The notes beneath the pieces are model-generated. The model had not been told where the DNA came from, searched no databases, and saw only the letters and a program-made list of their open reading frames with translations. Source: Candidatus Woesearchaeota archaeon (GTDB taxonomy: Archaea > Nanobdellota > Nanobdellia > Woesearchaeales > GCA-2686295). Taken from it: a stretch of 64,000 bases of DNA. Where the stretch lies: the NCBI GenBank assembly GCA_013202845.1, contig JABMPT010000005.1, positions 71,308-135,307 of the forward strand. The letters are read 5' to 3'. The translations under genes were made by a program, and so were the position numbers. Positions 1 through 64,000 of the stretch are shown here, in pieces (within the stretch, counting starts at the first letter, position 1; every line of letters begins with the position of its first letter).

Positions 1-192
1 AAGACAATGACTCACATAATTGCTTAATCTTTCTATGTTTGGAGACAAAGAAGCTGCTTGTAAAAAAACTCTTGTAGCAGATTCAACATTAATATCTCCA
101 TTAGGATTCCAATGGTTCCAAAGCTTTTCTATTTTTTCATCTAATTCTTTATTTGTATTTAAAAAAGGAAGAACAGTATCATGATAATCCAT
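1..192 (-). CDS. Partial ORF running off the left window edge. It starts at the ATG at 190-192, immediately after the stop of the Ppm-fusion gene. Function unknown; it could be the next step of a phosphonate pathway, but that is not supported by sequence.
   Basis: Manual translation of the minus strand gives MDYHDTVLPFLNTNKELDEKIEKLWNHWNPNGDINVESATRVFLQAASLSPNIERLSNYVSHCL... with no stop up to the window edge. It is co-directional and tightly packed with the upstream gene. It is not in the supplied ORF track because it is truncated. Confidence 0.3.
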   Translation of the reverse strand, partial: MDYHDTVLPFLNTNKELDEKIEKLWNHWNPNGDINVESATRVFLQAASLSPNIERLSNYVSHCL

Positions 193-1485
193 TTATTTCC
201 CTCCAGGAATCAATGTAAGAATATCTTTTATTGACATACAGTATTCCTGCGATGCTTCATAAGCCCTTTCATTCATAAGAATCGATTCTGCAGCCTTGAG
301 CATTGCCGGATATGCACTTCTCAACAAGTGATTTGCATAAATAACTACATTTACTCCTGCTTTCCTCAACTCCTCTTCATATATTTGGCTGTAGGTTGAA
401 GGTACAACCACTAATGGAACTTTCTTTTTGAATTTTGAAAAGTGTCTACAGAATTCTAAGATTTCTTTAGGTTCTTTTTCCTTGCTATGAATCATTAGTC
501 CATCTGCTCCTGCAGCTATATACGCCTGAGCTCTTTTCAAAGCATCCTTCATTCCTGCTTTCAGTATCAAGCTCTCAATTCTTGCTATTATCATAAAATC
601 TTCTGTCACTTGAGATTTTTTCCCTTCTGATATTTTGTATGCAAAACTCTTAATAGAATCTTGTTTTTGGTCTACTTCTGTTCCAAATAAAGAATTCTTT
701 TTTAAACCGATTTTATCTTCTATTATTATCGCTGAAATTCCCAATCTTTCCAATGTTTTAACAGTAAAAACAAAGTGCTCTGGTATCCCTCCTGTATCAC
801 CATCTACAATTATTGGTTTGGTTGTTGCTTCAACAATGTGATTTAGGGTATCCATTCTTTCAACCAATTCTATATCTGGTTTGCCCTTAGCAGTTGAATC
901 TGTCAGGCTACTAATCCAAACTCCATCAAACTCTTTAGTGTTATTATCTTTCAAGACCTTTGTACTTTCGACAATCAAACTACTAATGCCATTATGAGCT
1001 TCCATAAATCTAACCATATCTTTTACTTCTAAAAGACGTCTGAGTTTTCTCATTCTTATCTCAGGTGTTGTTCCAATATCATGTAATTCTTTATGCAATT
1101 GTGTAGAAGATATTCCTGGAGTATAAGGAATTTCAATTAGTTTGCCGCCCCATTCCTTCAGAGCGTTAATAACTCTTTGTCTTGTTTCCCTCTGCACTCC
1201 TGTTTTCCAGTCATTACCATGAATTACGTAGTCTGGTTTTATTTTCCTAAGGTTCGGAACATAATCCAATGTTTCTTGTGGCAACACTTTACTAACACCT
1301 TTTATATGTTCTATAATAAATTTTCTTTGATGATAGGTCAATGCAGGTAAACGTTTATAACTAGCAATAGCCTTATCTGTTAGAACACCCACTATTACTT
1401 CTCCATATTGCTTGGCTTGGTTAATAATATTCAAATGTCCGTGATGTATTAGATCTGCACTCATACCAACATATACTTTTTTCAT
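193..1485 (-). CDS. Bifunctional cytidylyltransferase (HxGH, GCT/CCT-like) fused to phosphoenolpyruvate mutase (Fom1-like architecture).
   Basis: The N-terminus [21 protein letters not shown] has an intact HxGH nucleotidyltransferase motif, and a later GISSTQL (RTxGISTT-like) motif is present. The C-terminal domain carries VDGDTGG and [15 protein letters not shown]. This EDK..KxNS pattern matches the PEP mutase active site (Lys/Asn/Ser) rather than the isocitrate-lyase KKCGH pattern. Length is 430 aa. Confidence 0.7.
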
Positions 1486-2030
1486 TTTTTATCATCTCCG
1501 CTGTATATTTTCAAGATTTGCCTCACCACTTTTTCAGGCAATAATTTCTCATAAGAATCAAGTTGAATGATTTCCCCATCGATTTGCTTGATAAACTTTG
1601 TTCCACCAGGTATTGTCTTCCAATTAGAGCCATAAATTAATATTATCTTCGAATCTTTGAATTGACTATGAATTTTCTTAAGGTTCTCAGTCGGATCCAG
1701 ACTGTTCTGAGACATAATCATATCAACACATCTAAGAGAAGAAATGATTGCGCTTCTCTCTTTTAAGTTGGCAATAGGTTTTCCTCGATAGGATTTTACT
1801 GCTTCATCACTTAAAACTCCACAAATATGAAGTTCTCCTAATTTATTCGCATTCTCAAGCAATTGCAATTGTCCATAGTTAAACAAGTCTCCAGTAGTAG
1901 AGGAGTATACAATTCTCTTTATCTTCTCTTTTTCAACACTAACAAGGTCTCCTTCCTTTATTCCAGAATTCTTTGGTATGGTCACACAGAGTTGACCATT
2001 GGATTTATTAAGCCAAACAATTTTCTTCAT
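1482..2030 (-). CDS. AbrB/SpoVT-like swapped-hairpin N-domain fused to a cytidylyltransferase-like domain with a degenerate HxGH motif (NYGQ). Possible pseudo-enzyme or regulator.
   Basis: N-terminus [22 protein letters not shown] resembles the AbrB/MazE fold. It is followed by [27 protein letters not shown], which aligns to G-T-F-D-x-x-H-x-G-H of GCT/CCT cytidylyltransferases with both His replaced. The RTEGIS motif is not recognisable. There is a 4-nt ATGA overlap with the downstream Ppm-fusion gene. Confidence 0.5.
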
Positions 2031-2080
2031 TTACTAGTGTTACTAGTATGATATTTATATATTTTTCCATTATGGAAGAA

Positions 2081-2803
2081 CTAAGATTTACCAATAGCAC
2101 CATCATCAGAAAAAGTAATCCAATTTTTTTGAGTAACACACCAATTTTTACCATAACGAAAAACAAGATAAGACTTTAAAGATCTGGGAACATTAAAAGA
2201 AACACCGTAAAAACTTAGAGAAGAAAAGTTCTTAAAATAATGTGCTGGGACAACCCAATTAATTTCCTCACAACCAAAAGGGCAAGAAACCTTGGAAATA
2301 AATTTTTTTATACTCGCCTTACAATCATTTGGGAATAAAAAAACCCAAAATAAAAGAAAATGCTTTATAAGGGTTGATAAATTAAAAAAGTTCCTTGAAC
2401 GAATACTATTATAATTAATAACTGAAAAAGTCCACCACCAAGCCTTAAAAAGCTTTCCAAAAACAGACTTGGTTGTTAAAAGACTTCTGAAAGCAACTCT
2501 TTTTCTAAGATAAAAAACAGACACATTAACAAGTATTTTCTTTTTTTCTAAAACAATTTTGTCTTTAAGAACATAAATCTGAAAACCTTTATTTCCAAGT
2601 TCCTTGAAAAGTTTGTTACTTGAATTAAAGTGTACTACTTCATGCGACCAAATACCTAAATCTATATCGTTATCCCAAGGAATAAACTTTTTATCTCGGA
2701 CAGCAGCAAGTAAGGTACCTGAATCCAACCAATAAGTAACATTGTGCTTTTTGAAAACTTCGTCCACCTCTTTCAACACTGCAGCAGCATTCTTCTCATT
2801 CAT
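2081..2803 (-). CDS. LicD-family phosphotransferase (phosphocholine/phosphonate-type transfer from a CDP/CMP-activated donor onto a glycan).
   Basis: YWLDSGTLLAAVRDKKFIPWDNDIDLGIW is the canonical LicD nucleotidyltransferase-fold motif. Confidence 0.7.
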   Translation of the reverse strand: MNEKNAAAVLKEVDEVFKKHNVTYWLDSGTLLAAVRDKKFIPWDNDIDLGIWSHEVVHFNSSNKLFKELGNKGFQIYVLKDKIVLEKKKILVNVSVFYLRKRVAFRSLLTTKSVFGKLFKAWWWTFSVINYNSIRSRNFFNLSTLIKHFLLFWVFLFPNDCKASIKKFISKVSCPFGCEEINWVVPAHYFKNFSSLSFYGVSFNVPRSLKSYLVFRYGKNWCVTQKNWITFSDDGAIGKS

Positions 2804-2827
2804 TCATCAACACCCCTTACCAAAGAA

Positions 2828-3766
2828 CTAACCTTTAATCTCCTTAATCGAATAATTCTTTTCCTGTCTATAATACATTTTCATCATAATATCAGCTAAC
2901 ACACCAAACATTAAAAACTGTACTCCTAGCACAACCAGCAGAACCGCCAATATCAACAATGGCCTGTTTCCAATTCCTATTCCAAGGAATATCCTTATAA
3001 AAGCAAGATACAGTCCAATTAAAACTCCTAAAAAACCACTTAGTAAACCCAAACCACCAAATAAGTGTATAGGTCTTGCAGAGTATTGCATCCAAAACTT
3101 AACCACCAGCAAATCCAGAAAACCTCTGAAAACCCTTAAGGGACCATACTTTGTCTTGCCAAATCTTCTATGATGATGTCTAACCTTAAGTTCTCCTATC
3201 CTAAAACCTTTTATGGACAGTATCAAAGGAATAAACCTGTGCATCTCGCCAAAAAGAGTTATATCATCAAAACACTCCTTCCTGTAAGCCTTTAAAGTGC
3301 AGCCAGAATCATGAACAGTATCCTTTGCAATTGATCTTCTGATAACTCCTGCAATCAAAGAGAAAAGCTTTTTTAAAATACTGTCCTTTCGTTTAAATCT
3401 CCAGCCCGAAACACAATCAAAACCCTCATTCAGCTTTGCAATCAATCTCGGAATATCCTGAGGATCATTCTGGAGATCTGCATCAGTAGCGATTATTATT
3501 CCCCCCTTGGCGTTCTTAAAACCTGCATCAAGAGCAGCTGTTTGGCCAAAGTTTCTTCTGAAAACTATTATTTTCACAAGCTTATCCTTTTCACGAATCT
3601 TTTCAAGAATACTAAGAGTCCTGTCTCTAGAGCCATCATCAACAAATATTATTTCATAGGATTTACCTATACTTCTAAGGACTTCAGATACTTTTTTATG
3701 TAGAATAAACACATTCTCTCCCTCATTATATGTAGGAATAACAACTGAAATCTCGGGCTCTTTCAT
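2828..3766 (-). CDS. GT2 polyprenyl-phosphate (dolichyl-P) sugar synthase with C-terminal transmembrane helices (DPM1/ArnC/GtrB-like).
   Basis: VVIPTYNEGENV...FVDDGSRDRT...DADLQ GT-A motifs plus a hydrophobic C-terminal tail (LFGGLGLLSGFLGVLIGLYLAFI...). Confidence 0.8.
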   Translation of the reverse strand: MKEPEISVVIPTYNEGENVFILHKKVSEVLRSIGKSYEIIFVDDGSRDRTLSILEKIREKDKLVKIIVFRRNFGQTAALDAGFKNAKGGIIIATDADLQNDPQDIPRLIAKLNEGFDCVSGWRFKRKDSILKKLFSLIAGVIRRSIAKDTVHDSGCTLKAYRKECFDDITLFGEMHRFIPLILSIKGFRIGELKVRHHHRRFGKTKYGPLRVFRGFLDLLVVKFWMQYSARPIHLFGGLGLLSGFLGVLIGLYLAFIRIFLGIGIGNRPLLILAVLLVVLGVQFLMFGVLADIMMKMYYRQEKNYSIKEIKG

Positions 3767-3856
3767 TTTAATACAACTCCACAGGTAACTAAAATAGTAC
3801 TCGTGTATGACAGAATATCAAAATAGTTTATAAAAGTATATTTTTTAGAGAGAAAA

Positions 3857-4384
3857 CTACTTAATCACTTCTAAAAAATAATGTATTTCTGAAGAAGGAA
3901 AAATCCAGCAAAAGAATCTTTGGTAAAAGGTTGGGAATAAGTTTATCAAGAAATCAAGAGGCCAGGAATAGAACTTAGATCTCATAAAAGCTTTACCAGA
4001 AAAGAAGAATATTCTTCGTTTCAACATTCTGAACTTTGCTTTCGAGTAATAACCTTCTTTTGAGAAACAGTCAAAAGTCTTGTAAGTAAAAAAACTCTTG
4101 TGCTGTGGATCATTAAAGGCTCCTTGTCCAGAAAAATAAGGGGCCATTATTTTAATTTTTGCATTCTTTTTTGAAATTCTATAAATCTCTTCGAGTGAAA
4201 GAATCAAGTTATCAACATGCTCCAAGAAATGTCTACAAAAAACTTCATCAAAATTATTTTCTTTAAATGGATATGGAATCTTATTCAAGTCATGTACAAC
4301 ATCAACTCCAGGTAGATTCACAATATCAACGTTTAAATAACCTTTAAGAACACCTCTACCAGACCCTAAATTTAATTTATTCAT
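3857..4384 (-). CDS. Class I SAM-dependent methyltransferase.
   Basis: LNLGSGRGVLKGYLNVDI glycine-rich SAM motif and a FLEHV motif. The start was moved to the internal Met (MNKLNLGSG) to minimise overlap with aglB; the ORF track extends it to 4414. Confidence 0.55.
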   Translation of the reverse strand: MNKLNLGSGRGVLKGYLNVDIVNLPGVDVVHDLNKIPYPFKENNFDEVFCRHFLEHVDNLILSLEEIYRISKKNAKIKIMAPYFSGQGAFNDPQHKSFFTYKTFDCFSKEGYYSKAKFRMLKRRIFFFSGKAFMRSKFYSWPLDFLINLFPTFYQRFFCWIFPSSEIHYFLEVIK

Positions 4385-7238
4385 TTTCTGGATTCCAATT
4401 AACTTTCCAAACAATTATCCTGCTGCCAGTAACTGCAGTCATGTCACTAAATTTCTCAAAATGTGAAGTATGCCTTCCATCCATATAAAATAATTTAGTA
4501 AACAAAGACTGCGAAAGGTCAGGATGAGTAACCAATGCTTTATTGACTTTTCTGTCATAAACAAGATTTAAGAATATGTCTTGTCCGCCAACATCATATT
4601 TTTCAAAAGTATCACCAGCTATAACAACACTCGGTGGCTTCACTTCTTGCTGACCAGCAATCGAACCTGTATTTCTGTCAACAAATGCAAGTATGAATTT
4701 TGTGTCAGAAGGATTTGACAAGTTTATAATTGCTTTTTGTATGTTAACATTTTGACCAAGATTACTTTGACCAATACCTAATCCTATATTGCATTCAGCA
4801 ATCTCTGAAGTATTTGTACAACTTCTCAAACTTGGTGTGCCATAGTTTGGCCAAGGAGCAATCCAATTGTTTACCTCTTGGTCACTTGCCAATGCTTGAA
4901 CATCATAGTAATACTTACTTGCTTTATCTTCTGTATAATTAAATCTGTCCATTAATAAATCAATTGATTCTTGGTATCCTTTTCTTCTAACATTATTGTA
5001 TATAAATGACCTATCAAAATTCCAACTTCCAAAATGAGACCATACACCTGCCTTACCAACCATATCTCCTGATGTTATCAAAAAAGCTTCAGGAGGTTCA
5101 CAATGAGAATTATTTAATATTGTTTCTATTTCTTCAATTGAGAATCCTTTGTCTAGTAAATGAGTTCTAGCATCCTCTTTTTCTTTCATAATAATTTCAT
5201 AGATAATATTTACTGAAATTTCAGTATCATTATACTTCTTGTCAATTTCATTAAAAGCATTATTGGCTCCACAATCAAGCATTCTGAGAATCGCAATTGA
5301 TAAGTCTTCATCATCTGACATCAAAAGTTTTCCAACCCAATGAGCTTGAGGCATATTCTGGCTTCCACCATCAAAAGTGACTGGTCTATCAGCTATTGCT
5401 TTAAACCAGTGACCGAAATCCCACCAAGAAGTTATTATAGCATTTTCAGTTGAATTATCTTTTATCTTTGTCAAGCTAGTCCACCAAGCATCATTCATAC
5501 TTGGTATTTCCCCTTTGGCAACGTTATTAGCTGCTTTAATAGGATTAATAAGCAACAATAACAATAACAATATTAATAGCGCAGAAATAATTTTCTTGTT
5601 AAATTTAAATTCTTTTGAAATCAAATCAGATAGAGTTGATTGAATAAAACCTAAAGCAATACCAAAAGCTATTCCAAAAGCAGGTACAATCAATAAAACA
5701 AATCTTGTTCCTTTTGTGCTAGCATACATCGTTCCAACAAACCATATCGTAAGAAAGAGAGCATATTTAACATCAATATTCCTTTCGTCTTTGAGAAGAA
5801 GAAATAATCCTATGGCCACTGGCAACAAAAAGACCATGAAGTATTTCATAGGTGAGAATCTTATAAAAGCATCTGTTATTAATAGTAAATAAAAGACCAG
5901 CCCAGAACCAAAAAGGATAAAATCTTTTTTATTCAACTCATCTCTTTTCACCAAAGTAAGTATAACGCCTAAACTAGCAATGAAAAAGAAAAGTTTTCCG
6001 CCTATCTGACTTATGATTGAACTGAGTGACGCAGGATTAAGCTCTGCAACAGTTGTATAAACATTCGGCCAAAGATTAGCATGAGAAGCTTGCTTTATGA
6101 TTGTAAAGCCAAGAGGTCCTTTGATAAACTGCAGAAAAAAAGCAAAGTTAAAAAATAAAGAAACAGAAATTCCTGAGAAAATAATAAATAATCCTAAGAA
6201 TCTTAATGAATTTTTTAATTCATCACTCCAGAATTTTTCTAAACTTTTTGTTCTTATTAAAGACCTAATAAAGAAATAAACAATATACACTAAAATAACA
6301 CCTAACAAGAAGTCAAAGATGTACCACCAACCACTCCAAGCAAAACTGTAGAGTCCAACTAAAAAACCACATAAAGCCAATAGCCATGTTTGTTTCTTCC
6401 AGTTGTCTGTTTCAAAGGCTTCAATAAAAACCCAAGCAATGAAAAGCGGAAATAAAACATTGTAAGCATCCGTGTCTGCAAATCCTCCTGCAGTTCTACC
6501 AATGTAAGCGGCATGAACAGCTACAATCATTGCAGCAACGAATCCACCAAAGTAACCAATCCTTCTTTTGGCAATAAAAAAAGCAGGAATAACAGAGAGA
6601 GCTGATAAAATAATTGGAATAAAGAATACTGTTTTCATTAAAGATTGCTCCCGGAATATTGAAATTATTTTATGTAAATAATATTCCAAATATGGATGTA
6701 AATGAGGTCTTGCAAAATTACCTAAGGGTGCTACGCCATGATTATCAAATGGCTTTCCATCAATTAACAAGTCACCCATATGACCATTCTCAAATAAATT
6801 CCTTGAATACCTGTAATAAAAGTATGGATCAATTGCTAGCAGATAAGTTTGGCCTGTTTCATCTTGAAAACGAGATTTTAGATCATTCGACAAACGATTG
6901 ATTTCATTTTGCAATCCAGAATCTTGTTGCTTCAAGAAGTCCACCACTTGAGTATCAATTATTTGATTCTTATTTGCGCTTGGAAGATTAGGATATTGTT
7001 GATTAACTTGCGCAGCAATCTGAGACCTAACACCATTATATATATTATTATAAGCCCAATCATCAGTAACAGGCAAATAATAGGAATACATCCTAAAATA
7101 AACTGAAAAAAACAAAGGAATCAGTATTAACAAAACAGTCAACCATTTTTTATTCTTAAAAGAACCTACTCTTTTAAACCAAGAAATAACAGCTGATATA
7201 TCAACAGAAAATTCGTCTTCTTGTTTTGTTTTAACCAT
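4377..7238 (-). CDS. aglB: Archaeal oligosaccharyltransferase AglB (STT3 family).
   Basis: About 13 predicted TM helices. The first-loop motif IDPYFYYRYSRN matches DPxFxxR of STT3/AglB. WWDFGHW (a WWDYG variant) lies after the TM region. The large C-terminal soluble domain is present, at 953 aa. A GGGGG Shine-Dalgarno and a TTTATATAA box lie upstream. Confidence 0.85.
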   Translation of the reverse strand: MVKTKQEDEFSVDISAVISWFKRVGSFKNKKWLTVLLILIPLFFSVYFRMYSYYLPVTDDWAYNNIYNGVRSQIAAQVNQQYPNLPSANKNQIIDTQVVDFLKQQDSGLQNEINRLSNDLKSRFQDETGQTYLLAIDPYFYYRYSRNLFENGHMGDLLIDGKPFDNHGVAPLGNFARPHLHPYLEYYLHKIISIFREQSLMKTVFFIPIILSALSVIPAFFIAKRRIGYFGGFVAAMIVAVHAAYIGRTAGGFADTDAYNVLFPLFIAWVFIEAFETDNWKKQTWLLALCGFLVGLYSFAWSGWWYIFDFLLGVILVYIVYFFIRSLIRTKSLEKFWSDELKNSLRFLGLFIIFSGISVSLFFNFAFFLQFIKGPLGFTIIKQASHANLWPNVYTTVAELNPASLSSIISQIGGKLFFFIASLGVILTLVKRDELNKKDFILFGSGLVFYLLLITDAFIRFSPMKYFMVFLLPVAIGLFLLLKDERNIDVKYALFLTIWFVGTMYASTKGTRFVLLIVPAFGIAFGIALGFIQSTLSDLISKEFKFNKKIISALLILLLLLLLINPIKAANNVAKGEIPSMNDAWWTSLTKIKDNSTENAIITSWWDFGHWFKAIADRPVTFDGGSQNMPQAHWVGKLLMSDDEDLSIAILRMLDCGANNAFNEIDKKYNDTEISVNIIYEIIMKEKEDARTHLLDKGFSIEEIETILNNSHCEPPEAFLITSGDMVGKAGVWSHFGSWNFDRSFIYNNVRRKGYQESIDLLMDRFNYTEDKASKYYYDVQALASDQEVNNWIAPWPNYGTPSLRSCTNTSEIAECNIGLGIGQSNLGQNVNIQKAIINLSNPSDTKFILAFVDRNTGSIAGQQEVKPPSVVIAGDTFEKYDVGGQDIFLNLVYDRKVNKALVTHPDLSQSLFTKLFYMDGRHTSHFEKFSDMTAVTGSRIIVWKVNWNPENE

Positions 7239-7272
7239 ATAACCCCCTTTGTGCTAAAAGTTATGATGAATT

Positions 7273-7282
7273 GTTTATATAA
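7273..7282. promoter_or_regulatory. Palindromic archaeal TATA box (TTTATATAA) in the divergent aglB / methyltransferase intergenic region.
   Basis: tttatataa lies about 38 nt upstream of the aglB ATG, with an AAAGGGGG SD 5-9 nt before the ATG. A second tttaaataaa box sits at 7311-7320, before the plus-strand gene. Confidence 0.45.
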
Positions 7283-7342
7283 TTTTTGATTAAAAAAACA
7301 AACAACAAGATTTAAATAAAAACAAAAAGTCATTAAAAAAAT

Positions 7343-7891
7343 ATGGAAACTACAATAAAGTGGAGAGGTAGAATTCTTATTAAAGCGATTAAAAGATTCT
7401 CATTACAAGATAAAAAAGTGTTGGATATTGGCTGTGGAAATGGCGTAATTACAGATCAGCTGCAGAAGTATTTCAATTTGAAGATTACAGGTTTAGACAT
7501 ACTTAATTATCTTACAAAAAAAATAGATTTTCAGCTAATGAAAGAAGAAGATAAAATACCTTATAAAGATAATAAATTCGATTTAGGAATATTTACAGAT
7601 GCATTGCATCACATGCCTTATAAGATTCAAGTCAAACTCATAAAAGAAGCATTAAGAGTCAGCAAAGAAGTTCTAATTTTTGAAGTCGCACCAACATTCA
7701 AAGGCAAATTAATAGATTTTCTAATTAATCAGATTCACAATGCAAATATGCCAATATTGTTAACTCATAGAAATAAACAAGATTGGATGAAAGTATTTGC
7801 GAAAAACAATATAAAAGCAGAGTTTTATCCTGTAAAAACTCCTTTTATCTATCCATTCATACATTACTTATTTCATCTAAGAAAAGAATAA
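7343..7891 (+). CDS. Class I SAM-dependent methyltransferase.
   Basis: VLDIGCGNGVITDQL motif I; DALHHM. Confidence 0.6.
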   Translation: METTIKWRGRILIKAIKRFSLQDKKVLDIGCGNGVITDQLQKYFNLKITGLDILNYLTKKIDFQLMKEEDKIPYKDNKFDLGIFTDALHHMPYKIQVKLIKEALRVSKEVLIFEVAPTFKGKLIDFLINQIHNANMPILLTHRNKQDWMKVFAKNNIKAEFYPVKTPFIYPFIHYLFHLRKE

Positions 7892-7899
7892 ACAAAAAT

Positions 7900-9129
7900 C
7901 TAAGCAGAAGAAAATCGTTTTTTATTTTTTTGTTTAACAATTTCAATCCAACTTTTTAGCAAAACAAACCAAGCAATTAAAAAAGTTATTTTCATTAACC
8001 ATTCAAACAAATAAGTCATAGATTCAGACAGACCCATACTTGCTAAATAACCGCCACTTACTGTATAAAATAACAGTCCAAAAATTATTCCAAGTGAAGA
8101 AGTCACTAGAAACAAAATTTTCTTTTTATTAATAAGAAGAAAGAAAGGAACCATCCATGAGAAGTAATGCAACCCAAAACCCATTCTAAAAACAACAAAT
8201 GTTAATAAACTTGCATAAATAGTAACTAAAAGAGAAAATCGTCTTTTATAACAAATATAGAGAACAAAAATGAAAGGAACTAGAATGATTAATTTCTGAA
8301 TTGAAACAACAAAAGCAGTCAAGAAATGAAACAAACTCATACCTGTGATTGATTGAAGAATTTCAAATAATAATCTAAAACCCCAAGATTCTCCGCCGCC
8401 AAAATAAAGAAAAACAGTTCTTAAAATAGCTAAAAAACTTTCTTTGTTTGAGAATATAAAAGGTGTTAGCAATAAAGCAGAAGAAATTCCAGATACAATC
8501 AGATAATTAATTCTTTTTCTCCATGTTTTTATTTTCATTAATAATGCAGGAATCAATAGTGCTGGCAAAAGTTTCCAGATAGGAGCTAATGAAAACATAA
8601 AAGCCGATAGAGCCCATCTTTTTCCCTTAGAGAAATGAAAATAATACCATGCCAAGAAAATAAAGAACATTATAACCATTGTTGGTTGTCCAAGAACAAC
8701 ACTTGATATTATAGTTATAGGATTAAGGGCATACAACCACCCTATAGTTAGTGATTCTGATATTTTTCTTTTTAATCTAATTGCTGTGTGTATGAGCATT
8801 GCGTTAAACAACACATCAATTATTAAGTATGGAATACGATATACCAAATTCCAAGAAACATCTAAAAAGTTAGAAATCCATTTTATAAGAGCAGAATACA
8901 CCAACCATCCAGGCATATGATCAAAACCAACACGCACTGAATCACCTAAAGTTTCAAGATAAGGATTATGTCCTTCTAACAACCAAACACCTGTTTGCTG
9001 CAAATGAATATCATCAATTAAATTCGTAACATATGGCAGAGAAAGAATTAAAACAACAACTCTCAAAATTAAAGAAACAAAAAGAATATAAAAAAATAAT
9101 CTTTTTAAGTTCTTATCCAATATTTTCAC
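7900..9129 (-). CDS. Polytopic membrane protein, putative GT-C-fold glycosyltransferase (DUF2029/GT87-like).
   Basis: About 10 TM helices. An acidic motif NLIDDIH sits in the first extracytoplasmic loop. It is flanked by Dol-P-sugar synthase and glycosyltransferase genes. Confidence 0.45.
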   Translation of the reverse strand: MKILDKNLKRLFFYILFVSLILRVVVLILSLPYVTNLIDDIHLQQTGVWLLEGHNPYLETLGDSVRVGFDHMPGWLVYSALIKWISNFLDVSWNLVYRIPYLIIDVLFNAMLIHTAIRLKRKISESLTIGWLYALNPITIISSVVLGQPTMVIMFFIFLAWYYFHFSKGKRWALSAFMFSLAPIWKLLPALLIPALLMKIKTWRKRINYLIVSGISSALLLTPFIFSNKESFLAILRTVFLYFGGGESWGFRLLFEILQSITGMSLFHFLTAFVVSIQKLIILVPFIFVLYICYKRRFSLLVTIYASLLTFVVFRMGFGLHYFSWMVPFFLLINKKKILFLVTSSLGIIFGLLFYTVSGGYLASMGLSESMTYLFEWLMKITFLIAWFVLLKSWIEIVKQKNKKRFSSA

Positions 9130-9818
9130 CTAAAAAATTTTGTTTTCAGAAGAAATAAAGGTATTATAACTCCTTCTCTCCAGAGATTAACATTAGTATT
9201 TCCTTCAAGTCTTCTTTTATAATTTATTGGAAACTCAACTATTTTATAACCTTTCTTCCTAGCCATAATGGCAATTTCAGGTTCATATCCAAAATGAGGG
9301 CATCGCATGTCAATATCCATCATTGCTTTCTTTGTCCAAGCTTTAAAACCTGCATTAACATCAGTAAGCCACTGCCCGCACAAAAGAGATGTGAAGCTCG
9401 AAACTACAAAGTTCGCAACCCTTCTCATTCTTGTTAAAGAACCCTTCTCCACTGTAGCTCCTTTTATGAACCTAGAACAAAAAACTATGTCTGATTTCTT
9501 GTCAAGTATTGGTTTTATCAAACCAGGAAGTTCTTCAGGAGGAAACTGTGAATCAGCATCAACTTGGGCTTGGATTTCTTCTTTTCCATTGATGATTCCT
9601 TGTTTAATAGCATAACCCTTTCCCATGTTTGGTTGGTAACTGACAAGCTTAAGATTCTTTAATTTCATGTTTTTAACAACATCAACAGTCTTGTCTTTTG
9701 AACCATCATCAACTACAACAATCTCTGCTTCTGGAACTGTTTTTCTGACTCTAAGAACTGTTTCTTCAATGTTGTCTTGTTCGTTATAGCACGCAATAAT
9801 TATGCTCAAATTTTTCAT
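9126..9818 (-). CDS. Soluble GT2 dolichyl-phosphate hexose synthase (DPM1/AglD/AglJ-like).
   Basis: IIIACYNEQDNI...VVVDDGSKDKT...DADSQ motifs; no C-terminal TM region. Confidence 0.8.
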   Translation of the reverse strand: MKNLSIIIACYNEQDNIEETVLRVRKTVPEAEIVVVDDGSKDKTVDVVKNMKLKNLKLVSYQPNMGKGYAIKQGIINGKEEIQAQVDADSQFPPEELPGLIKPILDKKSDIVFCSRFIKGATVEKGSLTRMRRVANFVVSSFTSLLCGQWLTDVNAGFKAWTKKAMMDIDMRCPHFGYEPEIAIMARKKGYKIVEFPINYKRRLEGNTNVNLWREGVIIPLFLLKTKFFR

Positions 9819-9845
9819 TTTAAATACAGACCAATATTTTATTTA

Positions 9846-11573
9846 TTAATCTTTCGCAATACTTTCACTGTTCCACATATGCTTTGGATTTTCTTTCCTA
9901 GCTATCAAAAAATTATCAATCACAAGATAATCTATTCCTGTTCCCATCATACATCTATAGGCTTCTTCAGGAGTACACACAATCGGTTCTCCTCTTATAT
10001 TAAAAGAAGTGTTTATTAGTATAGGAACCTTGCTCAGTCTTTCAAATTCTTTTATCAAATCATAATATTTCTGGTTCTGTTTTCTTTTAATTGTTTGTAA
10101 TCTCCCGCTGCCATCAACATGAGTAACTGATGGAATCAATTGCCTTTTCTCTTTTTTAACAGGATAAACATAGAGCATATAAGGAACCTCTCTGTCAACA
10201 TCAAAGTAATCCTTTGCGTCTTCCCATGTAACAACTGGAGCAAAAGGCCTAAACATCTCTCTATGTTTTACTTTTGCATTAAGAATGTCCTGCATTTTTG
10301 GATTAAGAGGATTAGCTAAAATACTTCTATTTCCTAATGCGCGAGGTCCCCATTCCATTCTTCCCTGGAACCACCCAATAACATTGTCTTGGTAAATTAA
10401 CTCAGCGCTTTTCTTGAGAATATCTGAGTCTGAGAGTTCAGAATAATTTATTTTCTTAAAATCTAAAAAACTTTTTATCTCTTCTCTTGTATATCCGGGG
10501 CCAAAGTAAACATGCTCTAATATCTGTTTCCTCTTATTTTTTAGAATTGTGTTATATGCATAAAAAGCTGTGCCCATTGCTGTTCCTGCATCACTGGCTG
10601 CTGGTTGAATAAAAATGTTTTTAAAAGAAGTACTTCTTGATATTTTTCCATTTGCAACACTATTGAGAGCAACACCTCCTGCCATGCAGAGCTTCCTTAT
10701 TTTTGTTTTTTTATATAAATCATTCAATATTTTAAAGATAATCTCTTCAGTTATCTTTTGTAGTGACTTAGCAAGATCTTTGTGTCTTTGTTCTATATTA
10801 GACTCTCGCTTTCTTATAGGGCCAAACTCCTTGATGAATTTCTTGCTTGGCATGGTCATCTTGTAATGAAAATCAAAATAAGACATATCAAGTTGAAAAC
10901 TTCCATCGTTTGCAATCCTAATTAATTTCTTTAGACTATCATAATAGCTTGGTTTTCCATAAGCTGCCAAACCCATTACCTTATACTCATCATTGTTAAC
11001 CTTAAAACCCAGATGTGCTGTTACAGTACTATACAATAATCCAAGAGAATTGGGAAATACTATTTCCTTAGCTATTGTGATATCACTTCCCTTTCCAACA
11101 CCAATGCTTGCAGTAGCCCATTCACCAACGCCATCAATTGTGAAAATAGAAGCTTCATCAAAAGGCGAGACCAAGAAAGCAGAAGCGGCGTGAGCCATGT
11201 GATGTTCAACAAATAAAATTTCTCCCTTGTACTTGAGGTGTTTTTTCATCATTGAAGGAACTCTTAGTTTCTCATGTAGCCAAGAAGGTAGTGCCTTGTA
11301 AAAAGACCAAAAACCTTTAGGAAAAGACTCCAAGTATTGACTTAATAATCTGTCAAATTTTAACAAAGGTTTTTCATAGAAAGCTATATAATCAATTTTA
11401 TCGATAGCTATCTCTGCTTCTTTCAAGCAGTATAAAGCTGCTTTCTTTGGAAAAGAATTATCATGCTTCTTTCTTGTGAATCTTTCTTCTTCTGCAGCAG
11501 CAATTATCCTGCCATCTTTTAACAGGCAAGCAGCACTATCATGGTAATAACATGAAATCCCTAAAACATACAT
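9846..11573 (-). CDS. Carbamoyltransferase (NodU/CmcH/TobZ family).
   Basis: N-terminal MYVLGISCYYHDSAACLLKDGRIIAAAEEERFTRKKHD Kae1/YgjD-like domain, then HHMAHAASAF and the C-terminal YrdC-like carbamoyl-AMP domain. Length is 575 aa. Confidence 0.85.
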   Translation of the reverse strand: MYVLGISCYYHDSAACLLKDGRIIAAAEEERFTRKKHDNSFPKKAALYCLKEAEIAIDKIDYIAFYEKPLLKFDRLLSQYLESFPKGFWSFYKALPSWLHEKLRVPSMMKKHLKYKGEILFVEHHMAHAASAFLVSPFDEASIFTIDGVGEWATASIGVGKGSDITIAKEIVFPNSLGLLYSTVTAHLGFKVNNDEYKVMGLAAYGKPSYYDSLKKLIRIANDGSFQLDMSYFDFHYKMTMPSKKFIKEFGPIRKRESNIEQRHKDLAKSLQKITEEIIFKILNDLYKKTKIRKLCMAGGVALNSVANGKISRSTSFKNIFIQPAASDAGTAMGTAFYAYNTILKNKRKQILEHVYFGPGYTREEIKSFLDFKKINYSELSDSDILKKSAELIYQDNVIGWFQGRMEWGPRALGNRSILANPLNPKMQDILNAKVKHREMFRPFAPVVTWEDAKDYFDVDREVPYMLYVYPVKKEKRQLIPSVTHVDGSGRLQTIKRKQNQKYYDLIKEFERLSKVPILINTSFNIRGEPIVCTPEEAYRCMMGTGIDYLVIDNFLIARKENPKHMWNSESIAKD

Positions 11574-11582
11574 TATGACCCC

Positions 11583-11822
11583 CTAAAACATTCTATAATA
11601 CTTCTCAAGCTTTTGAGTTGATAGATTCTTATCAACCCAATATGAATTCTTGGTTTTTGATTTTAAATCCAAAAAATGCTTTCCAAAAAGTTTTAAAAAT
11701 AATGAAGTAAGACCAATTCCTATAATGAATATTGGAATTAGAAGTATGAAGTTGACTATTGAGGTTATGAATTCACTTAACTTCATAAGCAGTTTTTTAA
11801 TTTTAGGAAAAACTTCTCTCAT
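11583..11822 (-). CDS. Small single-pass membrane protein immediately upstream of the carbamoyltransferase (possible SxtJ/DUF5989-like partner).
   Basis: 79 aa with one hydrophobic helix (IVNFILLIPIFIIGIGLTSLFL) and a 9-nt spacer to the carbamoyltransferase gene. Family assignment is by gene-context analogy only. Confidence 0.4.
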   Translation of the reverse strand: MREVFPKIKKLLMKLSEFITSIVNFILLIPIFIIGIGLTSLFLKLFGKHFLDLKSKTKNSYWVDKNLSTQKLEKYYRMF

Positions 11823-11897
11823 ATTCAGCCAAAAAACCAGTTGATTTATATTTTTTTGGAAAAAGTTTAAAAAACACCTTATATTAATAAAGAAAAA

Positions 11898-12230
11898 ATG
11901 GAAGCAATACAGATAATAGCCATAATATTCGCTTTGTTTGCCTACAGCAGAGCAATACTGAGGTATAAAGATAAGAAAATAACAAACAAAGAATTTCTTT
12001 TCTGGACAATAATCTGGGTTTCAATGATAATTGTGGCGATAATACCTATAGTAGCTAGCTGGTTCTCGAATCTTTTTGGAATTCGCAGACCTGTAGATTT
12101 TATGATTTATGCGAGTATAATAATTTTGTTCTATATAATATTCAAAATATACGTTAAAATTGAAAGTCTTGAACAAGACTTTACAAAAATAGTAAGGAAC
12201 TTAGCTATTAAGAAGAATAAAAAAAAGTGA
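11898..12230 (+). CDS. DUF2304-like small membrane protein (commonly paired with GT2 polyprenyl-P glycosyltransferases).
   Basis: 110 aa, 3 TM helices, basic C-terminal tail, and glycosyltransferase neighbours. Confidence 0.45.
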   Translation: MEAIQIIAIIFALFAYSRAILRYKDKKITNKEFLFWTIIWVSMIIVAIIPIVASWFSNLFGIRRPVDFMIYASIIILFYIIFKIYVKIESLEQDFTKIVRNLAIKKNKKK

Positions 12231-12243
12231 TTTCTATAAAAAA

Positions 12244-13374
12244 ATGAATTTTATTTTTGTGACAGAATATTTTCCAACTTCTGAAAAAGGAGAAATTTCT
12301 GGAGGAGTAGAAGCCAGATGTTTCTATTTAGCTAAAGAACTAAGCAAGAAACATCAAGTAAAAGTAATAACTTCGTGGAAAAAAGGACAACACAGAAAAC
12401 ACAATATAGGAAAAGTAGTAGTTGAGAGAGTCGGTCCAAATCATGAATACTCTAATAAAGGAAGTATTTTTTCAAGATTATTTTTTGGAATTTCAGCTTA
12501 CAAAAAGATAAAACAAGAAAGAGGATTTAATTTTGTTGACGGATTTAACTTCACAACTTATATTCCTGCTTATTTTGGAGCTAGAAAAATCAGAGCAAAA
12601 GCAGTTGCAACATATCATGAAACTTGGGTTGGAACATGGATAAAAAACAAGGGTTTGTTAACAGGTCTTGTTGGAGAGATTCTAGAAAGGACTGCGTTAG
12701 GTCTGAAATGGGATCAGGTTATTCCGGTCTCAAATTTCACAAGAAACAAACTAAAGTGTAATGGTATTCCAGAAAGAAAAATAACTGTAGTTTACAATGG
12801 GGTTATAACTGACGATTTTAAGAAAATGAAAGTAAAAAAAGAAGAAAAATTCAGGATTGTGTCTGTTTCAAGACTGGTAAAAACGAAAAGAATTCAAATT
12901 CTTCTCAAAGCATTGCAGCATTTGAAAGATAAGAGCATGAAATGCGTTTTAGTTGGAGAGGGCGACGATAGAGAATACATGAAGAAAGAGGCAATAAGAT
13001 TAGGAATAAACGACCTTGTTGAATTCAAAGGGTTTCTCAAAACTAAGGAAGAAGTTATCAAAGAGATTAAGAAATCTCATGTTTTTTGCCTGCCATCAGC
13101 AGTAGAGGGTTTTGGAATAGCAGTTATTGAAGCTATGGCTTCAGGAGTGCCTGTCATCTGTTCAGATATTGCACCATTAAAAGAAGTTACAAAAAATGGT
13201 GAATATGGCTTAATATTCAAACTGGATGATTATAAAGAATTGGCTGAAAAAATAAAGTTATTGAAGGAAAATAAAAATAAATATTCGGAATTAAAGAGAA
13301 AAGGTTTAAAGAGAGCTAACGACTTTGAATGGGAAAAAATTGCTCAAGAATACTTGAAAGCTGTAAAGAACTAA
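12244..13374 (+). CDS. GT4 (GT-B) glycosyltransferase.
   Basis: C-terminal EGFGIAVIEAMASGVPVI (E-x7-E) motif. Confidence 0.8.
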   Translation: MNFIFVTEYFPTSEKGEISGGVEARCFYLAKELSKKHQVKVITSWKKGQHRKHNIGKVVVERVGPNHEYSNKGSIFSRLFFGISAYKKIKQERGFNFVDGFNFTTYIPAYFGARKIRAKAVATYHETWVGTWIKNKGLLTGLVGEILERTALGLKWDQVIPVSNFTRNKLKCNGIPERKITVVYNGVITDDFKKMKVKKEEKFRIVSVSRLVKTKRIQILLKALQHLKDKSMKCVLVGEGDDREYMKKEAIRLGINDLVEFKGFLKTKEEVIKEIKKSHVFCLPSAVEGFGIAVIEAMASGVPVICSDIAPLKEVTKNGEYGLIFKLDDYKELAEKIKLLKENKNKYSELKRKGLKRANDFEWEKIAQEYLKAVKN

Positions 13375-13418
13375 TTCTTCACAAAATTTTATAAATAAAA
13401 CTAGCTTCAGCAGAAAAA

Positions 13419-14552
13419 ATGAGAATATGCATGATAATTGAGGCCTGGAGGCCCATATGGGGTGGTGGACAAGCACATGTCTGGGAACTGGCAAACAAGT
13501 TGGTTCAGAAAAATAATTGTGAAGTAGATATTTTTGTAATGGATATAAAAGGCACTGATGAAAGTAAGTCACAAGCATATGAGAAAGACAAACTCAGAGT
13601 TTTTCGCCTCGGGCATAATCTGGAATTCAAATTCTTCGATAGAATCAGATGGTGTTCAAAACTTGTAAAAATAGTGAAAAGAGAACATAGAAAAAATAAA
13701 TATGATTTAATACACACGCATGCTAATCTTCCAGGAATCCCTGGAAAAATCTTAAGCAATAAGTTAAGAATACCAATTGTATATACAGTGCATGGATGCG
13801 GACTTGAGGCAATAAAGGATATGTACAAGAATTTTATTGCAAGCAACCTATTATATTTATTCGAGAACTTTCTGCAGACAAAGATAAAATATGACTTCCA
13901 GATAACAGTTGATAAAAGCTTCCTGAAATACAAAAACATAAACAAGAAGAAAACGATTATTCCTAACGGAGTAAATATTGAAAAATTTGACGAAGTAAAA
14001 TCCATTCAGAGTGAGACATTCAAAATAATTTTTGTCGGTAGACTACATCCTCAAAAAGGTTTATCATACTTACTAAAGGCTCTTCATATGATTAAAAATG
14101 AACTTAGAGATACAGAAGTCCATCTGATAGGCGGAGGGCCTGAAGAGAAAGAATTAAAAGAATTAACAAAAAAATTAGGACTTGAAAATCTAGTCAAATT
14201 CAGAGGAAAGATATACAAGAAAGAACTGTTTAAGGAATATAAATCTTCAGATCTATTTGTTCTTCCATCACTTTACGAAGGACAGCCCTTAACATTATTA
14301 GAAGCATGGGCTGCAAAATTACCAGTCATAGTTACAAATGTTGGTGGAAATGAAGACTTTGTGGTTAATGAGAAAAACGGTTATATCATACCATCAAAAA
14401 ATATAGATGTACTTGCAAAAACAATTCTCAAAGCAAAGAATAATAAAGATCTCAAAGTTCTAGGTTTGAAAGGTTACAAACTTGTAAAAGAAAAGTATAG
14501 TTGGAGTTCTGTCGCTGAAAAAACTTATAGAGTGTATGAACAAATCTTATAG
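13419..14552 (+). CDS. GT4 (GT-B) glycosyltransferase.
   Basis: YEGQPLTLLEAWAAKLPVIVTNVGG motif. Confidence 0.8.
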   Translation: MRICMIIEAWRPIWGGGQAHVWELANKLVQKNNCEVDIFVMDIKGTDESKSQAYEKDKLRVFRLGHNLEFKFFDRIRWCSKLVKIVKREHRKNKYDLIHTHANLPGIPGKILSNKLRIPIVYTVHGCGLEAIKDMYKNFIASNLLYLFENFLQTKIKYDFQITVDKSFLKYKNINKKKTIIPNGVNIEKFDEVKSIQSETFKIIFVGRLHPQKGLSYLLKALHMIKNELRDTEVHLIGGGPEEKELKELTKKLGLENLVKFRGKIYKKELFKEYKSSDLFVLPSLYEGQPLTLLEAWAAKLPVIVTNVGGNEDFVVNEKNGYIIPSKNIDVLAKTILKAKNNKDLKVLGLKGYKLVKEKYSWSSVAEKTYRVYEQIL

Positions 14553-14554
14553 AA

Positions 14555-15553
14555 TTATTTTCCAACCCAACTTGGAGGCATGTTCTTTGTTACTTCAATG
14601 TTCTTGAATTGCCTGCTTTTTTTACTACCTATCTTTTTCGCCCAGTCAGCCATTCTTTTAACCCCTTCTTCTAAAGAGGTTTTTGTTTTATATCCTAAAA
14701 TCCTGCTGACCTTTGTGTGCTTAGAATGCGCGTGCATGACTTCATTCCTTGCAGCTAAATGCACTATCTTTTGATTTGAACCCATTACCTTAATGACGAT
14801 TTTTGCCAAATCGTTGACTGATCGCGGTTTATCTTCACCAATATTAAACATTTGATTGTATGCCTTCTTTACTCTTATTGATTTAGCGATTATCGGAGAA
14901 ATGTCTCCTATGTATGAAAAGCCTCTAGTCTGTTTTCCATCTCCAAATATAGTCAATGGTTTGTTCTGCATTATCTGATTCAAGAAGATTCCTGCAACAT
15001 TTCTGTACTTATCTCCAAGATTCTGTCTTTCACCGTAAACATTGTGAGGTCTGAATATTATGTAATCCAAGCCAAACATCTCATGAGCAGCTCTCAAATC
15101 AAGCTCAACAGCATACTTTGAAATTCCGTAAGGGTCCTCGGGATTTGGCACTGTCTCCTCCTTCATAGGAAGCTGGTTGGTTCCATAAACTGCGATAGAA
15201 GATGTAAACACAAAGCATTTTACATCATGTTTCACAGACTCATTAATTAGGTTTATACTCCCTAAAAGATTGTTTCTGTAGTTGAATATTCTTATGAAAT
15301 GAGATAAACCTTCGGCTGCATAAGCTGCCAAATGAAACACATATTTGAATTTATGCTTCTTGAATAAGTTTCTAATCATCTTGAAATTTAGAACGCTTCC
15401 TTTCACAAAAGCTGCTTTTTTAGGAACATTCTCTGTGAAGCCACCGCTTAAATCATCAAGAACAACCACTTTATAGCCTAATTTTATAAGTTCATCCACT
15501 ATATGAGAACCCATGAATCCTGCACCACCTGTAACTAGAACCTTCTCTTTCAT
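14555..15553 (-). CDS. NAD-dependent nucleotide-sugar epimerase/dehydratase (extended SDR; UDP-hexose or HexNAc 4-epimerase-like).
   Basis: VLVTGGAGFMGSH Rossmann motif and a YxxxK motif (YGISKYAVE). Confidence 0.8.
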   Translation of the reverse strand: MKEKVLVTGGAGFMGSHIVDELIKLGYKVVVLDDLSGGFTENVPKKAAFVKGSVLNFKMIRNLFKKHKFKYVFHLAAYAAEGLSHFIRIFNYRNNLLGSINLINESVKHDVKCFVFTSSIAVYGTNQLPMKEETVPNPEDPYGISKYAVELDLRAAHEMFGLDYIIFRPHNVYGERQNLGDKYRNVAGIFLNQIMQNKPLTIFGDGKQTRGFSYIGDISPIIAKSIRVKKAYNQMFNIGEDKPRSVNDLAKIVIKVMGSNQKIVHLAARNEVMHAHSKHTKVSRILGYKTKTSLEEGVKRMADWAKKIGSKKSRQFKNIEVTKNMPPSWVGK

Positions 15554-15595
15554 TGTGAAATAAGAGAGAATAGAACCATTTTTAAAATTAACTGT

Positions 15596-16633
15596 TTATT
15601 CAATTATTTTATAGTTATATAGAAGTTTTCTAATTTCACCCTTAGTAAGTTGACGAAGATTAGCAGAATCATATTCCTCATAGCTTCTTTTTGATTTATA
15701 TTCAGAAACAAATCCTGGCGTTATAATTGACGATCTAAGAACAAACATGTCTCTTAGTTCTTTAAGATGGTTTGTTTCTTCTTTTGTAATTAAGCATTCA
15801 CTTATTTTCTCCCCTGGTCTGACACCTATCTTCTTGATGTTCATATCTTTAGTTTTAAAACCATGTTTAGGCGCTAATTCTTCTATCATGACTTCTGCCA
15901 AGTCTATAATTCTAAGACTTTTCATTCTTAGAATAAATATTTCTTCTCCTTTCATCAAAGTTGCTGCTTTTAGAACCAAGTTAACTGCTTCAGACATGGA
16001 CATAAAGAATCTCGTCATGTCAGTGGTTGTTATTGTTACTGGCCCTCCTTCACTTATTTGTTTCTTGAAAATAGGTATCACTGAGCCATTTGAGTTTAAG
16101 ACATTACCAAACCTGACTGATGAGAACCTTGTTTTGTAATCACCATAATTCGCTGAGATTGTGAGTTTCTCACTCAGTAATTTTGTAGCACCCATTGTGT
16201 TTATAGGGTTTACTGCCTTATCAGTGCTTATAGAAATAAACTTTTTGACATTCTGTTTTCTGGCAGCATTAATCAGATTTTGTGTTCCAACAATGTTTGT
16301 GCTAACTGCCTCAAATGGATTATATTCACACAATGGAACATGTTTCAAAGCAGCTGCATGAAAAACAATGTCAACGCCTCTCATAGCCATTTCTAATCGT
16401 TCTTTATCCCTAACATCTCCAATTAGATGCCTTGTTAACTTGCTTTTTATGGCTTGGCGCATGTAAAAATGTGCAGATTCATTATTATCGAATATCCTTA
16501 TTCTTTTTGGCTTAAACGCCAAGAGTTGTTTCACTATTTCTTTACCTATTGAACCACAACCTCCTGTTACTAGAATATCCTTTCCTTGAAAGATTCTCTT
16601 AAACTTGTTTTCCGGATTGGTTTTCTTTCTCAT
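15596..16633 (-). CDS. UDP-GlcNAc 4,6-dehydratase (PseB/LegB/CapD-like).
   Basis: ILVTGGCGSIGKEIVKQL, followed by the TDKAVNPINTMGATK catalytic region typical of PseB/FlaA1/CapD. Confidence 0.75.
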   Translation of the reverse strand: MRKKTNPENKFKRIFQGKDILVTGGCGSIGKEIVKQLLAFKPKRIRIFDNNESAHFYMRQAIKSKLTRHLIGDVRDKERLEMAMRGVDIVFHAAALKHVPLCEYNPFEAVSTNIVGTQNLINAARKQNVKKFISISTDKAVNPINTMGATKLLSEKLTISANYGDYKTRFSSVRFGNVLNSNGSVIPIFKKQISEGGPVTITTTDMTRFFMSMSEAVNLVLKAATLMKGEEIFILRMKSLRIIDLAEVMIEELAPKHGFKTKDMNIKKIGVRPGEKISECLITKEETNHLKELRDMFVLRSSIITPGFVSEYKSKRSYEEYDSANLRQLTKGEIRKLLYNYKIIE

Positions 16634-16676
16634 CTAGCCGACCGAAAACATGACATATTTAAATAACTATCGTGTA

Positions 16677-17777
16677 TTAATGATAGAAATCCATCATTGA
16701 TTTTTTCACAGTAAGAACTTGCTTCTTGGTCATTTCTGGAAAGAACGGTAGAATAAGTGTTGTTTTACTTAATTTTTCTGCAACGAAAAAGTCTCCTTCC
16801 TTATATCCAAACTCTTTTCTATAGAATGGTTGTAGATGTATGGCTGGGAAGAAGTATGCTTTGCTGTGTATTGCTTTGCTTAGCAGATGAACCGCTAACT
16901 CATCTCTATCTTTTGCAGGAACTTTTATTGGAAAAACAAACCAGGTATGAGTATTGTGGCTATCGGTAACTGGTAATGTAACTTGTGGTATTTCTGCTAG
17001 TTCTTTTAAATAAAGATCTGCAACTCTTCTTCTCTCAGATATCAAATAATTTATTTTTTTTAACTGTGAAATTCCTAGAGCTGCTTGGAGATCTGTAATC
17101 CTATAGTTGTATCCTAAATGTTCGTGGGTCAACCATTGTCTACTACTTCCCCTCCCTTGATTTCTTAGACTTCTACAAGCTTCTGCTACTTGTTTATTGT
17201 TTGTCACAATCATGCCTCCTTCCCCTGTAGTTATCTGCTTATTTGGATAAAAAGCGAAAACAGCTGCGTCACCAAAAGTTCCAACTTTCTTCCCTTTGTA
17301 TTTTGCATTAATTGATTCACAAGCATCTTCTATTACTTTCAACTTATGTTTCTTTGCTATTCTCATAATTTCACCCATATCACAGCTTTGACCAAACACT
17401 TGAACTGGGAGAATAGCTTTTGTTTTTTTTGTTATTTTTTTCTCTATCTTGCTAGTGTCAATATTGAAGGTTTTCTCATCAACATCTACAAATACAGGCT
17501 TTGCTCCTTCAAATAATACACAGTTTGCTGAAGCAACAAAAGAGAAAGGAGAGGTTATTACTTCATCACCTCTTCCTATTCCTAATGCTTTTATACATAA
17601 ATGCAACCCAGAAGTTCCTGAGTTAACAGCAACAGCATGTTTTGTTCCTATAAGCTTTGCAAATAGTTCCTCAAATTCTTCAATCTTTGGACCTAAACTC
17701 AACCTTCCTGACTTCAAGACTTTCTCGACTGCTTTGATATCTTTCCTATCAATATGTGGTTTTGCTAATGGTATCAT
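16677..17777 (-). CDS. DegT/DnrJ/EryC1-family PLP-dependent sugar aminotransferase (PseC/LegC/PglE-like).
   Basis: MIPLAKPHIDRKDIKAVEKVLKSGRLSLGPKIEEFE...NSGTSGLHL. Confidence 0.85.
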   Translation of the reverse strand: MIPLAKPHIDRKDIKAVEKVLKSGRLSLGPKIEEFEELFAKLIGTKHAVAVNSGTSGLHLCIKALGIGRGDEVITSPFSFVASANCVLFEGAKPVFVDVDEKTFNIDTSKIEKKITKKTKAILPVQVFGQSCDMGEIMRIAKKHKLKVIEDACESINAKYKGKKVGTFGDAAVFAFYPNKQITTGEGGMIVTNNKQVAEACRSLRNQGRGSSRQWLTHEHLGYNYRITDLQAALGISQLKKINYLISERRRVADLYLKELAEIPQVTLPVTDSHNTHTWFVFPIKVPAKDRDELAVHLLSKAIHSKAYFFPAIHLQPFYRKEFGYKEGDFFVAEKLSKTTLILPFFPEMTKKQVLTVKKSMMDFYH

Positions 17778-18595
17778 ATACTCACCTTGTACATATTCTC
17801 CACCAACATAGCTACCGTAACAGGTCCAACTCCTCCTGGTACCGGTGTTATGAATGATGCTTTCTGTTTAACAGTTTTAAAATCCAGGTCTCCAAAAATC
17901 TTATTGTTTACTTTTGAAATACCAATATCTATCGCGACAACACCTTCTTTGACATGTTCTCCTTTAACTAAGCCAGGAACTCCTGTGGCAGATATCACAA
18001 TATCTGCATCTCTTGTGAGTAAATATATGTTTTTTGTCTTATTATTGCAAACAAAAACAGTAGCTCCTTTTCTCATCAACATCAAAGCAAGCGGTTTGCC
18101 AACTAAATCACTGTCATTTATTATACAAACATTTTTTCCTTCGACTTGAATATTATTTTCTTCTATTATTCTCATTATTCCTCTCGGCGTGCATGGACCT
18201 GCTTTATTATCATACATTATCTGGCCCAGTGTTACTGGATTCAAAAAATCAACATCTTTTTTAGGAGCTATTTCCTTTAAAACAGCTGTTTTGTTTATGC
18301 CCTCTGGTAAGGGGAGTTGTACTAGTATTCCGTCTACATCATCTGATTCATTTAATTTTCTTATAAGAGAAATCAGCTCTTTCGTAGTTGAGTTTTTGAA
18401 AAAGTATTTCTGTAATGATATTCCTGCTTCATTGCATGCTTTTTCTTTTAACTCAACATATAGATGTGATGGTTCATTATCACCAACAAGAATAACCGCT
18501 AACACAGGTTTTGTCTTCAACTCTGAGATTTTCTTCTTAGTGTTTTCTATTATTTTCCTTGCAAAGCTCTTCCCATCAAAAATTTCACAAGTCAT
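17774..18595 (-). CDS. folD: Bifunctional methylene-THF dehydrogenase / methenyl-THF cyclohydrolase FolD.
   Basis: ILVGDNEPSHLYV...ILVQLPLP...TPRGIMR...PVPGGVGPVTVAML motifs. Confidence 0.8.
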   Translation of the reverse strand: MTCEIFDGKSFARKIIENTKKKISELKTKPVLAVILVGDNEPSHLYVELKEKACNEAGISLQKYFFKNSTTKELISLIRKLNESDDVDGILVQLPLPEGINKTAVLKEIAPKKDVDFLNPVTLGQIMYDNKAGPCTPRGIMRIIEENNIQVEGKNVCIINDSDLVGKPLALMLMRKGATVFVCNNKTKNIYLLTRDADIVISATGVPGLVKGEHVKEGVVAIDIGISKVNNKIFGDLDFKTVKQKASFITPVPGGVGPVTVAMLVENMYKVSI

Positions 18596-19838
18596 TATAT
18601 ATTGGAAAATCCTCGCACAATTGTTTTACTTCTTGCTTCACTTTTAACTTATAATCCTTGCTATCCTTATTTTTCAAAGTTTTCATCATTAATTCAGCCA
18701 GAAGTTTCATTTCCGATTCTTTCATTCCTCTAGTGGTCAAACCAGCAGTGCCTATTCGTATTCCACTTGGATCAAAAGGACTTCTCTTATCATAAGGAAC
18801 CATGTTTTTGTTGACGATTATGCCAACTTCTTCCAATAAGCTTTCTGCTTCCTTTCCAGAAATATTTAGACTTGTTAAATCTGCTAAGATTAAATGATTA
18901 TCAGTTCCTCCTGAAACTAGATTCATTCCTCGATTTGTGAGTTCTTCTGCTAATGTTTTACAGTTTTTCACTATTTGTTTAGCATACTCTTTAAACTCTG
19001 GTTTTAATGCTTCTCCAAAAGCTACTGTCATACCTGCTGTGGTATGGTTGTGAGGTCCTCCTTGCATCCCTGGAAATACTGCTCTATCAATGTCTTTTGC
19101 AAATTTTTCTTTGCAGAGTATCATAGCTCCTCTTGGACCTCTTAAGGTTTTATGAGTTGTTGTAGTGATTATATCTGTGAATGGAAAGGGACTTGGATGA
19201 ACTTTGGCAGCTATTAATCCAGCTATGTGGGACATATCAACCATGCTTATTGCTCCAATTTCTTCAGCTATCTCATGAAATATCTTGAAATCAATCTCTC
19301 TTGGATAAGCGGTTGCTCCTGAAAGAATCAATTTTGGCTTTTCTTTCTTTGCCAGTTTTCTTATCTCATCATAATCAATCAAATGTGTTTTCTTATCAAC
19401 TCCATACTGTATGAATTTGTAAGTCTTCCCTGAGAAATTTATTGGATGACCATGAGTTAGATGACCTCCATGAGCGAGGTTCATTCCAAGAACTTTATCT
19501 CCATGATTTAGAACTGCAAAATATACTTCAAGATTAGCAGGTGAGCCTGAGTATGGTTGAACATTGACATGTTCTGCTCCAAATAGTTCCTTTGCTCTTT
19601 CCTGAGCAAGTATTTCTATCTCATCTACATATTTGTTTCCGCCGTAGTATCGCTTTGCAGGATATCCTTCAGAATATTTATTTGTGAAAACACTACCTGT
19701 CGCTCTTAGAACATTTGTGCTTACAAAGTTCTCTGAAGCAATAAGTCCTAAAGTACTTTGTTGTCTTTTTAGCTCATTAACTAGAATATCTGAGGCTTTC
19801 TTGTCTTTTTCTCTTAGTTTTTTATATTCCCCCTTCAT
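18585..19838 (-). CDS. glyA: Serine hydroxymethyltransferase GlyA.
   Basis: LIASENFVS, the TNKYSEGYP..RYYGG motif and the THKTLRGPRG PLP-lysine region. The start was trimmed to the internal Met (MKGEYKKL); the ORF track extends it to 19937. Confidence 0.85.
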   Translation of the reverse strand: MKGEYKKLREKDKKASDILVNELKRQQSTLGLIASENFVSTNVLRATGSVFTNKYSEGYPAKRYYGGNKYVDEIEILAQERAKELFGAEHVNVQPYSGSPANLEVYFAVLNHGDKVLGMNLAHGGHLTHGHPINFSGKTYKFIQYGVDKKTHLIDYDEIRKLAKKEKPKLILSGATAYPREIDFKIFHEIAEEIGAISMVDMSHIAGLIAAKVHPSPFPFTDIITTTTHKTLRGPRGAMILCKEKFAKDIDRAVFPGMQGGPHNHTTAGMTVAFGEALKPEFKEYAKQIVKNCKTLAEELTNRGMNLVSGGTDNHLILADLTSLNISGKEAESLLEEVGIIVNKNMVPYDKRSPFDPSGIRIGTAGLTTRGMKESEMKLLAELMMKTLKNKDSKDYKLKVKQEVKQLCEDFPIYNDL

Positions 19839-19927
19839 AAGGTGGACTACTAGTACCAGATTTATTAATCTTTCTGAAATCGAAAATTTCAGAAGCCCAT
19901 AAACTTGTTTAAGTATATTTCTGAAAT

Positions 19928-20482
19928 CTATCCACAATTCATAACTCTTTCCTCTGTGATAATTATGTCTACAGGAATATCATGTGTTTGATTCGGTAAT
20001 TCCTTGACAACTTGCTTTTCAAAAGCTAAACCTATCTTCAAAGCATTACTTATTTTTCTCAAGAATTTGTCATAATATCCTTTACCATAACCTAGTCTAT
20101 GGCCTTTTTGGTCAAATACTATGCCAGGAACTATAACAATATCAAGAGGAATTGTTTCTTCTATTGGATTAATAGGTTCTAATATCTCAAATATTCCTTT
20201 TTTTAGTTTAGCAAACCCTAGAAACTTGGTGTATTTTATCTCATCTCCAACTACATAAGGAATAAAAACTTCTTTAGTTTCACTAATTTCTGTTATTAAA
20301 GTATGTGTTTGTACTTCATTATCGATAGAGATATAACAATGAACTTTTCTTGAAGCTGTGAATTCTTCTAAGTCAAAAAGTATTTTTTTTATTTTATTAC
20401 TCTTATTAGCCACAACTTCCTTACTCAGGCTATTTCTTTTTACTAATATTTCTTGTCTAAGAGTTTGCTTAAATTGATTCAT
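19928..20482 (-). CDS. 5-formyltetrahydrofolate cyclo-ligase (MTHFS).
   Basis: C-terminal GYGKGYYDKFL matches the 5-FCL signature; length is 184 aa. Confidence 0.65.
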   Translation of the reverse strand: MNQFKQTLRQEILVKRNSLSKEVVANKSNKIKKILFDLEEFTASRKVHCYISIDNEVQTHTLITEISETKEVFIPYVVGDEIKYTKFLGFAKLKKGIFEILEPINPIEETIPLDIVIVPGIVFDQKGHRLGYGKGYYDKFLRKISNALKIGLAFEKQVVKELPNQTHDIPVDIIITEERVMNCG

Positions 20483-21140
20483 CGTTTTTTAGAAAAACTT
20501 TTTCTCCATTAACTTCTTTATACGGTAAATCTCTGGCTCCAAGAAAATATGTTGCTCTGATTCTTAGTTTCACTTCCTCTTCATTCATTTCATCTGTGAT
20601 TTTGCAAAGTTTTTGAAGTTCTTTTCTAGTATAAGGTTTTCTTTCCCAAGTCTCATTAGACTCTGGTAAACGCTTGTTTTCAATAATACACGCAAATATT
20701 TCATGAAATAGTTTTACAAGGTAATCTATTGTTCTTTCTTTTAATTTGAGAACTGTGTCATCTTCATACATCGGAAATCTAAGTACTTTTACAATTTTTC
20801 CTGAGTCAACTCTTGATATCATATAATGGCAGGTTACACCATATTCTTTATCTTTGTTATATATTGCAAAGTTATAGCATCCTATGCCAGGATATTTTGG
20901 AGGTGCAGGATGAAAGTTAATTGCTAACTTAGTTTTATTCAACAACCATTCAGGCACTATCCAAGGACAAAGAAAAGATATTACATAATCACCAAACCAA
21001 TCTTTTAGCTCTTCTGGAAATTTATCTCCAAATTCTCCTTCAAAAATTTTCAAATCTACTTCTTTTGGAATTCTTTCTTTTACAAACGTTTGTATTTCTT
21101 TACAAGCATCAGATGTTTTTGTCAGTAAAAGAATTTTCAT
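20469..21140 (-). CDS. Formyltransferase-fold enzyme (Formyl_trans_N); predicted N10-formyl-THF-dependent sugar N-formyltransferase.
   Basis: DYVISFLCPWIVPEWLLNKTKLAINFHPAPPKYPGIGCYNFAIYN...SRVDSGKIV aligns to the Fmt/PurN core (Asn-x-His ... Asp catalytic residues, SLLP-like loop). Confidence 0.55.
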   Translation of the reverse strand: MKILLLTKTSDACKEIQTFVKERIPKEVDLKIFEGEFGDKFPEELKDWFGDYVISFLCPWIVPEWLLNKTKLAINFHPAPPKYPGIGCYNFAIYNKDKEYGVTCHYMISRVDSGKIVKVLRFPMYEDDTVLKLKERTIDYLVKLFHEIFACIIENKRLPESNETWERKPYTRKELQKLCKITDEMNEEEVKLRIRATYFLGARDLPYKEVNGEKVFLKNDESI

Positions 21141-21141
21141 T

Positions 21142-22275
21142 TTAGTAGGTTATTTGTTTTTGCAATAATTTCTTGTCTATTTTTATAGATTTCAAAACTT
21201 TGATTATTCTAGGAGCTGTTTTTCCATCACCATAAGGATTCTTACATAATTTTAGTTTTTCTTTGAAACTTAAAGACATTGATTTCTTTATTGCTTTTTC
21301 TATTGAATCTTCGTTGTAACCTACATTTATAACATTAAAAGTTCTGTCTCTTCTGTTTTGTCTTGTTCCAATGTTTACAACAGGCAACTTAAAAGATGCG
21401 GCTTCTATTATTCCGCTACTGGAATTTCCAACAAGAACTTCTATGTTATTCAGTAAACTTAAATATTCATCATGAGGAATATTTTTGAATATCTTAAATT
21501 TAGGATTTTTTGAAAACTCTTTAATCTTATCTATTATTTTTCTTCCTCCTGCATCTGCATTTGGGTACACAATGATTGTTTGATAACCTAGTTCTTCTAC
21601 AGCTTTTAGAGTTTTAGAAACTTGGTTATCAGGATTATCTTCTCCTGTTACTGGATGTTGAATAACCATTAATGTTTTTTCATCGTTTAAACTTAACTTT
21701 TTGAATAATTTTTTTCTTGGAATGGTTTTATTTTTAACAATACAATCCAAGCCGGGAGCCCCAACAACATAAATTCTCCATTTATCCTCACCCATTTTTC
21801 TTATTCTTTCAGCACTATTTTCTGTGCATGGCAAATGAATATGAGACAATTTAGTGATTGAGTGACGTGAGATTTCATCAACAGTAGATGTTACTTCCCC
21901 TCCATGTAAGTGAGCTACTGGAATAGTTAAATAAGCGCCCACTATTGCAGCGCCTAACATTTCAGCTCTATCACCAAGAACTACTATTATGTCTGGTTTT
22001 GATTTCTTCACATAGATTGCTAACTTATTAATGAATTCACTCAAAAAAATAACCATTGAATTTTTATCATCTTTTTTGTAAATAGAATTTATTTTCTTAA
22101 TTTTAAATCCCTCTTGTTCTATGTCTCTATAAGTATTTCCAAAATCCTTCATTAAGTGCATGCCTGTAGCGACTAAATCTAATTTCAGATCTTTGTCTTT
22201 TTTTATTAAAAATAGCACCTCTTTCATTAAACCATAGTCAGCTCTTGTTCCAGAAACACATATTATTTTTCTCAT
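21142..22275 (-). CDS. UDP-sugar 2-epimerase (hydrolysing), NeuC/LegG-like.
   Basis: MRKIICVSGTRADYGLMKEVL...HLHGGE; non-hydrolysing/hydrolysing 2-epimerase family. Confidence 0.8.
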   Translation of the reverse strand: MRKIICVSGTRADYGLMKEVLFLIKKDKDLKLDLVATGMHLMKDFGNTYRDIEQEGFKIKKINSIYKKDDKNSMVIFLSEFINKLAIYVKKSKPDIIVVLGDRAEMLGAAIVGAYLTIPVAHLHGGEVTSTVDEISRHSITKLSHIHLPCTENSAERIRKMGEDKWRIYVVGAPGLDCIVKNKTIPRKKLFKKLSLNDEKTLMVIQHPVTGEDNPDNQVSKTLKAVEELGYQTIIVYPNADAGGRKIIDKIKEFSKNPKFKIFKNIPHDEYLSLLNNIEVLVGNSSSGIIEAASFKLPVVNIGTRQNRRDRTFNVINVGYNEDSIEKAIKKSMSLSFKEKLKLCKNPYGDGKTAPRIIKVLKSIKIDKKLLQKQITY

Positions 22276-24032
22276 TTTAAGTCATTCCAAAGAATTAATT
22301 TATCTTTTGCAATATTTTTTTTTGCGATTTTCCCTAGAACTTTGGAAATATCTTGAGGAGGTATACCTGTGCCAGGCCTCTTGATTATTATCATATCAGA
22401 AGTTATAACCGTCCCTTTTGCAATGTCTTGTTTTGCTACTAGACTTTTCTTTGCAACAACTTCTATTCTCTTCTCTGAATCAGTTGATTTTTTCTCTTCT
22501 GAACCTCTAATTATTTCTACTAAACGTATTTGCTTCACCATTTCTTTTAACTCTTTAGGTTCAAGTGATGCTTTGTGATCTGGCCCTTCCATATTTCTAT
22601 CGAGAGTAAAATGTTTCTCAATAACAACCGCACCCATAGATGCAGCAACTAAAGGAACAACTATTCCTTCTGTATGATCAGAATAACCAACTAAGCATTC
22701 TAATTCTTTTCTCATTGTTTCCATTGCTCTAAGATTTACTTCTTCATAAGGTGTTGGATAATTAGTTGTGCAATGCAATATCACTATATTATTATTTCCT
22801 TGAGATTTCATAGATTCATAAGCTTCTTTCACATCTTCCATAGTTGACATCCCTGTAGCTAGTATTATTGGCTTGTTCTTCTTTGCCATTTTAACAAGAT
22901 AAGGAATATTATTTACTTCTCCTGATCCTGCTTTGAAAGCTACAACTCCCAATTCATCTAAGAAATCAATTGAATCTTCATCAAAAGGAGTTGACAAAAA
23001 TATTAGTCCTTTTTTCTCTGCATATTCTTTCAATATTTGGTGATACTCTTCCTTTAATTCAAGTCTTTTCAACATTTCAAACTGTGTTTCTTGTTTTCCG
23101 ATATTTTTTTTCTGATATTCTGCTTGATCAGCATCTTTTGTCACTAGTTTTTCAGCTTTGAAAGTCTGGAATTTAACAGCATCAACTCCTGCATCTGCAG
23201 CAACATCAATAAGTTTCTTGGCAATTTCTAAATCACCATTGTGATTCACTCCTGCTTCAGCTATCATAAAACAAGGACTGTTATTGTCAATTGTTTTATT
23301 TCCAATCTTAATTTCTGGAAGATCTTCTTTTTCAATTAAAGATTCTGCAATCTTAAAATCAATTTCCTCATCAATATCTAAAGATTCATGAGAAGACATA
23401 ACTAAAGGAGTAACTCTATCTCCCCAAACATAATTCTCTGAGTTCATGATTAGTTCTTTATTAAAAATATATACTGAACCATTTATCAAATAAATAGCAT
23501 TATCTTTTTGGTCTTGTTTTCTTATTTTTGAAAAATCATTTTTTGAAATGAATTTGAGTTCATCTTTTTCTATTCTTAAGAACCAATTCGATGGCATATC
23601 TGCTTTCTTAACAGAAATCATCATATCTGAATTTGATTTCATAAATTTATTTATAGCTTTAGAAAGTAAATTTGAAGATCTTAAAGGAGATGTTGGTTGT
23701 AGCATAATTACAGAATCAAAGTCATAGTTTTCTTCTTCCAAAACAAATACTAGGTGCTTGAGAACATCCAAAGAAGAGGATTTATCTGTTGCTAACTCTT
23801 TTGATCTCATTATTACGTCCGCACCATATCTTCGAGAAATTCCTGCAATCTCTTTAGAATCCGTTGAAACTATAGTTCTACTTATTTCTTTACAACCAAG
23901 AGATTGTTCAATAGAATAAGCAATCAAAGGTTTTCCATTCAAGTATTTAATATTCTTTTTGGGGACTCTCTTACTTCCTCCTCTGGCCGGTATTATTGCT
24001 ATTACTTTTTTCATTAACTCACTTCCATACAC
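22272..24032 (-). CDS. Fusion of an acylneuraminate-type cytidylyltransferase (NeuA/LegF/PseF-like) with a nonulosonic-acid synthase (NeuB/LegI/PseI-like).
   Basis: N-terminal VIAIIPARGGSKRVPKKNIKYLNGKPLI (CMP-NeuAc synthetase motif). Middle PCFMIAEAGVNHNGDLEIAKKLIDVAADAGVDAVKFQTF (NeuB TIM barrel). C-terminal SAF domain. Length is 586 aa. Confidence 0.8.
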   Translation of the reverse strand: MYGSELMKKVIAIIPARGGSKRVPKKNIKYLNGKPLIAYSIEQSLGCKEISRTIVSTDSKEIAGISRRYGADVIMRSKELATDKSSSLDVLKHLVFVLEEENYDFDSVIMLQPTSPLRSSNLLSKAINKFMKSNSDMMISVKKADMPSNWFLRIEKDELKFISKNDFSKIRKQDQKDNAIYLINGSVYIFNKELIMNSENYVWGDRVTPLVMSSHESLDIDEEIDFKIAESLIEKEDLPEIKIGNKTIDNNSPCFMIAEAGVNHNGDLEIAKKLIDVAADAGVDAVKFQTFKAEKLVTKDADQAEYQKKNIGKQETQFEMLKRLELKEEYHQILKEYAEKKGLIFLSTPFDEDSIDFLDELGVVAFKAGSGEVNNIPYLVKMAKKNKPIILATGMSTMEDVKEAYESMKSQGNNNIVILHCTTNYPTPYEEVNLRAMETMRKELECLVGYSDHTEGIVVPLVAASMGAVVIEKHFTLDRNMEGPDHKASLEPKELKEMVKQIRLVEIIRGSEEKKSTDSEKRIEVVAKKSLVAKQDIAKGTVITSDMIIIKRPGTGIPPQDISKVLGKIAKKNIAKDKLILWNDLK

Positions 24033-25275
24033 GATGTCTTAAAACCCATTTATCATTTGCTTTTTTCCACAAATGAGGTGATCTGAATTTATCGGCAACT
24101 TCAAAAAACTCTTTTTCACTCATATCAATATACTCCAAAAACTCTTTGAAGTATCTTTTTGGGAATTCTTCATCAAATTTCTTAACTAAAGCAACAGCTT
24201 CTTCTCTTGTAATCTTTTCATTACGAACTTCTTGAGAAGCATCATAAGTTGCTCTACCAATTCCAAATTTAATTAATGTAGTCCAATAATGGAATGGATC
24301 AGTTTTGTCATCTATGCTGTTGTATTTTGAATATGTACCCTCAGTTCGTTGATCATTCGCCTGAAAATCCACTTTATCAACAGCAAAATAATAAGCTTCT
24401 TGAGGATCCCATTTAATATAATATCCCATATAATGAACCTGAATACCAGCTTTTTCTATCTCATTAGGATCGAGTGGCAAATACGGGACAAGATCAACTC
24501 TTTCAAGTCCATGTTTTTCAATTAAATCACTAACTTTTACTCCGAAAATAAACATATCATTAAAATTTTCACCACAGTGATATTTTTGAGAGCGTAAAGC
24601 AGTTACGGTATCTTGAATAGGATTTCCATACTCGGCTTCATTTTCACCATAAAAAACTAATGGGACACCATATTTCAATGCGAAACATGCACCAATGTTT
24701 TTTTGACCCAATATAAAAGGTTGAAAAGGATGCAATAAATTAGTATAAGCCAATTTTGTTAATAATCTATGTACTTTACCATTTGGTGTAAATAAAATAT
24801 TATCAAATCCGCCTTTATGTACCCAATTAATAAAATAATTCCATCCATAGGGAGTGTACATATGAGGAGCCCAAGTGACAGTAAGAGGATGCATATCGTA
24901 TTTATACTTTAAAATCCAAGAAGCCATAATACTATCTTTTCCGCCACTTCCTGATACAATACAATCATATCTTCCATCTGTTCTTCGGTATTTATCACAT
25001 AGTTTTTTTAATTCTTTTTCACGTTTTTTCCAATCAATATTATGATTTTTTTTATCAGTTACTTTACAGGCATCACAAACTCCATCCTCATCAAAATTTA
25101 TAGTTTCTTTTTTAGTTTTAATATTATGTTTAAACTCAACTGCTGAATTAGGCCTCTGATTTGAAATAACACATCTCTTACAAAATTTAACTTCCCTTGG
25201 CAGACCATAGAGAACTGAAACATTATCAGTTTTTTCTTCTTTATATTCCTTTGGGTCAACATTTGATGTTACCAT
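24019..25275 (-). CDS. N-acetyl sugar amidotransferase (WbuX/AglX/PseA family; PP-loop ATPase).
   Basis: SGGKDS PP-loop, N-terminal Cys-rich region (CKRC...CDAC), length 418 aa. It sits adjacent to a HisH/HisF paralog. Confidence 0.75.
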   Translation of the reverse strand: MVTSNVDPKEYKEEKTDNVSVLYGLPREVKFCKRCVISNQRPNSAVEFKHNIKTKKETINFDEDGVCDACKVTDKKNHNIDWKKREKELKKLCDKYRRTDGRYDCIVSGSGGKDSIMASWILKYKYDMHPLTVTWAPHMYTPYGWNYFINWVHKGGFDNILFTPNGKVHRLLTKLAYTNLLHPFQPFILGQKNIGACFALKYGVPLVFYGENEAEYGNPIQDTVTALRSQKYHCGENFNDMFIFGVKVSDLIEKHGLERVDLVPYLPLDPNEIEKAGIQVHYMGYYIKWDPQEAYYFAVDKVDFQANDQRTEGTYSKYNSIDDKTDPFHYWTTLIKFGIGRATYDASQEVRNEKITREEAVALVKKFDEEFPKRYFKEFLEYIDMSEKEFFEVADKFRSPHLWKKANDKWVLRHRVWK

Positions 25276-26652
25276 TTAGACTACCCCCAAAAATCTCTTC
25301 AAAATTTTTAGTCCTAAATAATCACATTTTTCAGGATGAAACTGGGTTCCATATACATTGCCTCTCTTTACAACAGAACAAAATGATTGGTTGCCATATT
25401 CTGATTCTGCAAGAATATCTTCATTATCTTTAGGAACACACCTAAATGAGTGAACAAAGTACATTAACGAGTTGTTAGACACACCTTCAAGAATAGTGTT
25501 TTGCCATGATTTGTTTTTAGGAATAACTATTTCACTCCAGCCAACATGAGGCAATCTAATCCTTTTACTTATTTTTTCAGGTTCTAATTTCTTTACAACA
25601 CCTGGTATTACTCCCAATCCTTCATGGACCCCAAATTCTTCTCCTTTCTCAAATAATAACTGCATACCTAAACATATCCCTAATAAAGGCTTTCCTGAGT
25701 TTACATAATCCCTTACAGCTTCAATGAGTCTATTCAACCTAAAGTTGTTCATACCTTCACTGAAAGATCCTACTCCAGGAATAATAAGCATCTCAGAATT
25801 ATTTATTTCATCAGGATTTTTAACAAATCTATATTCATAACCGAGACTTTCTATAGCAGATTTTAAACTATACAAGTTTCCAAGACCATAATCAACAATT
25901 GAAACTGTCTTTTTATCATTCTTATTATTCTTAATATCATCTTTTAAATCTTCTCTAATTCTGATATCATTAACTCCTTGTTCAAGTAAATATTTTTTAA
26001 TTTTTTCAATAGTAGTCTCATCATAATGCAGGACTGAAGCAAAACTCACAGCATCACATTTAGTTTCTTCAATGCATTTCTTAATATCTTCTATACTTCC
26101 AGCACCACCAGAAGCAATAATAGGAACATCAACAGAGTCAGTAATCTGTTTTATTAGTTCCAAGTCATATCCTTTTTTTAAACCATCTTTATCAACAGCA
26201 GTTACCAATAACTCTCCAGCTCCAAGCTCAACAAGTTTTTTTGCCCATTCAACTGCATCCAAACCAGTCTTTTCTCGACCACAATCAATATATACCTCCC
26301 ATTTTCCTAGGCCAGATTTCTTTGCTTCAATAGAACCAACAATACATTGAGTTCCAAACATTTGTGAAGCTTCTTTAATAAAATTAGGATTTCTAGTTGC
26401 GGCGGTATTTATTGCTACTTTGTCAGCTCCCGCTCTTAAAACTTGCCTGATATCCTCAAGGTTTCTTATCCCACCTCCAACAGTCATTGGAACAAACATT
26501 CCAAGCGCAACTGTTTCTTCAATTATATGCAAAAGATTATTTCTTTCATATAAACTTGCTACTATATCAATATACAATATTTCATCAGCTCCTTGCTCAA
26601 AATACTTTTTTGCAAGTTCTGCCGGATCACCAACTACTCTTAATCCTTCCAT
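25276..26652 (-). CDS. Fused HisF-like cyclase and HisH-like glutamine amidotransferase (WbuZ-WbuY / AglZ-AglY paralog). It supplies ammonia for acetamidino formation.
   Basis: N-terminal HisF motifs (VVGDPAELAKKY...DEILYIDI...GGGIR...VAINTAA). C-terminal HisH triad region (GICLGMQLL...H.E). Length is 458 aa. Confidence 0.8.
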   Translation of the reverse strand: MEGLRVVGDPAELAKKYFEQGADEILYIDIVASLYERNNLLHIIEETVALGMFVPMTVGGGIRNLEDIRQVLRAGADKVAINTAATRNPNFIKEASQMFGTQCIVGSIEAKKSGLGKWEVYIDCGREKTGLDAVEWAKKLVELGAGELLVTAVDKDGLKKGYDLELIKQITDSVDVPIIASGGAGSIEDIKKCIEETKCDAVSFASVLHYDETTIEKIKKYLLEQGVNDIRIREDLKDDIKNNKNDKKTVSIVDYGLGNLYSLKSAIESLGYEYRFVKNPDEINNSEMLIIPGVGSFSEGMNNFRLNRLIEAVRDYVNSGKPLLGICLGMQLLFEKGEEFGVHEGLGVIPGVVKKLEPEKISKRIRLPHVGWSEIVIPKNKSWQNTILEGVSNNSLMYFVHSFRCVPKDNEDILAESEYGNQSFCSVVKRGNVYGTQFHPEKCDYLGLKILKRFLGVV

Positions 26653-26737
26653 TTGTAAACCCTTGACTACATTTTGAGATTTTATGTCAAGTCTTGAAAT
26701 TAATCTCAGTTTTTTTATTTAAACCACCTGTTTGTCT

Positions 26738-27703
26738 TTATGTAATGTTTAAGTTTTCAACATTATGTCTTTTCATGAAATCAAATAATAATAAGTGAGC
26801 AAGAAAAGTTTCCTCAGCCAAAGGTAACATTGGTTTTTGATTATTCACAATGTCATTAACAATTTTTTCTGTTATTTGACTTGTGTATAGAATTGGAAAC
26901 TGCTTCTTAGCTACTTTTTGATTTTTATCAATAATTACAATTTTTTGCTCCATTTCAAATACTGTTATTAATTCTTTTTCTGTTGATATTTGTATTGAGT
27001 TAGTCGATTCTTTTCCAGATATATTGATTGTGCATGGATATTTGTCATTAACTACAAAAGTCATACTACCTTCCATATCTTGAAATCCTTTTCTTTTTGA
27101 ATCAAATACAGATATGAGTTGAGAATCCAATATTTCATATTTTTTCATGTTTAAGAACCAAGACACTGTTTCTAAATAATGTATTCCATTGCAAGCAAAT
27201 CCTACAGACCTTTCAAAGTTGATATTAAAGGTAAATTTTGATCTGTTCTTTATTTTTGATAACAATTCTTGATATCCTGGATATGTGTGATTAGAAAAAT
27301 TGCAATAAATAGGAACCTTATTAGCTTTACTTAAAGAGAGTATATTTTTTATAACTTTCTCAGTTTGAGATAACGGTTTTTCTGATATTATTGCTTTTGG
27401 TTTTAATGAAATTACTTTAGATAGAATATCAAGTCTTGCATCTGCAGTTGTTGATACTATTATTATTGTATTATTATCAATCTTAGGTAATATGCTAGAT
27501 AAATTGGTTGTCATGTATAGGCCTTTAAAATTTAATTTATTTTCATCAATAAATTTTTTGGTAGAATCTATTGATTTTTGAAACTTGTCATGGCAAAACA
27601 GTTCAAAAGCCATATTCAAATTCGATACTGATTGTAAATGTCTTTTTCCAATACTTCCAGTTCCAATAATCATGATTTTCAACATTTTAGTCATCATATC
27701 CAC
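26738..27703 (-). CDS. Gfo/Idh/MocA-family NAD(P)-dependent oxidoreductase.
   Basis: MLKIMIIGTGSIGKRHL Rossmann motif and an EKPL motif. Confidence 0.6.
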   Translation of the reverse strand: MDMMTKMLKIMIIGTGSIGKRHLQSVSNLNMAFELFCHDKFQKSIDSTKKFIDENKLNFKGLYMTTNLSSILPKIDNNTIIIVSTTADARLDILSKVISLKPKAIISEKPLSQTEKVIKNILSLSKANKVPIYCNFSNHTYPGYQELLSKIKNRSKFTFNINFERSVGFACNGIHYLETVSWFLNMKKYEILDSQLISVFDSKRKGFQDMEGSMTFVVNDKYPCTINISGKESTNSIQISTEKELITVFEMEQKIVIIDKNQKVAKKQFPILYTSQITEKIVNDIVNNQKPMLPLAEETFLAHLLLFDFMKRHNVENLNIT

Positions 27704-28646
27704 ATATTTTATTTATAATTTCAAACATTTTCGTTTGTTCGTTAATATTTGGAAGTTCTTTTAACCCTTTTAAGTTTTCCAATGCAGCCTTTGTCATTTT
27801 TAATATCCCTGGCTTAAAGTTGTCATCATCTGAATCTGATAATGATATTTCAGACCAGTTAAATTGGTTTTTTTCACAAAATTGTAAAGTTTCTAAAGGA
27901 GAAAGCTTATATCTGCCCTTAATTGTAGATATTTCAACATTCCATCTTCCTGCTCCATCCCAAGAAGAAAAATAACTAAAAATACATTTACTTGTTTCTC
28001 CACAGCCACTAAATATGTTTCCAGATGGATGTTTTTCCCAATATCCATCGATTTTTGTAAAAATATTTTTAGGAATTCCTATTAAATAAAAAGCAAGGTC
28101 AATTACATGAATAGAATTTGCTATTCCCCATCTAGCCACAACTTTTTTTGTTTCTTTCTGATTGTCTAGAACATCTTTTTGTCTTTCTGTAAAGTCAAAA
28201 AAACAACCTGTAATATTCTCATTCTGAAGGATAGATTTTAGCTTAATTACTGAGCTATAGAACCTTCTATTAAGAGCATATCTAATAATGACTTTGTCGT
28301 TAATTTGTTTTTTTATTTCTTTCATTTCTTTTAGATCTACAGATCCTGGTTTTTCGACTAGTATATTCTTAAATCCTTTCTTTGCACAGTTTATTGTTAT
28401 ATTTTTTAATGATGGAATTGCAGAAGCTACTATAACTAAATCTATTTTTTCAGGATCAAAGTTTGAAAGAGACTCAATACTATTTCCCATAGATTCAAAG
28501 CCATATTTGTCTGCAGTTTTCCTTGCATTTTCAAGGTTTCTACTAATAACAGTAACTTTTGCACCTAGTTCTTTCAAAACCTTAAGGTATTCCTCCGCCA
28601 TATAACTTGAACCAAACACAATTACATTTTTTATCATTTTTTCCAT
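27687..28646 (-). CDS. Gfo/Idh/MocA-family oxidoreductase (second paralog).
   Basis: NVIVFGSSYMAEEYL...ILVEKP. Confidence 0.55.
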   Translation of the reverse strand: MEKMIKNVIVFGSSYMAEEYLKVLKELGAKVTVISRNLENARKTADKYGFESMGNSIESLSNFDPEKIDLVIVASAIPSLKNITINCAKKGFKNILVEKPGSVDLKEMKEIKKQINDKVIIRYALNRRFYSSVIKLKSILQNENITGCFFDFTERQKDVLDNQKETKKVVARWGIANSIHVIDLAFYLIGIPKNIFTKIDGYWEKHPSGNIFSGCGETSKCIFSYFSSWDGAGRWNVEISTIKGRYKLSPLETLQFCEKNQFNWSEISLSDSDDDNFKPGILKMTKAALENLKGLKELPNINEQTKMFEIINKICGYDD

Positions 28647-28739
28647 TTTTATCTATTTAGTAAATGTTCGTTCTAATTTTTTCCCTCAATTTTATTTATT
28701 AATTCATAAAGATTGTCTTTTGATCTTAAGTTTACTTTT

Positions 28740-29783
28740 TTAACTATTCTCTTTGAATTGCTTTAATAATCCATTTTTAATATTTTTGTGTGCAATATTA
28801 CTATTTTTAATAATACTCAACCTACCACCACATTCATTACATATTCGCATTTTATGTGAATCACCGTTTATATGTAATTTTCGCACTCTCTCAAGAATAG
28901 GACCAAGCCAAATATCCTTTATGGATGTTTCTTTAGCATTACCCAATTTAAATTTACCATAAGTATCACCACAACAAAGTCTATACTCACCATCCCACAT
29001 AATAAAAAGACGTCTCCAAGGCTGATTACACTTAAAATCCTTTGCAATTACAATATCTGTAAACTTAGTATCATCCCTTTCATTCTCTTCTTCTAAAGCA
29101 ATATCGTCTGTATATGGTCCCCAAAATTCAACATATTTTTTTACATGTTCCTCTATGTTCTTAATTGATTTTAATAGAACCATTTGTATACGAATAATTG
29201 GTTTATTTATGTTTAATTCCTTTTTGAGTTTATTAAGTCTAACAATATTTTTAAGCACAGTATTAAAATTACCACCAATACGTATAGATTCGTAGAAATC
29301 CTTTGTATACCCGTCAATCGAACAAATAATTTTATCCATGCCAGCATCAATTAATGCGCGAGCCATTTTTTCATTTAATAGATTCACATTAGTGTTAAAC
29401 ATAACTTCCAAAATACCCTTCACTTTTGCATATTTAACCATATCAGCTATGCGTGGATGCAAAAGAGGTTCGCCACGATACATTAGTTTAATAGAACACA
29501 ATCCATTTTCAGCACCCTCATCTATTAGTTTAGTATATAAATCCCAATCCATATATCCAGGTTTTGGAGGTTTAAACGACTGAAAACACATCTTGCATTT
29601 TAAATTACAAGAACTATTTGCTTCAATATCTAAATGAATAGGAAAGGAACCTACAATGCAATTTTCAGGATTTTCATTCCATTTTCTACGATATTCCAAG
29701 TATTCAGGGGAATAGTCTTGTTTTGATGTTTTAATTTCATTATAAGTCGAAAAATTCCTTTTTTCTTTAATTTCTGCCATCAA
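28740..29783 (-). CDS. Radical SAM enzyme with C-terminal SPASM/twitch Cys cluster.
   Basis: ANSSCNLKCKMCFQ (CX3CX2C). C-terminal CNQPW...CCGD...CNECGG cysteines. Confidence 0.7.
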   Translation of the reverse strand: MMAEIKEKRNFSTYNEIKTSKQDYSPEYLEYRRKWNENPENCIVGSFPIHLDIEANSSCNLKCKMCFQSFKPPKPGYMDWDLYTKLIDEGAENGLCSIKLMYRGEPLLHPRIADMVKYAKVKGILEVMFNTNVNLLNEKMARALIDAGMDKIICSIDGYTKDFYESIRIGGNFNTVLKNIVRLNKLKKELNINKPIIRIQMVLLKSIKNIEEHVKKYVEFWGPYTDDIALEEENERDDTKFTDIVIAKDFKCNQPWRRLFIMWDGEYRLCCGDTYGKFKLGNAKETSIKDIWLGPILERVRKLHINGDSHKMRICNECGGRLSIIKNSNIAHKNIKNGLLKQFKENS

Positions 29784-29897
29784 TTATACCTCAAAGAAAA
29801 TTAATAGTCAATAACTTATAAATGTTTCGAGAAAGAATTGTTTTTATCGACGAGCATTTGTAAAAACTAAGTCTACTTTGAAAATATATAAAATAAA

Positions 29898-30890
29898 TTA
29901 TAGATTTTTATCGCGCTTCTTTTTGGCAACAATTATGACATTTCCACCAAGGCAAGATTTACTTAATGAATCTGCAAAATTTGTTGCAAAAATATCATTT
30001 TTTAGAAATTCTTTTAAAAATAATCCGAGTTTACTGTTATCAACAGAATTTGATTCAATAAGTTTTTTCACAAATGCAACATCAAAAGAACCATTAGGTG
30101 TGATAGTTTCAATAACATCAAAACCATTATTACTAAACCACTTTTTCAAATTATCACAATTAAAGTAATTAACATGACTAGGAGGACACACCTGTGGATG
30201 ATCATTTCCAGCAACAAACTGCTCAAAACTCTTAACATTTGGAGTTGACATAAACAAATAACCATCATCTTTGACTAACTCATTTAATTTAGCAATAACC
30301 TTTTCAATACTTGGAAGATGTTCCAAACTATCCCATAAAGTAACAATATTGTATTTGCCATCATGCACCATAAAATCCTGGTTATACATCGGAACATCTG
30401 GAAACTTATCAGCAAAAGCCTTGCATCCAGAAGCATTCAAATCAACAACAGTAGGTTTAATGTCCGTGTTTTTTAGAGACTCTACAAAAAAACCAAGAGA
30501 ACCACCAATATCAAGAAGCTTTCCATTTTTAATATGATTAAGAATACGACTAACTCTTTCCTCAAAAATTTTCATACGAGTACATTTTGTTTTTAAAAAA
30601 ACCTCATTTTCAACATCCTTTGCTTTTCCATTATAGTACACACTTAATTGTTCATTTGAAGGATAAGGATTAACAAAACCAAAATCGCAATCAGAACACT
30701 TTGAAATATTGAACTTATTTTTGTTACAATAGTCAAACAACTGTGAAGAACCACACAATGGGCACTTACTCAATTTACTATTTTTATTAGGAATCTGCAA
30801 GATATTTTCAATATCTTCTTTATCAAGATCAACTATTTTTTTTGTAAGCTCTTCTGGATGAATATCTTCGATATCACTAATGTTTATCAT
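29898..30890 (-). CDS. Class I SAM-dependent methyltransferase with N-terminal Zn-ribbon.
   Basis: CPLCGSSQ...CSDCDFGFVNP, followed by LLDIGGSLGFF motif I. Confidence 0.65.
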   Translation of the reverse strand: MINISDIEDIHPEELTKKIVDLDKEDIENILQIPNKNSKLSKCPLCGSSQLFDYCNKNKFNISKCSDCDFGFVNPYPSNEQLSVYYNGKAKDVENEVFLKTKCTRMKIFEERVSRILNHIKNGKLLDIGGSLGFFVESLKNTDIKPTVVDLNASGCKAFADKFPDVPMYNQDFMVHDGKYNIVTLWDSLEHLPSIEKVIAKLNELVKDDGYLFMSTPNVKSFEQFVAGNDHPQVCPPSHVNYFNCDNLKKWFSNNGFDVIETITPNGSFDVAFVKKLIESNSVDNSKLGLFLKEFLKNDIFATNFADSLSKSCLGGNVIIVAKKKRDKNL

Positions 30891-30984
30891 TTTGATTCAG
30901 AGTTTTATTTTACAATAAATTGATTATAACTGTTAAAGCAAAAATATCAAATTTATATATGTTTTTATTTTATACTCTTAACAA

Positions 30985-32595
30985 TCATATTTTGTTCTTA
31001 ATCGCATCAAATATTCTTTGAGAGACTTTATCATCTAGGGAATATAAGTTTTCACGTACAAATTCTTTCAAAAGTTTAACATTATCTTTTCTAGGAAGCT
31101 TATTCTCAACAAACTGGTTTAAAACATCTTTCAGTTTAGATAATTCTTTTATTTTCACACAAAAAACATCATCAGACTCCTTGTAATCATCAATAAAATA
31201 TCTTGAATTTATATCAATGAAATCTAAAAACACAACCGGTTTATTTAACAAAAAAGACTCAATATCCACTGTAGAGCCTAAACTAAGAACCAAATCAGAG
31301 CCGGTTATTAAAGAATACAAATCAGACTTAGAGCGAGATGAATCATGAATAATATTATTCATTGATAAAGCACCAATCACCTTCTCATAATCCTTTATAT
31401 ACTTCTCACGAGGGTGCGACTTCCAGATAAATTCCAAGTCTCCAAAACTTTTGAAAATCTTAAAGAGGTTAGTAATAATTGCAAAATATTCTGCATGCCC
31501 AATAAAATTTGATTCAACAAACGGAGCTGTTATGAACAAAACTTTTTTCACATATTTCCTGTTGTTTGTCTTTGAATAATTCATGAATTTAACAATCTTA
31601 GATAAAAACAAAGCACCTGTAACCTTTATAATATCTTTATCAACACCTAAAGAGATTAATTTATTCTTAAATAATTTTCCTGGAACAAAATACAAGAATT
31701 TATCTGGAGCAAGAGGATTTATTAAAGCAAGACCATATCCATGAAAGGTTCCGCCTAAATAAATATTTTTCTCTTCAGCAGCTGCAGCAGCACACCTTGA
31801 GAATATATCTCCCACAGCTACAGAATAAAGAAATAAAAAATCAATTTTTTCTTTTGATAATATTTCACAATACAATTTGTAATAAAAAATAACAAAGAAA
31901 ATATTTTCTCTTGAAAGATTAAAATTTAACAAAGGCCTCAAAGAGTTAAATATAGCTTCTGCTCTTGAATCTTCAAATTCGACTTTTTTCAAGAAAGTTT
32001 TCTTTTGAGCAGATAATTTTTTTGATAAGTTCCAAGATTCTAATACCAACTTAAAACTTGCATAGGAATATACAATATTTGGGTATTTTATTAATGAGAA
32101 CAAAGAATTTTTTGAAAAAGGTTCAACAACAGAAAGATAGCTCTCAAAACCTTTTGTGCAGTTAACCAATTTTCTCAAATCTTCAGCTCTATCAAGTTCA
32201 AATCCTGACTTCCCTTTTAATAAAGAATTAGTGTGAGATAAAAACATTATTTTCTTCGAGTTTTTTTTATGATTCACAGATTTATTATAAAAAATCTTTA
32301 CTATAAGCCATTTGGATAACTCACTAAATAATAGCAGTTTTTTGTAAAATATAAGTAAAAAAAAAGCTTTTAAATGATATAAGAGTAATGATTTTTTATT
32401 ATTCAATATATTAGTCACATTATTAAAGTTAAGCATTTTAAATGGAACATGCTCTGAAAGCAAAGACATTCTTAAGAACCACCACAAAGAATGATTATCT
32501 ACAAATAAACTTTCTTGAATAGTCTTTCCACTAAATTTAGTTGTTGAAAACTTTTCTAAAAAAGTTATTAAATCATCTTTTTTTATTTTTTGCAT
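30985..32595 (-). CDS. GT-B-like transferase with an HP motif (TagB/TagF CDP-alcohol phosphotransferase-like or sialyltransferase-like); candidate CMP-nonulosonate or phospho-alcohol transferase.
   Basis: C-terminal half ...IWKSHPREKY...SDLYSLITGSDLVLSLGSTVDIESFLLNKPVVFLDF resembles the Glyphos_transf K-x-H-P plus D..ITDYSS..E core and the HP motif of GT52/GT38 sialyltransferases. Confidence 0.45.
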   Translation of the reverse strand: MQKIKKDDLITFLEKFSTTKFSGKTIQESLFVDNHSLWWFLRMSLLSEHVPFKMLNFNNVTNILNNKKSLLLYHLKAFFLLIFYKKLLLFSELSKWLIVKIFYNKSVNHKKNSKKIMFLSHTNSLLKGKSGFELDRAEDLRKLVNCTKGFESYLSVVEPFSKNSLFSLIKYPNIVYSYASFKLVLESWNLSKKLSAQKKTFLKKVEFEDSRAEAIFNSLRPLLNFNLSRENIFFVIFYYKLYCEILSKEKIDFLFLYSVAVGDIFSRCAAAAAEEKNIYLGGTFHGYGLALINPLAPDKFLYFVPGKLFKNKLISLGVDKDIIKVTGALFLSKIVKFMNYSKTNNRKYVKKVLFITAPFVESNFIGHAEYFAIITNLFKIFKSFGDLEFIWKSHPREKYIKDYEKVIGALSMNNIIHDSSRSKSDLYSLITGSDLVLSLGSTVDIESFLLNKPVVFLDFIDINSRYFIDDYKESDDVFCVKIKELSKLKDVLNQFVENKLPRKDNVKLLKEFVRENLYSLDDKVSQRIFDAIKNKI

Positions 32596-32708
32596 CTTTC
32601 GAAAAATATCTTTTGAAAATTAAATTGCTCCTTAATAGCATAGCAAGTTCACATATTTCAATCTAGAAAACAGAAACATATTTAAAAAATCTATTATTTA
32701 TTTACACT

Positions 32709-34259
32709 ATGAAAATCTATATTGTACAGATTGATTATTCTGGATATAATCCAATTGAATTAGTTCTTCCACTTGCGCCATTAATGGTTGGTACGCCTCT
32801 AAAACAAAACGGATTTGAAATTGAAATAGTTCATATTAGTGAAAAAGAGATTAATAAATATGTTAATAAAATAAGTAAAGAAAATCCTTTATTTGTTGGT
32901 TTTTCAGTTATGACTGGAATACAAACGCTACATTCTGCAATTATGTCTAAAGAAATAAAAAAAGTAAGAAAAGATATCACTATTGTATGGGGTGGAGTGC
33001 ATCCTTCAATTTTACCTGATAGTACAATCAAAGCCAATTATGTTGATATAATAGTCAATGGTGAAGGAGAAGAAACAGTTGTTGAACTTGCCAAGCATTT
33101 AAAAGAAAAAAAAGATTTAGAAGAAGTAAAAGGACTTATTTATAAAAAAGGAAGAACAGTTGTAAAAACTCCTAAGAGACCATTCATCATAAATCTTGAT
33201 GATTACACAATAGATTATGAATTGATTGATGTTAATCGATATGCATATACTTCTGGAAAAGCAAAAAGAGTAATTGCATATAGAGCAAGTAGGGGTTGTC
33301 CATTTGACTGTAAATTTTGTTACAATCTTTTATTTAATAACAGAAAAGTCCGAAATTTGTCAGTTGAGAGAGTTGTAAAAGATATTAAATATTTAAAAAA
33401 AAAATATAATATGGATGGAGTAGACTTCTATGATGATCTTTTCTTTACTAACAGAAAAAGAGCAATAGAAATTCTTAAAAAAATTAATATGTATAACACT
33501 TCTGATATAAGAATAGATTTGGTTACTGAAGATTTGGCAAAAGATCTTGTTAAATATAAATCTGAGAATTTACTTATAGGAATGGAATCAGGATCTGATA
33601 GAGTTTTAAATTTGATGTCTAAACGTTGTCCTGTTGAAAAAGCAGAAAGAGGAGTAAGAATTCTATCTAAGTACAGACTAAAAGCCATATATTCATTTAT
33701 GATTGGATTACCAACAGAAACACCTGAAGAAATAAATCAAACTTTAGATTTCATGATGAAAATTAGAAAGATCCATCCAGAAGGAACATTTACTTTGGGA
33801 GTCTATGTTCCATATCCTGGAAGCGACTTATATGAAAGGGCAATAGCTAATGGTTTTAAGGTACCAAAAAATCCTGAAGAATGGGGTGATGTTGAAAGAT
33901 GGAAAAATTTTAAATCACCTTGGATTAACAATGAAGAGGTTTATGTTATAAGAGAGTGTTTTAGATTATTTTCTTTAAATTTATGGCTAATTGATAAAAT
34001 TATGGAAACTAGATTAAAATTTAAATTATTTAAATATCCATTTGAAATATATTTTGTCAATTGGATAATAAGACTTAGTTTAAAACAGACAATACTTGCA
34101 AAAATACTAAGATGGGTACATACTAAAATAACTAGAAAAGAAATGCCTAAATATGATAAAGGTGGAATATTTAGAAGAAAAATAGATAGAGATAAAACAG
34201 AATTTAAGAAAAATGATTTTCGGATGAATCTGGGAAAAGCTCTTCAAAAAAAACAATAA
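32709..34259 (+). CDS. Cobalamin-binding radical SAM enzyme (class B radical-SAM, methyltransferase-like).
   Basis: N-terminal B12-binding Rossmann-like domain. RGCPFDCKFC (CX3CX2C). Length is 516 aa. Confidence 0.75.
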   Translation: MKIYIVQIDYSGYNPIELVLPLAPLMVGTPLKQNGFEIEIVHISEKEINKYVNKISKENPLFVGFSVMTGIQTLHSAIMSKEIKKVRKDITIVWGGVHPSILPDSTIKANYVDIIVNGEGEETVVELAKHLKEKKDLEEVKGLIYKKGRTVVKTPKRPFIINLDDYTIDYELIDVNRYAYTSGKAKRVIAYRASRGCPFDCKFCYNLLFNNRKVRNLSVERVVKDIKYLKKKYNMDGVDFYDDLFFTNRKRAIEILKKINMYNTSDIRIDLVTEDLAKDLVKYKSENLLIGMESGSDRVLNLMSKRCPVEKAERGVRILSKYRLKAIYSFMIGLPTETPEEINQTLDFMMKIRKIHPEGTFTLGVYVPYPGSDLYERAIANGFKVPKNPEEWGDVERWKNFKSPWINNEEVYVIRECFRLFSLNLWLIDKIMETRLKFKLFKYPFEIYFVNWIIRLSLKQTILAKILRWVHTKITRKEMPKYDKGGIFRRKIDRDKTEFKKNDFRMNLGKALQKKQ

Positions 34260-34363
34260 AAATATTTTTTAGTGTAAATTAAACAATTTGCAAAAGAAAG
34301 TTTTTTGGCAAAATTCTTAGAACCATACATAAAAAAGTAAAAATGATATTATTTAATATAACT

Positions 34364-35005
34364 TCAGATTTTTTCAAGTACAAAAAACAAAAAGTTTGGA
34401 GTAAATTTAGGGTTTTCCTCTTTCAAAATTTTAAATCCGCTCTTTTTTATTTCTTCTTTAATTCTTTTTCTGGAATAACCTATTTTTTCGACTTCCCAAT
34501 AGTGTTCACCATTATATTTATGTTTAATAAAAAGTGGTAGTTTAAAATAAAACGCAAATTGTTTGAAGAGAGGAATTTTAATTAAAAAAGAAAACAAAAG
34601 ACTTGGTTGTGGTAAGGAAATAATGAGATATTTTTTTGTTATATTATTAATTCCTATCAAAGTATTTCTAAAATCTTCAAAAGGTATATGCTCTAAAACT
34701 TCAAAACAAAGAACTAAATCAAAACCATTTTTTTTAAATGGTAATTTTCTGATATCTGCAACTATATCAGGAGAAAGCTTCTTATTTAGATCACAAGTTG
34801 TCACTTCATATCCAAAGTTTTTTAAAACAGTGGTTATAGTATTATCACCAATACCTATATTCAAAATTTTCTTTGATTTTAAGGACAAAACATGATTTAT
34901 TTGTGAAAAATAAGAAATCCATCTATTCAAGTCAAGATAATTTCCTACATAAATATCTTTTTCACTATTTATTTTTGATGAGTTTAAGGAATTTTTCACA
35001 TCCAT
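34364..35005 (-). CDS. Class I SAM-dependent methyltransferase.
   Basis: KKILNIGIGDNTITTVLKNFGYEVTTCDLN...FEVLEHI. The start was trimmed to the internal Met (MDVKNS) because the track ORF overlaps the upstream GT4 by 160 nt. Confidence 0.55.
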   Translation of the reverse strand: MDVKNSLNSSKINSEKDIYVGNYLDLNRWISYFSQINHVLSLKSKKILNIGIGDNTITTVLKNFGYEVTTCDLNKKLSPDIVADIRKLPFKKNGFDLVLCFEVLEHIPFEDFRNTLIGINNITKKYLIISLPQPSLLFSFLIKIPLFKQFAFYFKLPLFIKHKYNGEHYWEVEKIGYSRKRIKEEIKKSGFKILKEENPKFTPNFLFFVLEKI

Positions 35006-36095
35006 CTTTTGAACCAAATTTCTTAAATTGTTTAAAACACTCTTTCGATTTAGTTTTATAGTAATCAATATCATCATACTTTTTAATTGTTTGTATCCAA
35101 GTGTCAAAATCACTGTTAGAATCAATTAAATCTCCTGCTCCTCCTACTGCTTCAGGTATACCTCCCTTTTTGTATGATATTGATGGTATACCAAAAATCA
35201 TTGCTTCTAAAGGAACTCTTCCAAAAGGTTCTTCCCATTCAACTGGATTTAAAAGTAATCTTGATTTTAAATATATCTTGTCAATATTTTCTTCCCAGCC
35301 TAGATATTTAACATTGTTCGTTTTTGACATGCGAATAATATTATCCCATTCCATGAATGTATGACCAATTACCAAAAAATGCTCATGTTTTAAATGTGCA
35401 CATATTTTCAAGAAAAGTTTCAAACCTTTCTGTTTCATAGGTGTAACATAAAGAATATATTTATTTTGTTGAGAATTTACTTTTATTATCTTTTTATCAA
35501 TTGTTGGATAAAGTACAAATATATTCTTATTTGTTTTTTCTTGAAAAACCTTTCTTATAAAATCACTATTTGCAATGATAGTATCTGCCATATTGAAGGA
35601 CTTTGAGAATTTTTTCATGTTTAAATTTATAAAAGGATACTGTAATTTATACAAGAAAGGCAAGTCAAGAAATTTTCTTTTATAATTGCTTGGAAGAGTT
35701 TCATAAGGACATAGAAACTTGTAAGACCTTAAAAAAAGACATGCTTTAACACCGTGTTTTTTTGCAACAAAAATAATAGCTGGCGCGGTGTCAAGGTGAG
35801 TTAACAAAAAATCATATTTCTTATTTTTTACATATTTATCCAAAACCTTATACCACCAATTATTTGCAAAAAACACCCATATATGAGATTTCAATAATCG
35901 TAAAAAAAAAGGTGTTTTTATCTTCATTAGATTTATTCCTTTGTAAGTTACGTTTTCGTTTTCTTTTCCAGGAATAATGGCGTCAATTGTGTGACCCTTT
36001 TTTTTCAATTCTACCATTAAGTTTAAAATACTCTTATCTGAACCTCCAGTTATTGGCAACAATGTTCTTGCTGAAAATAAGAATTTCATAGTCAC
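34965..36095 (-). CDS. GT4-like (GT-B) glycosyltransferase.
   Basis: C-terminal EPFGRVPLEAMIFGIPSISYKKGGIPE motif. Confidence 0.65.
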   Translation of the reverse strand: MTMKFLFSARTLLPITGGSDKSILNLMVELKKKGHTIDAIIPGKENENVTYKGINLMKIKTPFFLRLLKSHIWVFFANNWWYKVLDKYVKNKKYDFLLTHLDTAPAIIFVAKKHGVKACLFLRSYKFLCPYETLPSNYKRKFLDLPFLYKLQYPFINLNMKKFSKSFNMADTIIANSDFIRKVFQEKTNKNIFVLYPTIDKKIIKVNSQQNKYILYVTPMKQKGLKLFLKICAHLKHEHFLVIGHTFMEWDNIIRMSKTNNVKYLGWEENIDKIYLKSRLLLNPVEWEEPFGRVPLEAMIFGIPSISYKKGGIPEAVGGAGDLIDSNSDFDTWIQTIKKYDDIDYYKTKSKECFKQFKKFGSKDGCEKFLKLIKNK

Positions 36096-36123
36096 AAAAC
36101 AGAATAAATGTATTTAAATACTT

Positions 36124-36753
36124 CTATTTAATAGCATAAACTACAAAACCACAAGGAAAATTTGTTTTTTTTGACCTTATCATCGCAATTACAGGATTAA
36201 AGATATTCAAAAACACACATCTTACTCCTTTATAATTAATCATATGCCATAAAGATTGTATAAGATTTCCATGATGATGTATGTCTATCTTGCTAAACTT
36301 TTTGAATAAAAGATTTAAGGAATCCCAAGTAAATCTATAATAATCATGAGGATGTGGATGATAAGGATGTATAAATCTTGTTGAAAGTATACACACACCT
36401 CCAGGTTTTAAAATCCTATAAATCTCACTTACAACCTTAACAGGATCATGACAATGTTCCAAAACTTCTGTAGCTAATACAACATCAAAATAGTCTGATT
36501 TACATTTAATATCATGAATATCACAACAAATATCTGGTTTGCTATTCTTATCTATATCTAATCTAAGATATTTTTTGAAAGGTGATTTCTTCTTATAAGG
36601 TGAATCACTTGAACCCACATCTAATATAATGCCTGGTTTTAATTTTTTGAATAAAGTATGTAATTCATAATCAAGACCTATTCTGCTAACAGACCTTATT
36701 CTAAGAGTGAAAGCAAACGGTAAGATGTATCTTCTAAAAAATGATTTCTCCAT
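36124..36753 (-). CDS. Class I SAM-dependent methyltransferase.
   Basis: IILDVGSSDSP...ATEVLEHCHDPVKVVSEIYRILKPGG. Confidence 0.65.
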   Translation of the reverse strand: MEKSFFRRYILPFAFTLRIRSVSRIGLDYELHTLFKKLKPGIILDVGSSDSPYKKKSPFKKYLRLDIDKNSKPDICCDIHDIKCKSDYFDVVLATEVLEHCHDPVKVVSEIYRILKPGGVCILSTRFIHPYHPHPHDYYRFTWDSLNLLFKKFSKIDIHHHGNLIQSLWHMINYKGVRCVFLNIFNPVIAMIRSKKTNFPCGFVVYAIK

Positions 36754-36870
36754 TTTCTCAAATTTTTAAACCTCGAGTTTTAATCATTAATAATGTATTT
36801 ATATATTTTATGTAAACCTTTTTATTTCAACAAAACTTTATAAATGAATAATTAAATCTTAAAAAATAAA

Positions 36871-37944
36871 ATGACAGAAAAAGTATCAGTTATTATACTA
36901 ACATGGAACCAGATGGATATTACTATTAGTTGCGTGAAAAGTGTTTTGAAGCAAGATTATAATAATTTTGAAATTTTAATAGTGGACAATGGTTCAACAG
37001 ATAATTCAATTGAGATTTTTGAAAAAGAGTTTGGAAAAAATAAGAAAATAAGTATTTACAATACTAAAAAGAATATTGGCTATGCAGGAGGAAACAACTT
37101 TGGTGTAAGACATGCAAAAGGAAAGTATTATGTCGTTCTGAACAATGACACTCTTGTTGAGAAGGATTGGCTAAAAGAATTGGTTAAAGCAGTAAAATCT
37201 GAAAAAAATATAGGCGCAGTCTCAGCCTTTGAATATAAATATGAAGGTGAAAAATGCATTAACAAAGGATTAGTCACAAATGCTACTGTTCTATATCATG
37301 AAGCTAATGGAAAGAATATAAAATATTACAAAGACTGGGATTATAAAGAAACATTCGGATTAAGAGGTGGCTCTTTTATTGTGAGAAAAGATATTGCTAA
37401 TCCTCCTTTTGATCCAGAGTACTTCATTTACGCTGAAGACTCATATTTAGGGTGGAAACTTAGATTGATGGGTTATAAAAATTTGCTTTCATTCAAAGCA
37501 ATAGTACATCATTACCATAACGCAGTAAGAAGAAAGAACAAACAGATGGATAAATATTTTTCATTTCTTGGAGAGAGAAATCATACAATGAATGTTTTTC
37601 TTTTTTATGAAAGAAAAAATCTAATAAAAATATTGCCAATTCTAATAATGAGCAAATTATTCATCAATATTTACAAACCTTCGAAAATATTGCCTCGTAT
37701 GAAAGCATACACTTGGTTAATACTTAATGCTAAAAAAGTATTGAAAAAAAGAAAACAAATCCAAAAAGTAAGAACCATTGGTGATGAAAAGGTTCTTTCT
37801 ATGCTAAGTGGAATATTCTATTCTGAAGATATAATAAGGAAACCGATTCTGAAAAAAGTAATCAGGTTTTTGAATTTTATTTGTTTGAAATACTGCCAAT
37901 TAGTAAGGTTAAAGACATCAGAATTCTCCAACACAAAGAGTTAA
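36871..37944 (+). CDS. GT2 glycosyltransferase.
   Basis: VSVIILTWNQMDITISCVKSVLKQDY...ILIVDNGSTD...LNND. Confidence 0.75.
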   Translation: MTEKVSVIILTWNQMDITISCVKSVLKQDYNNFEILIVDNGSTDNSIEIFEKEFGKNKKISIYNTKKNIGYAGGNNFGVRHAKGKYYVVLNNDTLVEKDWLKELVKAVKSEKNIGAVSAFEYKYEGEKCINKGLVTNATVLYHEANGKNIKYYKDWDYKETFGLRGGSFIVRKDIANPPFDPEYFIYAEDSYLGWKLRLMGYKNLLSFKAIVHHYHNAVRRKNKQMDKYFSFLGERNHTMNVFLFYERKNLIKILPILIMSKLFINIYKPSKILPRMKAYTWLILNAKKVLKKRKQIQKVRTIGDEKVLSMLSGIFYSEDIIRKPILKKVIRFLNFICLKYCQLVRLKTSEFSNTKS

Positions 37945-37959
37945 ACTATTTAGTTCAAT

Positions 37960-39495
37960 CTATCTTTTCAAGATTTTACGAATTAAATTAGAAAATTCTT
38001 TTATTGTAGCAATTCTTAGTAGAATTATTAATATAAGGTATACAATTATTGATATTGATGAAAAAACAATTAACTCCAACCAAGGATTGAGCTCTAGAAC
38101 TTTTCTTAGTAAAAATATTATCAAAACAAAAATCAAACCTGCAAATAGAGTCTTAAGCCACATTTTTATAGGGAATTTTAAAGTTATTATTTTTGACATT
38201 TTTATTGTTCCAAATAGGAATATAGTGAAATAACTAAAAGAAGTAGCTATAGCAGCACCAACAATTCCTAATATAGGTATTAAAACAAAATTTAAAACAA
38301 GATTTAAAATGCTAGCTATTAAGAACATCTTCGTAATATCTTTTGGTCTTCCAATACCTGCCAAAATAGAGTTGTTTATGACTGCAAGTGTATAAAAGAA
38401 AGCGCCAAAAAGAAGTATTTGTAATGCGATGGATCCTGCAACATATTCTTGTCCAAAAAAGAATCTTAAGAATAATTTTGAAAAAGAAAATAACACTAAC
38501 AAAAAAGGTAGGCTGAATATTAATGAATATTTGTGAATTAGATAATTATAATCTCTTAGTTCCTTTTTCTTTTTAAGAGTCCATAACTCACTACTTATTG
38601 GAAAGAGTACACTTCCTGAAGCATGACCAAATATAAAAAGAAGCGTTGCTGTAGGAAGAATAATATTATATACTCCTACTTCTTCAAGAGAACGGAAAAA
38701 AGTCAGCATTATTGTATCCATTCTAGCAATTATCAAACCACCAACAGAAGCTAATAGGATTGGAATTCCAAAAGAAAACAATTTCTTAGCAAGAGAAAAA
38801 GATTTTACAAATTTGTATTTGGAAAATTTGAAGTTTCTAAGTAAAATAGGCCACATTATCAAAGTAGTTATTAAAGCTCCTAGAAAAAAGCTTATTGCAG
38901 GAGATTTGTAATCAAATTTTGTTAACAAAAAAAAAACTATTAGAACTAATGGAACTGTATTCTTCATGAAATTTCTGAGAGAATACATAAAAAAATTCTG
39001 AAGTGCGTAAAGCATGAAAAAAATGGTATCTTGAAACACAGACACTATTAGCCATCCTAAAACAAACCAAAGAACTACCTTTGCTCTGGGATCTCCAAAA
39101 TAATGTAATGCAAGAAAATCATTTATAAAAAATATCACTATAGTAAACAAAGCTACAGAAAACAGTTGTATCATCAAAACATAAAAAAAAGAGGTTTTGA
39201 TTTTAGCAAACTCTTTCTTTACTTTATATTCTGAAACGAATTTTATTAGAGCTCCTCCAAGACCCAAATCTTTGAAAATAGAGAAAAACCCAACAAACGC
39301 AAACACTGAATAAAACAAACCAAAGTCTTTCACAGACAAGTTTCTAGCTAACAAGAACCTCAAAATATATCCTGAGATTGCTGCCATAATTGAAAATATA
39401 AAAATATAGCTAGCTCCTTTCACAATTCTTTTTCCAACATCACTCATGACTACCGATAATGGAACTCGACTTTTAAAAGTATCTATTAGAAACAA
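37960..39495 (-). CDS. MOP-superfamily oligosaccharide flippase (Wzx/polysaccharide biosynthesis protein).
   Basis: About 14 TM helices, 511 aa, typical PF01943-like organisation. Confidence 0.7.
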   Translation of the reverse strand: MFLIDTFKSRVPLSVVMSDVGKRIVKGASYIFIFSIMAAISGYILRFLLARNLSVKDFGLFYSVFAFVGFFSIFKDLGLGGALIKFVSEYKVKKEFAKIKTSFFYVLMIQLFSVALFTIVIFFINDFLALHYFGDPRAKVVLWFVLGWLIVSVFQDTIFFMLYALQNFFMYSLRNFMKNTVPLVLIVFFLLTKFDYKSPAISFFLGALITTLIMWPILLRNFKFSKYKFVKSFSLAKKLFSFGIPILLASVGGLIIARMDTIMLTFFRSLEEVGVYNIILPTATLLFIFGHASGSVLFPISSELWTLKKKKELRDYNYLIHKYSLIFSLPFLLVLFSFSKLFLRFFFGQEYVAGSIALQILLFGAFFYTLAVINNSILAGIGRPKDITKMFLIASILNLVLNFVLIPILGIVGAAIATSFSYFTIFLFGTIKMSKIITLKFPIKMWLKTLFAGLIFVLIIFLLRKVLELNPWLELIVFSSISIIVYLILIILLRIATIKEFSNLIRKILKR

Positions 39496-39504
39496 ATTAA
39501 TGAT

Positions 39505-40470
39505 TTAATAATCACTATTACTATCATGGTTCTTAACCATCGGAAGTATCTTAAACCATTCAATGGTTCTTTTCAAACCTTCTTCCAACTCAATCCCAGG
39601 TTTCCAACCTAACAATTCGCGTGCTTTTGAAATATCAGGTCTTCTTTTAGTTGGATCATCTACAGGTAATTCCTTAAATACAAGTTTTGACTTTGATCCT
39701 GTTAATTTCCTTATCATACTTGCAAGCTGCAATATTGTGAATTCCTTAGGGTTTCCAAGATTCTTTGGTCCAACATAGTTTGAATCCATCATCAGCATCA
39801 GACCTCGCACAAGATCATCAACAAAGCAGAAGCTTCTTGTCTGTTTGCCATCACCATATATTGTTAAAGGCTCATCCATCAAAGCTTGTCTTATAAAGTT
39901 TGAAATTACTCTTCCATCTCCTGGCCTAAGTCTAGGTCCATATGTGTTGAATATTCTTACTATTTTTATATCTGCGTTCATCTCTCTGTGATATGCCATA
40001 AGCAAAGCTTCACCGAATCTCTTGCTTTCATCATAACAACTTCTCACACCTACAGGATTAACATTGCCCCAGTAAGTCTCTTTTTGAGGGTGCTCTTTTG
40101 GTTCTCCATAGGCTTCGCTTGTCGAGCTGAATAAAATTGTGGCTTTCTTTTTCAGGGCTAGTTTAGCCATATTATATGTTCCTACAGAATTTGTAAGAGC
40201 TGTGGCAGTTGGAAATTTCTGATAGTCAATTGGACTTGCTCTAGAAGCTAAATGGTATATCTGATCTATTCGCCCTCTTATATTAAAAGATTTAATAACA
40301 TCATGTTTTATGAACTTGAAATTCTTCTTTTTAAGAAGATGATGAATATGATACATATGACCTGTTGCTAGATTGTCCACACATATTACCTTATTTCTTT
40401 GCTCTATAAGGACATCACATAGATGACTGCCTATAAATCCTGCTCCACCAGTAACTAAGATTCGTTTCAT
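39505..40470 (-). CDS. UDP-glucuronate decarboxylase (UDP-xylose synthase, UXS).
   Basis: MKRILVTGGAGFIGSHLCD...NLATG. A YDESKR catalytic motif. Length 321 aa. Sits immediately downstream of UDP-Glc dehydrogenase with a 4-nt overlap. Confidence 0.75.
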   Translation of the reverse strand: MKRILVTGGAGFIGSHLCDVLIEQRNKVICVDNLATGHMYHIHHLLKKKNFKFIKHDVIKSFNIRGRIDQIYHLASRASPIDYQKFPTATALTNSVGTYNMAKLALKKKATILFSSTSEAYGEPKEHPQKETYWGNVNPVGVRSCYDESKRFGEALLMAYHREMNADIKIVRIFNTYGPRLRPGDGRVISNFIRQALMDEPLTIYGDGKQTRSFCFVDDLVRGLMLMMDSNYVGPKNLGNPKEFTILQLASMIRKLTGSKSKLVFKELPVDDPTKRRPDISKARELLGWKPGIELEEGLKRTIEWFKILPMVKNHDSNSDY

Positions 40471-41765
40471 CTTCCTACTCCTACATATTTAAATCCATAT
40501 GCGCGAACTGTATCAGGATTATAAATGTTTCTACCGTCAACTATTATCTTTTTTCTCATTAATTTTTTCATTAATTCAAAATCAGGTTCTCTAAACTGAT
40601 CCCACTCAGTTACAATTATTAAAGCATCTGCCCCTTTAATTGCCTGATAAGCATCATCAATAAAATTAATGCCTTTTAAAAAGTGTTTGGCCTCTGGGAT
40701 TGCTTCTGGATCATAAGCATAAACTTCTGCATACTCATTTTTCAACTGTTCAATAATCATAATTGATGGAGCGTCCCTCATATCATTTGTTCTTGGTTTG
40801 AAAGAGAGTCCCCAAACTGCAATTCTCCTATTTTCTAAATTAGGTAAGAATTTTTTTAGTTTTGGAACTATGGACTTCTTCTGTCTTTCATTGACATAAT
40901 CAACAGCTCTCAATATATTTGAAGGATGACTATGTTGCTCCAGTGTTTGAGCTAAAGCTCTGACATCTTTTGGAAAACAAGAACCTCCATAACCTGCACC
41001 TGCCTGCAAGAATCTTGAGCCAATTCTTTTATCAAGACCTATTCCTCTTGCAACATCTTTTATGTTTGCTCCTGTTGATTCACATAAATAAGACAATTCA
41101 TTCATAAAACTTATTCTTGTAGCTAGCATCGCGTTAGCAGCGTATTTTATTATTTCAGAAGTTTTTGTATCTGTAACCATAAAAGGACTATTGACTCTAA
41201 CAACTGCTTTATACAGCTCATGCATTATCAATTTCGCTCTTTCAGAATTTGTTCCAATAATAACTCTATCAGGATTTTGAAAATCCTTGACAGCGGCTCC
41301 TTCTCTCAAAAATTCTGGATTTGATACAACATCAAAAGGAACTTCCTGTTTTTGATTGTCTCTTATTATTCTCTCTACTTTTTCAGCTGTTCCTACAGGA
41401 ACAGTGCTTTTAGTTACTACAACTTTATAGCTGTTCATGTAAGTTCCAATACTTTTTGCAACAGAGAAAACAAATTCTAGATTAGCTTCCCCTGTATGCT
41501 TTTGAGGAGTTCCTACACATATGAATATAACTTCAGATTTTTCAATAGCTTGCTTTGCATTGGTAGAAAAGACTAACCTTTTTTCTTTATTGTTCCTTAG
41601 AACTAATTCTTTTAAACCAGGTTCATAAAAAGGCATTTTACCTTTGTTCAATGCTTTTATTTTATCCTTATCAATATCGACACATATAACTTGGTTTCCT
41701 AAATCTGCAAAACAAGTTCCTGTTACAAGACCTACATATCCTGCTCCAAAAATAGCTATTCTCAT
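40467..41765 (-). CDS. UDP-glucose 6-dehydrogenase.
   Basis: MRIAIFGAGYVGLVTG...ICVDID. The GGSCFPKD catalytic Cys motif. Confidence 0.9.
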   Translation of the reverse strand: MRIAIFGAGYVGLVTGTCFADLGNQVICVDIDKDKIKALNKGKMPFYEPGLKELVLRNNKEKRLVFSTNAKQAIEKSEVIFICVGTPQKHTGEANLEFVFSVAKSIGTYMNSYKVVVTKSTVPVGTAEKVERIIRDNQKQEVPFDVVSNPEFLREGAAVKDFQNPDRVIIGTNSERAKLIMHELYKAVVRVNSPFMVTDTKTSEIIKYAANAMLATRISFMNELSYLCESTGANIKDVARGIGLDKRIGSRFLQAGAGYGGSCFPKDVRALAQTLEQHSHPSNILRAVDYVNERQKKSIVPKLKKFLPNLENRRIAVWGLSFKPRTNDMRDAPSIMIIEQLKNEYAEVYAYDPEAIPEAKHFLKGINFIDDAYQAIKGADALIIVTEWDQFREPDFELMKKLMRKKIIVDGRNIYNPDTVRAYGFKYVGVGR

Positions 41766-41847
41766 ATATTCACTGGCGAATAATGACTTATTTATATGTC
41801 TTCTCTAAAAATTTGAGAAAGCTTTATAAATAAAACATTGTTTTCTC

Positions 41848-41966
41848 CTCTTGGACGGTCATAGCGACGTGGTTCTACCCGATCCCGTTTCGATCTCGGA
41901 AGTCAAGCACGTCTACGTTCCAAGTGGTACTGCATTTTATGCGGGAAACTTGGATCGCTGTCCTCT
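41848..41966 (+). rRNA. 5S ribosomal RNA (stand-alone).
   Basis: CCCGATCCCGTTTCGATCTCGGAAGTCAAGC matches the conserved 5S loop-C/helix-III region (CCCGAAC..GGAAGTTAAGC). The GGACGG 5' end pairs with the GCTGTCC 3' end. A TTTATAAATAAA TATA-like box lies about 25 nt upstream, and a T-rich tract downstream. Confidence 0.8.
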
Positions 41967-42851
41967 TTAAATCTTTCTGATTTTCGCAACAAAGAAACCT
42001 TGCATTCCTGTTTTATGCGGCCAGAATCTCTTGCACTTCTTTATATCAGAATTCAATTTCTCTCCAAAAATATTTGTTAATCCAGAATCTCCTATAGAAA
42101 CATTTACTTCTTCAAGAGTTAAAGCGTCATATTTAGTCAACAACCAATTAATGTTCAATTCGTTTTCTTCAGGCTCTAAAGTACAAACGGAATAAACTAA
42201 AACACCGTTCTTCTTGAGAACTTTAACTCCCGCCCTCAACAGTTCTTTTTGTAATCTTGCTCTTTCCTGTATTCCCTCAAGAGTTCTTGTTTCAAACCAT
42301 TTTTCTTCATCAAAAAAATTTCCTGAACAAGGAGCATCCAATAATATCTTATCAAACTTCAAATCAAAGTCCTCTGCAAATCTTGCATCTTTCTTGTAAA
42401 TCAGAACGTTCTTCACTCCTAATCTCTCAACATTATTTCTTAATGATTCCAATCTTAAAACATTACTATCCAAAGCAATCACTGTTCCTTTGTTGTCCAT
42501 ATAAGAAGCCAGTTGGGTTGTTTTTCCGCCTGGTGCAGCAGACATGTCTAAAACCAAATCATTTGAAGAAGGATTCAGAACCATTGCAGGTATCTGACTG
42601 GCTGCTTCTTGAAGATAATAATATCCTTGCAGGTATTCGGGAGTGGCACCCAAAGAGAATTCTGCTTCATAGAAATATCCCTTGTCAAGAAAAGGAATCT
42701 TTGCTAACTTAACTTTTTTCTCTTTCAGTCTTGATACTAACTCTTTTTCAGAAATCTTTAAGGTATTGACTCTTATTGATCTCTTTAGTTTTATCTCTTT
42801 AGGATCAAATGTTTCTCCTAGTTGTTCATATCTTTTCAAAAAAACACTCAT
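41967..42851 (-). CDS. NOL1/NOP2/Sun-family RNA cytosine-C5 methyltransferase (aTrm4/RsmB-like).
   Basis: DMSAAPGGKT (motif I) and DAPCSG (motif IV, catalytic Cys). Confidence 0.85.
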   Translation of the reverse strand: MSVFLKRYEQLGETFDPKEIKLKRSIRVNTLKISEKELVSRLKEKKVKLAKIPFLDKGYFYEAEFSLGATPEYLQGYYYLQEAASQIPAMVLNPSSNDLVLDMSAAPGGKTTQLASYMDNKGTVIALDSNVLRLESLRNNVERLGVKNVLIYKKDARFAEDFDLKFDKILLDAPCSGNFFDEEKWFETRTLEGIQERARLQKELLRAGVKVLKKNGVLVYSVCTLEPEENELNINWLLTKYDALTLEEVNVSIGDSGLTNIFGEKLNSDIKKCKRFWPHKTGMQGFFVAKIRKI

Positions 42852-42923
42852 AGAAATATTAAAACAGCATCATTTTATAAATATTGGTAAAAGTTAAAAA
42901 GAGTTAATTATTATCTTTATCTT

Positions 42924-43904
42924 ATGTTCGACGTATTTGGAATTGGGAACCCTATGGTAGACGCACTCATAAAAGTTGACGAGCCCCATGTTATTGATCT
43001 TAATCTTAAAAAAGGGACTATGAAGCTTGTTGATGAGAAAACATCTGCTGACATTCTTGAGAAATTCGAAGATCATGAAGTGCTATTTGTGCCTGGAGGC
43101 GATGTTGTCAACACAGTAACAGGAGTAGTTAACCTTGGTGGAAGTGCTATTTTCTGCGGAAAAGTTGGAGTTGACAAACACGGATTACTAATCGAGGAAA
43201 CAATGACCAAAGACGGTGTTAAACCTGTACTAATCAAAGGTAAAGAAAAAACCGGTTCTGTTGTTTGCTTTATAACACCTGACCAAGAAAGAACTTTCAT
43301 AACCAATCTTGGCACTTCAATTACTTTGAATGAAGAAGAAGTTATTGTTGACGACATAAAGAATAGCAAAATCCTCTATGTAACTGGCTATATTCTTGAA
43401 GATAAAGGTCTTAGAAAAATGGCTATCAGAGCTTTAAATGAAGCAAAAAAACATGAAAAAACAATTGCTATCGATGTATCTGATCCTGCTCTTGTTGAAA
43501 GATGTAAGGAAGAGCTAAAAGACATCATCAAACAATACGCCAACATAGTATTTACTAACGAAGATGAAGCTTTTGCATTGACAGGAAAGAAAGAAAGGGG
43601 TGCTTTGGATGAGATAAGCAAGCTAGCAGATATAGCAATTGTGAAAACTGGAAAAAAAGGTTCTCTTATCAAGACAGAAGAGAAAATCTATGATATCCGT
43701 GGCTTCAAAGTTAACGCTGTTGATACAACAGGAGCCGGAGATATGTTTGCTGCAGGATTCTTGTTTGGAATTGCAAACAAATATTCTATTGAGAAAGCAG
43801 GATTAATAGCTAATTTTGCAGCTTCAAAAGTTGTTCAAGTTCTTGGTGCCAGATTACAAACATCTCTAAAGAATGAGATCAAAGAATTAGTTAAATCTCA
43901 ATAG
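42924..43904 (+). CDS. PfkB-family carbohydrate/nucleoside kinase.
   Basis: N-terminal GIGNPMVD and C-terminal DTTGAGDMFAAGFLFG anion-hole motif. Confidence 0.8.
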   Translation: MFDVFGIGNPMVDALIKVDEPHVIDLNLKKGTMKLVDEKTSADILEKFEDHEVLFVPGGDVVNTVTGVVNLGGSAIFCGKVGVDKHGLLIEETMTKDGVKPVLIKGKEKTGSVVCFITPDQERTFITNLGTSITLNEEEVIVDDIKNSKILYVTGYILEDKGLRKMAIRALNEAKKHEKTIAIDVSDPALVERCKEELKDIIKQYANIVFTNEDEAFALTGKKERGALDEISKLADIAIVKTGKKGSLIKTEEKIYDIRGFKVNAVDTTGAGDMFAAGFLFGIANKYSIEKAGLIANFAASKVVQVLGARLQTSLKNEIKELVKSQ

Positions 43905-45009
43905 TTATCTTTCCTTCCTTTTCACTTATCTGCTTGATAATCTTGTGTCCTTTTAATTTATCTTTTATTTCTTCCCAAGAATACTTCTTTCTTGCGGTGT
44001 TCAGATCATCTAATAATTTTTTTATCTGTTCATAATTTTCATAGATGAACTCTCCTTTTCTCTGATTTTCTTTTGCGCTTAGTTTTAACCCATCTATCGT
44101 TTGTTCTTGTTGGTCAATCACGAGTTGTACTCTCTCAACTTCTTCACTTTTCTTGTCTTCGCTTTCTTTCTTTTGACTTTCCATTATTTTTTTAGAGAAT
44201 TTAGAATCTATTGCTTCACTAAAAGATTGAAAATATTTTTTCTCCTCTTTTCCAAAGGTTTTTAATTCAAAAGGCAGAATTTCTTCTCCAACAGAATTAG
44301 CTTTTATTTTTTTAGAAAAAAGACCTTTTAGATATTTGTATAAAGTTTTGATTTCAGTTTCCTTTAATTCTTCTTTCTCTTTGTTTATCTTTGATAGAAG
44401 ACATAACTCTTCCGCATATAATCCTCCAAGACCAAAGTCAACAGCTAAAGTCTTGACAACTGAATCCTTATCAGATGTTTTTACAGCTTTAGAGAATTCT
44501 TTCTCATCTATCGAGAGAGTGTCTTTTTGTTGGGGTGGAAACTCATACTCTATTCCTCCTCTTACCGTCCTATCTCTCCACTTGTGACTTTCAAGAGCAC
44601 TTATAACTTTATAATCTTTATCACATAATACCAAGTTTCCATTGCTGAAAAGCTCAATTATCATGATAAAGAATTCTTCCTTTCCTTCAAAAGTTATTTC
44701 AACTATTCTTTCAAAATTCTTCTGAACTATCTTTTTTATAGTTGTACTTCCAAGTCTTTTTCTCAAAAACTTGCAGAATCCTGGTGGAGTTTCAGGAAAC
44801 TCTTCCTTGTGTTCTGTTAAATAAATTGCATTTGGACAAATTTTTAGAAACTTTTTTCCTTTTGCACGTACATGCATTGTTAACAGGAACTCTCTGTCTC
44901 TTTGATACACTTTATCTATCCTGCCCTCTATCAACTCCTGCAATTCTTTGACAAGATATATTAATTCCAAAGAAGTTATTTCTTCTTTCATAAAGCCCAT
45001 AAAGAACAA
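43891..45009 (-). CDS. NFACT-family RNA-binding protein (Rqc2/NEMF / FbpA-like archaeal homolog).
   Basis: Overall organisation and the conserved GGLYAEELC-like region. Assignment is from memory of NFACT-N/-R motifs, not alignment. Confidence 0.45.
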   Translation of the reverse strand: MFFMGFMKEEITSLELIYLVKELQELIEGRIDKVYQRDREFLLTMHVRAKGKKFLKICPNAIYLTEHKEEFPETPPGFCKFLRKRLGSTTIKKIVQKNFERIVEITFEGKEEFFIMIIELFSNGNLVLCDKDYKVISALESHKWRDRTVRGGIEYEFPPQQKDTLSIDEKEFSKAVKTSDKDSVVKTLAVDFGLGGLYAEELCLLSKINKEKEELKETEIKTLYKYLKGLFSKKIKANSVGEEILPFELKTFGKEEKKYFQSFSEAIDSKFSKKIMESQKKESEDKKSEEVERVQLVIDQQEQTIDGLKLSAKENQRKGEFIYENYEQIKKLLDDLNTARKKYSWEEIKDKLKGHKIIKQISEKEGKITIEI

Positions 45010-45034
45010 GTATTTTTTAAAGCTTTAGAATTAA

Positions 45035-45730
45035 TCAGAAATTCTTTTTCATAAAAGCTTCTACTTTTGGTATATCATCAAATTTACCTAAATCAACCCA
45101 GCTCTCTAATTCTTTAACTTTAACCTTATTTTTCTTGGATAAAACATCTATTGCGGATGTCAATTCGTACTCCCCTCTTGAAGATTTTTTAATCTTCTTG
45201 AGAATATCAAATACTTCAGGAGTAAATTTATAGAGAGCAGCATTAATCAGATTTGTTTTAGGATTTTCAGGTTTTTCTTCGATTTCCACTAAAAGATCTC
45301 CTTTTGTTACAAGAACCCCAAACTTTTCAGGAGTTTCATGTTTCAAAGCATATACATAACTATAATCGTCTTCAAAATTTATGTTATTTAAATCGTTAAA
45401 TGAGTAATAATTATCTCCCATGAGGACAACAAAACTCTTTTTTATATGTGCATCTAATAATTTAACAGCATGACCTGTTCCTAATCTTTTTAGTTGATGA
45501 ATAAATTTTATTTCAAAATTAAAACTATTTTTACTGAAGAATTCTTCTACTTTGTCCTTCTTATGTCCAACTACTATGTAGACTCTTTCATATCCTGCTT
45601 TTTCGAGATTTTTAAGAACATAATAAAGAAAAGGTTTTCCGTTTATTTCAACTAATGGCTTAGGAACATATTTTGTTAAAGGCAGCATACGAATCCCTTT
45701 TCCTGCTGCTAAAATTACTGCTTGCTTCAT
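45035..45730 (-). CDS. Sugar-1-phosphate nucleotidyltransferase (short-form NTP_transferase).
   Basis: AVILAAGKGIRMLPLTKYVPKPLVEINGKP and an EKP motif (EIEEKPENP). Confidence 0.8.
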   Translation of the reverse strand: MKQAVILAAGKGIRMLPLTKYVPKPLVEINGKPFLYYVLKNLEKAGYERVYIVVGHKKDKVEEFFSKNSFNFEIKFIHQLKRLGTGHAVKLLDAHIKKSFVVLMGDNYYSFNDLNNINFEDDYSYVYALKHETPEKFGVLVTKGDLLVEIEEKPENPKTNLINAALYKFTPEVFDILKKIKKSSRGEYELTSAIDVLSKKNKVKVKELESWVDLGKFDDIPKVEAFMKKNF

Positions 45731-45761
45731 ACTATAAGAAAAATTATTTGTTTATAAAAAG

Positions 45762-46316
45762 CTATCGACCACTCTCTTCTTGTTCAATTTTAACAGCGAG
45801 TGTAAAGAAATAATCACTTAGCCTATTAATGTACTTGTAAACTGATGATCTTATTCTGTCATCTCTCAAATATTCAGTAAGAGTTCGTTCTAATTTTCTT
45901 GTTCTGACTCTTGTTTCATTAACATCTATGGCCACTAGATGTGTAAAACGCTGAAAAGAGTCTAATTTAAGCTCGAAAGCATCAATTGATTTTTCCAAGT
46001 CCAAAACATCTGATTCATCGATTGGTTGTTTAACCAAGCCACCAACAGTGTGTTGGGATAACTCTCCACCTAGCTGCCACAACAATAATTGTATTCTAAA
46101 CAACATAGTCTTTTGTCCTTCTAACAAAGGACTGTACTTAGCATAAGCTATTATTTTGTCAATTATTGTTTGCAAAGAATCAACATCTCCATGAACTTCT
46201 ATAAGGCAGTGGTCTTTTGGAAGAACATCTCCTTTCAAAGTACCTGTAAAACCTTCATCACCTGCTAAAGTATATATTTTAGATAAGGTCTTTTTTGAGC
46301 TAGTTGTTTTTTTCAT
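45762..46316 (-). CDS. PduO-type ATP:cob(I)alamin adenosyltransferase (MMAB family).
   Basis: KIYTLAGDEGFTG matches the N-terminal signature IYTRTGDxGxT. Length 184 aa. Sits immediately downstream of the AdoCbl-dependent RNR. Confidence 0.7.
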   Translation of the reverse strand: MKKTTSSKKTLSKIYTLAGDEGFTGTLKGDVLPKDHCLIEVHGDVDSLQTIIDKIIAYAKYSPLLEGQKTMLFRIQLLLWQLGGELSQHTVGGLVKQPIDESDVLDLEKSIDAFELKLDSFQRFTHLVAIDVNETRVRTRKLERTLTEYLRDDRIRSSVYKYINRLSDYFFTLAVKIEQEESGR

Positions 46317-46322
46317 TTCTCC

Positions 46323-48896
46323 CTACTTAGCATCACAGGAACCTGTGAAGCCGCAGTTTTTTGAACATTGGGTGCAGCCACCAACTTTAACCATGACTCC
46401 TTCTCTACAAGAAGGACAAATATTGTCAGGTTGAGAACCATAAATGATGTCTTCTTTATTAAGCTTTAGTGCTTCAGAAATTTTTTTTGAGCCTTTTTTG
46501 GCTGACTCAACATTTTTTTTCTCAGTATCTGCGGAAGTAGATAGAACCTGTTCACTTCTACTCTTATCTCTATATATGGTTACTCCTTTACATCCGAGGT
46601 CATATGCTGTTTCATACACTTCTCTCGTTTGTTCAAAGGTAAAATCAGAAGGTGCATTAGCTGTCTTGCTTATCGATGAACAAGTCCATTTCTGAACAGC
46701 AGCTTGAACCTTGATGTGTTCAATAGGTGTTAAATCCATTGCACTAACAAAATATTTTGGAAGTTTTCCATCTCTCAAGTATTCTTTTGCAAGAGGAATA
46801 CTGACTTTATGGAATCCTATTCTTGACTGTTGGTAAAACTCAAAAGCATAATATGGTTCTATACCTGTAGATGTTGCAAGCATTGTCCCAACTGTTCCCG
46901 TAGGCGCTTGAGTTGTTAAGGTCACATTTCTAATCCCATTCCTTTTAATCATTGATTGTATCTCCTCAGAAAGTGTTTTCACAAAACCACTTTGCATAAA
47001 TTTGTCGGTATCAAATTTTGGAAATGGACCTTTTTCTTTTGCTATTCGAGTTGACTCTTTGTACATTTCAAAACAAATTGTTTTGTATATTCTGTCAATA
47101 AAAGGTAAGCTTTTACTAGAGCCATATCTTATCCTCAATTTTATTAATAACTCTCCAAGACCCAATGTTCCACCACCTATCCTTCTTTCTTTTTTCTGAT
47201 TCTCTTCATTTTCTTTGAAATGATAAGGTGTGACATCTATAACATTATCCAAGAACCTTGTCAGTATTCTTGCTGCTTTCTTCAATGCATCCCAGTTCAT
47301 TTTATACAAAGATCCTTCCTTATCTGCACCTATTTTTTCAGCAAAAGAAGCCAAGTACAAATGACCTAGATTACAAACTCCCCAGCCAGGTAATCCTTGC
47401 TCTCCACAAGGATTAGTTGATATCAACTTGTTGAAATAGTGAGAATTACTTAACTTGTTGTATCTTTCCATGAACACTACTCCTGGTTCTGCACTTGCCC
47501 AAGCAGATTCTACAAGTTTATTCCACATTGTTCTCGCCTTAATTTTTTTGTAGACTTTTATAGGATAATTTTTTCTTTTCCATTCATCAATGTCTCCATC
47601 CCATTCATCATCATACAAATCACTATATGCAGAGTGTTCATAATCAGGATATTCTAAATTCCAAATTTTATCCTTCTTCATTGCATCCATGAATCTATCA
47701 GATACCATAACTGATATGTTAGCATTCTCTATCACACCAGCAGTTCTTTTTGAATCTATAAACTCTAAAATATCCGGATGCCAATCAGCCAGCATCAACA
47801 TTAATGCTCCTCTTCTAGAACCTCCTTGCTCTATCAAACCAGTTGTGTAAGAATACAATCCTCCCCAAGATACAGATCCTGAAGATTTACCATGAACTCC
47901 TCTAACATAAGCATATCTGGGCCTCAAAGTTGAAAGTGATATCCCGACTCCACCACCCCTTGACATTATCTCCGTCATTTGATAAAGCGTCTCTTTAACT
48001 ATAGATTCTCTTGAATCTTTAGGCGATGGAAGTACATAGCAATTATACAAAGTTAAGTTAGATGTGTATCTTCCATATTGGTCAACATTTGCACCAGTCA
48101 TTATCCTGCCTGCTGGCTGGATGTGATTCTGTTTCAACTCATCCCAAAACAACTCAAACCATTTCTGTTTTAAATCTGCAGTTTTCTCTCCAGAAGCTAT
48201 GGCCTTTGATACTCTTTTATAAGCACTGTCAATACTTTCTAAAGGCTTTTCACATCTCCATTTGCTTTGTTTGTATTCATAATTCTTTTTTGGATCTGCT
48301 TGTACTCCTGTGATCATATGAATAATCAACTTATCATCAGACAATACTTTTTTTATAACTCCCACATCTTTTTTTGGATACTTAGGATCTTCTTTTGTTA
48401 CAACAACCACGAGATCACCTAAACCGATATCTCCTTTCCTTGACTTAATAGCATATCTGTCAAGGAAAATCGCTCTTCCAAGTTCATCGAGTTGCCTTGA
48501 ATTGTTTAGAACATCTATTGCTTGCTTGGTTAATGGTATCCCTAGTTTCTTTAGTTTTTTAACATCCTTTGAATCAACTTCCTTTTTCTTCGAAGCTCTG
48601 ATCTCCTTCCTCTTAGCTCTATAAAGAATGTATGCTTTGGCTGTTTTTGCATAGCCATCTTCTATAAGCATCTTCTCAACTAAATCCTGAATTTGCTCAA
48701 TCTCAGGTATTTTATTTTTAAAATTTTTCTCAAGAGTTTTTACAACTTGATCAGCTATTTTCTCTGAAAGTCTTTTATCCTTTCCTCCAATTGCCTGTGC
48801 AGCTTTAAATATTGCATAAGTTATCTTTTCTTGACTAAAAGGGACTATTCTACCATCTCTTTTTTTCACATACTCTACATTAATTTCCCTTTTCAT
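46323..48896 (-). CDS. nrdJ: Class II (adenosylcobalamin-dependent) ribonucleoside reductase with N-terminal ATP-cone and C-terminal Zn ribbon.
   Basis: ATP-cone at the N-terminus (VKKRDGRIVPFSQEKI). TNPCGEQ active-site Cys motif. C-terminal CPSC...CTQC. 857 aa and no intein-like insertion. Confidence 0.9.
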   Translation of the reverse strand: MKREINVEYVKKRDGRIVPFSQEKITYAIFKAAQAIGGKDKRLSEKIADQVVKTLEKNFKNKIPEIEQIQDLVEKMLIEDGYAKTAKAYILYRAKRKEIRASKKKEVDSKDVKKLKKLGIPLTKQAIDVLNNSRQLDELGRAIFLDRYAIKSRKGDIGLGDLVVVVTKEDPKYPKKDVGVIKKVLSDDKLIIHMITGVQADPKKNYEYKQSKWRCEKPLESIDSAYKRVSKAIASGEKTADLKQKWFELFWDELKQNHIQPAGRIMTGANVDQYGRYTSNLTLYNCYVLPSPKDSRESIVKETLYQMTEIMSRGGGVGISLSTLRPRYAYVRGVHGKSSGSVSWGGLYSYTTGLIEQGGSRRGALMLMLADWHPDILEFIDSKRTAGVIENANISVMVSDRFMDAMKKDKIWNLEYPDYEHSAYSDLYDDEWDGDIDEWKRKNYPIKVYKKIKARTMWNKLVESAWASAEPGVVFMERYNKLSNSHYFNKLISTNPCGEQGLPGWGVCNLGHLYLASFAEKIGADKEGSLYKMNWDALKKAARILTRFLDNVIDVTPYHFKENEENQKKERRIGGGTLGLGELLIKLRIRYGSSKSLPFIDRIYKTICFEMYKESTRIAKEKGPFPKFDTDKFMQSGFVKTLSEEIQSMIKRNGIRNVTLTTQAPTGTVGTMLATSTGIEPYYAFEFYQQSRIGFHKVSIPLAKEYLRDGKLPKYFVSAMDLTPIEHIKVQAAVQKWTCSSISKTANAPSDFTFEQTREVYETAYDLGCKGVTIYRDKSRSEQVLSTSADTEKKNVESAKKGSKKISEALKLNKEDIIYGSQPDNICPSCREGVMVKVGGCTQCSKNCGFTGSCDAK

Positions 48897-49043
48897 TACA
48901 ACACCTCACTTGTTCATTAACTTCTAACTTCTTTAATACTTTTTGGTGATGCATAATATATTTCACAAAATAAATTATCAAAAAACAACTAAAAAATGAT
49001 TGTTTGAAAACCTTTATATAATAAACAAAAATATTACAAAAAT

Positions 49044-50159
49044 ATGAAAGGAATAGTTATAACAGACAAAGGATTAGAAGAAACAGCTTTAAAAGAAATA
49101 GTTGAGAAAATAAAATCAAAAGGGAAAATAGAAGAAACAGTTGTGAAGTTCGAAATAAAAAAAGAAGAAGAATTATGCAAATTGGCTTATACTTGCCAAT
49201 CACTAAGAAGAGTTTTACTGTTGTTTAAAGAATTTAAAGTTGAGAAGAAACTTGAAAAAAACATTGCTTTAATAAAAAAAATTAACTTGAAAAAATACTC
49301 TTCTGAAAAAGTTTCTGTTGAATGTGAACGCTATGGAGAACATAGTTTCAATAGCGTAGATTTTGCAAGAGAAACTAGTAAAATATTGGATGACAAGGGT
49401 TTTAAAGTTTTGAGAAAAGAGAATGATCTCATTTTCTATGTGTACATATACAATAACAAAGGATACTTCTGCTTAGATTTTTCTGGCAGAGATCTCAGCA
49501 AAAGGAATTACAGAATATTCACAAAGCCAGGCTCACTTAAGGGAACCCTCGGATTCGGTCTTGTGAAGATGTCAGGATACAAGGTTGGAGAAATTATTGT
49601 TGATCCATATTGCGAGTCAGGAGTTATACCTATAGAAACAGCATTATTTGCAAGTAAGAAGCCAGTTAACTTTTACAAAAAAGAGTTTGCTTTTAAGAAA
49701 ATAAACAAAAACTATGAGAAGATTTTTGAAAAAGAGGATAAAAAAACAAAAAAGAAAGTCAAAGATATATACGCCTTAGACAAAACATTGAAGAACATAA
49801 CCGACTCAAAGAAGAATGCAAAAATAGCAGGTGTTGACAAAAACATTAATTTTTCAAAAGCAGAAATTGAGTGGCTAGACACTAAGTTTGAAAAAGAGTC
49901 TGTTGATAAAATAGTCACAAAACTTCCTTCAGAATCAAAAAAACTATCCCAAAAAGTAATTGGAAAAATATATCAAGAAATGTTCTACCAAGCAGAATTC
50001 GTACTGAAGAAGAAAGGTGTTATGGTTATTTGCACTATGAAAAATGGCTTGCTGAAACAACTCAGCGACAAGAAAAACTTTGAAATAGTTGATGAAAAAA
50101 AGATGTTCTCTGGACAGCAAGAATACTTTATCACTATTTTCAAAAAAGTTTATAAATAA
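49044..50159 (+). CDS. THUMP-domain RNA methyltransferase-like protein (Trm14/RlmL/Trm11-like).
   Basis: N-terminal THUMP-like fold and VDPYCESGVIPIE (motif I, D-P-x-C-G-S-G-like). No clear (D/N)PPY catalytic motif was found downstream. Confidence 0.45.
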   Translation: MKGIVITDKGLEETALKEIVEKIKSKGKIEETVVKFEIKKEEELCKLAYTCQSLRRVLLLFKEFKVEKKLEKNIALIKKINLKKYSSEKVSVECERYGEHSFNSVDFARETSKILDDKGFKVLRKENDLIFYVYIYNNKGYFCLDFSGRDLSKRNYRIFTKPGSLKGTLGFGLVKMSGYKVGEIIVDPYCESGVIPIETALFASKKPVNFYKKEFAFKKINKNYEKIFEKEDKKTKKKVKDIYALDKTLKNITDSKKNAKIAGVDKNINFSKAEIEWLDTKFEKESVDKIVTKLPSESKKLSQKVIGKIYQEMFYQAEFVLKKKGVMVICTMKNGLLKQLSDKKNFEIVDEKKMFSGQQEYFITIFKKVYK

Positions 50160-50189
50160 TTAATTCTATAAATTTCTAGGGGTGAAAAC

Positions 50190-50642
50190 ATGTATTGCGA
50201 TATGTGCGGGAGTGACGGAGAGTTATTCAAATGTAGAATTGAGAACACAGAGCTCAATGTCTGCAATATCTGCAGCCAATATGGAGAAGTAATCCACAAA
50301 ATAAAAGCGCCTGAACCTGAAACACCAAAGCCTGTTTCTAAGCCTTTAAAGAGAAGTGAGGTAATTCAAATAATAATACCAAATTATTTTAAAATAGTCA
50401 AGAACAAAAGGGAATTTATGGGCCTAAAGCAAAAAGAGCTTGCCAAGAAAATAGCTGAGAAAGAGTCAGTAATCCACAACATAGAGTCCGGACATATGGA
50501 ACCAAACATGGATTTGGCAAGGAAACTTGAGAAATTTCTTAATGTAAGACTTGTAGAGCAATACGAAGAAAAAGGAAAAGTTATTGCAACAGAAGATACA
50601 GGACCTCTAACAATAGGTGATTTGATTAAGATCAAAAAATAA
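50190..50642 (+). CDS. Archaeal multiprotein bridging factor 1 (aMBF1): N-terminal Zn-ribbon plus C-terminal HTH-XRE.
   Basis: CDMCGS...CNIC Zn-ribbon. HTH KQKELAKKIAEKESVIHNIESG. A GGGGTGA SD precedes the ATG. Confidence 0.75.
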   Translation: MYCDMCGSDGELFKCRIENTELNVCNICSQYGEVIHKIKAPEPETPKPVSKPLKRSEVIQIIIPNYFKIVKNKREFMGLKQKELAKKIAEKESVIHNIESGHMEPNMDLARKLEKFLNVRLVEQYEEKGKVIATEDTGPLTIGDLIKIKK

Positions 50643-50682
50643 AGGAAACATTTAAATCAAAATAAAATTCTAAATAACTAAC

Positions 50683-51945
50683 TTGAAAATCAACTATTTA
50701 TCTCAAGATATAATAATGAATCTTGGAATTATCTTATTCTTCACAATCTTCTTTTTATTGACAATCATTCTTGTTATCTCAATAACCTCATTTTTCATCA
50801 AAAAAAAGACTAAAAAGTTCGAGCCAAGTATCAGTGTCATAATTCCGAGCTACAACGAAGAAAAAAACATAAAGAATTGTATAAAGCACATCTTGAACTC
50901 TAACTATGACGCTAATAAATTGGAAATAATATGTGTGGACGATGGCTCAACAGATAATACCATCAATATTATAAAAGATTTAATAAAAAAATATAGTAAT
51001 ATAAAACTAATAAAAGGAAAGCACCATGGTAAATCAAAGGCTCTTAATCTTGGAGTGGAAAGAGCAAAACATGATTATGTTCTGACTGTTGATGCAGACA
51101 CTCTTTTAGATAAGAATTTCATTAAAGAAATAATAGCTCCTTTTTCTGATAAAAAAGTTGGTGCAACTAATGGCATTGCATTAATAGATAAACCTAAAAG
51201 AATTGTTGAACATTTTCAAACTGTAGAATACTACTTTAACAACTTGATAAGGCATTCATTTTCAAAAGTGTTTAATAATGGAATATGGTTTTTTGGAGCT
51301 GCAGCATGTTTCAAAAAAGACGTTTTGAAGAAAGCAGGTTTATTCAGTAGCAGAGTGCTAACAGAGGATATGGACATATCACTGAAAATCTTTGAACATG
51401 GTTATGATGTTCTGACTGTAAGAAAAGCTACCTACTATACACAGGTATGTCATAATTTGAAAACATTGTTCTCTCAAAGAATGAGATGGTTTTATGGAGG
51501 TTTGCAATGTTCTTTCAAACATAGAAAATTATGGAAAAGAAAGGTTTTTTCAATAAAATACCTCTTCTTTAATCAAATCTTTTGGGCCTTCTTCTCAGTA
51601 ATCGTTATTCCAACAATAATATATCAGGTAAACTATTGGATGCCTTCAGGAGCAAGAGAAATACTAGCTTACTTGTTTCGATGGTTCAGCTTGTCAGGAC
51701 CTATATACGTACTATATAAAATCCCTGAATGGGGTTTGTCTCTTATCAACATCTTCGGAGTTATGGCAGGAATATTAACATTCATCTTAATAAATATCGC
51801 AGTGATAAGATTCAAAGGAAAATTAAATCTTCAGAAATTATTAGTGGCTTTTTTCTATTTTCCTTACACATTAATACTCAATCTCATACTAACAACCGCT
51901 ATATTTAGATATACTTTCTCTAGAAAGAAGCACTTCAAGAAATAA
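50683..51945 (+). CDS. Membrane-embedded processive GT2 synthase (QxxRW; PgaC/NodC/HasA/CesA-like).
   Basis: One N-terminal TM helix. SVIIPSYNE...CVDDGSTDNT...TVDADT...TEDMD...QRMRWFYGG. Four C-terminal TM helices. Confidence 0.75.
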   Translation: MKINYLSQDIIMNLGIILFFTIFFLLTIILVISITSFFIKKKTKKFEPSISVIIPSYNEEKNIKNCIKHILNSNYDANKLEIICVDDGSTDNTINIIKDLIKKYSNIKLIKGKHHGKSKALNLGVERAKHDYVLTVDADTLLDKNFIKEIIAPFSDKKVGATNGIALIDKPKRIVEHFQTVEYYFNNLIRHSFSKVFNNGIWFFGAAACFKKDVLKKAGLFSSRVLTEDMDISLKIFEHGYDVLTVRKATYYTQVCHNLKTLFSQRMRWFYGGLQCSFKHRKLWKRKVFSIKYLFFNQIFWAFFSVIVIPTIIYQVNYWMPSGAREILAYLFRWFSLSGPIYVLYKIPEWGLSLINIFGVMAGILTFILINIAVIRFKGKLNLQKLLVAFFYFPYTLILNLILTTAIFRYTFSRKKHFKK

Positions 51946-51946
51946 T

Positions 51947-52234
51947 CTAAAAGACTACTTCACAAGTAACCCTTCTATACATATAGACAACGCCAAAAAT
52001 AACAGATCCAATAAATGTTGTTAAGCTAATAATAAGAGCGACTATAGCATAACCCATTCCACCATATTTTTCAGGATTTAAATTAATCTGTCTTAGTGCT
52101 CTAATAGCCAAAAACAATGATGCTAGAGAAAGTCCTATATTCAATAAAGGAATCCAAAATCCCAAACTCAGTATGAAAGATAGTATCGCGTTAAACCTGT
52201 CCTTTTTTGTTTTGGTATTCTTTTTAGTTGCCAT
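51947..52234 (-). CDS. Small basic membrane protein (DUF4190-like).
   Basis: Start taken at the internal Met (MATKKNTKTKK). Two hydrophobic helices. Located between the two QxxRW synthase genes. Confidence 0.35.
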   Translation of the reverse strand: MATKKNTKTKKDRFNAILSFILSLGFWIPLLNIGLSLASLFLAIRALRQINLNPEKYGGMGYAIVALIISLTTFIGSVIFGVVYMYRRVTCEVVF

Positions 52235-52239
52235 TTTAA

Positions 52240-53604
52240 TCAAGAGGATACTTTTGTAACATTTCCTTTCTTCGCAAGCATAAACCATTGCATTTCTCTG
52301 TTGAATATTGCTTTGAAAACCCCTATAGTTACTGTGTAGATGACTAGAAGACCCACACTAAAAGAAGCAACTATCAATCTATTCACTTCCTTGAATTTCT
52401 TACTAAGTTTTAGAATTACTATACTTGTAAACAGATAACCTGAAGTTAGTAGAATATTTCTTCCAGTTTCTGAAAAGAACTTGGCCCAATCAATTGGTTG
52501 TGGCTCATTTGTAATTATAGACAAAAAGCCTAAAAGTGCTAACAAAAAGAAGAACAAGGTAACTAAATAACCAGACCCTAGCAGAAGAGGATTAAATTTC
52601 CATCTTGCTGAAATCTTTCTACTGAACAAAATTGGCAGTAAATGGGTTTTAAGAGCAGAAATAACTCCATAAGCCCACCTCATCTGTTGCTTACATAAAT
52701 CTTTGACAGTAAATGGTGATTCGCAATCACATTGCAGAGTCTCTAGATATACTATCCTCCTTCCTGCACGCGTTAATCTTAAAGAACACTCTATATCTTC
52801 TGTTAACGCCCCACTTTTCCAACCGCCGAGTTTTATAAGTGTTTTTTTTCGTATAGCTTCTGCAGAACCAGCTATGAAACCATTACTTTTCATGAAATTC
52901 AAGAAAGGAAGACCTAACCGATGTGAAAACATAGGTATTATTCCCCCTATTATTGATGAAAAGTTCTGTGAAAAGTTCTTTATAGCCCACCTGGATTGAA
53001 CAGCGTCAACTGTCGAATCATTGACAAAAGGAGCTATTATCCTTTTTAGGAAATCCTCTTTGGGTAGAAAATCAGAGTCAAAGACAACTATGAACTCCCC
53101 TCTTGTATATTTCAGCATATGATTAAGGTTTCCTGGTTTAAAACCTATGTTTAAACCTCTTCTTGTGACCTTAACCAAGTTGTGCATTGAAGCAAACTCA
53201 TTTATCTTCTTAGAAACTGTTTTATCAGAGCTGTCATCACCTATTATCATCTCATATCTGTTCTTAGGATAATCAAATTTTAAGCATTTTTTAGCACAAT
53301 TTATGGCTGCCAACTCATTATAAGTAGGAATCTGTATAGTGACAAAAGGATACTTCGATCCTCTGAAAGGTTCTTCTTTTGGCTTCTTCTTAAAAGAAAC
53401 GATTATTGACATTAAAAAATGCATGAATGTCATAACAATAGTTATGTATAGAATTATATTGAATGCGCTTTTAAAAAAAACATGTAAAAAATTCAATACA
53501 TTTCTAGAATAAAGTGTAAAAAAGTTGAAAGTCATATCTCCAAAAAACTCGTAATACTGGAAAATATTGCTTGAAATCGAATTCAGGACTTCTACTATCA
53601 CCAT
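52240..53604 (-). CDS. Membrane-embedded processive GT2 synthase (QxxRW), second paralog.
   Basis: VTIQIPTYNE...IIGDDSSD...VVFDSDF...TEDIE...QQMRWAYG. TM helices at the N- and C-termini. Confidence 0.7.
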   Translation of the reverse strand: MVIVEVLNSISSNIFQYYEFFGDMTFNFFTLYSRNVLNFLHVFFKSAFNIILYITIVMTFMHFLMSIIVSFKKKPKEEPFRGSKYPFVTIQIPTYNELAAINCAKKCLKFDYPKNRYEMIIGDDSSDKTVSKKINEFASMHNLVKVTRRGLNIGFKPGNLNHMLKYTRGEFIVVFDSDFLPKEDFLKRIIAPFVNDSTVDAVQSRWAIKNFSQNFSSIIGGIIPMFSHRLGLPFLNFMKSNGFIAGSAEAIRKKTLIKLGGWKSGALTEDIECSLRLTRAGRRIVYLETLQCDCESPFTVKDLCKQQMRWAYGVISALKTHLLPILFSRKISARWKFNPLLLGSGYLVTLFFFLLALLGFLSIITNEPQPIDWAKFFSETGRNILLTSGYLFTSIVILKLSKKFKEVNRLIVASFSVGLLVIYTVTIGVFKAIFNREMQWFMLAKKGNVTKVSS

Positions 53605-53674
53605 TTTAAATCTTTTTCAGGACGTTGAATAAGCACAGGGTCTATATAAATTTAACCAAAAAAGCTTTTTATTG

Positions 53675-55087
53675 TCAACTATATAAAACCTCCCATACCT
53701 GAATTCCTTTATTAGCCCATAATCTGTCAAAATCAGGACTGTTTTCAATTAGAAACAAGAGTCCTTCTCCTTCGCGTTTCCAGATAAGTCCTTTTTTCAT
53801 CTCTTCAGTTATCAGTAAATATTTTACATTTCCTTCTATTAATAATGTTTTTGTAGTTTCTAGATTCCTAGAATAGAATATTCTTTGTTCTACATCTTTC
53901 AAGATAAAATAATTGTCTTGATTTACTGAATAATCATCCAAAAAACTCTTTTGTGAAGAGAAATACTCTATGAAATGACCATAACTCTGATGAGAAAGAA
54001 CAACTTCTTCTGGTTTAGCTTCTAAGAAAGCCAAAGCGCTTAGAAGTTCTTTTTTAGGCTCTGAGTTGATGACTTGATCTACATATAAAGCTGTGGAAAA
54101 AATAACTATACAAAGAATTAATAAAAGAGTAAACTTTTTTATTAACTGAATAGCCCACGTTCTTTTGATAAGAAAAAATATGGTTATGCTTGAAAATATG
54201 CATAAGTAGAAATTGAAATATATTCTTCCAGCCACATTAAAAAGTGAAAAAAGAAAGACAATTAAAAGCGAGATTAAAAGGTAGAGAAATTCTCTTTTTC
54301 GTTTCCAAACCATGAATAAACCTATTACACCTAAAAAGAAGTAGAAAAAAGCTATGCCTGCCTTAGCGCCAAAAGAAGTGAAGTAATTAGTAAAAGAAGG
54401 ATTCATAAACAAGTTTTGGAACATTTGGAATCCTTCATGAAGATATCCAAATAGGAAGAATGAAATTACAGAAGGAATTGCATTCATCAAGAATATCTTC
54501 TTGTCCCCTTCATAAAAATAATAGCTAATTATCAAAATCAGATTCAAAAGGAAAACAGAAGAATCTGTTATTGAAACAAGTATTAAGAAAGGTACTGAAA
54601 AATAATTCTTTTTTATAAACAAATACATAAATATCAAAGAAAATACTGTTGCCAGAGAAAAAGTGCTTGGTATAGTGAACAAGTAGATGAATATAGGTGA
54701 CAAAGCAAACAAAAGGCTTGAGATTATCACTAAATTTCGCTCGTCAAGAAATTCATTCAATATCAAATAGAGAAAAATCAATGATATAATTCCTAAGATT
54801 ATAGAAAAACCAATTAATAGGTTTGTATTTTCAAAAGACATAAATAATGATAACAAATAATGATAAAAAGAAATTTTATGAGGTCTATCTTGTGAATAAT
54901 CCCAGTAAATTCCTTTTGATAAGTCTTCTGAAGCTCTCAAGTCATAATAGAATTCTCCACCTGTGAATAAAGGATCTTGATTCAAGTGCCTTACTGTGAA
55001 AGGGATGAGAAGTAATAATAAAGCTGAAACTACTAGAGCAATTAATTCAATTTTTTTTCTTAATTTTTTTTTCATTATATTGAGCAA
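53675..55087 (-). CDS. Polytopic membrane protein, putative GT-C-fold glycosyltransferase (PMT/ArnT/STT3-like), paralog 1.
   Basis: About 11 TM helices. The first-loop acidic motif LNQDPLFTGGEFYYD. C-terminal soluble domain of about 120 aa. Confidence 0.45.
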   Translation of the reverse strand: MLNIMKKKLRKKIELIALVVSALLLLLIPFTVRHLNQDPLFTGGEFYYDLRASEDLSKGIYWDYSQDRPHKISFYHYLLSLFMSFENTNLLIGFSIILGIISLIFLYLILNEFLDERNLVIISSLLFALSPIFIYLFTIPSTFSLATVFSLIFMYLFIKKNYFSVPFLILVSITDSSVFLLNLILIISYYFYEGDKKIFLMNAIPSVISFFLFGYLHEGFQMFQNLFMNPSFTNYFTSFGAKAGIAFFYFFLGVIGLFMVWKRKREFLYLLISLLIVFLFSLFNVAGRIYFNFYLCIFSSITIFFLIKRTWAIQLIKKFTLLLILCIVIFSTALYVDQVINSEPKKELLSALAFLEAKPEEVVLSHQSYGHFIEYFSSQKSFLDDYSVNQDNYFILKDVEQRIFYSRNLETTKTLLIEGNVKYLLITEEMKKGLIWKREGEGLLFLIENSPDFDRLWANKGIQVWEVLYS

Positions 55088-56553
55088 TGAACCCTGTATA
55101 TTTTTATTGACTCATTAAAAGCAAGATCAAAACAATCTGGGTCGGTGTAATAAATTTTTTCCTCAGTTCCAAATTTGCCTGAAAAATACAGATAATCAAC
55201 ACCATATTTATTCAGTCTTCTTACAGCTTCTGTTTTTAATCTCAAAGAAAAGACTGATTGCACATCTTCATACCTCTGTTGAGAATCTTCAACAAGCAAA
55301 AAATCCTGATCAATAACTGTTTTTCTATTTGCAAAATAATTTATCATATAACCTTCTTCCAAACGAGCAAGCACCACATCATTTGTTCCTGTGTTGTCTT
55401 TTAACCATTCCATTGCCTTTAGTTCTGAATCTGAAGGAACTGCCTTTAATGACGAGAGAGCTAAATTAAAACTTGGAATGACCGCTGTTAAAACAAATAC
55501 CAAACACACACCCACTAAAAACCACTTAGCAGAATGAGGTGCTTTTGTTTTTCTAAAATAGGAATACAATAGTTTAATTGAATGACTTGATAAGAGCACA
55601 AGCATCAAACTGAGAAATATCAAACCTATCTTGAATTCAACAAGTTTTAGCCACAAGAGTAGAAGTATTGACAGGAACATGCTCAGAACCATGAAAACAC
55701 TTCTCCTTTTTGTTATGAAAAGAACATGATATATTGCATAAATTCCAAATACTATTGGAACAATTCCAACATAGTATATGCTCTGGATTATGTTCAGATC
55801 AAAGAAGTAATTAGTCAATATCTGAAGAGGTATGTTCCGCCATATTACAAGAGGACCATGAATGAGAAAAGCTTTTTTATAGATTATGAAATTAAACCAC
55901 AGTACCAAAAAGCTAGTGAATAGAATCAATTCGGTCTCTTTTTTCCCAACTTCTAATGATTCCACTCTTAACAATAACAAGAATAGTAGAAGTCCTGCTA
56001 TTAGAAGAAAAGCAGATGCATGTGAAAACACAAGTATTACTATGAACAGCAAAGAGAGCTTCAGATACAAGTTTTCTTCGATTCTCATGATAAAATAAAG
56101 AGCAAACAACATTACTAAAACAACCAATGAGTAGACAGACAAATCATTTATTGTAACAAAGAAAATAGGGATAAATCCTGAAAAGAAACTTGAAATAAGA
56201 GATACTGAGCGTAGCTTTGTTATGTGATAAGATATCAAGTAAACAGCTACAACTACGAGAGATGATAACAAGTTTGGAATTATCTTTGCAGCCAAACCTG
56301 TTCCCAAAAAACTAAAAAAAGCAACTAAGTAATAAAAAAGTGGTGGAAACAAATGTGTTCTGCCACCATAGCTCAGAGGATCATCAAACAAAGGAAAACC
56401 TTCTTGGTTTATATTCTCTATTTGTCTTAATGCAAAATAAGCTTCATATGAGAATTCATCTGTCTGTAAGGAGATTATCGTTCTAGAGAAAAACGTGAGA
56501 AAAAATATTATCAAGAGCAAAAGAACTGCTGTAAATTTTTTCATAATAATCAA
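55075..56553 (-). CDS. Polytopic membrane protein, putative GT-C-fold glycosyltransferase, paralog 2 (tandem with the previous gene).
   Basis: About 11 TM helices. The first-loop LQTDEFSYEAYF (DE motif). C-terminal soluble domain. 13-nt overlap with the downstream paralog. Confidence 0.45.
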   Translation of the reverse strand: MIIMKKFTAVLLLLIIFFLTFFSRTIISLQTDEFSYEAYFALRQIENINQEGFPLFDDPLSYGGRTHLFPPLFYYLVAFFSFLGTGLAAKIIPNLLSSLVVVAVYLISYHITKLRSVSLISSFFSGFIPIFFVTINDLSVYSLVVLVMLFALYFIMRIEENLYLKLSLLFIVILVFSHASAFLLIAGLLLFLLLLRVESLEVGKKETELILFTSFLVLWFNFIIYKKAFLIHGPLVIWRNIPLQILTNYFFDLNIIQSIYYVGIVPIVFGIYAIYHVLFITKRRSVFMVLSMFLSILLLLWLKLVEFKIGLIFLSLMLVLLSSHSIKLLYSYFRKTKAPHSAKWFLVGVCLVFVLTAVIPSFNLALSSLKAVPSDSELKAMEWLKDNTGTNDVVLARLEEGYMINYFANRKTVIDQDFLLVEDSQQRYEDVQSVFSLRLKTEAVRRLNKYGVDYLYFSGKFGTEEKIYYTDPDCFDLAFNESIKIYRVHCSI

Positions 56554-56584
56554 ATAAAAAACAGATTATTAAAAAGTTTCTGAA

Positions 56585-56878
56585 TTAATCCTCTTCAGGA
56601 TTGTATGAAGGCACTGCTGATTTACTGATTATTATTATATCTCCAATACTCTTGACAAGCTGATGAGGAACAATAACTCCTTTCGCAGCCCCTAGAACCT
56701 TGTTTAGAAATGAACTCTTGGTAGCCTTAACTCTCCAACCAAACACTTTGTTGCTTGTCAGAATAGCCTCTTCAACATCACCAAAGTAATCTCCGCTGTC
56801 AGTGAACACTCTCATATCAAAAGTCTCTGTTATTTTTTTCATTTTAAGCATCATATCACCTTCCAAAAGTTGTAACAA
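56585..56878 (-). CDS. PRC-barrel domain protein.
   Basis: About 90 aa with FTDSGDYFGDVEEAIL...VFGWRV, a typical archaeal PRC-barrel pattern. Confidence 0.45.
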   Translation of the reverse strand: MLQLLEGDMMLKMKKITETFDMRVFTDSGDYFGDVEEAILTSNKVFGWRVKATKSSFLNKVLGAAKGVIVPHQLVKSIGDIIIISKSAVPSYNPEED

Positions 56879-56993
56879 TATTTAAAACTCAATAGTTTAT
56901 ATAACTTTCGTTTAGTGAATAACGAATTCAACGAAAAATATATATACTAATAAGGTGTAGTTTAGAAATATAAGTCAAGAGGTGAGAATTAAC

Positions 56994-57209
56994 ATGGTTT
57001 CGTCTGGATTAGAAACGGTCATCTTAGCAATAATTATCGGTACACTAGCTGCAATAGTTTACAGCCTAAGAGTTCTTGTTCTAATGGAAAGAAGAGTCGC
57101 AAGGATGGACTTAAACATCGAGAGAATGGCTAGAAAGATTGTAAAAGAAGAGTTTAAGATAGAAGCTGAAGAAAAGAAGATCGAAAGAGCTCTTAAAAGA
57201 AGGAAATAA
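56994..57209 (+). CDS. Small membrane-anchored coiled-coil protein.
   Basis: The ATG at 56994 is preceded by a GAGGTGA SD. One TM helix, then a charged helix (ERMARKIVKEEFKIEAEEKKIERALKRRK). Confidence 0.35.
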   Translation: MVSSGLETVILAIIIGTLAAIVYSLRVLVLMERRVARMDLNIERMARKIVKEEFKIEAEEKKIERALKRRK

Positions 57210-57214
57210 TTTTT

Positions 57215-57613
57215 TTATTTTATCTCTTCAAAAAGCAAACCTTTCTTCTTAGCTAATTCAAGACTTGCAACAAAAGAAGCGGGCGTTTCTTCTAGATCTT
57301 CAATACTTATGAAATAATAGCTTTCTCTGTCAAATTTTATTACAACCCAAGGTTCTGCACCGAATTTATTGGCAAAGTACTTCAGATCATTGACTTCTTG
57401 TTTTGTGAAATATTTCCTCGTATCCTTGGTTGCTTTCACTTCCAATGCTAATTTTCTTAGATTATTACCAACTATCAAATCAGGGCTTGGAAACTGTGTT
57501 GAACCAGAACCTGCAGCTCTTACAGCACCCCATCCTGCAGCCCAGAACTTATGCATCAATTCACGTTCTGCAGCACTGCCCTTACTTTTTCTTCTCCCGT
57601 GAGATATTCCCAT
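57215..57613 (-). CDS. hjc: Holliday-junction resolvase Hjc.
   Basis: KGSAAERELMHKFWAAGWGAVRAAGSG...PDLIVGN...LALEVKAT matches Hjc motifs (E, D, E-x-K nuclease core). Confidence 0.85.
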   Translation of the reverse strand: MGISHGRRKSKGSAAERELMHKFWAAGWGAVRAAGSGSTQFPSPDLIVGNNLRKLALEVKATKDTRKYFTKQEVNDLKYFANKFGAEPWVVIKFDRESYYFISIEDLEETPASFVASLELAKKKGLLFEEIK

Positions 57614-57702
57614 ATAAAGATTAATTAGATTGTAATATAAATAGTTTTTTAAAATAAATAATTATATAAACAATTCTAACTTTATAAAAAAAAGGTGATT
57701 TA

Positions 57703-57912
57703 ATGGCTACAAAAAGAATAATACCTTTAGCTGCTATGGAACGCTTAATGAAGAAATCGGGGGCTAACAGAGTATCAGAAGAGGCAAAAGCAGCTTTAAG
57801 AGATGTTTTAGAGGAGTTTGGAGAGGAAGTTTCTGAAGCAGCGATAAAGTTTGCAGTTCATGCAGGCAGAAAAACAGTGAAGGCAGAGGACATCAAACTA
57901 GCGACACGTTAA
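57703..57912 (+). CDS. Archaeal histone (HMfB-like histone fold).
   Basis: MATKRIIPLAAMERLMKKSGANRVSEEA...AIKFAVHAGRKTVKAEDIKLATR aligns closely to HMfA/HMfB. A GGTGA SD precedes the ATG. Confidence 0.9.
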   Translation: MATKRIIPLAAMERLMKKSGANRVSEEAKAALRDVLEEFGEEVSEAAIKFAVHAGRKTVKAEDIKLATR

Positions 57913-58811
57913 AACTTTACTTTTTTAAAATCATAAGCAGTCTCAGAATTAGCAAAATATGTTTTGATATCTTCTTCTATCTCATTACCAGACTTATATC
58001 TCTGAGAAAAATGAGTTACTATAAGCTTCTTTACATTTGCTTTGTTTGCAATCAAACCAGCATCCTGTGTTGTAAGATGCTTGTACTTGTCTGCATTCTC
58101 TCTTAGCTTTGGAAGATAAACAGCTTCTGTGACAAGCAAATCAGCGTTCTCAGCTATTTCATAGCAGTTCTCTGTAGGTATTGTATCAAATATGAAAGTT
58201 AATTTTCTGCCTTTTTTAATAGTTGAAATATCATCAGGGAATATCTTCTTTCCATTCACAACAACAGATTTTTCATTCTGTAATTTCCCAAGTGAAGGAC
58301 CCTCTTTTAATCCTAACTTTTTTGCTTTTGCAATATTTATCTTCCTTTTGTCTTTTTCAACAAAAGAATAAGCAACACAAGGAGTTGAATGCTCCATCGG
58401 AGCACATTGCAAATAGAAGTCATCTTTCTCCTTAAAAGTCTCTACTTTTTTAGGATTTAATTCAAAAATGTTCAGATTAAGATTTGAACCGTCAAAAACA
58501 ACTGAGTCAAGCAAATGCCGGACTCTTTTCTTTGTTCCCTTAGGACCATAAATCTCTATCTTTGGAGGGTTGTCCTTGTCAGAGATTGTTTGCAACAAAC
58601 CTATTATGCCTCCAACATGGTCTCCGTGCCAATGGGTTACTAAAATAGTGTTGACTTTATTTCTGTTAATTCCTGCAAGATTCATTTGTCTCTGTGTTCC
58701 TTCTCCACAATCAATCAATATGCCTTCGGCTTTGTAAGACATGTAAATTCCTTGGACATTTCTCTCCTTTGTAGGAACCATACAAGAGGTTCCTAAAAAT
58801 GTTAGTTGCAT
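57909..58811 (-). CDS. rnz: Ribonuclease Z (tRNA 3'-processing, short form, metallo-beta-lactamase fold).
   Basis: LGTSCMVPTKERNVQGI...IDCGEGTQRQM...THWHGDHVGG. Confidence 0.85.
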   Translation of the reverse strand: MQLTFLGTSCMVPTKERNVQGIYMSYKAEGILIDCGEGTQRQMNLAGINRNKVNTILVTHWHGDHVGGIIGLLQTISDKDNPPKIEIYGPKGTKKRVRHLLDSVVFDGSNLNLNIFELNPKKVETFKEKDDFYLQCAPMEHSTPCVAYSFVEKDKRKINIAKAKKLGLKEGPSLGKLQNEKSVVVNGKKIFPDDISTIKKGRKLTFIFDTIPTENCYEIAENADLLVTEAVYLPKLRENADKYKHLTTQDAGLIANKANVKKLIVTHFSQRYKSGNEIEEDIKTYFANSETAYDFKKVKF

Positions 58812-58845
58812 AGCTTTTTGTAGAGCAGAAGCATTTATAACGCTT

Positions 58846-59490
58846 TTGCAAAACTATATAAACCAAGGAATTTTAATTCCAAAAATGCCAAAAAAGAAGG
58901 AAACTAAGAAAAAAACAGTGAAAAAAACTGTAAAAAAAGAAACAACTAAATCAAAAATCAAGAAAGAACCTTTGAAAGCTTTGTTTGCTCATGAAAGAGT
59001 TATTATTGAAAGTAGTGAAGAGGCTCAAACAGTTTACAATAATGGAATCTATGGAACTTTGCTAGAGGATAAAAAATTACAATTATCATTGCAAGAAGCT
59101 CTTTTTTTAATGGAGAAACAAAAAATATCAATATTTGATAGCAGAAATAAAACATTCACATTTGAAAGATTCGTCAAAAGAGCCACTAATATTGAACCAA
59201 CTTTCTGGATAAGATACGGCGTTTATAAAGATATGAGATCACGTGGTTACATTGTTAAAACCGCTCTAAAGTTCGGGGCAGATTTCAGAGTGTATGACCG
59301 CGGAATAAAACCTGGAGAGGATCATGCTAGATGGGTTGTTTATCCAGTACATGAAGGCTCAACACTAACATGGTATGATTTTGCAGCTAAGAACAGAGTA
59401 GCCCACTCAACAAAGAAGAGACTTATGATGGGAGTAGTAGATGATGAAGGAGACGTAACTTACTGGGAAATAAAGTGGTTGAGACCTTAA
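58846..59490 (+). CDS. endA: tRNA-splicing endonuclease EndA with a Lys-rich N-terminal tail.
   Basis: C-terminal catalytic domain YIVKTALKFGADFRVYDRG...HARWVVYP (Tyr/His/Lys triad region). Confidence 0.75.
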   Translation: MQNYINQGILIPKMPKKKETKKKTVKKTVKKETTKSKIKKEPLKALFAHERVIIESSEEAQTVYNNGIYGTLLEDKKLQLSLQEALFLMEKQKISIFDSRNKTFTFERFVKRATNIEPTFWIRYGVYKDMRSRGYIVKTALKFGADFRVYDRGIKPGEDHARWVVYPVHEGSTLTWYDFAAKNRVAHSTKKRLMMGVVDDEGDVTYWEIKWLRP

Positions 59491-59525
59491 ACGAAAGTTT
59501 TTAAAACTGTTTCTGCTTAAGAAAT

Positions 59526-60413
59526 TTGATGGTTAACAAGGAAGAAATTCTGAGACTTGTAAAAATAAAAGGACCAATAATTCCTAATCAAATAAAGAAA
59601 GAATTAGGTGGTGAAACATTTCTAATCAGTGCTGTTTTGTCAGAATTATCATTAGATGGAAAGATAAAGATTTCTAATACAAAGATTGGCAGCTCACCAA
59701 CATATTATGCAAAAGAACAGGAATTCAAACTTCAAGAATTGAAGAAGTACTTGAATGAAAAAGATAGAAGGACATTTGATCTATTAAGACAAAAAAGAGT
59801 TCTGCGAGACAAGAATCAAGATATGTTAGTCAGAGTAAGCTTAAGAAATATCAAAGACTTTGCCAAACCAGTACAAGTAAATGTTCATGGTGAAAAAGAA
59901 GTTTTTTGGCGATGGTACTTAACACCAATGGATGAAGCCGAAGCAGTTATAAAATCACAGTTTAGCAAAACAGAGAAGAAGAAAGAAGTCCCTGTCAAAG
60001 AGAAAAAGGTTGAAGAGATAAAGCCAGTCAGAGAAGAAATTAGGAAAGAAAAAAAAGAAGTTATAGAAGAACAAAAAATCTTGAAAACAAGTGAGGGTTC
60101 TAAAGAAGGATTCCTAAAACAGCTATATGATTATTTTGATGAGAAAAAAATTGATGTCATTGAAGAAAAAATTGTAAGAAAAAATTCAGATATTGAATTC
60201 CAACTCTCAATCCCTAGTTCTGTTGGAAAGATGGAGTATTTCTGCAAGGCAAAGAACAAAAAGAAATGTAATGACGGAGATTTAAGTTCTGCGTATCTCA
60301 AAGGACAATCACTGAAACTTCCAATTATCTTCATAATCACAGGAGAAATTACAAAGAAGGCTCGGGAGATGCTTGGAAAAGAATTCAAAGGATTAGTGCT
60401 TAAGAAAATCTAA
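59526..60413 (+). CDS. Winged-helix protein, possibly TFE-alpha-like (no zinc ribbon), with a Lys/Glu-rich linker and a C-terminal domain of unknown function.
   Basis: N-terminal MVNKEEILRLVK...VFWRWYLTPMD is reminiscent of the TFE wH domain (MVN..., GW.IYYW). No Cys4 ribbon is present. Weak assignment. Confidence 0.3.
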   Translation: MMVNKEEILRLVKIKGPIIPNQIKKELGGETFLISAVLSELSLDGKIKISNTKIGSSPTYYAKEQEFKLQELKKYLNEKDRRTFDLLRQKRVLRDKNQDMLVRVSLRNIKDFAKPVQVNVHGEKEVFWRWYLTPMDEAEAVIKSQFSKTEKKKEVPVKEKKVEEIKPVREEIRKEKKEVIEEQKILKTSEGSKEGFLKQLYDYFDEKKIDVIEEKIVRKNSDIEFQLSIPSSVGKMEYFCKAKNKKKCNDGDLSSAYLKGQSLKLPIIFIITGEITKKAREMLGKEFKGLVLKKI

Positions 60414-60414
60414 A

Positions 60415-61455
60415 ATGGGAACACCAATAACCGATATTCTAGAAACAAAAGAAATAATGATTGAGGATTTGAAAGGAAAAATCCTGGCTGTTGATTCCTA
60501 CAACATGCTCTACCAGTTTCTTTCAAGCATAAGACAATCAGATGGTACACCTTTGATGGATTCGAAAGGAAGAGTCACAAGCCATTTAACAGGATTGTTT
60601 AGCAGAATAACTAAGTTAATGATTGAAGGGCTAATATTTGCATTTGTTTTTGATGGAGAGGTTCCTGAACTGAAAAAGGCAGAAAGGGAAAGGAGAAAAA
60701 AAATCAAGTTGAAAGCTAAAAGTCTTTATGAAGAAGCCAAACAAAAAGAGAACTTAGAGGATATGAAAAAATATGCTTCCAGAACTTCAAGGCTTACTGA
60801 CGAGATGATCAAAGAGGCAAAAGAACTCATTAAAGCTCTTGGAATGCCTATATTGGATGCTCCAAGTGAAGGAGAAGCACAAGCAGCTTTCCTTGCTGAA
60901 AACGGTGACTGCTACGCAATTGTCAGCCAGGATACAGATTCACTGATATTTGGCGCTCCTTTGGTTGTGAAAAACCTTACTGTTAGCGGCAGAAGAAAAG
61001 CACTCAATAAATTGACTTACAAAACCATTAATCCTGAGTTAATCTCACTTGCTGAAAACTTAAATCATCTTGGAGTTAATCAGGAACAACTAATAGTAAT
61101 AGCCATGCTTGCAGGAACTGACTTTAACATTGGCGGTGTGAAAGGAATCGGTCCTAAGAAAGCCTTGAATCTTGTTATAACTTATGGAAATGATTATGAT
61201 AAATTGTTTGAAGAAGCTGGTTGGAAAGATAATTTTGATTTTGAATGGCAAGAAGTTTTCTATTTGATAAAGAATATGCCTGTAAAGAAAGATTACAAAC
61301 TGGAATGGGATTCTGTTGACAAAGAAGCTGTTGTAAAGCTGCTTGTTGAAGAGCATGATTTCAGCAAGGAAAGAGTTGAGAAGACTCTTGACAAATTGAC
61401 AAAGGGAAAACCTGACAAACAACAAAAAGGATTAAGTGAGTTTTTTAAGAGGTGA
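60415..61455 (+). CDS. fen: Flap endonuclease FEN-1.
   Basis: MGTPITDIL...LAVDSYNMLYQFL...DGTPLMDSKGRVTSHL...FVFDG. C-terminal PIP-box-like QKGLSEFF. Confidence 0.9.
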   Translation: MGTPITDILETKEIMIEDLKGKILAVDSYNMLYQFLSSIRQSDGTPLMDSKGRVTSHLTGLFSRITKLMIEGLIFAFVFDGEVPELKKAERERRKKIKLKAKSLYEEAKQKENLEDMKKYASRTSRLTDEMIKEAKELIKALGMPILDAPSEGEAQAAFLAENGDCYAIVSQDTDSLIFGAPLVVKNLTVSGRRKALNKLTYKTINPELISLAENLNHLGVNQEQLIVIAMLAGTDFNIGGVKGIGPKKALNLVITYGNDYDKLFEEAGWKDNFDFEWQEVFYLIKNMPVKKDYKLEWDSVDKEAVVKLLVEEHDFSKERVEKTLDKLTKGKPDKQQKGLSEFFKR

Positions 61456-61460
61456 GATGA

Positions 61461-62333
61461 ATGGATTGGTATATCTATATTTTGCTATCGGCTGTGTTTA
61501 TAGCATTTCTAAATATGGTAAACAAGAAGATTCTCATCCATGAGCATGCCATGGAATTTCTTTCTTCAAGAGCCCCTCTTGTCATAATAATATCTTTATT
61601 TCTACTTCCTTTTGTTAATTTCAATATTCCTTTGAAAGTTTATGTTTTGATTTATACTATGTCTGTGTTGGTTAGTGCAGGAGCTATTTACTTAAATAAA
61701 GGATTAAGGCACGGAGAGATATCAACAATAAGCCCTCTAACAAATATTAGTCCTGTATTTTTGTTAATTATCGCGTATTTCATACTTGGAGAGAGCCCTG
61801 AAGCAAAGCAGTATTTTGGAGTGTTTCTCCTGATACTTGGTGCTTACTCTCTTGAGGTCGGCATAACAAATAAAGGTCTTTTAGAGCCAATAAAAATATT
61901 TTTGAAATCCAAGATAATCCACTACGTTATTTTTTCAATGGTTGTTTTCAGCATCACTGCAACTTTTGATAAATTCATAATAACCAATTACACCAATTTT
62001 CAAACACATTTCTTTTTGTTGATGATATTTACATCAATCAATTATATGCTAGTTGACAGTTATAGATTCGGATATCGAGAGATAATAATAGGATTGAAAA
62101 AAGACTTCAAATTTCATTTAGGAAGCTCTATCTTTTTGTTTCTAGGTAATTTCTTCTATTTCTCTGCAGTCTCATTCCCAAGTGCACCTATCTCATTATT
62201 AATTCCTTTAAAGAGAACTTCAACCCTTTTCACAACAATATTCGGTGGAAAACTTTTTCACGAAGAAAATCTTTTGGTCAAGGTTTTGGCTTGCATCATC
62301 ATGATTTGGGGGGCGGTGTTTATTTTACTATAA
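61461..62333 (+). CDS. EamA/DMT-superfamily transporter.
   Basis: 10 TM helices in 5+5 duplication; 290 aa. Confidence 0.65.
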   Translation: MDWYIYILLSAVFIAFLNMVNKKILIHEHAMEFLSSRAPLVIIISLFLLPFVNFNIPLKVYVLIYTMSVLVSAGAIYLNKGLRHGEISTISPLTNISPVFLLIIAYFILGESPEAKQYFGVFLLILGAYSLEVGITNKGLLEPIKIFLKSKIIHYVIFSMVVFSITATFDKFIITNYTNFQTHFFLLMIFTSINYMLVDSYRFGYREIIIGLKKDFKFHLGSSIFLFLGNFFYFSAVSFPSAPISLLIPLKRTSTLFTTIFGGKLFHEENLLVKVLACIIMIWGAVFILL

Positions 62334-62365
62334 AAATTTAAAAAACCTCATCCTTTCTTAGTAAA

Positions 62366-63385
62366 ATGATTGGAGCAAAAGTTTCATTGAAAAAAGCAGA
62401 AGAAGTAAAGAAGTTCATAATAAATAAAGGTTTGCTGCTGAATGATTATTGGATGGTAAGATTAAAGAACGGAGTGATATTTCCTGTTAAAAAGAAATTT
62501 GAGAAAACAAATGTCGAATTTGTCAGCAGGGTTTTCAAGAAGATTGAGAAAAGACAGAACTGGAAACAGATTCTTAAAAAAAAACTTTCTAAAAAAGAGT
62601 TTGATATCTTAAAGACTGCTCATGACGTTGTTGGCAGCATAGCAATTCTTGAGATTCCAGATGAGTTAAAGAAAAAAGAGAAGCTTATCGCAGAGACATT
62701 GCTTAAAGCGAATAAGAATGTTAAAACTGTGTTGAAGAAAGCAGGTGAACACTCTGGTACTTTCAGAACTCAAAAGATGAAATGGTTGGCCGGTGAGAAA
62801 ACAAAAGAAACAATTCATAAAGAGAATAATGTCAGGTTGAAAGTCAATGTGAAAGAGATTTATTTCAGCGCCCGTTTAAGCACTGAGAGAAAAAGAATAA
62901 TGAAACAGATTAGAAGAGGAGTGAAAATACTCGTTATGTTTTCTGGTTGCGCTCCTTACCCTTGTGTGTTCTCAAAGAACACAGACGCTTACAAGATTGT
63001 TGGTATTGAAATTAATCCAAAAGCTCACAGGTATGCAGAAGAGAATGTTAGAATCAACAAATTGAACAATGTAGAGCTAATTCTTGGAGATGTTAAAAAA
63101 GTAGTTCCTAATCTAAAAGAAAGATTTGACAGAATCTGCATGCCTCTGCCAAGAGGCGGAGAAAACTTCTTAAAAGAAGCATTGATGGTCTCAAAGAAAA
63201 ATACAGTTATTCATTTCTATGATTTCCTACATAAAACAGAGTTTGACAAAGCAGAAGAGAAAGTAAAGAAAGCATGTGATAAAACAAATATAAAATGCAA
63301 ATTTCTTGATTTTGTGAAATGCGGACAATATTCACCAGGAAAATATAGAATTTGTTTGGATTTTAGAGTAATTGCCGGTATCTAA
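62366..63385 (+). CDS. tRNA (m1G37) methyltransferase Trm5 / Taw2-family (Met-10+ like).
   Basis: VMFSGCAPYPCVF (D/V-M-F-A-G-x-G-P-F-like motif I) and the NPKA region (VGIEINPKA). Confidence 0.65.
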   Translation: MIGAKVSLKKAEEVKKFIINKGLLLNDYWMVRLKNGVIFPVKKKFEKTNVEFVSRVFKKIEKRQNWKQILKKKLSKKEFDILKTAHDVVGSIAILEIPDELKKKEKLIAETLLKANKNVKTVLKKAGEHSGTFRTQKMKWLAGEKTKETIHKENNVRLKVNVKEIYFSARLSTERKRIMKQIRRGVKILVMFSGCAPYPCVFSKNTDAYKIVGIEINPKAHRYAEENVRINKLNNVELILGDVKKVVPNLKERFDRICMPLPRGGENFLKEALMVSKKNTVIHFYDFLHKTEFDKAEEKVKKACDKTNIKCKFLDFVKCGQYSPGKYRICLDFRVIAGI

Positions 63386-63483
63386 ACATTTATATAAAAA
63401 CTAATATTATCCACGTCTATGAAAGCAACAAAGAGTGATTGTATTCCTTGTTAATCAATTTAAATTAGATAGTTCTCTAAAGG

Positions 63484-63681
63484 GTGGTTGTTTTCCTTGT
63501 TCTTCAAACCATTATCAAAAATGAGCGAATTAGTCAAAGAGAACTTATAAAAAAAACAAATCTTTCTGAGAGAACTATAAGAAACCATCTCAAATTTCTA
63601 CTTTATGAAAGAATGATTCTAGCTAGAGAAGATATTTCTGATTTAAGATATAAATTCTATGAGTTGAGGTGTGGAAAGTGA
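63484..63681 (+). CDS. Small winged-HTH transcriptional regulator (Lrp/AsnC-N or MarR-like HTH). Start uncertain (GTG).
   Basis: ERISQRELIKKTNLSERTIRNHLKFLLYERMI is a classic HTH. There is no in-frame ATG near the start. Confidence 0.3.
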   Translation: MVVFLVLQTIIKNERISQRELIKKTNLSERTIRNHLKFLLYERMILAREDISDLRYKFYELRCGK

Positions 63682-64000
63682 CAGAGCAATACAGAGTTGG
63701 AGTAATTGGAGCAGGAAACATGGGATCCGCAATTATAAATTCAATTAGCCAAAATGAGAACTATTCAATAATCGCTAGCAGAAGAACAGAGCAGGCATTG
63801 AAAGAAATAAAAAACCAATATGAAGTAGAAGTGACCACTGATAATAACGAAGTAGTATCTCAATCAGATGTCATTATTCTTGGAGTTAAACCTAACAATC
63901 TTGATGAAGTTCTAAAAGGAACAAGAGAATTCCATAACAGTCAGCTTTGGATTTCAATAGCTGCTGGAAAAACCATACAATCAATTGAAGAAGTACTTGG
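63678..64000 (+). CDS. proC: Pyrroline-5-carboxylate reductase ProC (N-terminal part; continues past the window end).
   Basis: VGVIGAGNMGSAIINSI Rossmann motif typical of ProC. GTG start overlapping the stop of the previous ORF. Confidence 0.65.
   Translation, partial: MTEQYRVGVIGAGNMGSAIINSISQNENYSIIASRRTEQALKEIKNQYEVEVTTDNNEVVSQSDVIILGVKPNNLDEVLKGTREFHNSQLWISIAAGKTIQSIEEVL

Follow-up and report, generated by a model that had tools for sequence, protein, structure and literature searches.

Formyl-legionaminic acid has an archaeal N-glycan precedent in Halorubrum (PMC6137143), and formylated legionaminic-type (Leg) sugars have been detected at the CMP level in Kuenenia (bioRxiv 10.64898/2026.04.20.719630). 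Here we analyse a 64-kb stretch of DNA (64,000 nucleotides; the window) from a metagenome-assembled genome (MAG) of a woesearchaeote (DPANN), a tiny, uncultivated archaeon. It carries an operon that we consider reasonably likely to make a CMP-activated, legionaminic-type 5,7-diamino-3,5,7,9-tetradeoxy-nonulosonate in which a formyl group replaces one of the acetyls.

Organization of the operon

The operon spans approximately 14555-26652 and probably extends out to 32595 (Table 1). All ORFs of 14555-24032 lie on the minus strand, at the positions given in the original prediction. From the HisF-HisH gene through DegT, neighbouring genes abut or share 4-14 nt, the sole exception being an 89-nt gap before the serine hydroxymethyltransferase (SHMT) gene. 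WbuX and HisF-HisH are directly upstream of the gene for a fused CMP-nonulosonate synthetase (CSS) and nonulosonate synthase (NeuB).

The original prediction took the interval to encode the core of a 5,7-diamino-nonulosonate pathway, and the dehydratase, DegT aminotransferase, NeuC-type hydrolase and NeuB/CSS protein are indeed all present. That reading was incomplete, however: it overlooked FolD, SHMT, MTHFS and the formyltransferase, which occupy 17774-21140, a third of the interval, and it also omitted WbuX, HisF-HisH and the absence of an acetyltransferase. The earlier interpretation as a whole is thus partly supported.

Table 1. Coordinates of the operon genes and associated features in the window.
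Feature	Length (aa)	Coordinates	Strand	Evidence
AglB/STT3 oligosaccharyltransferase	953	4377..7238	-	PF02516 173.5 bits; STT3-PglB core domain match
GalE-like SDR, final operon gene	332	14555..15553	-	T. maritima GalE 4zrm 7.7e-61; Pal 6bwl 2e-43
UDP-GlcNAc 4,6-dehydratase, Polysacc_synt_2 family	345	15596..16633	-	PF02719 365.8 bits
DegT-family sugar 4-aminotransferase	366	16677..17777	-	PF01041 438 bits
FolD, bifunctional methylene-THF dehydrogenase/methenyl-THF cyclohydrolase	273	17774..18595	-	PF02882 190 bits; PF00763 121 bits
Serine hydroxymethyltransferase (SHMT)	417 (from ATG)	18585..19838	-	NF000586 612.1 (cutoff 335)
5-formyl-THF cyclo-ligase (MTHFS)	184	19928..20482	-	TIGR02727 168.2 (cutoff 84.9)
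Sugar 4-N-formyltransferase, VioF-like	223	20469..21140	-	PF00551 53 (cutoff 26.1)
NeuC/LegG-type hydrolysing UDP-sugar 2-epimerase	377	21142..22275	-	TIGR03568 439.1 (cutoff 235.9)
Fused CMP-nonulosonate synthetase/nonulosonate synthase	580	22272..24014	-	Pfam and NCBIfam domains
NeuB TIM barrel and SAF (nonulosonate synthase), residues about 239-586		22272..23318	-	TIGR03569 and PDB matches
CMP-nonulosonate synthetase (CSS/NeuA-like) domain, residues about 7-238		23319..24014	-	PDB alignments
WbuX-family N-acetyl sugar amidotransferase	418	24019..25275	-	TIGR03573 359.7 (cutoff 203.2)
HisF-HisH fusion (WbuZ/WbuY-like glutamine amidotransferase)	458	25276..26652	-	PF00977 and PF00117
Accessory tailoring genes, role unassigned		26738..30890	-	Pfam and NCBIfam matches
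Candidate nonulosonate glycosyltransferase	536	30985..32595	-	C-terminus against NCBIfam BFO_1060-family model, 53.9 bits (below cutoff 200)

The fused synthetase-synthase

Profile matches confirm that CMP-synthetase, NeuB and SAF domains share one polypeptide (CTP_transf_3, 102 bits; NeuB, 338 bits; SAF, 54.8 bits). The open frame reaches a GTG at 24032, giving the 586 residues originally proposed; the ORF stands, but the protein probably starts at the ATG at 24014 (580 aa), which lies 4 nt past the WbuX stop with GGAAGTGAG upstream. The gene overlaps that of NeuC by 4 nt. The junction between the CSS and NeuB domains reads through in frame, with no stop codons or ambiguous bases and a linker of at most about 5-8 residues. 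The JGI, NCBI (NQU98283.1, 580 aa) and Logan assemblies, which are independent of one another, share the fused ORF, so it is not an assembly artefact.

The CSS domain aligns over its full length with V. cholerae CMAS (6ifd, 2e-37) and N. meningitidis CSS (1eyr, 7e-25). The catalytic features of the N. meningitidis enzyme (Arg12, Lys21, QPTSPLR and DIDxxxD) are all kept, and they are invariant or almost so across 36 fused homologues; the domain is intact, in support of the original assignment. The NeuB domain scores 480.9 against TIGR03569 (cutoff 399.65), a model that, like TIGR03568, does not tell Neu5Ac enzymes from Leg enzymes (LegI and Neu5Ac synthase being likewise inseparable by model), and 317.3 against the PseI model (cutoff 340.25). 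It is far from the DAHP/KDO8P synthases (31.7 bits, cutoff 267.75), in line with the original assignment. Its closest PDB entries are B. subtilis SpsE (1vli), which belongs to a Leg pathway, and then NmNeuB (1xuu), and the counterparts of the metal ligands H215 and H236 are H453 and H474.

The fusion was originally regarded as unusual, which holds relative to characterised systems only. Among homologues, 42 of the 120 top clusters at 90% identity carry it, and the 150 top representatives at 50% identity include at least 44 with the fusion. The inverted order, NeuB-CSS, is found as well, and NeuB is also fused to many other pathway partners, including a formyltransferase (P0437). The CSS-NeuB fusion is thus a recurrent minority architecture with several origins and both domain orders, and is not unique. 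The AlphaFold2 (AF2) model of the fused protein has a mean pLDDT of 90.4 and a pTM of only 0.65, and this value together with the two domain orders lends no support to a fixed inter-domain geometry; the originally proposed channelling of the free nonulosonate to its CMP form is accordingly a hypothesis.

Dehydratase, aminotransferase, hydrolase and terminal SDR

The 345-aa dehydratase scores 322.7 against PseB TIGR03589 (cutoff 407.75) and 71 bits against LegB TIGR04180 (cutoff 475). Its PDB matches rank 6bwc, which we take to be B. thuringiensis Pen (the PDB title reads just 'CapD'), above PseB 2gn4, then CapE, then PglF. It carries a T-x9-M-x3-K triad in the stretch STDKAVNPINTMGATK, in agreement with the triad of SpsM (PMC7439481). 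Of the original description as PseB/LegB-like, the first half therefore survives: by sequence the enzyme belongs to the PseB/Pen/PglF family and is not LegB-like.

The DegT protein falls below the cutoffs of both PseC (363.6 against 423.5) and LegC (293.6 against 420), and its PDB neighbours fail to discriminate subfamilies. The hydrolase is NeuC-type, as originally called, and the operon lacks a PseG-type (MurG-like) enzyme. The 332-aa SDR has two candidate roles, as a UDP-hexose 4-epimerase or as a Pal-like partner to the dehydratase; among the compared loci it is kept beside the dehydratase in L089 alone (81% identity) and is absent from L002, L005, L007 and L093.

A formyltransferase in the acetyltransferase position

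The best PDB sequence match of the 223-aa formyltransferase is VioF (4yfv, residues 28-220), and N75, H77 and D112 are invariant among 31 homologues. Its AF2 model (pLDDT 95.4) retrieves sugar 4-N-formyltransferases as all of the top 18 Foldseek matches. Nearest are VioF, Rv3404c, WbtJ and WbkC, which act on 4-amino-4,6-dideoxyhexoses, and 3-N-formyltransferases, ArnA and Fmt rank behind. Neither an acetyltransferase of the hexapeptide or GNAT type nor a PIG-L deacetylase turned up in the 64 kb, whether in Pfam scans of its 60 non-nested ORFs (100 aa or longer) or by tblastn; an acetyltransferase could be located beyond the window.

NeuC and DegT enclose the formyltransferase and folate genes, and stop and start codons along this stretch overlap. 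In related loci this position is held by a hexapeptide N-acetyltransferase, which in L005 sits between NeuC and DegT in the slot of the window's formyltransferase and folate genes, and a NeuC-acyltransferase-DegT-dehydratase block is repeated in L002, L005, L007 and L093. In L090, L091, L092 and L093 the operon that contains DegT and a dehydratase also has a formyltransferase of the same family, directly adjoining DegT in L090-L092; in L091 (Pseudodesulfovibrio) the formyltransferase, a PglF-like dehydratase and DegT form a bare trio with no NeuB nearby. L090 and L093 likewise have this formyltransferase type without an acetyltransferase. However, L089 and L092 have it alongside a hexapeptide acetyltransferase, so the substitution is not always a simple one.

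The folate module and the amidotransferase pair

FolD, SHMT and MTHFS sit tightly between the genes for the formyltransferase and DegT, in reading frames that overlap. FolD falls below the equivalog cutoffs of all NCBIfam FolD models. The SHMT start follows the JGI call of an ATG, and the open frame continues as far as the TTG at position 19937. Of the 24 loci with a formyltransferase, 6 contain folate genes, against 0 of the 68 without one (Fisher p = 2e-4, a value that overstates independence because the loci are mutually related and some of them were collected by way of the formyltransferase). The six loci differ in gene order and subset: MTHFS and FolD, SHMT and FolD, all three, FolD alone, or a FolD::MTHFS fusion (L007). 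This module is a more distinctive feature of the operon than the CSS-NeuB fusion.

The HisF-HisH fusion scores above cutoff for HisH (TIGR01855, 212.9; cutoff 105.4) and below cutoff for WbuZ (TIGR03572, 253.3; cutoff 299.7) and for the AglZ/HisF2 acetamidino family (197; cutoff 310). It would be the ammonia source for acetamidino formation.

Proposed pathway

From the gene content, domain integrity, catalytic residues, fold, synteny and co-occurrence established here, we infer the substrates, formyl position, stereochemistry, acetimidoyl step and final acceptor of the following pathway. The 345-aa SDR would 4,6-dehydrate UDP-GlcNAc, DegT would transaminate C4, and the VioF-like enzyme would formylate the new 4-amine (N7-formyl in the product) with 10-formyl-THF as donor. 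The NeuC-type enzyme would then strip UDP and epimerise C2, the NeuB/SAF domain would join the 6-deoxy-mannose derivative to PEP, and the fused N-terminal domain would use CTP to give the CMP-activated nonulosonate. WbuX and HisF-HisH probably turn the remaining N-acetyl into an acetimidoyl group. The operon itself would regenerate the formyl donor from serine, with SHMT charging THF, FolD oxidising and hydrolysing methylene-THF to 10-formyl-THF, and MTHFS bringing dead-end or scavenged 5-formyl-THF back into the pool.

A formyltransferase accompanied by folate genes, an amidotransferase and the lack of an acetyltransferase together shift the prediction away from a di-N-acetyl product and towards one that is N-formyl and probably N-acetimidoyl. 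The expected Leg5Am7Fo-type sugar has a calculated mass of 319.14 Da, and the unconverted 5Ac7Fo form one of 320.12 Da.

Alternative readings

With the same gene logic, the product could instead be of pseudaminic type or some other stereoisomer (4-epi- or 8-epi-Leg, or acinetaminic-like), with the 345-aa and 332-aa SDRs acting as a Pen/Pal-like pair that sets another C5/C4 configuration. The dehydratase, aminotransferase and CSS domain score highest on PseB, PseC and PseF (for PseF TIGR03584, 156.7 against a cutoff of 205.7), for which reason we infer rather than assign Leg stereochemistry; the Pen-like top match of the dehydratase, the second place of Pal 6bwl among matches of the 332-aa SDR and conservation of the SDR pair in L089 point the same way. 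All three scores miss their curated cutoffs, however, the hydrolase passes the NeuC model with no PseG-type enzyme present, and the synthase clears the cutoff of the NeuB/LegI-type model but not that of PseI. The 332-aa SDR matches a GalE best and is missing from the four loci that share the NeuC-to-dehydratase block, and Pen with Pal can also give a gluco-configured keto-sugar that feeds a Leg pathway (PMC7439481). We therefore consider another stereoisomer unlikely. Two separate products, quite an unlikely arrangement, would be ordinary CMP-Neu5Ac, made from UDP-GlcNAc by NeuC and NeuB/CSS, and UDP-2-acetamido-4-formamido-2,4,6-trideoxyhexose (an N-formyl bacillosamine-type sugar), which the formyltransferase would make together with DegT and the dehydratase and which would enter the glycan directly. 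The L091 trio lacking NeuB, the shared Neu5Ac/Leg scope of TIGR03569 and TIGR03568, and the NCBI product name of NQU98283.1, N-acetylneuraminate synthase, are consistent with such a split. The interleaving of the formyltransferase and folate genes between NeuC and DegT, the recurrence of the block in other loci and the presence of DegT in 58 of 80 loci of the closest NeuB relatives argue instead for a single Leg-type product, as do the SpsE match and the name N,N'-diacetyllegionaminate synthase that JGI gives to several of the fused homologues.

It is doubtful that the folate genes are housekeeping one-carbon genes placed in a glycan operon by chance. All three belong to universal housekeeping families, other folate-dependent enzymes may lie elsewhere in the MAG, of which one region was examined, and the Woesearchaeota locus L090 has the formyltransferase with no folate genes within 10 kb. 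Against this stand their wedged position and overlapping frames, and a linkage that recurs in varied orders and subsets, always with a formyltransferase and in no nonulosonate locus lacking one. The genes could serve housekeeping needs as well as formyl-donor supply. As for the fused ORF, many bacteria have neuA directly followed by neuB, as here, with a 4-nt overlap, and a single indel, whether a frameshift or an assembly error, would merge them. Such an origin is extremely improbable and effectively refuted by the identical ORF in all three assemblies, by dozens of fused homologues with both domains under purifying selection, and by a junction without a remnant start or stop codon.

Candidate transfer and tailoring genes

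BFO_1060, the namesake of the family matched by the 536-aa candidate transferase, is homologous to the Pse/Leg transferases of T. forsythia (PMC5420450). Homologues of the 536-aa protein adjoin nonulosonate clusters in L005, L007, L089 and L090. This BFO_1060-like enzyme would take the CMP-sugar, and AglB, probably the user of the finished glycan, would then attach it. The accessory genes encode two GFO/IDH/MocA oxidoreductases, one radical SAM/SPASM protein and one SAM methyltransferase.

The operon and its surroundings

The locus reads best as an operon, carried by a DPANN archaeon, for a nonulosonate of the legionaminic type, and it encodes a recurrent, uncharacterised fusion of a CMP-nonulosonate synthetase (CSS) with NeuB. 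A formyltransferase replaces the acetyltransferase, and the operon carries its own formyl-tetrahydrofolate (formyl-THF) supply. To our knowledge nonulosonic acids have been documented in very few archaea, and we found no paper in the literature searched that links nonulosonic or legionaminic acid to DPANN archaea or Woesearchaeota. From the locus one would expect the AglB-type glycan of these cells to be capped by a modified sugar resembling sialic acid, and a glycan capped in this way would be relevant to the contact of an episymbiont with hosts and viruses.

The operon forms part of a long minus-strand gene array, and the surrounding 64 kb is a glycosylation island of about 31% G+C. Neighbouring operon genes mostly abut or overlap by 4–14 nt, as expected of a single transcription unit. 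Upstream and in the same orientation lie genes for two GFO/IDH/MocA oxidoreductases, a radical SAM/SPASM protein, a methyltransferase and a 536-aa protein. Elsewhere the window encodes a 953-aa AglB/STT3, a flippase-like protein and numerous glycosyltransferases, as well as archaeal housekeeping proteins (tRNA-splicing endonuclease, FEN1, Hjc and NFACT). For FEN1 and for the formyltransferase of the operon, NCBI has proteins with 100% identity, both assigned to a 'Candidatus Woesearchaeota archaeon' MAG; the JGI contig is Ga0335112_10378553. The operon appears to be of mosaic origin, with halves closest to different relatives. The half comprising the formyltransferase, MTHFS, FolD, DegT, dehydratase and SDR genes is syntenic with one comparison locus, L089, at 67–81% identity, whereas the nearest relatives of WbuX (73%) and of the HisF–HisH fusion (68% in the HisF part, only 40% in the HisH part) are found in another, L090. 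The CSS domain reaches only about 50% identity to any sequence fetched.

Coordinates of features in the window and in comparison loci; the operon runs from 26652 to 14555 (−) and its genes are listed in order
Feature	Location	Coordinates (strand)	Size
HisF–HisH fusion	operon	25276–26652 (−)	458 aa
WbuX	operon	24019–25275 (−)	
CSS–NeuB/SAF fusion	operon	22272–24014 (−)	586-aa open frame to GTG 24032
NeuC-type epimerase	operon	21142–22275 (−)	
Formyltransferase	operon	20469–21140 (−)	223 aa
MTHFS	operon	19928–20482 (−)	
SHMT	operon	18585–19838 (−)	
FolD	operon	17774–18595 (−)	
DegT aminotransferase	operon	16677–17777 (−)	
Polysacc_synt_2 dehydratase	operon	15596–16633 (−)	
GalE-like SDR	operon	14555–15553 (−)	332 aa
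PEP mutase fusion	window	193–2803 (−)	
NodU-like carbamoyltransferase	window	9846–11573 (−)	575 aa
Radical SAM/SPASM protein	window	28740–29783 (−)	
Candidate nonulosonate transferase	window	30985–32595 (−)	536 aa
B12-binding radical SAM protein	window	32709–34259 (+)	
5S rRNA gene	window	41851–41966 (+)	
ATP-cone ribonucleotide reductase and cob(I)alamin adenosyltransferase	window	45762–48896 (−)	
Two adjacent proteins	window	53675–56553 (−)	470 and 492 aa
FolD::MTHFS fusion	L007	11666–13066	466 aa
Second ulosonic-acid-like module	L089	2127–5999	
Second ulosonic-acid-like module	L090	15368–20663	
NeuB fusion	L093	7785–9986	

Integrity of the fused CSS–NeuB enzyme

The original prediction had proposed a fusion of NeuA-like and NeuB-like domains, and the fusion is real: a single ORF encodes both domains with their catalytic residues, and this ORF is identical in the JGI, NCBI (NQU98283.1, 580 aa) and Logan assemblies. 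Both the length given by NCBI and the surrounding sequence favour ATG 24014 as the translation start. All three expected domain models match, PF02348 at 102.1 against a cutoff of 22.6, PF03102 at 338 bits and the C-terminal SAF domain (PF08666) at 54.8 bits.

The CSS domain, which occupies the ~230 N-terminal residues, matches solved CMP-sialic acid synthetases along its full length. The CTP-binding Arg and Lys, whose possible loss had been raised with the original prediction, are retained (R12 and K21 of the N. meningitidis enzyme), and alignment with the same enzyme shows that the 1eyr motifs Q104-P-T-S-P-L-R and DIDxxxD (D209/D211) are kept. The catalytic residues are invariant or nearly so in homologue alignment A1. 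The PseF equivalog model scores 156.7 on this domain, below its cutoff of 205.7.

Over its whole length the C-terminal part aligns with SpsE and with the N. meningitidis NeuB (NmNeuB), whose metal ligands H215 and H236 correspond to H453 and H474 of the fused enzyme, both invariant among 36 fused homologues. It exceeds the cutoff of the NeuB/LegI-type model TIGR03569 (480.9 > 399.65) and falls below that of the PseI model TIGR03586 (317.3 against 340.25). Membership of the DAHP/KDO8P synthases, the alternative named for this domain at the outset, is contradicted by a DAHP synthase score of 31.7 bits (cutoff 267.75).

At the junction the CSS C terminus (…DFKIAESLIEKE) runs directly into the native NeuB N terminus (IKIGNKTI…), with a linker of at most 5–8 residues and no stop codon. 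An AlphaFold2 (AF2) model has a mean pLDDT of 90.4 with both domains confident; the pTM is 0.65, pLDDT dips at residues 231–240 and the mutual orientation of the domains is undefined. The model is of a monomer, whereas both domains are obligately dimeric, and it does not address a fixed inter-domain arrangement. The fused enzyme could serve in one-pot CMP-nonulosonate synthesis, and it illustrates that entries called only 'N-acetylneuraminate synthase' in databases can conceal a second catalytic domain.

Recurrence of the fusion

We used a single-ORF test together with direct ORF listing to separate fused from merely adjacent genes. The fusion, which had been described as unusual, is recurrent though not the norm. 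It is present in 42 of the best 120 clusters at 90% identity, with labels that include Woesearchaeota, Staskawiczbacteria, Thermoplasmata and Methanomassiliicoccales, and in an exhaustive search at least 44 of the top 150 representatives at 50% identity show it in collinear form. The 80 species-representative genomes with the closest NeuB relatives yield only three true fusions (Thermoplasmata, Pirellulales and Limnocylindrales MAGs). Many of the 80, including Clostridium tepidiprofundi, carry neuA–neuB–neuC in the same order with 4-nt overlaps, and this overlapping neuA–neuB arrangement is a single indel from fusion. Matches over query residues 8–585 had suggested that the fusion also occurs in cultured Clostridium and across numerous bacterial phyla, but the genes there proved to be separate overlapping ORFs.

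In a neighbour-joining (NJ) tree of NeuB domains the window protein is nested among unfused NeuBs at 71–74% identity, and its nearest fused relative is 64% identical over the NeuB domain and 50% identical over the CSS domain. On this tree parsimony gives about nine switches between the fused and unfused states, for which 'several' is the safe reading because the tree is without support values. A fusion in the reverse order, NeuB–CSS, also exists. The pattern fits repeated merging of co-expressed neighbours and does not fit a single invention centred on channelling. Although proteins with the CSS–NeuB architecture are numerous in databases, we found no description of the fusion in the literature searched. 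Mammalian GNE (epimerase/kinase) and the Leptospira NeuB–phosphatase protein (PMC3438082) likewise merge consecutive or adjacent pathway steps in one ORF, but with other partners.

NeuB has further fusion partners, namely NeuC, DegT, a PglD-like acetyltransferase, a methyltransferase, a radical SAM domain, a two-domain formyltransferase and a second NeuB (database proteins P0005, P0028, P0034, P0381, P0388, P0403, P0407, P0410, P0414 and P0437, and a fusion in locus L093). Such fusions are rich 'Rosetta-stone' links for nonulosonate tailoring.

Pathway type and core enzymes

The original prediction is partly supported: the 5,7-diamino-nonulosonate core and the fusion are present and a legionaminic (Leg) type is favoured, but that account left out the formyltransferase, the folate module, the amidotransferase genes and the absence of an acetyltransferase from the 64 kb. 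UDP-based CMP-Leg pathways (B. subtilis SpsM/C/D/G/E/F; L. pneumophila PglF/E/D-like enzymes with NeuC/B/A) and the Halorubrum 5-N-formyl-Leg cluster discussed below are the closest characterised systems, and C. jejuni LegB/C/H/G/I/F is the GDP variant of the CMP-legionaminic pathway. The order of the chemistry in the window is the same, with a 4,6-dehydratase, a 4-aminotransferase, N-acylation, a hydrolysing 2-epimerase, a PEP-condensing synthase and CMP activation. The window differs from these pathways in using a formyltransferase in place of the N-acetyltransferase, in having synthase and CMP-synthetase in one polypeptide, in placing folate C1 genes and a group of amidotransferase genes within the operon, and in its DPANN host.

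The product type was assessed from the individual enzymes. The hydrolysing NeuC-type enzyme (TIGR03568, 439.1 > 235.9; non-hydrolysing WecB model 113.4, below 210.15), the NeuB/LegI-type synthase and the match of its NeuB domain to SpsE, its best solved relative, favour the legionaminic family. A pseudaminic (Pse) product draws on the dehydratase, the aminotransferase and the CSS domain, which have their top scores on Pse-pathway models, all below cutoff; the dehydratase scores 322.7 on PseB (cutoff 407.75) and 71 on LegB (475), and the aminotransferase 363.6 on PseC (423.5) and 293.6 on LegC (420). Whether the dehydratase is retaining or inverting would bear on the choice between Leg and Pse. 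It is a Polysacc_synt_2 member with a T-x9-M-x3-K triad, as in SpsM, and an attempt to assign its stereochemistry from the triad and the PDB ranking was not decisive; a Met-containing triad is also found in both the retaining PglF and the inverting CapE. Its best solved relative is 6bwc, which we take to be B. thuringiensis Pen. Published complementation shows that Pen and Pal can feed a Leg pathway (PMC7439481), and the Pen-like match is thus compatible with Leg. The aminotransferase is a general DegT-family member (PF01041, 438 bits). It is not typed by its nearest structures, since perosamine synthetases and others come first and PseC (2fn6) and the C. jejuni aminotransferase 1o61, presumably PglE, are equidistant. 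As for a Neu5Ac synthase in place of LegI, the HMM libraries hold no LegI-specific model and the NeuB tree no characterised LegI sequences; context favours LegI, given DegT and a dehydratase in the operon, DegT in related loci (58 of 80 NeuB loci) and the SpsE match.

The legionaminic-type product is likely to carry a 5-acetimidoyl group added by WbuX and the HisF–HisH fusion, because this set is associated with conversion of N-acetyl to N-acetimidoyl. WbuX is above its cutoff (359.7 > 203.2), as is the HisH part of the fusion (212.9 > 105.4). The fusion falls just below the cutoffs for WbuZ (253.3 against 299.7) and hisF (274.7 against 294.55) and also matches an 'acetamidino modification' family. 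Pairing of a WbuX-family amidotransferase with HisH/HisF paralogues is shared with the WbuX/WbuY/WbuZ and WbpG/HisH2/HisF2 systems, in which acetamido becomes acetamidino; PseA and PtmG of C. jejuni are comparable (for the role of ptmG see bioRxiv 10.64898/2026.04.20.719630). Unlike in those systems, HisF and HisH are merged in the window in one 458-aa protein.

A predicted formyltransferase in place of the acetyltransferase

Pfam scans and tblastn detected no hexapeptide or GNAT acetyltransferase and no PIG-L deacetylase in the 64 kb, and the formyltransferase is the sole acyl-transfer enzyme of the operon. It matches PF00551 (53 > 26.1), with the PurN and Fmt models below their cutoffs, and its best solved sequence relative is VioF. 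Residues N75, H77 and D112 do not vary across 31 members of the family, and the first 18 Foldseek neighbours of the AF2 model (pLDDT 95.4, pTM 0.90) are all 4-N sugar formyltransferases. Modelled fold, triad and structural neighbours thus identify the protein as a predicted sugar 4-N-formyltransferase. VioF of P. alcalifaciens O30 (a dTDP-4-amino-4,6-dideoxyglucose 4-N-formyltransferase), Rv3404c, WbtJ and WbkC share its fold, size class (TM ~0.72–0.78) and Asn-His-Asp triad, and their acceptors are 4-amino-4,6-dideoxyhexose nucleotides. However, identity to these enzymes is only 18–25%, and they act on dTDP- or GDP-sugars without a 2-acetamido group, whereas a UDP-2-acetamido sugar is expected for the window enzyme.

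In locus L005 a hexapeptide acetyltransferase lies between NeuC and DegT, the slot taken in the window by the formyltransferase and folate genes. This type of formyltransferase occurs without an acetyltransferase in L090 and L093, and in L091 it is accompanied by nothing more than DegT and a PglF-like dehydratase. From the missing acetyltransferase, the VioF-like fold and triad and this comparative context we infer that the 4-amino group is formylated, which would place the formyl group at N7 of the nonulosonate. A caveat is the presence of a hexapeptide acetyltransferase alongside this formyltransferase in L089 and L092.

The ~220-aa family to which the enzyme belongs (P0121–P0240) takes in 373 database proteins at E ≤ 1e-3, labelled in public sources as 'hypothetical protein', 'methionyl-tRNA formyltransferase' or 'phosphoribosylglycinamide formyltransferase'. 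On fold and genomic context, its members are very probably sugar 4-N-formyltransferases.

Three known systems invite comparison. PseJ stands in for the acetyltransferase PseH to give a 7-N-formyl sugar, and we know of no folate genes in its cluster. PseJ (PDB 6ci2/6ci4) is likewise a formyltransferase tied to a nonulosonate pathway, but it serves the Pse series and belongs to another subfamily, aligning with the window protein over residues 51–152 at only ~31 bits. Pse5Ac7Fo is a known natural sugar and 7-N-formylation is documented for pseudaminic acid; the literature searched contained no mention of 7-N-formyl legionaminic acid.

Loci L002, L007 and L089 contain a second and unrelated formylation route, a PIG-L protein with a ~250-aa two-domain formyltransferase; the window lacks both. 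This route matches a deacetylase/formyltransferase cluster of Ca. Kuenenia stuttgartiensis that has been linked to formylated CMP-nonulosonates (SugarBase preprint, bioRxiv 10.64898/2026.04.20.719630). Clusters of this type resemble the proposal for the window in being Leg-related and in adding the formyl group to a nucleotide-linked sugar, and FolD and MTHFS are present in L002, L007 and L089 as well. However, their PIG-L, ~250-aa formyltransferase and retained acetyltransferase imply deacetylation followed by formylation at the other nitrogen.

The third system, in Halorubrum sp. PV6, is archaeal and has a predicted formyltransferase inside its leg cluster; its Leg-type sugar bears one formyl group and caps an AglB-dependent N-glycan on the S-layer (PMC6137143). 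There LegF and LegI are separate, NeuD/LegH acetyltransferases are present, no folate genes are reported and the formyl group is reported at N5 (PMC6137143), whereas the logic of the window operon points towards N7.

The folate module

Serine hydroxymethyltransferase (SHMT; NF000586, 612 > 335), 5-formyl-THF cyclo-ligase (MTHFS; TIGR02727, 168 > 84.9) and FolD are all full-length family members, FolD having both Pfam domains above gathering thresholds and NCBIfam equivalogs below cutoffs. By the established activities of these families, SHMT makes methylene-THF from serine and THF, FolD converts this through methenyl-THF to 10-formyl-THF, and MTHFS rescues 5-formyl-THF. In the operon these enzymes and the formyltransferase would close a cycle in which formyl transfer returns THF.

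Across 92 distinct nonulosonate loci, folate genes accompany 6 of the 24 with a formyltransferase and none of the 68 without, a statistic that is indicative only because the loci are not independent samples. The six loci differ in gene order and in the subset present: the window has all three genes, L002 and L089 have MTHFS and FolD, L007 a FolD::MTHFS fusion, L093 SHMT and FolD, and L094 FolD alone. Where a taxon name is attached, as it is for the window, L002 and L089, it is Woesearchaeota or Nanoarchaeota, and folate genes are absent from all 80 species-representative loci, mostly bacterial, even where a formyltransferase is present. The L007 fusion gene lies directly between those for the CSS–NeuB fusion and the formyltransferase.

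A bolder reading, which we consider rather improbable as a whole, is that this genome-reduced DPANN archaeon keeps a minimal folate cycle chiefly or solely for sugar formylation and that its fused synthase/activase yields a 5-acetimidoyl-7-formyl legionaminic-type product, a variant for which we found no description in the literature searched. A dedicated cycle would make the operon a self-contained 'serine to N-formyl' module travelling with glycan genes. The in-operon cycle offers a clear, testable case of cofactor-supply genes recruited to a glycan cluster, and a handle on the purpose of folate metabolism where biosynthesis is almost nil.

Transfer, tailoring and neighbouring genes

The 536-aa protein has homologues of ~525–583 aa flanking the clusters in L005, L007, L089 and L090. 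A PDB sequence search returned no solved relative, and NCBIfam gives a weak, sub-threshold match to the BFO_1060 family of T. forsythia Pse/Leg transferases. It is a reasonable candidate for an archaeal nonulosonate transferase.

Radical SAM genes, of which the window has a B12-binding and a SPASM type, recur with SAM methyltransferases beside nonulosonate clusters in L002, L005, L007, L089 and L090, and this set possibly performs C-methylation or other sugar tailoring. A second ulosonic-acid-like module lies beside the Leg-type cluster in L089 and L090, with no counterpart in the window. Its genes encode a NeuB that lacks SAF, a 251-aa cytidylyltransferase, a short-chain dehydrogenase and a GFO/IDH/MocA protein, to which L089 adds a cupin and L090 adds SIS and AP-endonuclease-fold proteins.

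No tRNA genes were found in the window, and the sole match of an Rfam scan is a stand-alone 5S rRNA gene (73 bits) beside an RsmB-type methyltransferase gene, with no 16S or 23S rRNA gene adjacent; neither result has a bearing on the operon. Two adjacent proteins (53675–56553) have no Pfam match at 1e-5. At the other end of the window, a PEP mutase (TIGR02320, 394 > 319) has a cytidylyltransferase-like domain fused at its N terminus, and next in line come a LicD-family transferase and a second CTP_transf_like protein; the region looks like a phosphonate decoration module (for example, aminoethylphosphonate) for the same glycans. The NodU-like carbamoyltransferase amid glycosyltransferases suggests O-carbamoylated sugars. 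An ATP-cone ribonucleotide reductase adjoins a cob(I)alamin adenosyltransferase, and this pair, together with the B12-binding radical SAM gene, hints at reliance on scavenged cobalamin.

Follow-up and report, generated by a model that had tools for sequence, protein, structure and literature searches.

Among the closest described systems is the leg cluster of Halorubrum sp. PV6, in which the predicted formyltransferase HrrPV6_1050 adjoins legG, and the N-glycan of this organism was found by mass spectrometry to end in N-formyl-legionaminic acid (Zaretsky, Roine & Eichler 2018, PMC6137143). As likened by the cluster description, the locus analyzed here shares with it an archaeal legB/legC/legG/legI/legF-type gene set and a formyltransferase beside the NeuC-like legG; in Halorubrum, however, the formyl group is placed on N5, a NeuD-like LbH gene is present, and no folate genes were reported in the cluster, the word 'folate' being absent from the text searched (PMC6137143). 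Another counterpart, PseJ (PDB 6ci2/6ci4), is cited as the formyltransferase filling in the Pse5Ac7Fo pathway (PMC11040635). It is a stand-alone Formyl_trans_N enzyme replacing the N-acetyltransferase step of a nonulosonate pathway, as we propose below for a 223-aa protein, but its similarity to the latter is weak (E = 1.8e-6, ranked below VioF, ArnA, WlaRD and GAR transformylases), and it operates in the pseudaminic PseB/C/G/I pathway, whereas our operon is of the NeuC-like plus NeuB_NnaB type. We know of no folate genes linked to PseJ.

VioF, WbtJ, WbkC and Rv3404c, the best structural matches (TM 0.74-0.80), use N10-formyl-THF, act on NDP-4-amino-4,6-dideoxy sugars and resemble the 223-aa protein in the Asn-His-Asp triad, the two subdomains and the length of about 220-250 residues; they differ from it in sequence (18-26% identity), belong to other NCBIfam families, under whose cutoffs the protein falls, and serve O-antigen hexoses, not nonulosonates. 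In the ArnA/ArnD system (lipid A Ara4N), a folate-dependent formyltransferase likewise acts on a UDP-4-amino sugar supplied by a DegT-family aminotransferase, but formylation there is transient, the pathway depends on a deformylase, and ArnA carries its formyltransferase in fusion with a decarboxylase. Ordinary archaeal folate/purine neighborhoods (e.g., L170-L172) encode FolD, SHMT and MTHFS with 52-54, 59 and 37-44% identity to ours, respectively, and their folate genes sometimes adjoin a Formyl_trans_N gene; the partners, however, are a PurN-like formyltransferase (so classed by Formyl_trans_N alone), PurH, FolC, PurP and PurS, and sugar genes are absent. Both N-formyl nonulosonates and the formyltransferases that make them have been described before, and it is the embedded cofactor module described below that appears to be new.

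The window (the whole stretch of 64,000 nucleotides analyzed) comes from a tiny DPANN archaeon of the symbiotic type, and NCBI lists the identical protein under 'Candidatus Woesearchaeota archaeon'; haloarchaea such as Halorubrum are metabolically complete. Between a DegT-type sugar aminotransferase and a NeuC-like epimerase, at positions 17774-21140, lie four co-directional, mostly overlapping minus-strand genes for a Formyl_trans_N protein, MTHFS, SHMT and FolD (Table 1), exactly as the preliminary description had placed them; its family assignments for these genes and their two flanks were borne out by Pfam and NCBIfam profile scores, and both motifs that it quoted, INFHPAPPKYPG and GYGKGYYDKFL, were found in the translations. 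The junctions of the module and its flanking genes are packed in an operon-like manner (NeuC/formyltransferase, +1 nt; formyltransferase/MTHFS, -14; MTHFS/SHMT, +89; SHMT/FolD, -11; FolD/aminotransferase, -4), so that the MTHFS gene shares 14 nt with the formyltransferase gene, and the FolD gene shares 11 nt with that of SHMT and 4 nt with that of the aminotransferase. This packing, the gene identities and the intactness of the catalytic motifs are established. MTHFS exceeded the TIGR02727 cutoff of 84.9 bits with 168, and SHMT the NF000586 cutoff of 335 with 612. The mechanical SHMT ORF (18585-19937) comprises 450 aa from a TTG codon, while two independent gene callers begin the gene at Met34 (position 19838), for a protein of 417 aa; the translation carries the PLP-lysine motif TTTTHKTLRGPRG. 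Residues Y46, K50, Q93 and D116 of FolD are invariant among its close homologues. Each of the four module genes occurs only once in the window.

Table 1. Genes of the operon in the window, and gene orders of related clusters with embedded folate genes (FT, formyltransferase; AT, aminotransferase).
Feature	Positions	Strand	Profile matches or gene order
GalE-like SDR epimerase/dehydratase, 3' end of gene array	14555..15553	-	Pfam Epimerase 3e-51
NDP-HexNAc 4,6-dehydratase, PseB/PglF-like	15596..16633	-	Pfam Polysacc_synt_2 2e-109; PseB 323 bits vs cutoff 408
PLP-dependent sugar 4-aminotransferase, DegT family, PseC/LegC-like	16677..17777	-	Pfam DegT_DnrJ_EryC1 3.6e-131
FolD, bifunctional methylene-THF dehydrogenase / methenyl-THF cyclohydrolase, 273 aa	17774..18595	-	both Pfam domains, 2e-56, 3e-35
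Serine hydroxymethyltransferase (SHMT, GlyA), 417 aa	18585..19838	-	Pfam SHMT 3e-164
5-Formyltetrahydrofolate cyclo-ligase (MTHFS), 184 aa	19928..20482	-	Pfam 5-FTHF_cyc-lig 6.5e-43
Sugar N-formyltransferase, 223 aa	20469..21140	-	Pfam Formyl_trans_N 4.7e-14; catalytic Asn75, His77, Asp112
Hydrolysing NDP-HexNAc 2-epimerase, NeuC/LegG-like	21142..22275	-	TIGR03568 NeuC_NnaA 439 bits vs cutoff 236
Fusion of N-terminal CMP-nonulosonate cytidylyltransferase and C-terminal NeuB-type synthase	22272..24032	-	Pfam CTP_transf_3, NeuB, SAF
WbuX-type N-acetyl sugar amidotransferase	24019..25275	-	TIGR03573 WbuX 360 bits vs cutoff 203
HisF-HisH fusion, WbuY/WbuZ-like glutamine amidotransferase/cyclase, WbuX partner	25276..26652	-	Pfam His_biosynth 8e-64, GATase 8e-24
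Cluster L004			NeuC-LbH-FT-MTHFS-FolD-AT
Cluster L007			FolD, SHMT, MTHFS divergent from FT-LbH/AT
Cluster L084			SHMT-FolD next to a different FT + AglB
Cluster L085			NeuC-FT(Fmt-like)-MTHFS-SHMT-FolD-LbH-AT
Cluster L086			MTHFS-FolD next to NeuB/DegT cluster
Cluster L173			NeuB::NeuC-FT-SHMT-FolD-AT
Cluster L174			NeuC-FT-MTHFS-FolD-LbH-AT
Cluster L175			FolD heads NeuB...PIG-L-FT cluster

The 223-aa protein is a sugar N-formyltransferase, neither PurN nor Fmt, and belongs to a widespread, uncharacterised family represented in 581 or more species genomes. Its Asn/His/Asp triad is invariant across 34 homologues (alignment A1), and in an alignment with VioF the N-x-H and Asp positions of the two proteins coincide. 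The AlphaFold2 model (pLDDT 95.2, pTM 0.90) had VioF (4yfy) as its best Foldseek match (E 1e-15, TM 0.79), with 6v2t, Rv3404c, WbtJ and WbkC also at the top (TM about 0.75-0.80), and the best 18 matches in PDB were all sugar N-formyltransferases for 4-amino-4,6-dideoxy sugars; the fold is thus closest to sugar 4-N-formyltransferases, in agreement with the initial proposal. Sequence matches in PDB were likewise led by VioF (1e-9) and included ArnA, WlaRD and PseJ. In NCBIfam, the protein scored under the cutoffs of the PurN (47 bits vs 150), Fmt (31 vs 201), ArnA and VioF-type models. The usual neighbors of its homologues are sugar aminotransferases, dehydratases and NeuB/NeuC: over the best 80 homologue loci the 4-aminotransferase was the commonest neighbor, a DegT aminotransferase lay within 10 kb in 51 and within 4 kb in 39, and NeuC together with NeuB was present in 23. 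Both the sugar-formyltransferase fold and the sugar context are therefore established.

The operon is of the legionaminic-acid-like, not pseudaminic, type, because the NeuC-like epimerase and the synthase domain of the fusion exceed their cutoffs (the latter with 481 bits vs 400 for TIGR03569 NeuB_NnaB, and with 317, under the cutoff of 340, for PseI) and PseG and PseH are absent. The aminotransferase matched PseC with 364 bits and LegC with 294, each under its equivalog cutoff. The GalE-like gene keeps the same position in L004 (81% identity), and the HisF-HisH and WbuX genes adjoin the formyltransferase also in L005, L008, L010 and L174; WbuX-type amidotransferases are linked to acetamidino-group formation. 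The absence of an acetyltransferase, remarked on in the preliminary description, held: a scan of every non-nested window ORF of 120 aa or more, and of one of 110 aa, revealed neither a Hexapep or GNAT acetyltransferase nor a PIG-L, polysaccharide deacetylase, LbH or deformylase candidate. The 4-amine would consequently be the sole free amine, and since the cluster is without an acetyltransferase, its likely product, judging by the gene families, is a 7-N-formyl nonulosonate. The earlier comparison with Pse5Ac7Fo therefore stands as an analogy, but, with legionaminic-acid-type genes and no PseG or PseH, not as the expected product.

Folate genes are embedded in at least eight further nonulosonate/glycan clusters (Table 1), and it is established that FolD is repeatedly linked to clusters of this kind, whether or not MTHFS or SHMT is also present. 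Over nine clusters, the window included, FolD was found in 9/9, MTHFS in 6/9 and SHMT in 5/9; the GlyA-FolD-MTHFS trio initially put forward is present in the window, but the constant member across clusters is FolD. Folate genes occurred at five of the seven loci with a formyltransferase that shares 52% identity or more with that of the window and at none of 76 more distant loci (Fisher p = 7e-7, relatedness ignored), while no formyltransferase, NeuB or NeuC was found near generic FolD at 49 control loci; the cofactor-loop idea was strengthened accordingly. The same formyltransferase occurs without linked folate genes in two Woesearchaeota and many bacteria; in the Woesearchaeota loci L005 and L010 the aminotransferase directly follows it, so the window arrangement reads as an inserted cassette. 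The gene orders of the nine clusters differ, and the embedded FolDs, 43-68% identical to that of the window, are divergent and form no single clade in an NJ tree (without support values and with long branches), which suggests that FolD was recruited repeatedly into such clusters. A small LbH acyltransferase accompanies the formyltransferase in L004, L007, L085 and L174, so that the notion of formyl replacing acetyl applies to the window and not to the whole family; in L085 it accompanies a different, Fmt-like formyltransferase. In L006, L081 and L175 the formyltransferase lies immediately downstream of a PIG-L deacetylase.

Taken together, the explanation that we consider rather probable is a legionaminic-acid-type operon, in which an N-formyltransferase takes the usual 4-N-acetyltransferase step and a three-gene formyl-donor cassette is inserted between the genes of this enzyme and the aminotransferase. 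The 4,6-dehydratase would convert NDP-GlcNAc to a 4-keto-6-deoxy sugar, and the aminotransferase would yield NDP-4-amino-4,6-dideoxy-HexNAc, the amine to be formylated; the 223-aa enzyme would then transfer the formyl group of N10-formyl-THF to the 4-amine with release of THF. The NeuC-like enzyme would remove the nucleotide and 2-epimerise the sugar, the NeuB domain would condense it with PEP to a 5-acetamido-7-formamido nonulosonate, the hexose N4 presumably becoming N7, and the fused cytidylyltransferase domain would form the CMP sugar; WbuX with HisF/H might convert the 5-acetamido to an acetamidino group. For reloading, SHMT would form 5,10-methylene-THF from THF and serine, and FolD would oxidise it to methenyl-THF and hydrolyse the latter to N10-formyl-THF. 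MTHFS would return to methenyl-THF the 5-formyl-THF that SHMT releases as a dead-end by-product, a stable folate form that might also be scavenged.

An unlikely but still appreciable alternative is that SHMT, FolD and MTHFS are single-copy general C1 enzymes (for dTMP, purines and Ser/Gly) that belong to the glycan island by location only, any benefit to the formyltransferase being incidental. By sequence they look ordinary and fully functional, FolD homologues of similar closeness (52-54% identity) occur in purine/folate contexts, no other copy lies within the window, and small DPANN genomes seldom keep paralogues; a heavy cofactor dependence of DPANN has also been noted (PMC8407392). Against it speak the linkage at eight other loci in differing orders, strands and gene subsets, also with non-orthologous formyltransferases (L084, L085), the overlap of folate-gene start/stop codons with those of the sugar genes, the direct adjacency of formyltransferase and aminotransferase in L005 and L010, and the empty FolD control. 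Moreover, it does not exclude cofactor supply, as sole-copy genes could be under glycan-operon control. That the four genes are a purine/translation folate cluster inserted in a sugar locus, with a PurN/Fmt homologue as the formyltransferase, is scarcely credible. PurN was the top NCBIfam model (1.6e-12), some metagenome annotators label family members 'methionyl-tRNA formyltransferase', and L170 and L171 provide genuine housekeeping pairs of FolD and a formyltransferase; nevertheless, the PurN and Fmt scores are far under the cutoffs, the Formyl_trans_C tRNA-binding domain is absent from the protein (Pfam), in tblastn (E <= 1e-4) the formyltransferase of L170 did not match the window and that of L171 matched no other locus, and fold and gene context are those of sugar enzymes. 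To our knowledge, initiator Met-tRNA is not formylated in archaea. A PurN/Fmt identity was thus tested and found unsupported.

Two other alternatives concern the fate of the formyl group. It is quite improbable that the 223-aa protein formylates another nitrogen (the 2-amine freed by de-N-acetylation, so that a 5-N-formyl nonulosonate would result) or a free or CMP-linked nonulosonate, although PIG-L immediately precedes family members at three loci, L004, L007 and L174 pair the family formyltransferase with an LbH acyltransferase that could take the 4-amine, and the one archaeal case verified by structure is that of 5-N-formyl-legionaminic acid (PMC6137143). The best structural matches use 4-amino-4,6-dideoxy sugars, the 4-aminotransferase is the commonest neighbor, and with no PIG-L, deacetylase or LbH among the scanned window ORFs there would be no free 2-amine; were this alternative true, the folate loop would be unchanged and the product alone would differ. 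Transient formylation of the ArnA/ArnD type, which would pull an unfavourable transamination and be removed later to leave the mature glycan unformylated, is very improbable: ArnD belongs to the polysaccharide-deacetylase family, genes of which occur near the clusters L086 and L173, and the ArnA formyltransferase domain turned up in both the sequence and the structure comparisons, but no deacetylase or deformylase candidate was seen among the scanned window ORFs, and the existence of stable N-formyl nonulosonates is well established (PMC6137143; PMC11040635).

As relatives of the formyltransferase adjoin an LbH acyltransferase or follow PIG-L, the family may act on another amine in some pathways, e.g., on a de-acetylated 2-amine, which would yield a 5-N-formyl sugar as in Halorubrum. 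For the window operon, the preferred product would be a sialic-acid-like surface sugar formylated at the former 4-amine. With the same pairing found again in eight or more related clusters, the folate module looks like a built-in cofactor supply, not a coincidence; its enzymes would work mainly for the sugar pathway, yet glyA, folD and the MTHFS gene of the window may be the only copies in the genome and may have a further role in making dTMP or purines.

The four minus-strand ORFs in which the preliminary description recognized a formyltransferase-fold enzyme and a folate one-carbon module are present between the NeuC-like epimerase and the sugar aminotransferase genes, and their family identities were established by Pfam and NCBIfam matches: a Formyl_trans_N protein of 223 aa (FT), 5-formyl-THF cyclo-ligase (MTHFS), serine hydroxymethyltransferase (SHMT, GlyA) and FolD. 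Both peptide motifs quoted in that description occur in the translations, and the SHMT translation carries the PLP-lysine motif T-T-T-T-H-K. The 450-aa SHMT ORF begins with TTG, while a start at Met34 (position 19838; two independent gene callers, identical metagenomic contigs) gives a protein of 417 aa. In FolD, Y46, K50, Q93 and D116, which occupy the Tyr-x-x-x-Lys, Gln and Asp positions, are invariant in the homologue alignment; the protein falls below the cutoff of every lineage-specific NCBIfam PRK equivalog for FolD, which points to a divergent lineage and not to another family. The block and its sugar neighbours are packed like a single operon, the junctions being +1 nt (NeuC/FT), -14 (FT/MTHFS), +89 (MTHFS/SHMT), -11 (SHMT/FolD) and -4 (FolD/aminotransferase). 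No second copy of the four genes was found within the window.

Features of the window and of related glycan loci (positions in the window or in the locus named; FT, formyltransferase; LbH, Hexapep acyltransferase)
Locus	Feature	Position	Strand	Remark
Window	PEP mutase gene set	193-1485, 1482-2030, 2081-2803	-	At window start
Window	AglB/STT3 oligosaccharyltransferase, 953 aa	4377-7238	-
Window	NodU/CmcH-type carbamoyltransferase	9846-11573	-
Window	536-aa protein	30985-32595	-	First in array; weak, partial Epimerase_2 (UDP-GlcNAc 2-epimerase-like, GT-B) match
Window	Methyltransferase; radical-SAM/SPASM enzyme; two GFO/IDH/MocA oxidoreductases	26738-30890	-	Second to fifth in array
Window	HisF-HisH fusion, then WbuX amidotransferase		-	Next after oxidoreductases
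Window	Cytidylyltransferase::NeuB fusion, then NeuC		-	Next after WbuX, directly before four-gene block
Window	FT, 223 aa	20469-21140	-	Pfam Formyl_trans_N 4.7e-14
Window	MTHFS, 184 aa	19928-20482	-	TIGR02727 168.2 bits (cutoff 84.9), full-length coverage
Window	SHMT (GlyA), 450-aa ORF	18585-19937	-	NF000586 612 bits (cutoff 335)
Window	FolD, 273 aa	17774-18595	-	PF00763 121 bits, PF02882 190 bits; both THF_DHG_CYH domains
Window	DegT aminotransferase, Polysacc_synt_2 4,6-dehydratase, GalE-like SDR		-	After four-gene block
Window	Divergent B12-binding radical-SAM enzyme	32709-34259	+	Beside array
Window	5S rRNA gene, stand-alone	41851-41966	+	Rfam 73 bits
Window	470-aa ORF	53675-55087	-
Window	492-aa ORF	55075-56553	-
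Window	295-aa ORF	59526-60413	+
L004	NeuC-LbH-FT-MTHFS-FolD-aminotransferase; no SHMT			From best 80 FT loci
L004	Very small LbH, about 130 aa	9585-9983
L004	PIG-L and second formyltransferase	7042-8450		Between NeuB and NeuC
L007	FolD, SHMT, MTHFS divergent from FT			From best 80 FT loci
L007	Very small LbH, about 130 aa	11076-11600
L084	SHMT-FolD adjoining different 245-aa formyltransferase and AglB			From closest FolD homologues
L085	NeuB-PIG-L-FT-NeuC-FT(Fmt-like)-MTHFS-SHMT-FolD-LbH-aminotransferase			From closest FolD homologues
L085	Very small LbH, about 130 aa	7740-8141
L085	PIG-L and second formyltransferase	1650-3058		Between NeuB and NeuC
L086/L087	MTHFS-FolD beside NeuB/DegT cluster			From closest FolD homologues
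L086	526-aa gene similar to 536-aa array head	12246-13826		Adjoins MTHFS-FolD pair
L173	NeuB::NeuC-FT-SHMT-FolD-aminotransferase			Contig of close metagenomic FT homologue
L174	HisFH-WbuX-NeuB-NeuC-FT-MTHFS-FolD-LbH-aminotransferase			Contig of close metagenomic FT homologue
L174	Very small LbH, about 130 aa	10112-10540
L175	FolD heading NeuB...PIG-L-FT cluster			Contig of close metagenomic FT homologue

The block belongs to an unbroken minus-strand array running from about 32595 down to 14555. The protein at its head is a candidate CMP-nonulosonate transferase, and the radical-SAM gene of the array is kept in L004, an archaeal locus with folate genes (56% identity). The oxidoreductases, radical-SAM enzymes and methyltransferase suggest further tailoring of the sugar, e.g., epimerisation or C- or O-methylation. 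The remaining window is a surface-glycan island with an archaeal oligosaccharyltransferase, many glycosyltransferases, a flippase, UDP-glucose dehydrogenase and a carbamoyltransferase, and it also holds archaeal housekeeping genes (Trm14, tRNA-intron endonuclease, Hjc, FEN-1 and the lone 5S rRNA, which is flanked by the genes of UDP-glucose dehydrogenase and of an RsmB/NOL1-type methyltransferase, 16S and 23S rRNA genes being absent nearby). Since AglB/STT3 and the carbamoyltransferase lie in the same island, the arrangement suggests that the nonulosonate ends on an N-linked glycan, which may also be O-carbamoylated. A cytidylyltransferase-PEP mutase fusion (TIGR02320, 394 bits, above cutoff) neighbours another cytidylyltransferase-like gene as well as a LicD-family transferase, suggesting a phosphonate, e.g., 2-aminoethylphosphonate, on the glycan of this DPANN archaeon. 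Three ORFs of 470, 492 and 295 aa matched no Pfam family significantly (E <= 0.001 or better), and the former two, which come after a cellulose-synthase-like GT2 gene, also matched no NCBIfam model at E <= 1e-5.

The 223-aa protein, deposited at NCBI in identical form as a hypothetical protein of "Candidatus Woesearchaeota archaeon", scored 53 bits against PF00551 (Formyl_trans_N, N10-formyl-THF-binding; cutoff 26.1). An alignment of 34 homologues from archaea and many bacterial phyla shows no variation at Asn75, His77 and Asp112, which correspond to N-x-H and Asp in VioF; in the Formyl_trans_N superfamily these residues form the catalytic triad. In a sequence search of the PDB, VioF was the best match (1e-9), followed by ArnA, WlaRD and PseJ. 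The AlphaFold2 model built on the 34-homologue alignment (pLDDT 95.2, pTM 0.90) includes a small C-terminal subdomain and is nearest to sugar enzymes, not to PurN or Fmt: in a Foldseek search of the PDB, the 18 top-ranking structures were without exception sugar 4-N-formyltransferases (TM 0.74-0.80, about 240 columns), including VioF, Shewanella and Pseudomonas congelans enzymes, Rv3404c, WbtJ and WbkC, whose substrates are 4-amino-4,6-dideoxy sugars. The likeness to sugar formyltransferases anticipated in the preliminary description was thus borne out, with VioF-type enzymes at the top of the list, and the protein is predicted to be a sugar N-formyltransferase of the VioF/WbtJ/WbkC kind.

The preliminary description had itself named a missing triad, or orthology to PurN or Fmt, as grounds for abandoning this assignment; the triad is present, and both models score far below their cutoffs. 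The resemblance to PurN is confined to residues 70-155 (TIGR00639; score 47.3 bits, cutoff 150.1), and that to Fmt amounts to 31.4 bits against 201.5 (TIGR00460), the tRNA-binding Formyl_trans_C domain (PF02911) being lacking; fold and gene context are contrary to both. A PseJ-type enzyme does not fit either: PseJ is matched only at E = 1.8e-6 and ranks under VioF and ArnA, and the operon is of the NeuC_NnaA/NeuB_NnaB type. The same evidence led us to drop a pseudaminic-acid type of pathway in favour of a legionaminic one: the NeuC protein matches the hydrolysing NDP-HexNAc 2-epimerases NeuC/LegG (TIGR03568 NeuC_NnaA, 439 bits, cutoff 236), the NeuB protein, to which a CTP_transf_3 domain is fused, matches TIGR03569 NeuB_NnaB (481 bits, cutoff 400), the PseI model stays below its cutoff, and neither PseG nor PseH was found in the operon with NCBIfam models. 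By these sequence matches the operon is of the legionaminic-acid kind, in which the sugar loses its nucleotide as it is 2-epimerised and then condenses with PEP, so that Pse5Ac7Fo, offered earlier for comparison, serves as an analogy and is not the expected product. The 4,6-dehydratase and the aminotransferase are clear members of Polysacc_synt_2 and DegT, and fall below the cutoffs of the PseB, LegB, PseC and LegC equivalogs.

Homologues of FT were found in at least 581 genomes in a scan with one genome per species. Among the best 80 loci from these, a DegT aminotransferase lies within 10 kb of FT in 51 and within 4 kb in 39, NeuC and NeuB are both nearby in 23, and WbuX or HisF/H in 13; in the window, too, genes for an NDP-sugar 4,6-dehydratase and for a DegT aminotransferase accompany FT. 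This is a large, uncharacterised family, structurally nearest to VioF-type 4-N-formyltransferases.

Neither a Hexapep (LbH, LegH/PglD-type) or GNAT acetyltransferase nor a PIG-L or polysaccharide-deacetylase gene was detected among the window ORFs scanned, and the 4-amine introduced by the aminotransferase would therefore be the sole free amine, FT occupying the 4-N-acetyltransferase step of the pathway. The sugar 4-amine would become N7 of the nonulosonate. The earlier idea that formyl replaces acetyl accordingly stands for the window and does not extend to the family, since LbH or PIG-L proteins accompany FT elsewhere: a small LbH acyltransferase does so in L004, L007, L085, L174 and about 25 Bacteroidota loci, and a PIG-L de-N-acetylase directly precedes FT in L006, L081 and L175. 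Outside the window, FT may formylate a de-acetylated 2-amine to yield a 5-N-formyl sugar, as in Halorubrum. The LbH of about 130 aa recurs beside the FT family across phyla (Bacteroidota, e.g., L055, L061) and has no copy in the window. L004 and L085 also possess an extra PIG-L and a second formyltransferase (about 250 aa, partial Formyl_trans_C), a pair absent from the window; it could swap the 2-N-acetyl for a formyl group, and these clusters may yield doubly formylated or 5-N-formyl nonulosonates.

Folate genes occur within 10 kb of FT in two of the 80 best genome loci, both archaeal. Contigs of close metagenomic FT homologues and loci of the closest FolD homologues bring the glycan loci with folate genes to nine, the window included; FolD is present in all nine, MTHFS in six and SHMT in five, and the taxon-labelled members are DPANN or unclassified archaea, the closest related locus belonging to a Nanobdellati (DPANN) MAG. 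Together with the source name of the identical 223-aa protein, these relatives mark the host as a DPANN archaeon (Woesearchaeota), in preference to the thaumarchaeal host that the lone 5S rRNA and the PEP mutase might suggest. L085 repeats the gene order of the window with a non-orthologous formyltransferase in the FT slot. Folate genes accompany FT in 5/7 loci whose FT shares at least 52% identity with the window protein, versus 0/76 more distant loci (Fisher's exact p = 7e-7, uncorrected for shared ancestry). As a control, generic FolDs were collected by a metagenome scan with the closest-FolD alignment, using the back-translated motifs GILVQLPLP and VPGGVGPMT, universal to FolD. Among the matches listed, these were at most 49% identical and added no new glycan-embedded examples; formyltransferase, SHMT, NeuB and NeuC were near none of the 49 loci of at least 6 kb, and MTHFS was near two. 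Altogether, the comparisons support a real association of folate genes with FT. In two Woesearchaeota FT loci devoid of folate genes (L005, L010) the aminotransferase follows FT directly, so that in the window three genes seem to have been inserted between the two as a cassette.

It might be supposed that all the nearest FolD relatives are embedded in glycan loci. The embedded FolDs are 43-68% identical to the window protein; three homologues with 52-54% identity, about as close as several embedded ones, reside in ordinary folate/purine neighbourhoods (L170-L172) with PurH, FolC, PurP, PurS and a PurN-like formyltransferase (assigned by Formyl_trans_N only, not scored against PurN), which rules this out, the FolD lineage being not exclusively glycan-associated. 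The embedded FolDs do not form one clade, suggesting that FolD was recruited more than once; this suggestion is tentative, as the neighbour-joining tree carries no support values.

From these genes we infer the following route, including its substrates, regiochemistry and final product. The dehydratase and aminotransferase would form an NDP-4-amino-4,6-dideoxy-HexNAc, which the 223-aa enzyme would formylate with N10-formyl-THF as the donor; the product would then pass through NeuC, NeuB and the cytidylyltransferase domain to give a CMP-activated 7-formamido nonulosonate. WbuX and HisF/H are a gene set tied to acetamidino sugars; they may amidinate the 5-acetamido group, and their presence in the array makes a 5-acetamidino-7-formamido product conceivable. 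In the proposed cofactor loop, with the folate enzymes presumably serving this pathway, SHMT would reload the released THF from serine, FolD would oxidise and hydrolyse the SHMT product to N10-formyl-THF, and MTHFS would recycle 5-formyl-THF, a side product and inhibitor of SHMT. As a secondary reading, MTHFS and the cyclohydrolase activity of FolD may feed scavenged 5-formyl-THF straight into the donor pool, since FolD is the constant member of the cassettes and MTHFS-FolD pairs occur without SHMT (L004, L086, L174).

Nonulosonic acids with N-formyl groups have been described before, as have formyltransferases that take the place of the acetyltransferase (PseJ; Halorubrum 5-N-formyl-legionaminic acid). 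Reported cases include the S-layer of Halorubrum sp. PV6 and the VP4 protein of HRPV-1, and the formyltransferases of such pathways include PseJ and the predicted HrrPV6_1050, which adjoins legG (PMC6137143; PMC11040635). Unlike these, the window FT appears to fall in a distinct, widespread, uncharacterised family nearest to the VioF type, and the genes for regenerating the formyl donor are built into the sugar operon. Searches of open-access full text turned up no paper that connects MTHFS, FolD or GlyA with clusters for nonulosonates or sugar formyltransferases, which speaks only weakly for novelty. What appears to be new is the 223-aa FT family, usually located beside sugar aminotransferase or NeuB/NeuC genes, and the presence, in sugar operons of at least nine loci, of a cassette for cofactor supply that always has FolD and sometimes MTHFS or SHMT as well. 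The finding introduces no new principle; its use lies in rereading DPANN folate calls and in chemoenzymatic synthesis, as the genes make up a self-contained set for enzymatic synthesis of formamido-nonulosonates with N10-formyl-THF regenerated in situ from serine.

Folate C1 metabolism occurs in only some Woesearchaeota subgroups, where it was treated as central C1 metabolism (Liu et al., 2018, PMC5994134), and most DPANN members depend on external cofactors according to a comparative study (PMC8407392); together these make a patchy, purpose-specific retention of folate genes plausible. Tentatively, and with considerable doubt, we suggest that genome-reduced DPANN archaea repeatedly recruited a FolD-centred folate mini-cycle into nonulosonate operons and that some lineages keep it mainly or only for surface-sugar formylation. 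Were this so, DPANN "folate C1 metabolism" calls would in part denote glycan-decoration machinery running on scavenged folate, with MTHFS and the FolD cyclohydrolase allowing direct use of scavenged 5-formyl-THF. Dedication of the cassette to the pathway would require rereading of DPANN folate genes against the central C1 view of Liu et al. (2018) and would suggest that folate is scavenged from hosts and that formylated surface sugars are important for these symbionts, the sugar mattering enough for host contact to warrant a cofactor supply of its own.

What the first reader, a model, noticed from the sequence alone, without database searches (positions are those of the whole stretch)
24019..26652. 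Acetamidino-forming module: WbuX/AglX-like amidotransferase plus a single-chain HisF-HisH fusion
A PP-loop (SGGKDS) N-acetyl-sugar amidotransferase is followed by one ORF carrying both a HisF-like cyclase barrel and a HisH-like glutaminase, in F-to-H order. In bacteria (WbuX/Y/Z, PseA) and in Methanococcus (AglX/Y/Z) these are separate proteins that turn an N-acetyl into an N-acetimidoyl group using glutamine-derived ammonia. The fusion implies a dedicated, channelled ammonia tunnel for sugar amidination. Either the nonulosonate (Leg5Am7Ac-like) or a 2,3-diacetamido uronic acid could be the substrate. The two adjacent Gfo/Idh/MocA genes are compatible with a WbpB-type 3-dehydrogenase route.
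Basis: partly seen in the sequence, partly recalled or inferred. Interest (0 to 1): 0.55.

Follow-up and report, generated by a model that had tools for sequence, protein, structure and literature searches.

The report
Fused ammonia-channel enzyme for sugar amidination
A tiny DPANN archaeon carries, inside a sialic-acid-like sugar gene cluster, the known three-part machinery that turns an N-acetyl group into an N-acetimidoyl group, with its glutaminase and ammonia-channel parts joined into one protein; this fused layout is common in public sequence data but I found no paper describing it.

Summary
24019-25275(-) encodes a WbuX/NASAT-family PP-loop amidotransferase, 59.6% identical to the crystallised Legionella enzyme 8WEX. 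The gene directly upstream encodes one chain with a HisF-like barrel followed by a HisH-like glutaminase.

One correction: the fusion gene starts at 26718, not 26652. The 22 extra codons restore strand beta1 with the catalytic Asp. The start codon is ATA, preceded by a Shine-Dalgarno site.

It is very unlikely to be the housekeeping histidine enzyme:
- The cyclase base Asp130 is Glu here, and Glu or Gln in 74 of 78 related loci.
- The ammonia-gate residues, Asp11 and the Cys-His-Glu triad are all kept.
- 72 of 80 related loci have a wbuX gene within 10 kb, mostly adjacent, and 68 have neuB.
- The host is a Woesearchaeote.

The fusion is not unique. More than 120 protein clusters share it, and 20 of the 80 closest genome loci carry it. 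The other 59 have separate genes in the same F-then-H order.

H-then-F fusions, the yeast HIS7 type, keep Asp130. Domain order therefore separates the two functions.

The likely substrate is the N5-acetyl of a legionaminic-acid-type sugar. The WbpB-type route is not supported.

Verdict: a fused variant of a known system, of modest interest.

The parts
25276..26718 (-). Complete HisF-like/HisH-like fusion gene (480 aa plus stop); start corrected from 26652 to the ATA at 26718
   Evidence: Open frame. Alignment with 24 full-length homologues. The ATA is identical in three other assemblies. AlphaFold2 model: pLDDT 90.2, pTM 0.91.
26725..26729 (-). Shine-Dalgarno-like AGGTG, 6 nt before the ATA start
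   Evidence: Same motif and 4-7 nt spacing as other SD-bearing genes in the window. No such motif lies before the ATG at 26652.
25969..26718 (-). HisF-like (beta-alpha)8 barrel, aa 1-250. Keeps R5, D11, E46, D99, K100 and E169; has E131 where HisF has the catalytic base Asp130
   Evidence: TIGR00735 hisF 299.7 bits (cut-off 294.55). TIGR03572 WbuZ 281.7 bits (cut-off 299.7). Residue table. Foldseek TM 0.93-0.94 to HisF structures.
25912..25968 (-). Charged linker of about 19 aa between the two domains (residues 251-269)
   Evidence: Variable, gappy region in alignment A1. Lower pLDDT (66) in that block.
25279..25911 (-). HisH-like class I glutaminase, aa 270-480. PGVG oxyanion strand at aa 314-317, Cys349, His461 and Glu463
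   Evidence: TIGR01855 215.5 bits against a cut-off of 105.4. These columns are invariant in A1.
24019..25275 (-). WbuX/NASAT-family N-acetyl sugar amidotransferase. PP-loop SGGKDS at aa 110-115; Zn tetracysteine C32, C35, C67 and C70. Its ATG directly abuts the stop codon of the fusion gene
   Evidence: TIGR03573 359.7 bits against a cut-off of 203.2. PDB 8WEX E = 1e-165, 59.6% identity. Motifs as defined in PMC10607449.
22272..24032 (-). NeuA-NeuB fusion: CMP-nonulosonate synthetase plus nonulosonate synthase. Overlaps the end of wbuX by 14 nt
   Evidence: PF02348, PF03102 and PF08666. TIGR03569 480.9 bits against a cut-off of 399.65.
21142..22275 (-). NeuC/LegG-type hydrolysing UDP-GlcNAc 2-epimerase
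   Evidence: TIGR03568 439.1 bits against a cut-off of 235.9.
15596..17777 (-). PseB/PglF-type 4,6-dehydratase (15596-16633) and PseC/LegC-type aminotransferase (16677-17777). These are the early steps of a 5,7-diamino nonulosonate pathway
17774..21140 (-). Formyltransferase-like gene (20469-21140) with MTHFS (19928-20482), SHMT (18585-19937) and FolD (17774-18595). This is the only acyl-transfer function in the operon
26738..28646 (-). Two Gfo/Idh/MocA-type oxidoreductase genes upstream of the fusion gene; role unknown
   Evidence: Only PF01408 N-terminal hits. Relatives of them are in at most 5 of 80 related loci.

Best explanation
The two genes encode a glutamine-dependent acetamidine synthase for a surface sugar. 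It belongs to the WbuXYZ / AglXYZ kind, with the Z (HisF-like) and Y (HisH-like) subunits joined in one chain.

Proposed mechanism:
1. The C-terminal HisH-like domain hydrolyses glutamine with its Cys349-His461-Glu463 triad.
2. The ammonia passes through the central channel of the N-terminal HisF-like barrel, whose gate residues R5, E46, K100 and E169 are intact.
3. The WbuX-like PP-loop enzyme uses ATP to activate the carbonyl oxygen of a sugar N-acetyl group.
4. Ammonia displaces the activated oxygen and gives the N-acetimidoyl (acetamidino) group.

The barrel is not an imidazole-glycerol-phosphate cyclase, because the catalytic base Asp130 and the loop-1 residues T21, N22 and F23 are replaced.

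The most likely substrate is the N5-acetyl of a legionaminic-acid-type 5,7-diamino nonulosonate made by the surrounding operon.

What is shown and what is inferred:
- Shown: domain content, motifs, residue conservation, gene adjacency across genomes and the host lineage.
- Inferred: every catalytic step, the contact between WbuX and the barrel, and the identity of the substrate.
For: WbuX membership:
- It scores above the family cut-off and has both defining motifs.
- It is 59.6% identical to L. pneumophila NASAT 8WEX. L. pneumophila O-antigen is a 5-acetamidino-7-acetamido nonulosonate polymer (titles cited).

Genetics from the literature:
- Deleting MMP1081, the M. maripaludis WbuX homologue, removes the acetamidino group (PMC2952790).

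Conserved neighbourhood:
- 72 of 80 genome loci with a relative of the fusion have a wbuX homologue within the fetched flanks. It is usually within 200 nt on the same strand.
- 68 of 80 have neuB and 58 of 80 have neuC.
- Five of the eight loci without wbuX end at a contig edge.

Residues:
- Gate residues and D11 are kept in at least 77 of 78 loci.
- The Asp130 position is E in 68, Q in 6 and D in 1, against D in 4 of 4 true HisF.
- Among representative clusters, F-then-H fusions have D at that position in 3 of 34. H-then-F fusions have D in 41 of 42.
- D11 and D130 are the cyclase acid and base, and loop-1 substitutions cut kcat by 100-fold or more (PMC11350729).
- The HisH triad and oxyanion strand are invariant.

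Arrangement and host:
- The genes are contiguous, with the stop of one abutting the start of the next.
- The model has pTM 0.91.
- The host is a Woesearchaeote: its FEN-1 is 100% identical to an NCBI Woesearchaeota record. DPANN archaea generally lack histidine synthesis (PMC8091004).
Against: - There is no biochemistry for this protein or for any fused member.
- The HisF-like domain scores slightly better against the housekeeping hisF model (299.7 bits, just above its cut-off) than against WbuZ (281.7 bits, below cut-off) or AglZ (211 bits, cut-off 310). Profile membership in the glycan subfamily is therefore not met.
- The phosphate-binding glycines, N103/T104 and A224/S225 of HisF are kept. 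A pure conduit does not obviously need them.
- Asp to Glu is a conservative change and might retain some activity.
- The start codon is a rare ATA. If translation really starts at the ATG at 26652, the barrel lacks beta1 and Asp11.
- The rest of the genome could not be searched for a second hisF/hisH pair or for other his genes.
- One fused locus (L003) has no wbuX within 10 kb.
Confidence: 0.8

Rival explanations
1. The fusion protein is the organism's housekeeping imidazole glycerol phosphate synthase for histidine biosynthesis, and it lies next to a sugar operon by chance.
For: - The best NCBIfam hit for the barrel is hisF, at 299.7 bits against a cut-off of 294.55.
- It is 41-51% identical to solved HisF structures.
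- D11, the phosphate sites and the HisH triad are conserved.
- NCBI names family members HisF or HisH.
Against: - The Asp130 position is Glu here, and E or Q in 74 of 78 related loci.
- Loop-1 residues T21, N22 and F23 are replaced.
- A wbuX gene lies nearby, mostly adjacent, in 72 of 80 loci and neuB in 68 of 80.
- No other his gene occurs in the 64 kb.
- The host is a DPANN archaeon.
- H-then-F fusions, the true IGPS type, keep D130, whereas F-then-H fusions do not.
Confidence: 0.04
2. The module is an acetamidino-forming system but acts on a different sugar. Candidates are a 2,3-diacetamido-uronic acid (as with WbpG/AglX) or FucNAc (as with WbuX). The two Gfo/Idh/MocA genes would provide a WbpB-like 3-oxidation.
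For: - Characterised family members act on ManNAc3NAcA and FucNAc.
- Two Gfo/Idh/MocA genes lie directly upstream.
- A UDP-glucose 6-dehydrogenase-like gene lies at 40467-41765.
Against: - wbuX overlaps the neuA-neuB gene and sits in one co-directional operon with neuC, a 4,6-dehydratase and an aminotransferase.
- The closest characterised relative is the Legionella enzyme.
- neuB accompanies the module in 68 of 80 loci, and Gfo relatives in at most 5 of 80.
- No WbpD- or WbpI-type genes and no N-acetyltransferase occur in the window.
Confidence: 0.12
3. The fusion gene is decaying. The ATG-to-ATA change removed the start, so either no protein is made or only a 458-aa form lacking beta1 and Asp11 is made. 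The module would then be inactive, or WbuX would use free ammonia.
For: - No ATG, GTG or TTG aligns with Met1 of homologues.
- Gene callers in three assemblies start at the internal ATG.
- ATA is a very rare initiator (own knowledge).
Against: - The 22 upstream codons are in frame, free of stops and keep all eight invariant residues.
- A well-spaced SD precedes the ATA, and none precedes the ATG.
- The rest of the gene keeps every catalytic residue.
- The same sequence occurs in three assemblies.
Confidence: 0.1

Closest known systems
WbuX/WbuY/WbuZ of E. coli O145 (L-FucNAm synthesis) and the TIGR03573 / TIGR03572 families
   Same: Same three functions: PP-loop N-acetyl sugar amidotransferase, HisH-like glutaminase and HisF-like barrel. 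The WbuX-like protein scores well above the family cut-off.
   Different: Y and Z are one polypeptide here. The barrel falls below the WbuZ cut-off (281.7 against 299.7 bits). The sugar context is a nonulosonate, not FucNAc.
AglX/AglY/AglZ (MMP1081-1083) of Methanococcus maripaludis
   Same: An archaeal acetamidino system. Deleting the WbuX homologue removes the acetamidino group from the N-glycan. Jones et al. 2012 is cited, but the paper itself was not held.
   Different: The subunits are separate there and the substrate is ManNAc3NAcA. The barrel here scores only 211 bits against the AglZ/HisF2 model, whose cut-off is 310.
Legionella pneumophila LPS-cluster NASAT (PDB 8WEX) with hisF/hisH paralogues
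   Same: It is the closest solved relative of the WbuX-like protein: E = 1e-165, 59.6% identity, same PP-loop and Zn site. Gene order F, H, then the LPS biosynthesis protein is seen in the serogroup 6 cluster and in L. worsleiensis (L080). The sugar is a 5-acetamidino nonulosonate.
   Different: The Legionella hisF-like and hisH-like genes are separate. The organism is a bacterium and the glycan is an LPS O-antigen.
Bacterial and archaeal imidazole glycerol phosphate synthase HisF/HisH (e.g. T. maritima 1GPW)
   Same: Same folds (TM 0.9 to HisF). Same ammonia-gate residues, the same HisF Asp98 interface residue and the same HisH triad.
   Different: The cyclase base Asp130 is Glu and loop-1 residues are replaced. 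The gene is fused and sits in a glycan operon, not a his operon.
Yeast His7 and prokaryotic HisHF fusions (PDB 1JVN)
   Same: A single chain that joins the glutaminase and the barrel.
   Different: The domain order is the opposite, H then F. Those fusions keep Asp130 in 41 of 42 clusters and are true histidine enzymes. Surveys of his-gene fusions list only this order (PMC1963479; PMC11237513).
Campylobacter PseA / PtmG with Cj1314c-Cj1315c (own knowledge, not tested here)
   Same: WbuX-family enzymes needed for Pse5Ac7Am and Leg5Am7Ac on flagellin, with hisF/hisH paralogues nearby.
   Different: The subunits are separate. No sequences were available here for comparison.

Membership tests
WbuX / NASAT N-acetyl sugar amidotransferase (TIGR03573) | Profile score above the curated cut-off | tested here: met
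   359.7 bits against a cut-off of 203.2, covering profile positions 1-343 of 344.
WbuX / NASAT N-acetyl sugar amidotransferase (TIGR03573) | PP-loop SGGXDS | tested here: met
   SGGKDS at aa 110-115. Motif as defined in PMC10607449.
WbuX / NASAT N-acetyl sugar amidotransferase (TIGR03573) | Zn-binding tetracysteine CXXC...[GN]XCXXC | tested here: met
   C32-K-R-C35 and G65-V-C67-D-A-C70. They align with Cys44/47/79/82 of 8WEX.
WbuX / NASAT N-acetyl sugar amidotransferase (TIGR03573) | ATP-dependent conversion of an acetamido group to an acetamidino group | not testable with these tools
   Needs an enzyme assay or glycan mass spectrometry.
WbuZ / AglZ (HisF2) glycosyl-amidation barrel | Profile score above the curated cut-off (TIGR03572 or NF038364) | tested here: not met
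   WbuZ 281.7 bits against 299.7. AglZ/HisF2 211.1 bits against 310. Full-length domain used.
WbuZ / AglZ (HisF2) glycosyl-amidation barrel | Encoded next to a HisH homologue and a WbuX homologue | tested here: met
   Fused to the HisH domain and contiguous with wbuX. The same neighbourhood occurs in 72 of 80 related loci.
WbuZ / AglZ (HisF2) glycosyl-amidation barrel | It is a second HisF homologue beside an authentic hisF, or the genome lacks the his pathway | not testable with these tools
   Only 64 kb are available and no his genes lie in them. The host is a Woesearchaeote and DPANN archaea usually lack histidine synthesis.
Housekeeping IGP synthase cyclase subunit HisF | Catalytic pair Asp11 and Asp130 | tested here: not met
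   D11 is present. The Asp130 position is Glu131 here, while 4 of 4 true HisF have Asp. Roles of the two residues are given in PMC11350729.
Housekeeping IGP synthase cyclase subunit HisF | Loop-1 residues T21, N22 and F23 needed for turnover | tested here: not met
   The window has L21, Q22 and M23, and the family consensus is I-x-L.
Housekeeping IGP synthase cyclase subunit HisF | TIGR00735 score above cut-off | tested here: met
   299.7 bits against 294.55, which is marginal. Four homologues tested fall below it, at 277-292 bits.
Housekeeping IGP synthase cyclase subunit HisF | Ammonia channel gate R5, E46, K99 and E167, plus the HisH-contact residue D98 | tested here: met
   All are present in the window. 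The four gate residues are invariant in all 78 aligned loci; D98 is Asp in 76 of 78 (Glu in 2).
HisH / WbuY class I glutamine amidotransferase | Cys-His-Glu triad and PGVG oxyanion strand; TIGR01855 above cut-off | tested here: met
   C349, H461, E463, P314, G315 and G317 are invariant in A1; the Val of the PGVG strand is present in the window. Score 215.5 bits against 105.4.
HIS7-type fused IGP synthase | Domain order glutaminase (N-terminal) then cyclase (C-terminal) | tested here: not met
   The order here is cyclase-like then glutaminase.

The most novel reading that the evidence does not exclude
F-then-H fusions may form a distinct, recurrently arising class. In this class the HisF barrel has given up cyclase chemistry (Asp130 changed to Glu, Gln or others) and serves only as a gated ammonia conduit. 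It would dock its former active-site face onto the wide, open basin of the WbuX-type enzyme.

Domain order alone would then separate sugar amidination (F then H) from histidine synthesis (H then F). The single-chain archaeal form would be a ready-made object for solving the still unknown three-part amidine synthase complex.
Probability: 0.5. Interest if true: 0.5.

Novelty: new variant of a known kind. Interest (0 to 1): 0.38.

Why it matters
Acetamidino sugars sit on flagellins, S-layers and O-antigens and shape recognition by hosts and phages. No complex of the three proteins that make them has been solved, and only the WbuX-type subunit has a structure (8WEX).

- A natural single-chain glutaminase-channel unit would make reconstitution and structural work easier.
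- The link between domain order and the residue at the Asp130 position gives annotators a simple rule. It would stop these proteins being named 'HisF' or 'HisH', which can falsely suggest histidine synthesis in DPANN and CPR genomes.
- For this organism, it predicts that a Woesearchaeote decorates its surface with an amidinated legionaminic-acid-like sugar.

Tried and rejected
- Exact look-up of the WbuX-like protein and of the UDP-glucose dehydrogenase found nothing. The NeuC protein did find three assemblies of the same locus.
- My first fused/split classification was wrong, because tblastn alignments ran through in-frame stop codons. I redid it by locating the first in-frame stop.
- The AglXYZ primary paper and the MMBR review were not held. 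A search for the terms AglX, AglY and AglZ found nothing.
- I could not obtain WbpG, E. coli WbuX/Y/Z, AglX/Y/Z or PseA sequences for direct alignment. Family profiles and 8WEX were used instead.
- Model coordinates are not exposed, so the HisF-HisH interface and tunnel geometry could not be measured. Foldseek matched only the barrel half.
- I first guessed a Thaumarchaeota host, from the PEP mutase, B12 enzymes and GC content. The FEN-1 search rejected that guess.
- The neighbour-joining tree of barrels has no support values. It only suggests that fused forms fall in several groups.

Full report
**What is there.**
The region lies in a long minus-strand operon. ORF 24019-25275 (418 aa) and ORF 25276-26652 (458 aa as mechanically called) are contiguous. 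The stop codon of the upstream gene abuts the ATG of the downstream one.

- The downstream protein matches only the WbuX N-acetyl sugar amidotransferase family: TIGR03573, 359.7 bits against a cut-off of 203.2.
- The upstream protein has a His_biosynth barrel followed by a class I glutaminase. TIGR01855 HisH scores 212.9 bits against a cut-off of 105.4.

**Correction of the gene start.**
As called, the barrel begins at profile position 25 of 228 and lacks strand beta1.

- The frame is open for 22 more codons, back to a TAA at 26721-26719. These codons read IKKLRLISRLDIKSQNVVKGLQ.
- Full-length homologues begin MKKIRIIPRLDVKGPNVVKG. In a 25-sequence alignment the window keeps every invariant residue of this stretch: R5, I7, R9, D11, K13, N16, K19 and G20.
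- The codon aligned with Met1 is ATA (26718-26716). AGGTG lies 6 nt upstream, matching the motif and the 4-7 nt spacing at other SD-bearing genes of the window. The internal ATG has no such site.
- Three other assemblies of the same locus have the identical sequence: one JGI metagenome and two Logan runs. Their gene callers also truncate the protein.
- I take 25276-26718 (480 aa) as the gene, started at a rare ATA codon. A decaying start cannot be excluded.

**The WbuX-like protein.**
Its only solved relative is the Legionella pneumophila N-acetyl sugar amidotransferase 8WEX, with E = 1e-165 and 59.6% identity over 399 columns.

- The paper describing that structure defines the family by a PP-loop SGGXDS and a Zn-binding tetracysteine motif. 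It proposes ATP conversion to AMP and PPi (PMC10607449).
- Both motifs are present here: SGGKDS at 110-115, and C32, C35, C67 and C70.
- Genetic evidence for the family comes from M. maripaludis. Deleting MMP1081 removes the acetamidino group from the flagellin glycan (PMC2952790).

**Is the fusion the histidine enzyme?**
Profile scores do not decide this. The full-length barrel scores 299.7 bits on hisF (cut-off 294.55), 281.7 on WbuZ (cut-off 299.7) and 211 on AglZ/HisF2 (cut-off 310). Four homologues fall below all three cut-offs. Residues and context do decide it.

| Feature (T. maritima numbering) | Window | 78 related loci | True HisF (4) |
|---|---|---|---|
| Gate residues R5, E46, K99, E167 | kept | invariant | kept |
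| HisH-contact residue D98 | kept | D 76, E 2 | kept |
| D11 | kept | D 77, E 1 | kept |
| D130 position | Glu | E 68, Q 6, D 1, other 3 | Asp in all |

- D11 and D130 are the acid-base pair of the cyclase reaction. Loop-1 residues G20, T21, N22 and F23 are needed for turnover (PMC11350729).
- Here loop 1 reads G-L-Q-M, and the family consensus is G-I-x-L.
- The HisH triad (C349, H461, E463) and the P314, G315 and G317 positions of the PGVG strand are invariant in the alignment.
- The protein has therefore kept glutaminase and channel features and lost cyclase features.

**Context across genomes.**
A scan of species-representative genomes found at least 582 with a relative. Among the 80 best loci:

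- 72 have a wbuX homologue in the fetched flanks. It is usually within 200 nt on the same strand, on either side.
- 68 have neuB and 58 have neuC.
- Five of the eight loci without wbuX end at a contig edge. L003, L041 and L070 genuinely lack it within 10 kb.
- In this window no other his gene is present.

The host is archaeal. The window encodes tRNA-splicing endonuclease, FEN-1, Hjc, TYW2 and an AglB/STT3-like protein. Its FEN-1 is 100% identical to an NCBI record from Candidatus Woesearchaeota. DPANN archaea are reported to lack histidine synthesis (PMC8091004). I could not search the rest of this genome.

**How unusual is the fusion?**
It is not unusual in sequence space.

- The 120 best hits in the 90%-identity protein collection are all F-then-H single chains of 439-558 aa, covering at least 91% of the query (99% or more for all but three). 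NCBI names them HisF or HisH. They come from Woesearchaeota, Nanoarchaeota, Promethearchaeota, Omnitrophota and Brocadiales.
- Among the 80 genome loci, 20 are truly fused, 59 have separate adjacent genes in the same F-then-H order, and one is cut.
- Cultured Legionella worsleiensis, Cohnella, Paenibacillus, Acetobacterium and Azospirillum have the split form.
- A rough neighbour-joining tree puts fused forms in several groups mixed with split ones. This hints at repeated fusion or fission, but the tree has no support values.
- In the 50%-identity representative library, the top 150 hits hold 36 F-then-H and 42 H-then-F proteins.
- F-then-H proteins have Asp at the 130 position in only 3 of 34 readable cases. 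H-then-F proteins have it in 41 of 42, and in 14 of 14 further long proteins with an N-terminal extension.
- Domain order thus tracks function. Published surveys of his-gene fusions describe only the H-then-F (HIS7) order (PMC1963479; PMC11237513). I found no paper describing the F-then-H fusion.

**Structure.**
AlphaFold2 on the 25-sequence alignment gives pLDDT 90.2 and pTM 0.91. A lower-confidence linker lies around residues 251-269. Foldseek matches the barrel half to HisF structures at TM 0.9 or higher.

**Which sugar?**
The operon has these genes:

- a PseB/PglF-type 4,6-dehydratase and a PseC/LegC-type aminotransferase;
- a NeuC-type hydrolysing 2-epimerase;
- a NeuA-NeuB fusion that scores as NeuB (480.9 bits) rather than PseI (317 bits, below its cut-off).

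This is the enzyme set of a legionaminic-acid-type pathway (pathway knowledge is my own). Together with the closeness to the Legionella enzyme and the neuB co-occurrence, it favours a nonulosonate over a 2,3-diacetamido uronic acid.

The window holds no N-acetyltransferase. The only acyl-transfer gene is a formyltransferase-like one with its own folate C1 supply. The only N-acetyl available for amidination is therefore the one inherited from GlcNAc, which becomes N5. This last step is inference.

The two Gfo/Idh/MocA proteins give only weak Rossmann-domain hits, and relatives of them accompany the module in at most 5 of 80 loci. They do not support a WbpB-type route.

**Verdict.**
It is a fused variant of a known system, widespread in uncultured bacteria and archaea but apparently undescribed.

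- the corrected ATA start;
- the link between F-then-H order and loss of the cyclase base.

Interest is modest.

Noticed in passing
window 17774-21140 (-): The nonulosonate operon has a formyltransferase-like gene (20469-21140) followed by 5-formyl-THF cyclo-ligase (19928-20482), serine hydroxymethyltransferase (18585-19937) and FolD (17774-18595). That is a private route from serine to 10-formyl-THF. No N-acetyltransferase of the LegH/PseH/NeuD type is in the 64 kb, which suggests a 7-N-formyl nonulosonate. Formyltransferase homologues also accompany the fused gene in two other DPANN loci (L002, L003).
   Followed up: partly
window 26716-26718 (-): The fusion gene appears to start at an ATA codon with a good SD site. 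Gene callers in three public assemblies truncate it by 22 residues, removing beta1 and the catalytic Asp.
   Followed up: yes
top 150 proteins of the 50%-identity representative search, classified: Many prokaryote-sized (about 455-510 aa) H-then-F fusions exist and keep Asp130, so they look like true fused IGP synthases. Literature surveys list only a few prokaryotic cases.
   Followed up: partly
window 22272-24032 (-): CMP-nonulosonate synthetase (NeuA-like) and nonulosonate synthase (NeuB-like) are fused into one 586-aa protein. The same fusion appears in L003, where a single tblastn alignment spans both domains.
   Followed up: no
window 193-3766 (-): A cytidylyltransferase-PEP mutase fusion (193-1485) sits with a second cytidylyltransferase-like gene, a LicD-family gene (2081-2803) and a GT2 glycosyltransferase. 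This suggests phosphonate decoration of a glycan in a DPANN archaeon.
   Followed up: no
window 28740-34259: A radical SAM/SPASM protein (28740-29783), a SAM methyltransferase (29898-30890), a TIGR04396-like surface carbohydrate protein (30985-32595) and a divergent B12-binding radical SAM gene (32709-34259, + strand) flank the sugar operon. They may modify the sugar further.
   Followed up: no
window 41851-41966 (+): A lone 5S rRNA gene (73.2 bits) has no 16S or 23S gene nearby, and there are no tRNA genes in the 64 kb.
   Followed up: no
window 53675-56553 (-) and 59526-60413 (+): Three sizeable ORFs (470, 492 and 295 aa) have no Pfam hit; the 470- and 492-aa ORFs were also scanned against NCBIfam without a hit.
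   Followed up: no
L020-L049 and similar loci: In many split loci the hisF-like ORF carries a tail of about 30 residues. It ends at a stop that is in frame with the following hisH-like gene, so tblastn aligns straight through it. This may mark recent fission, or it may be a ranking bias.
   Followed up: no
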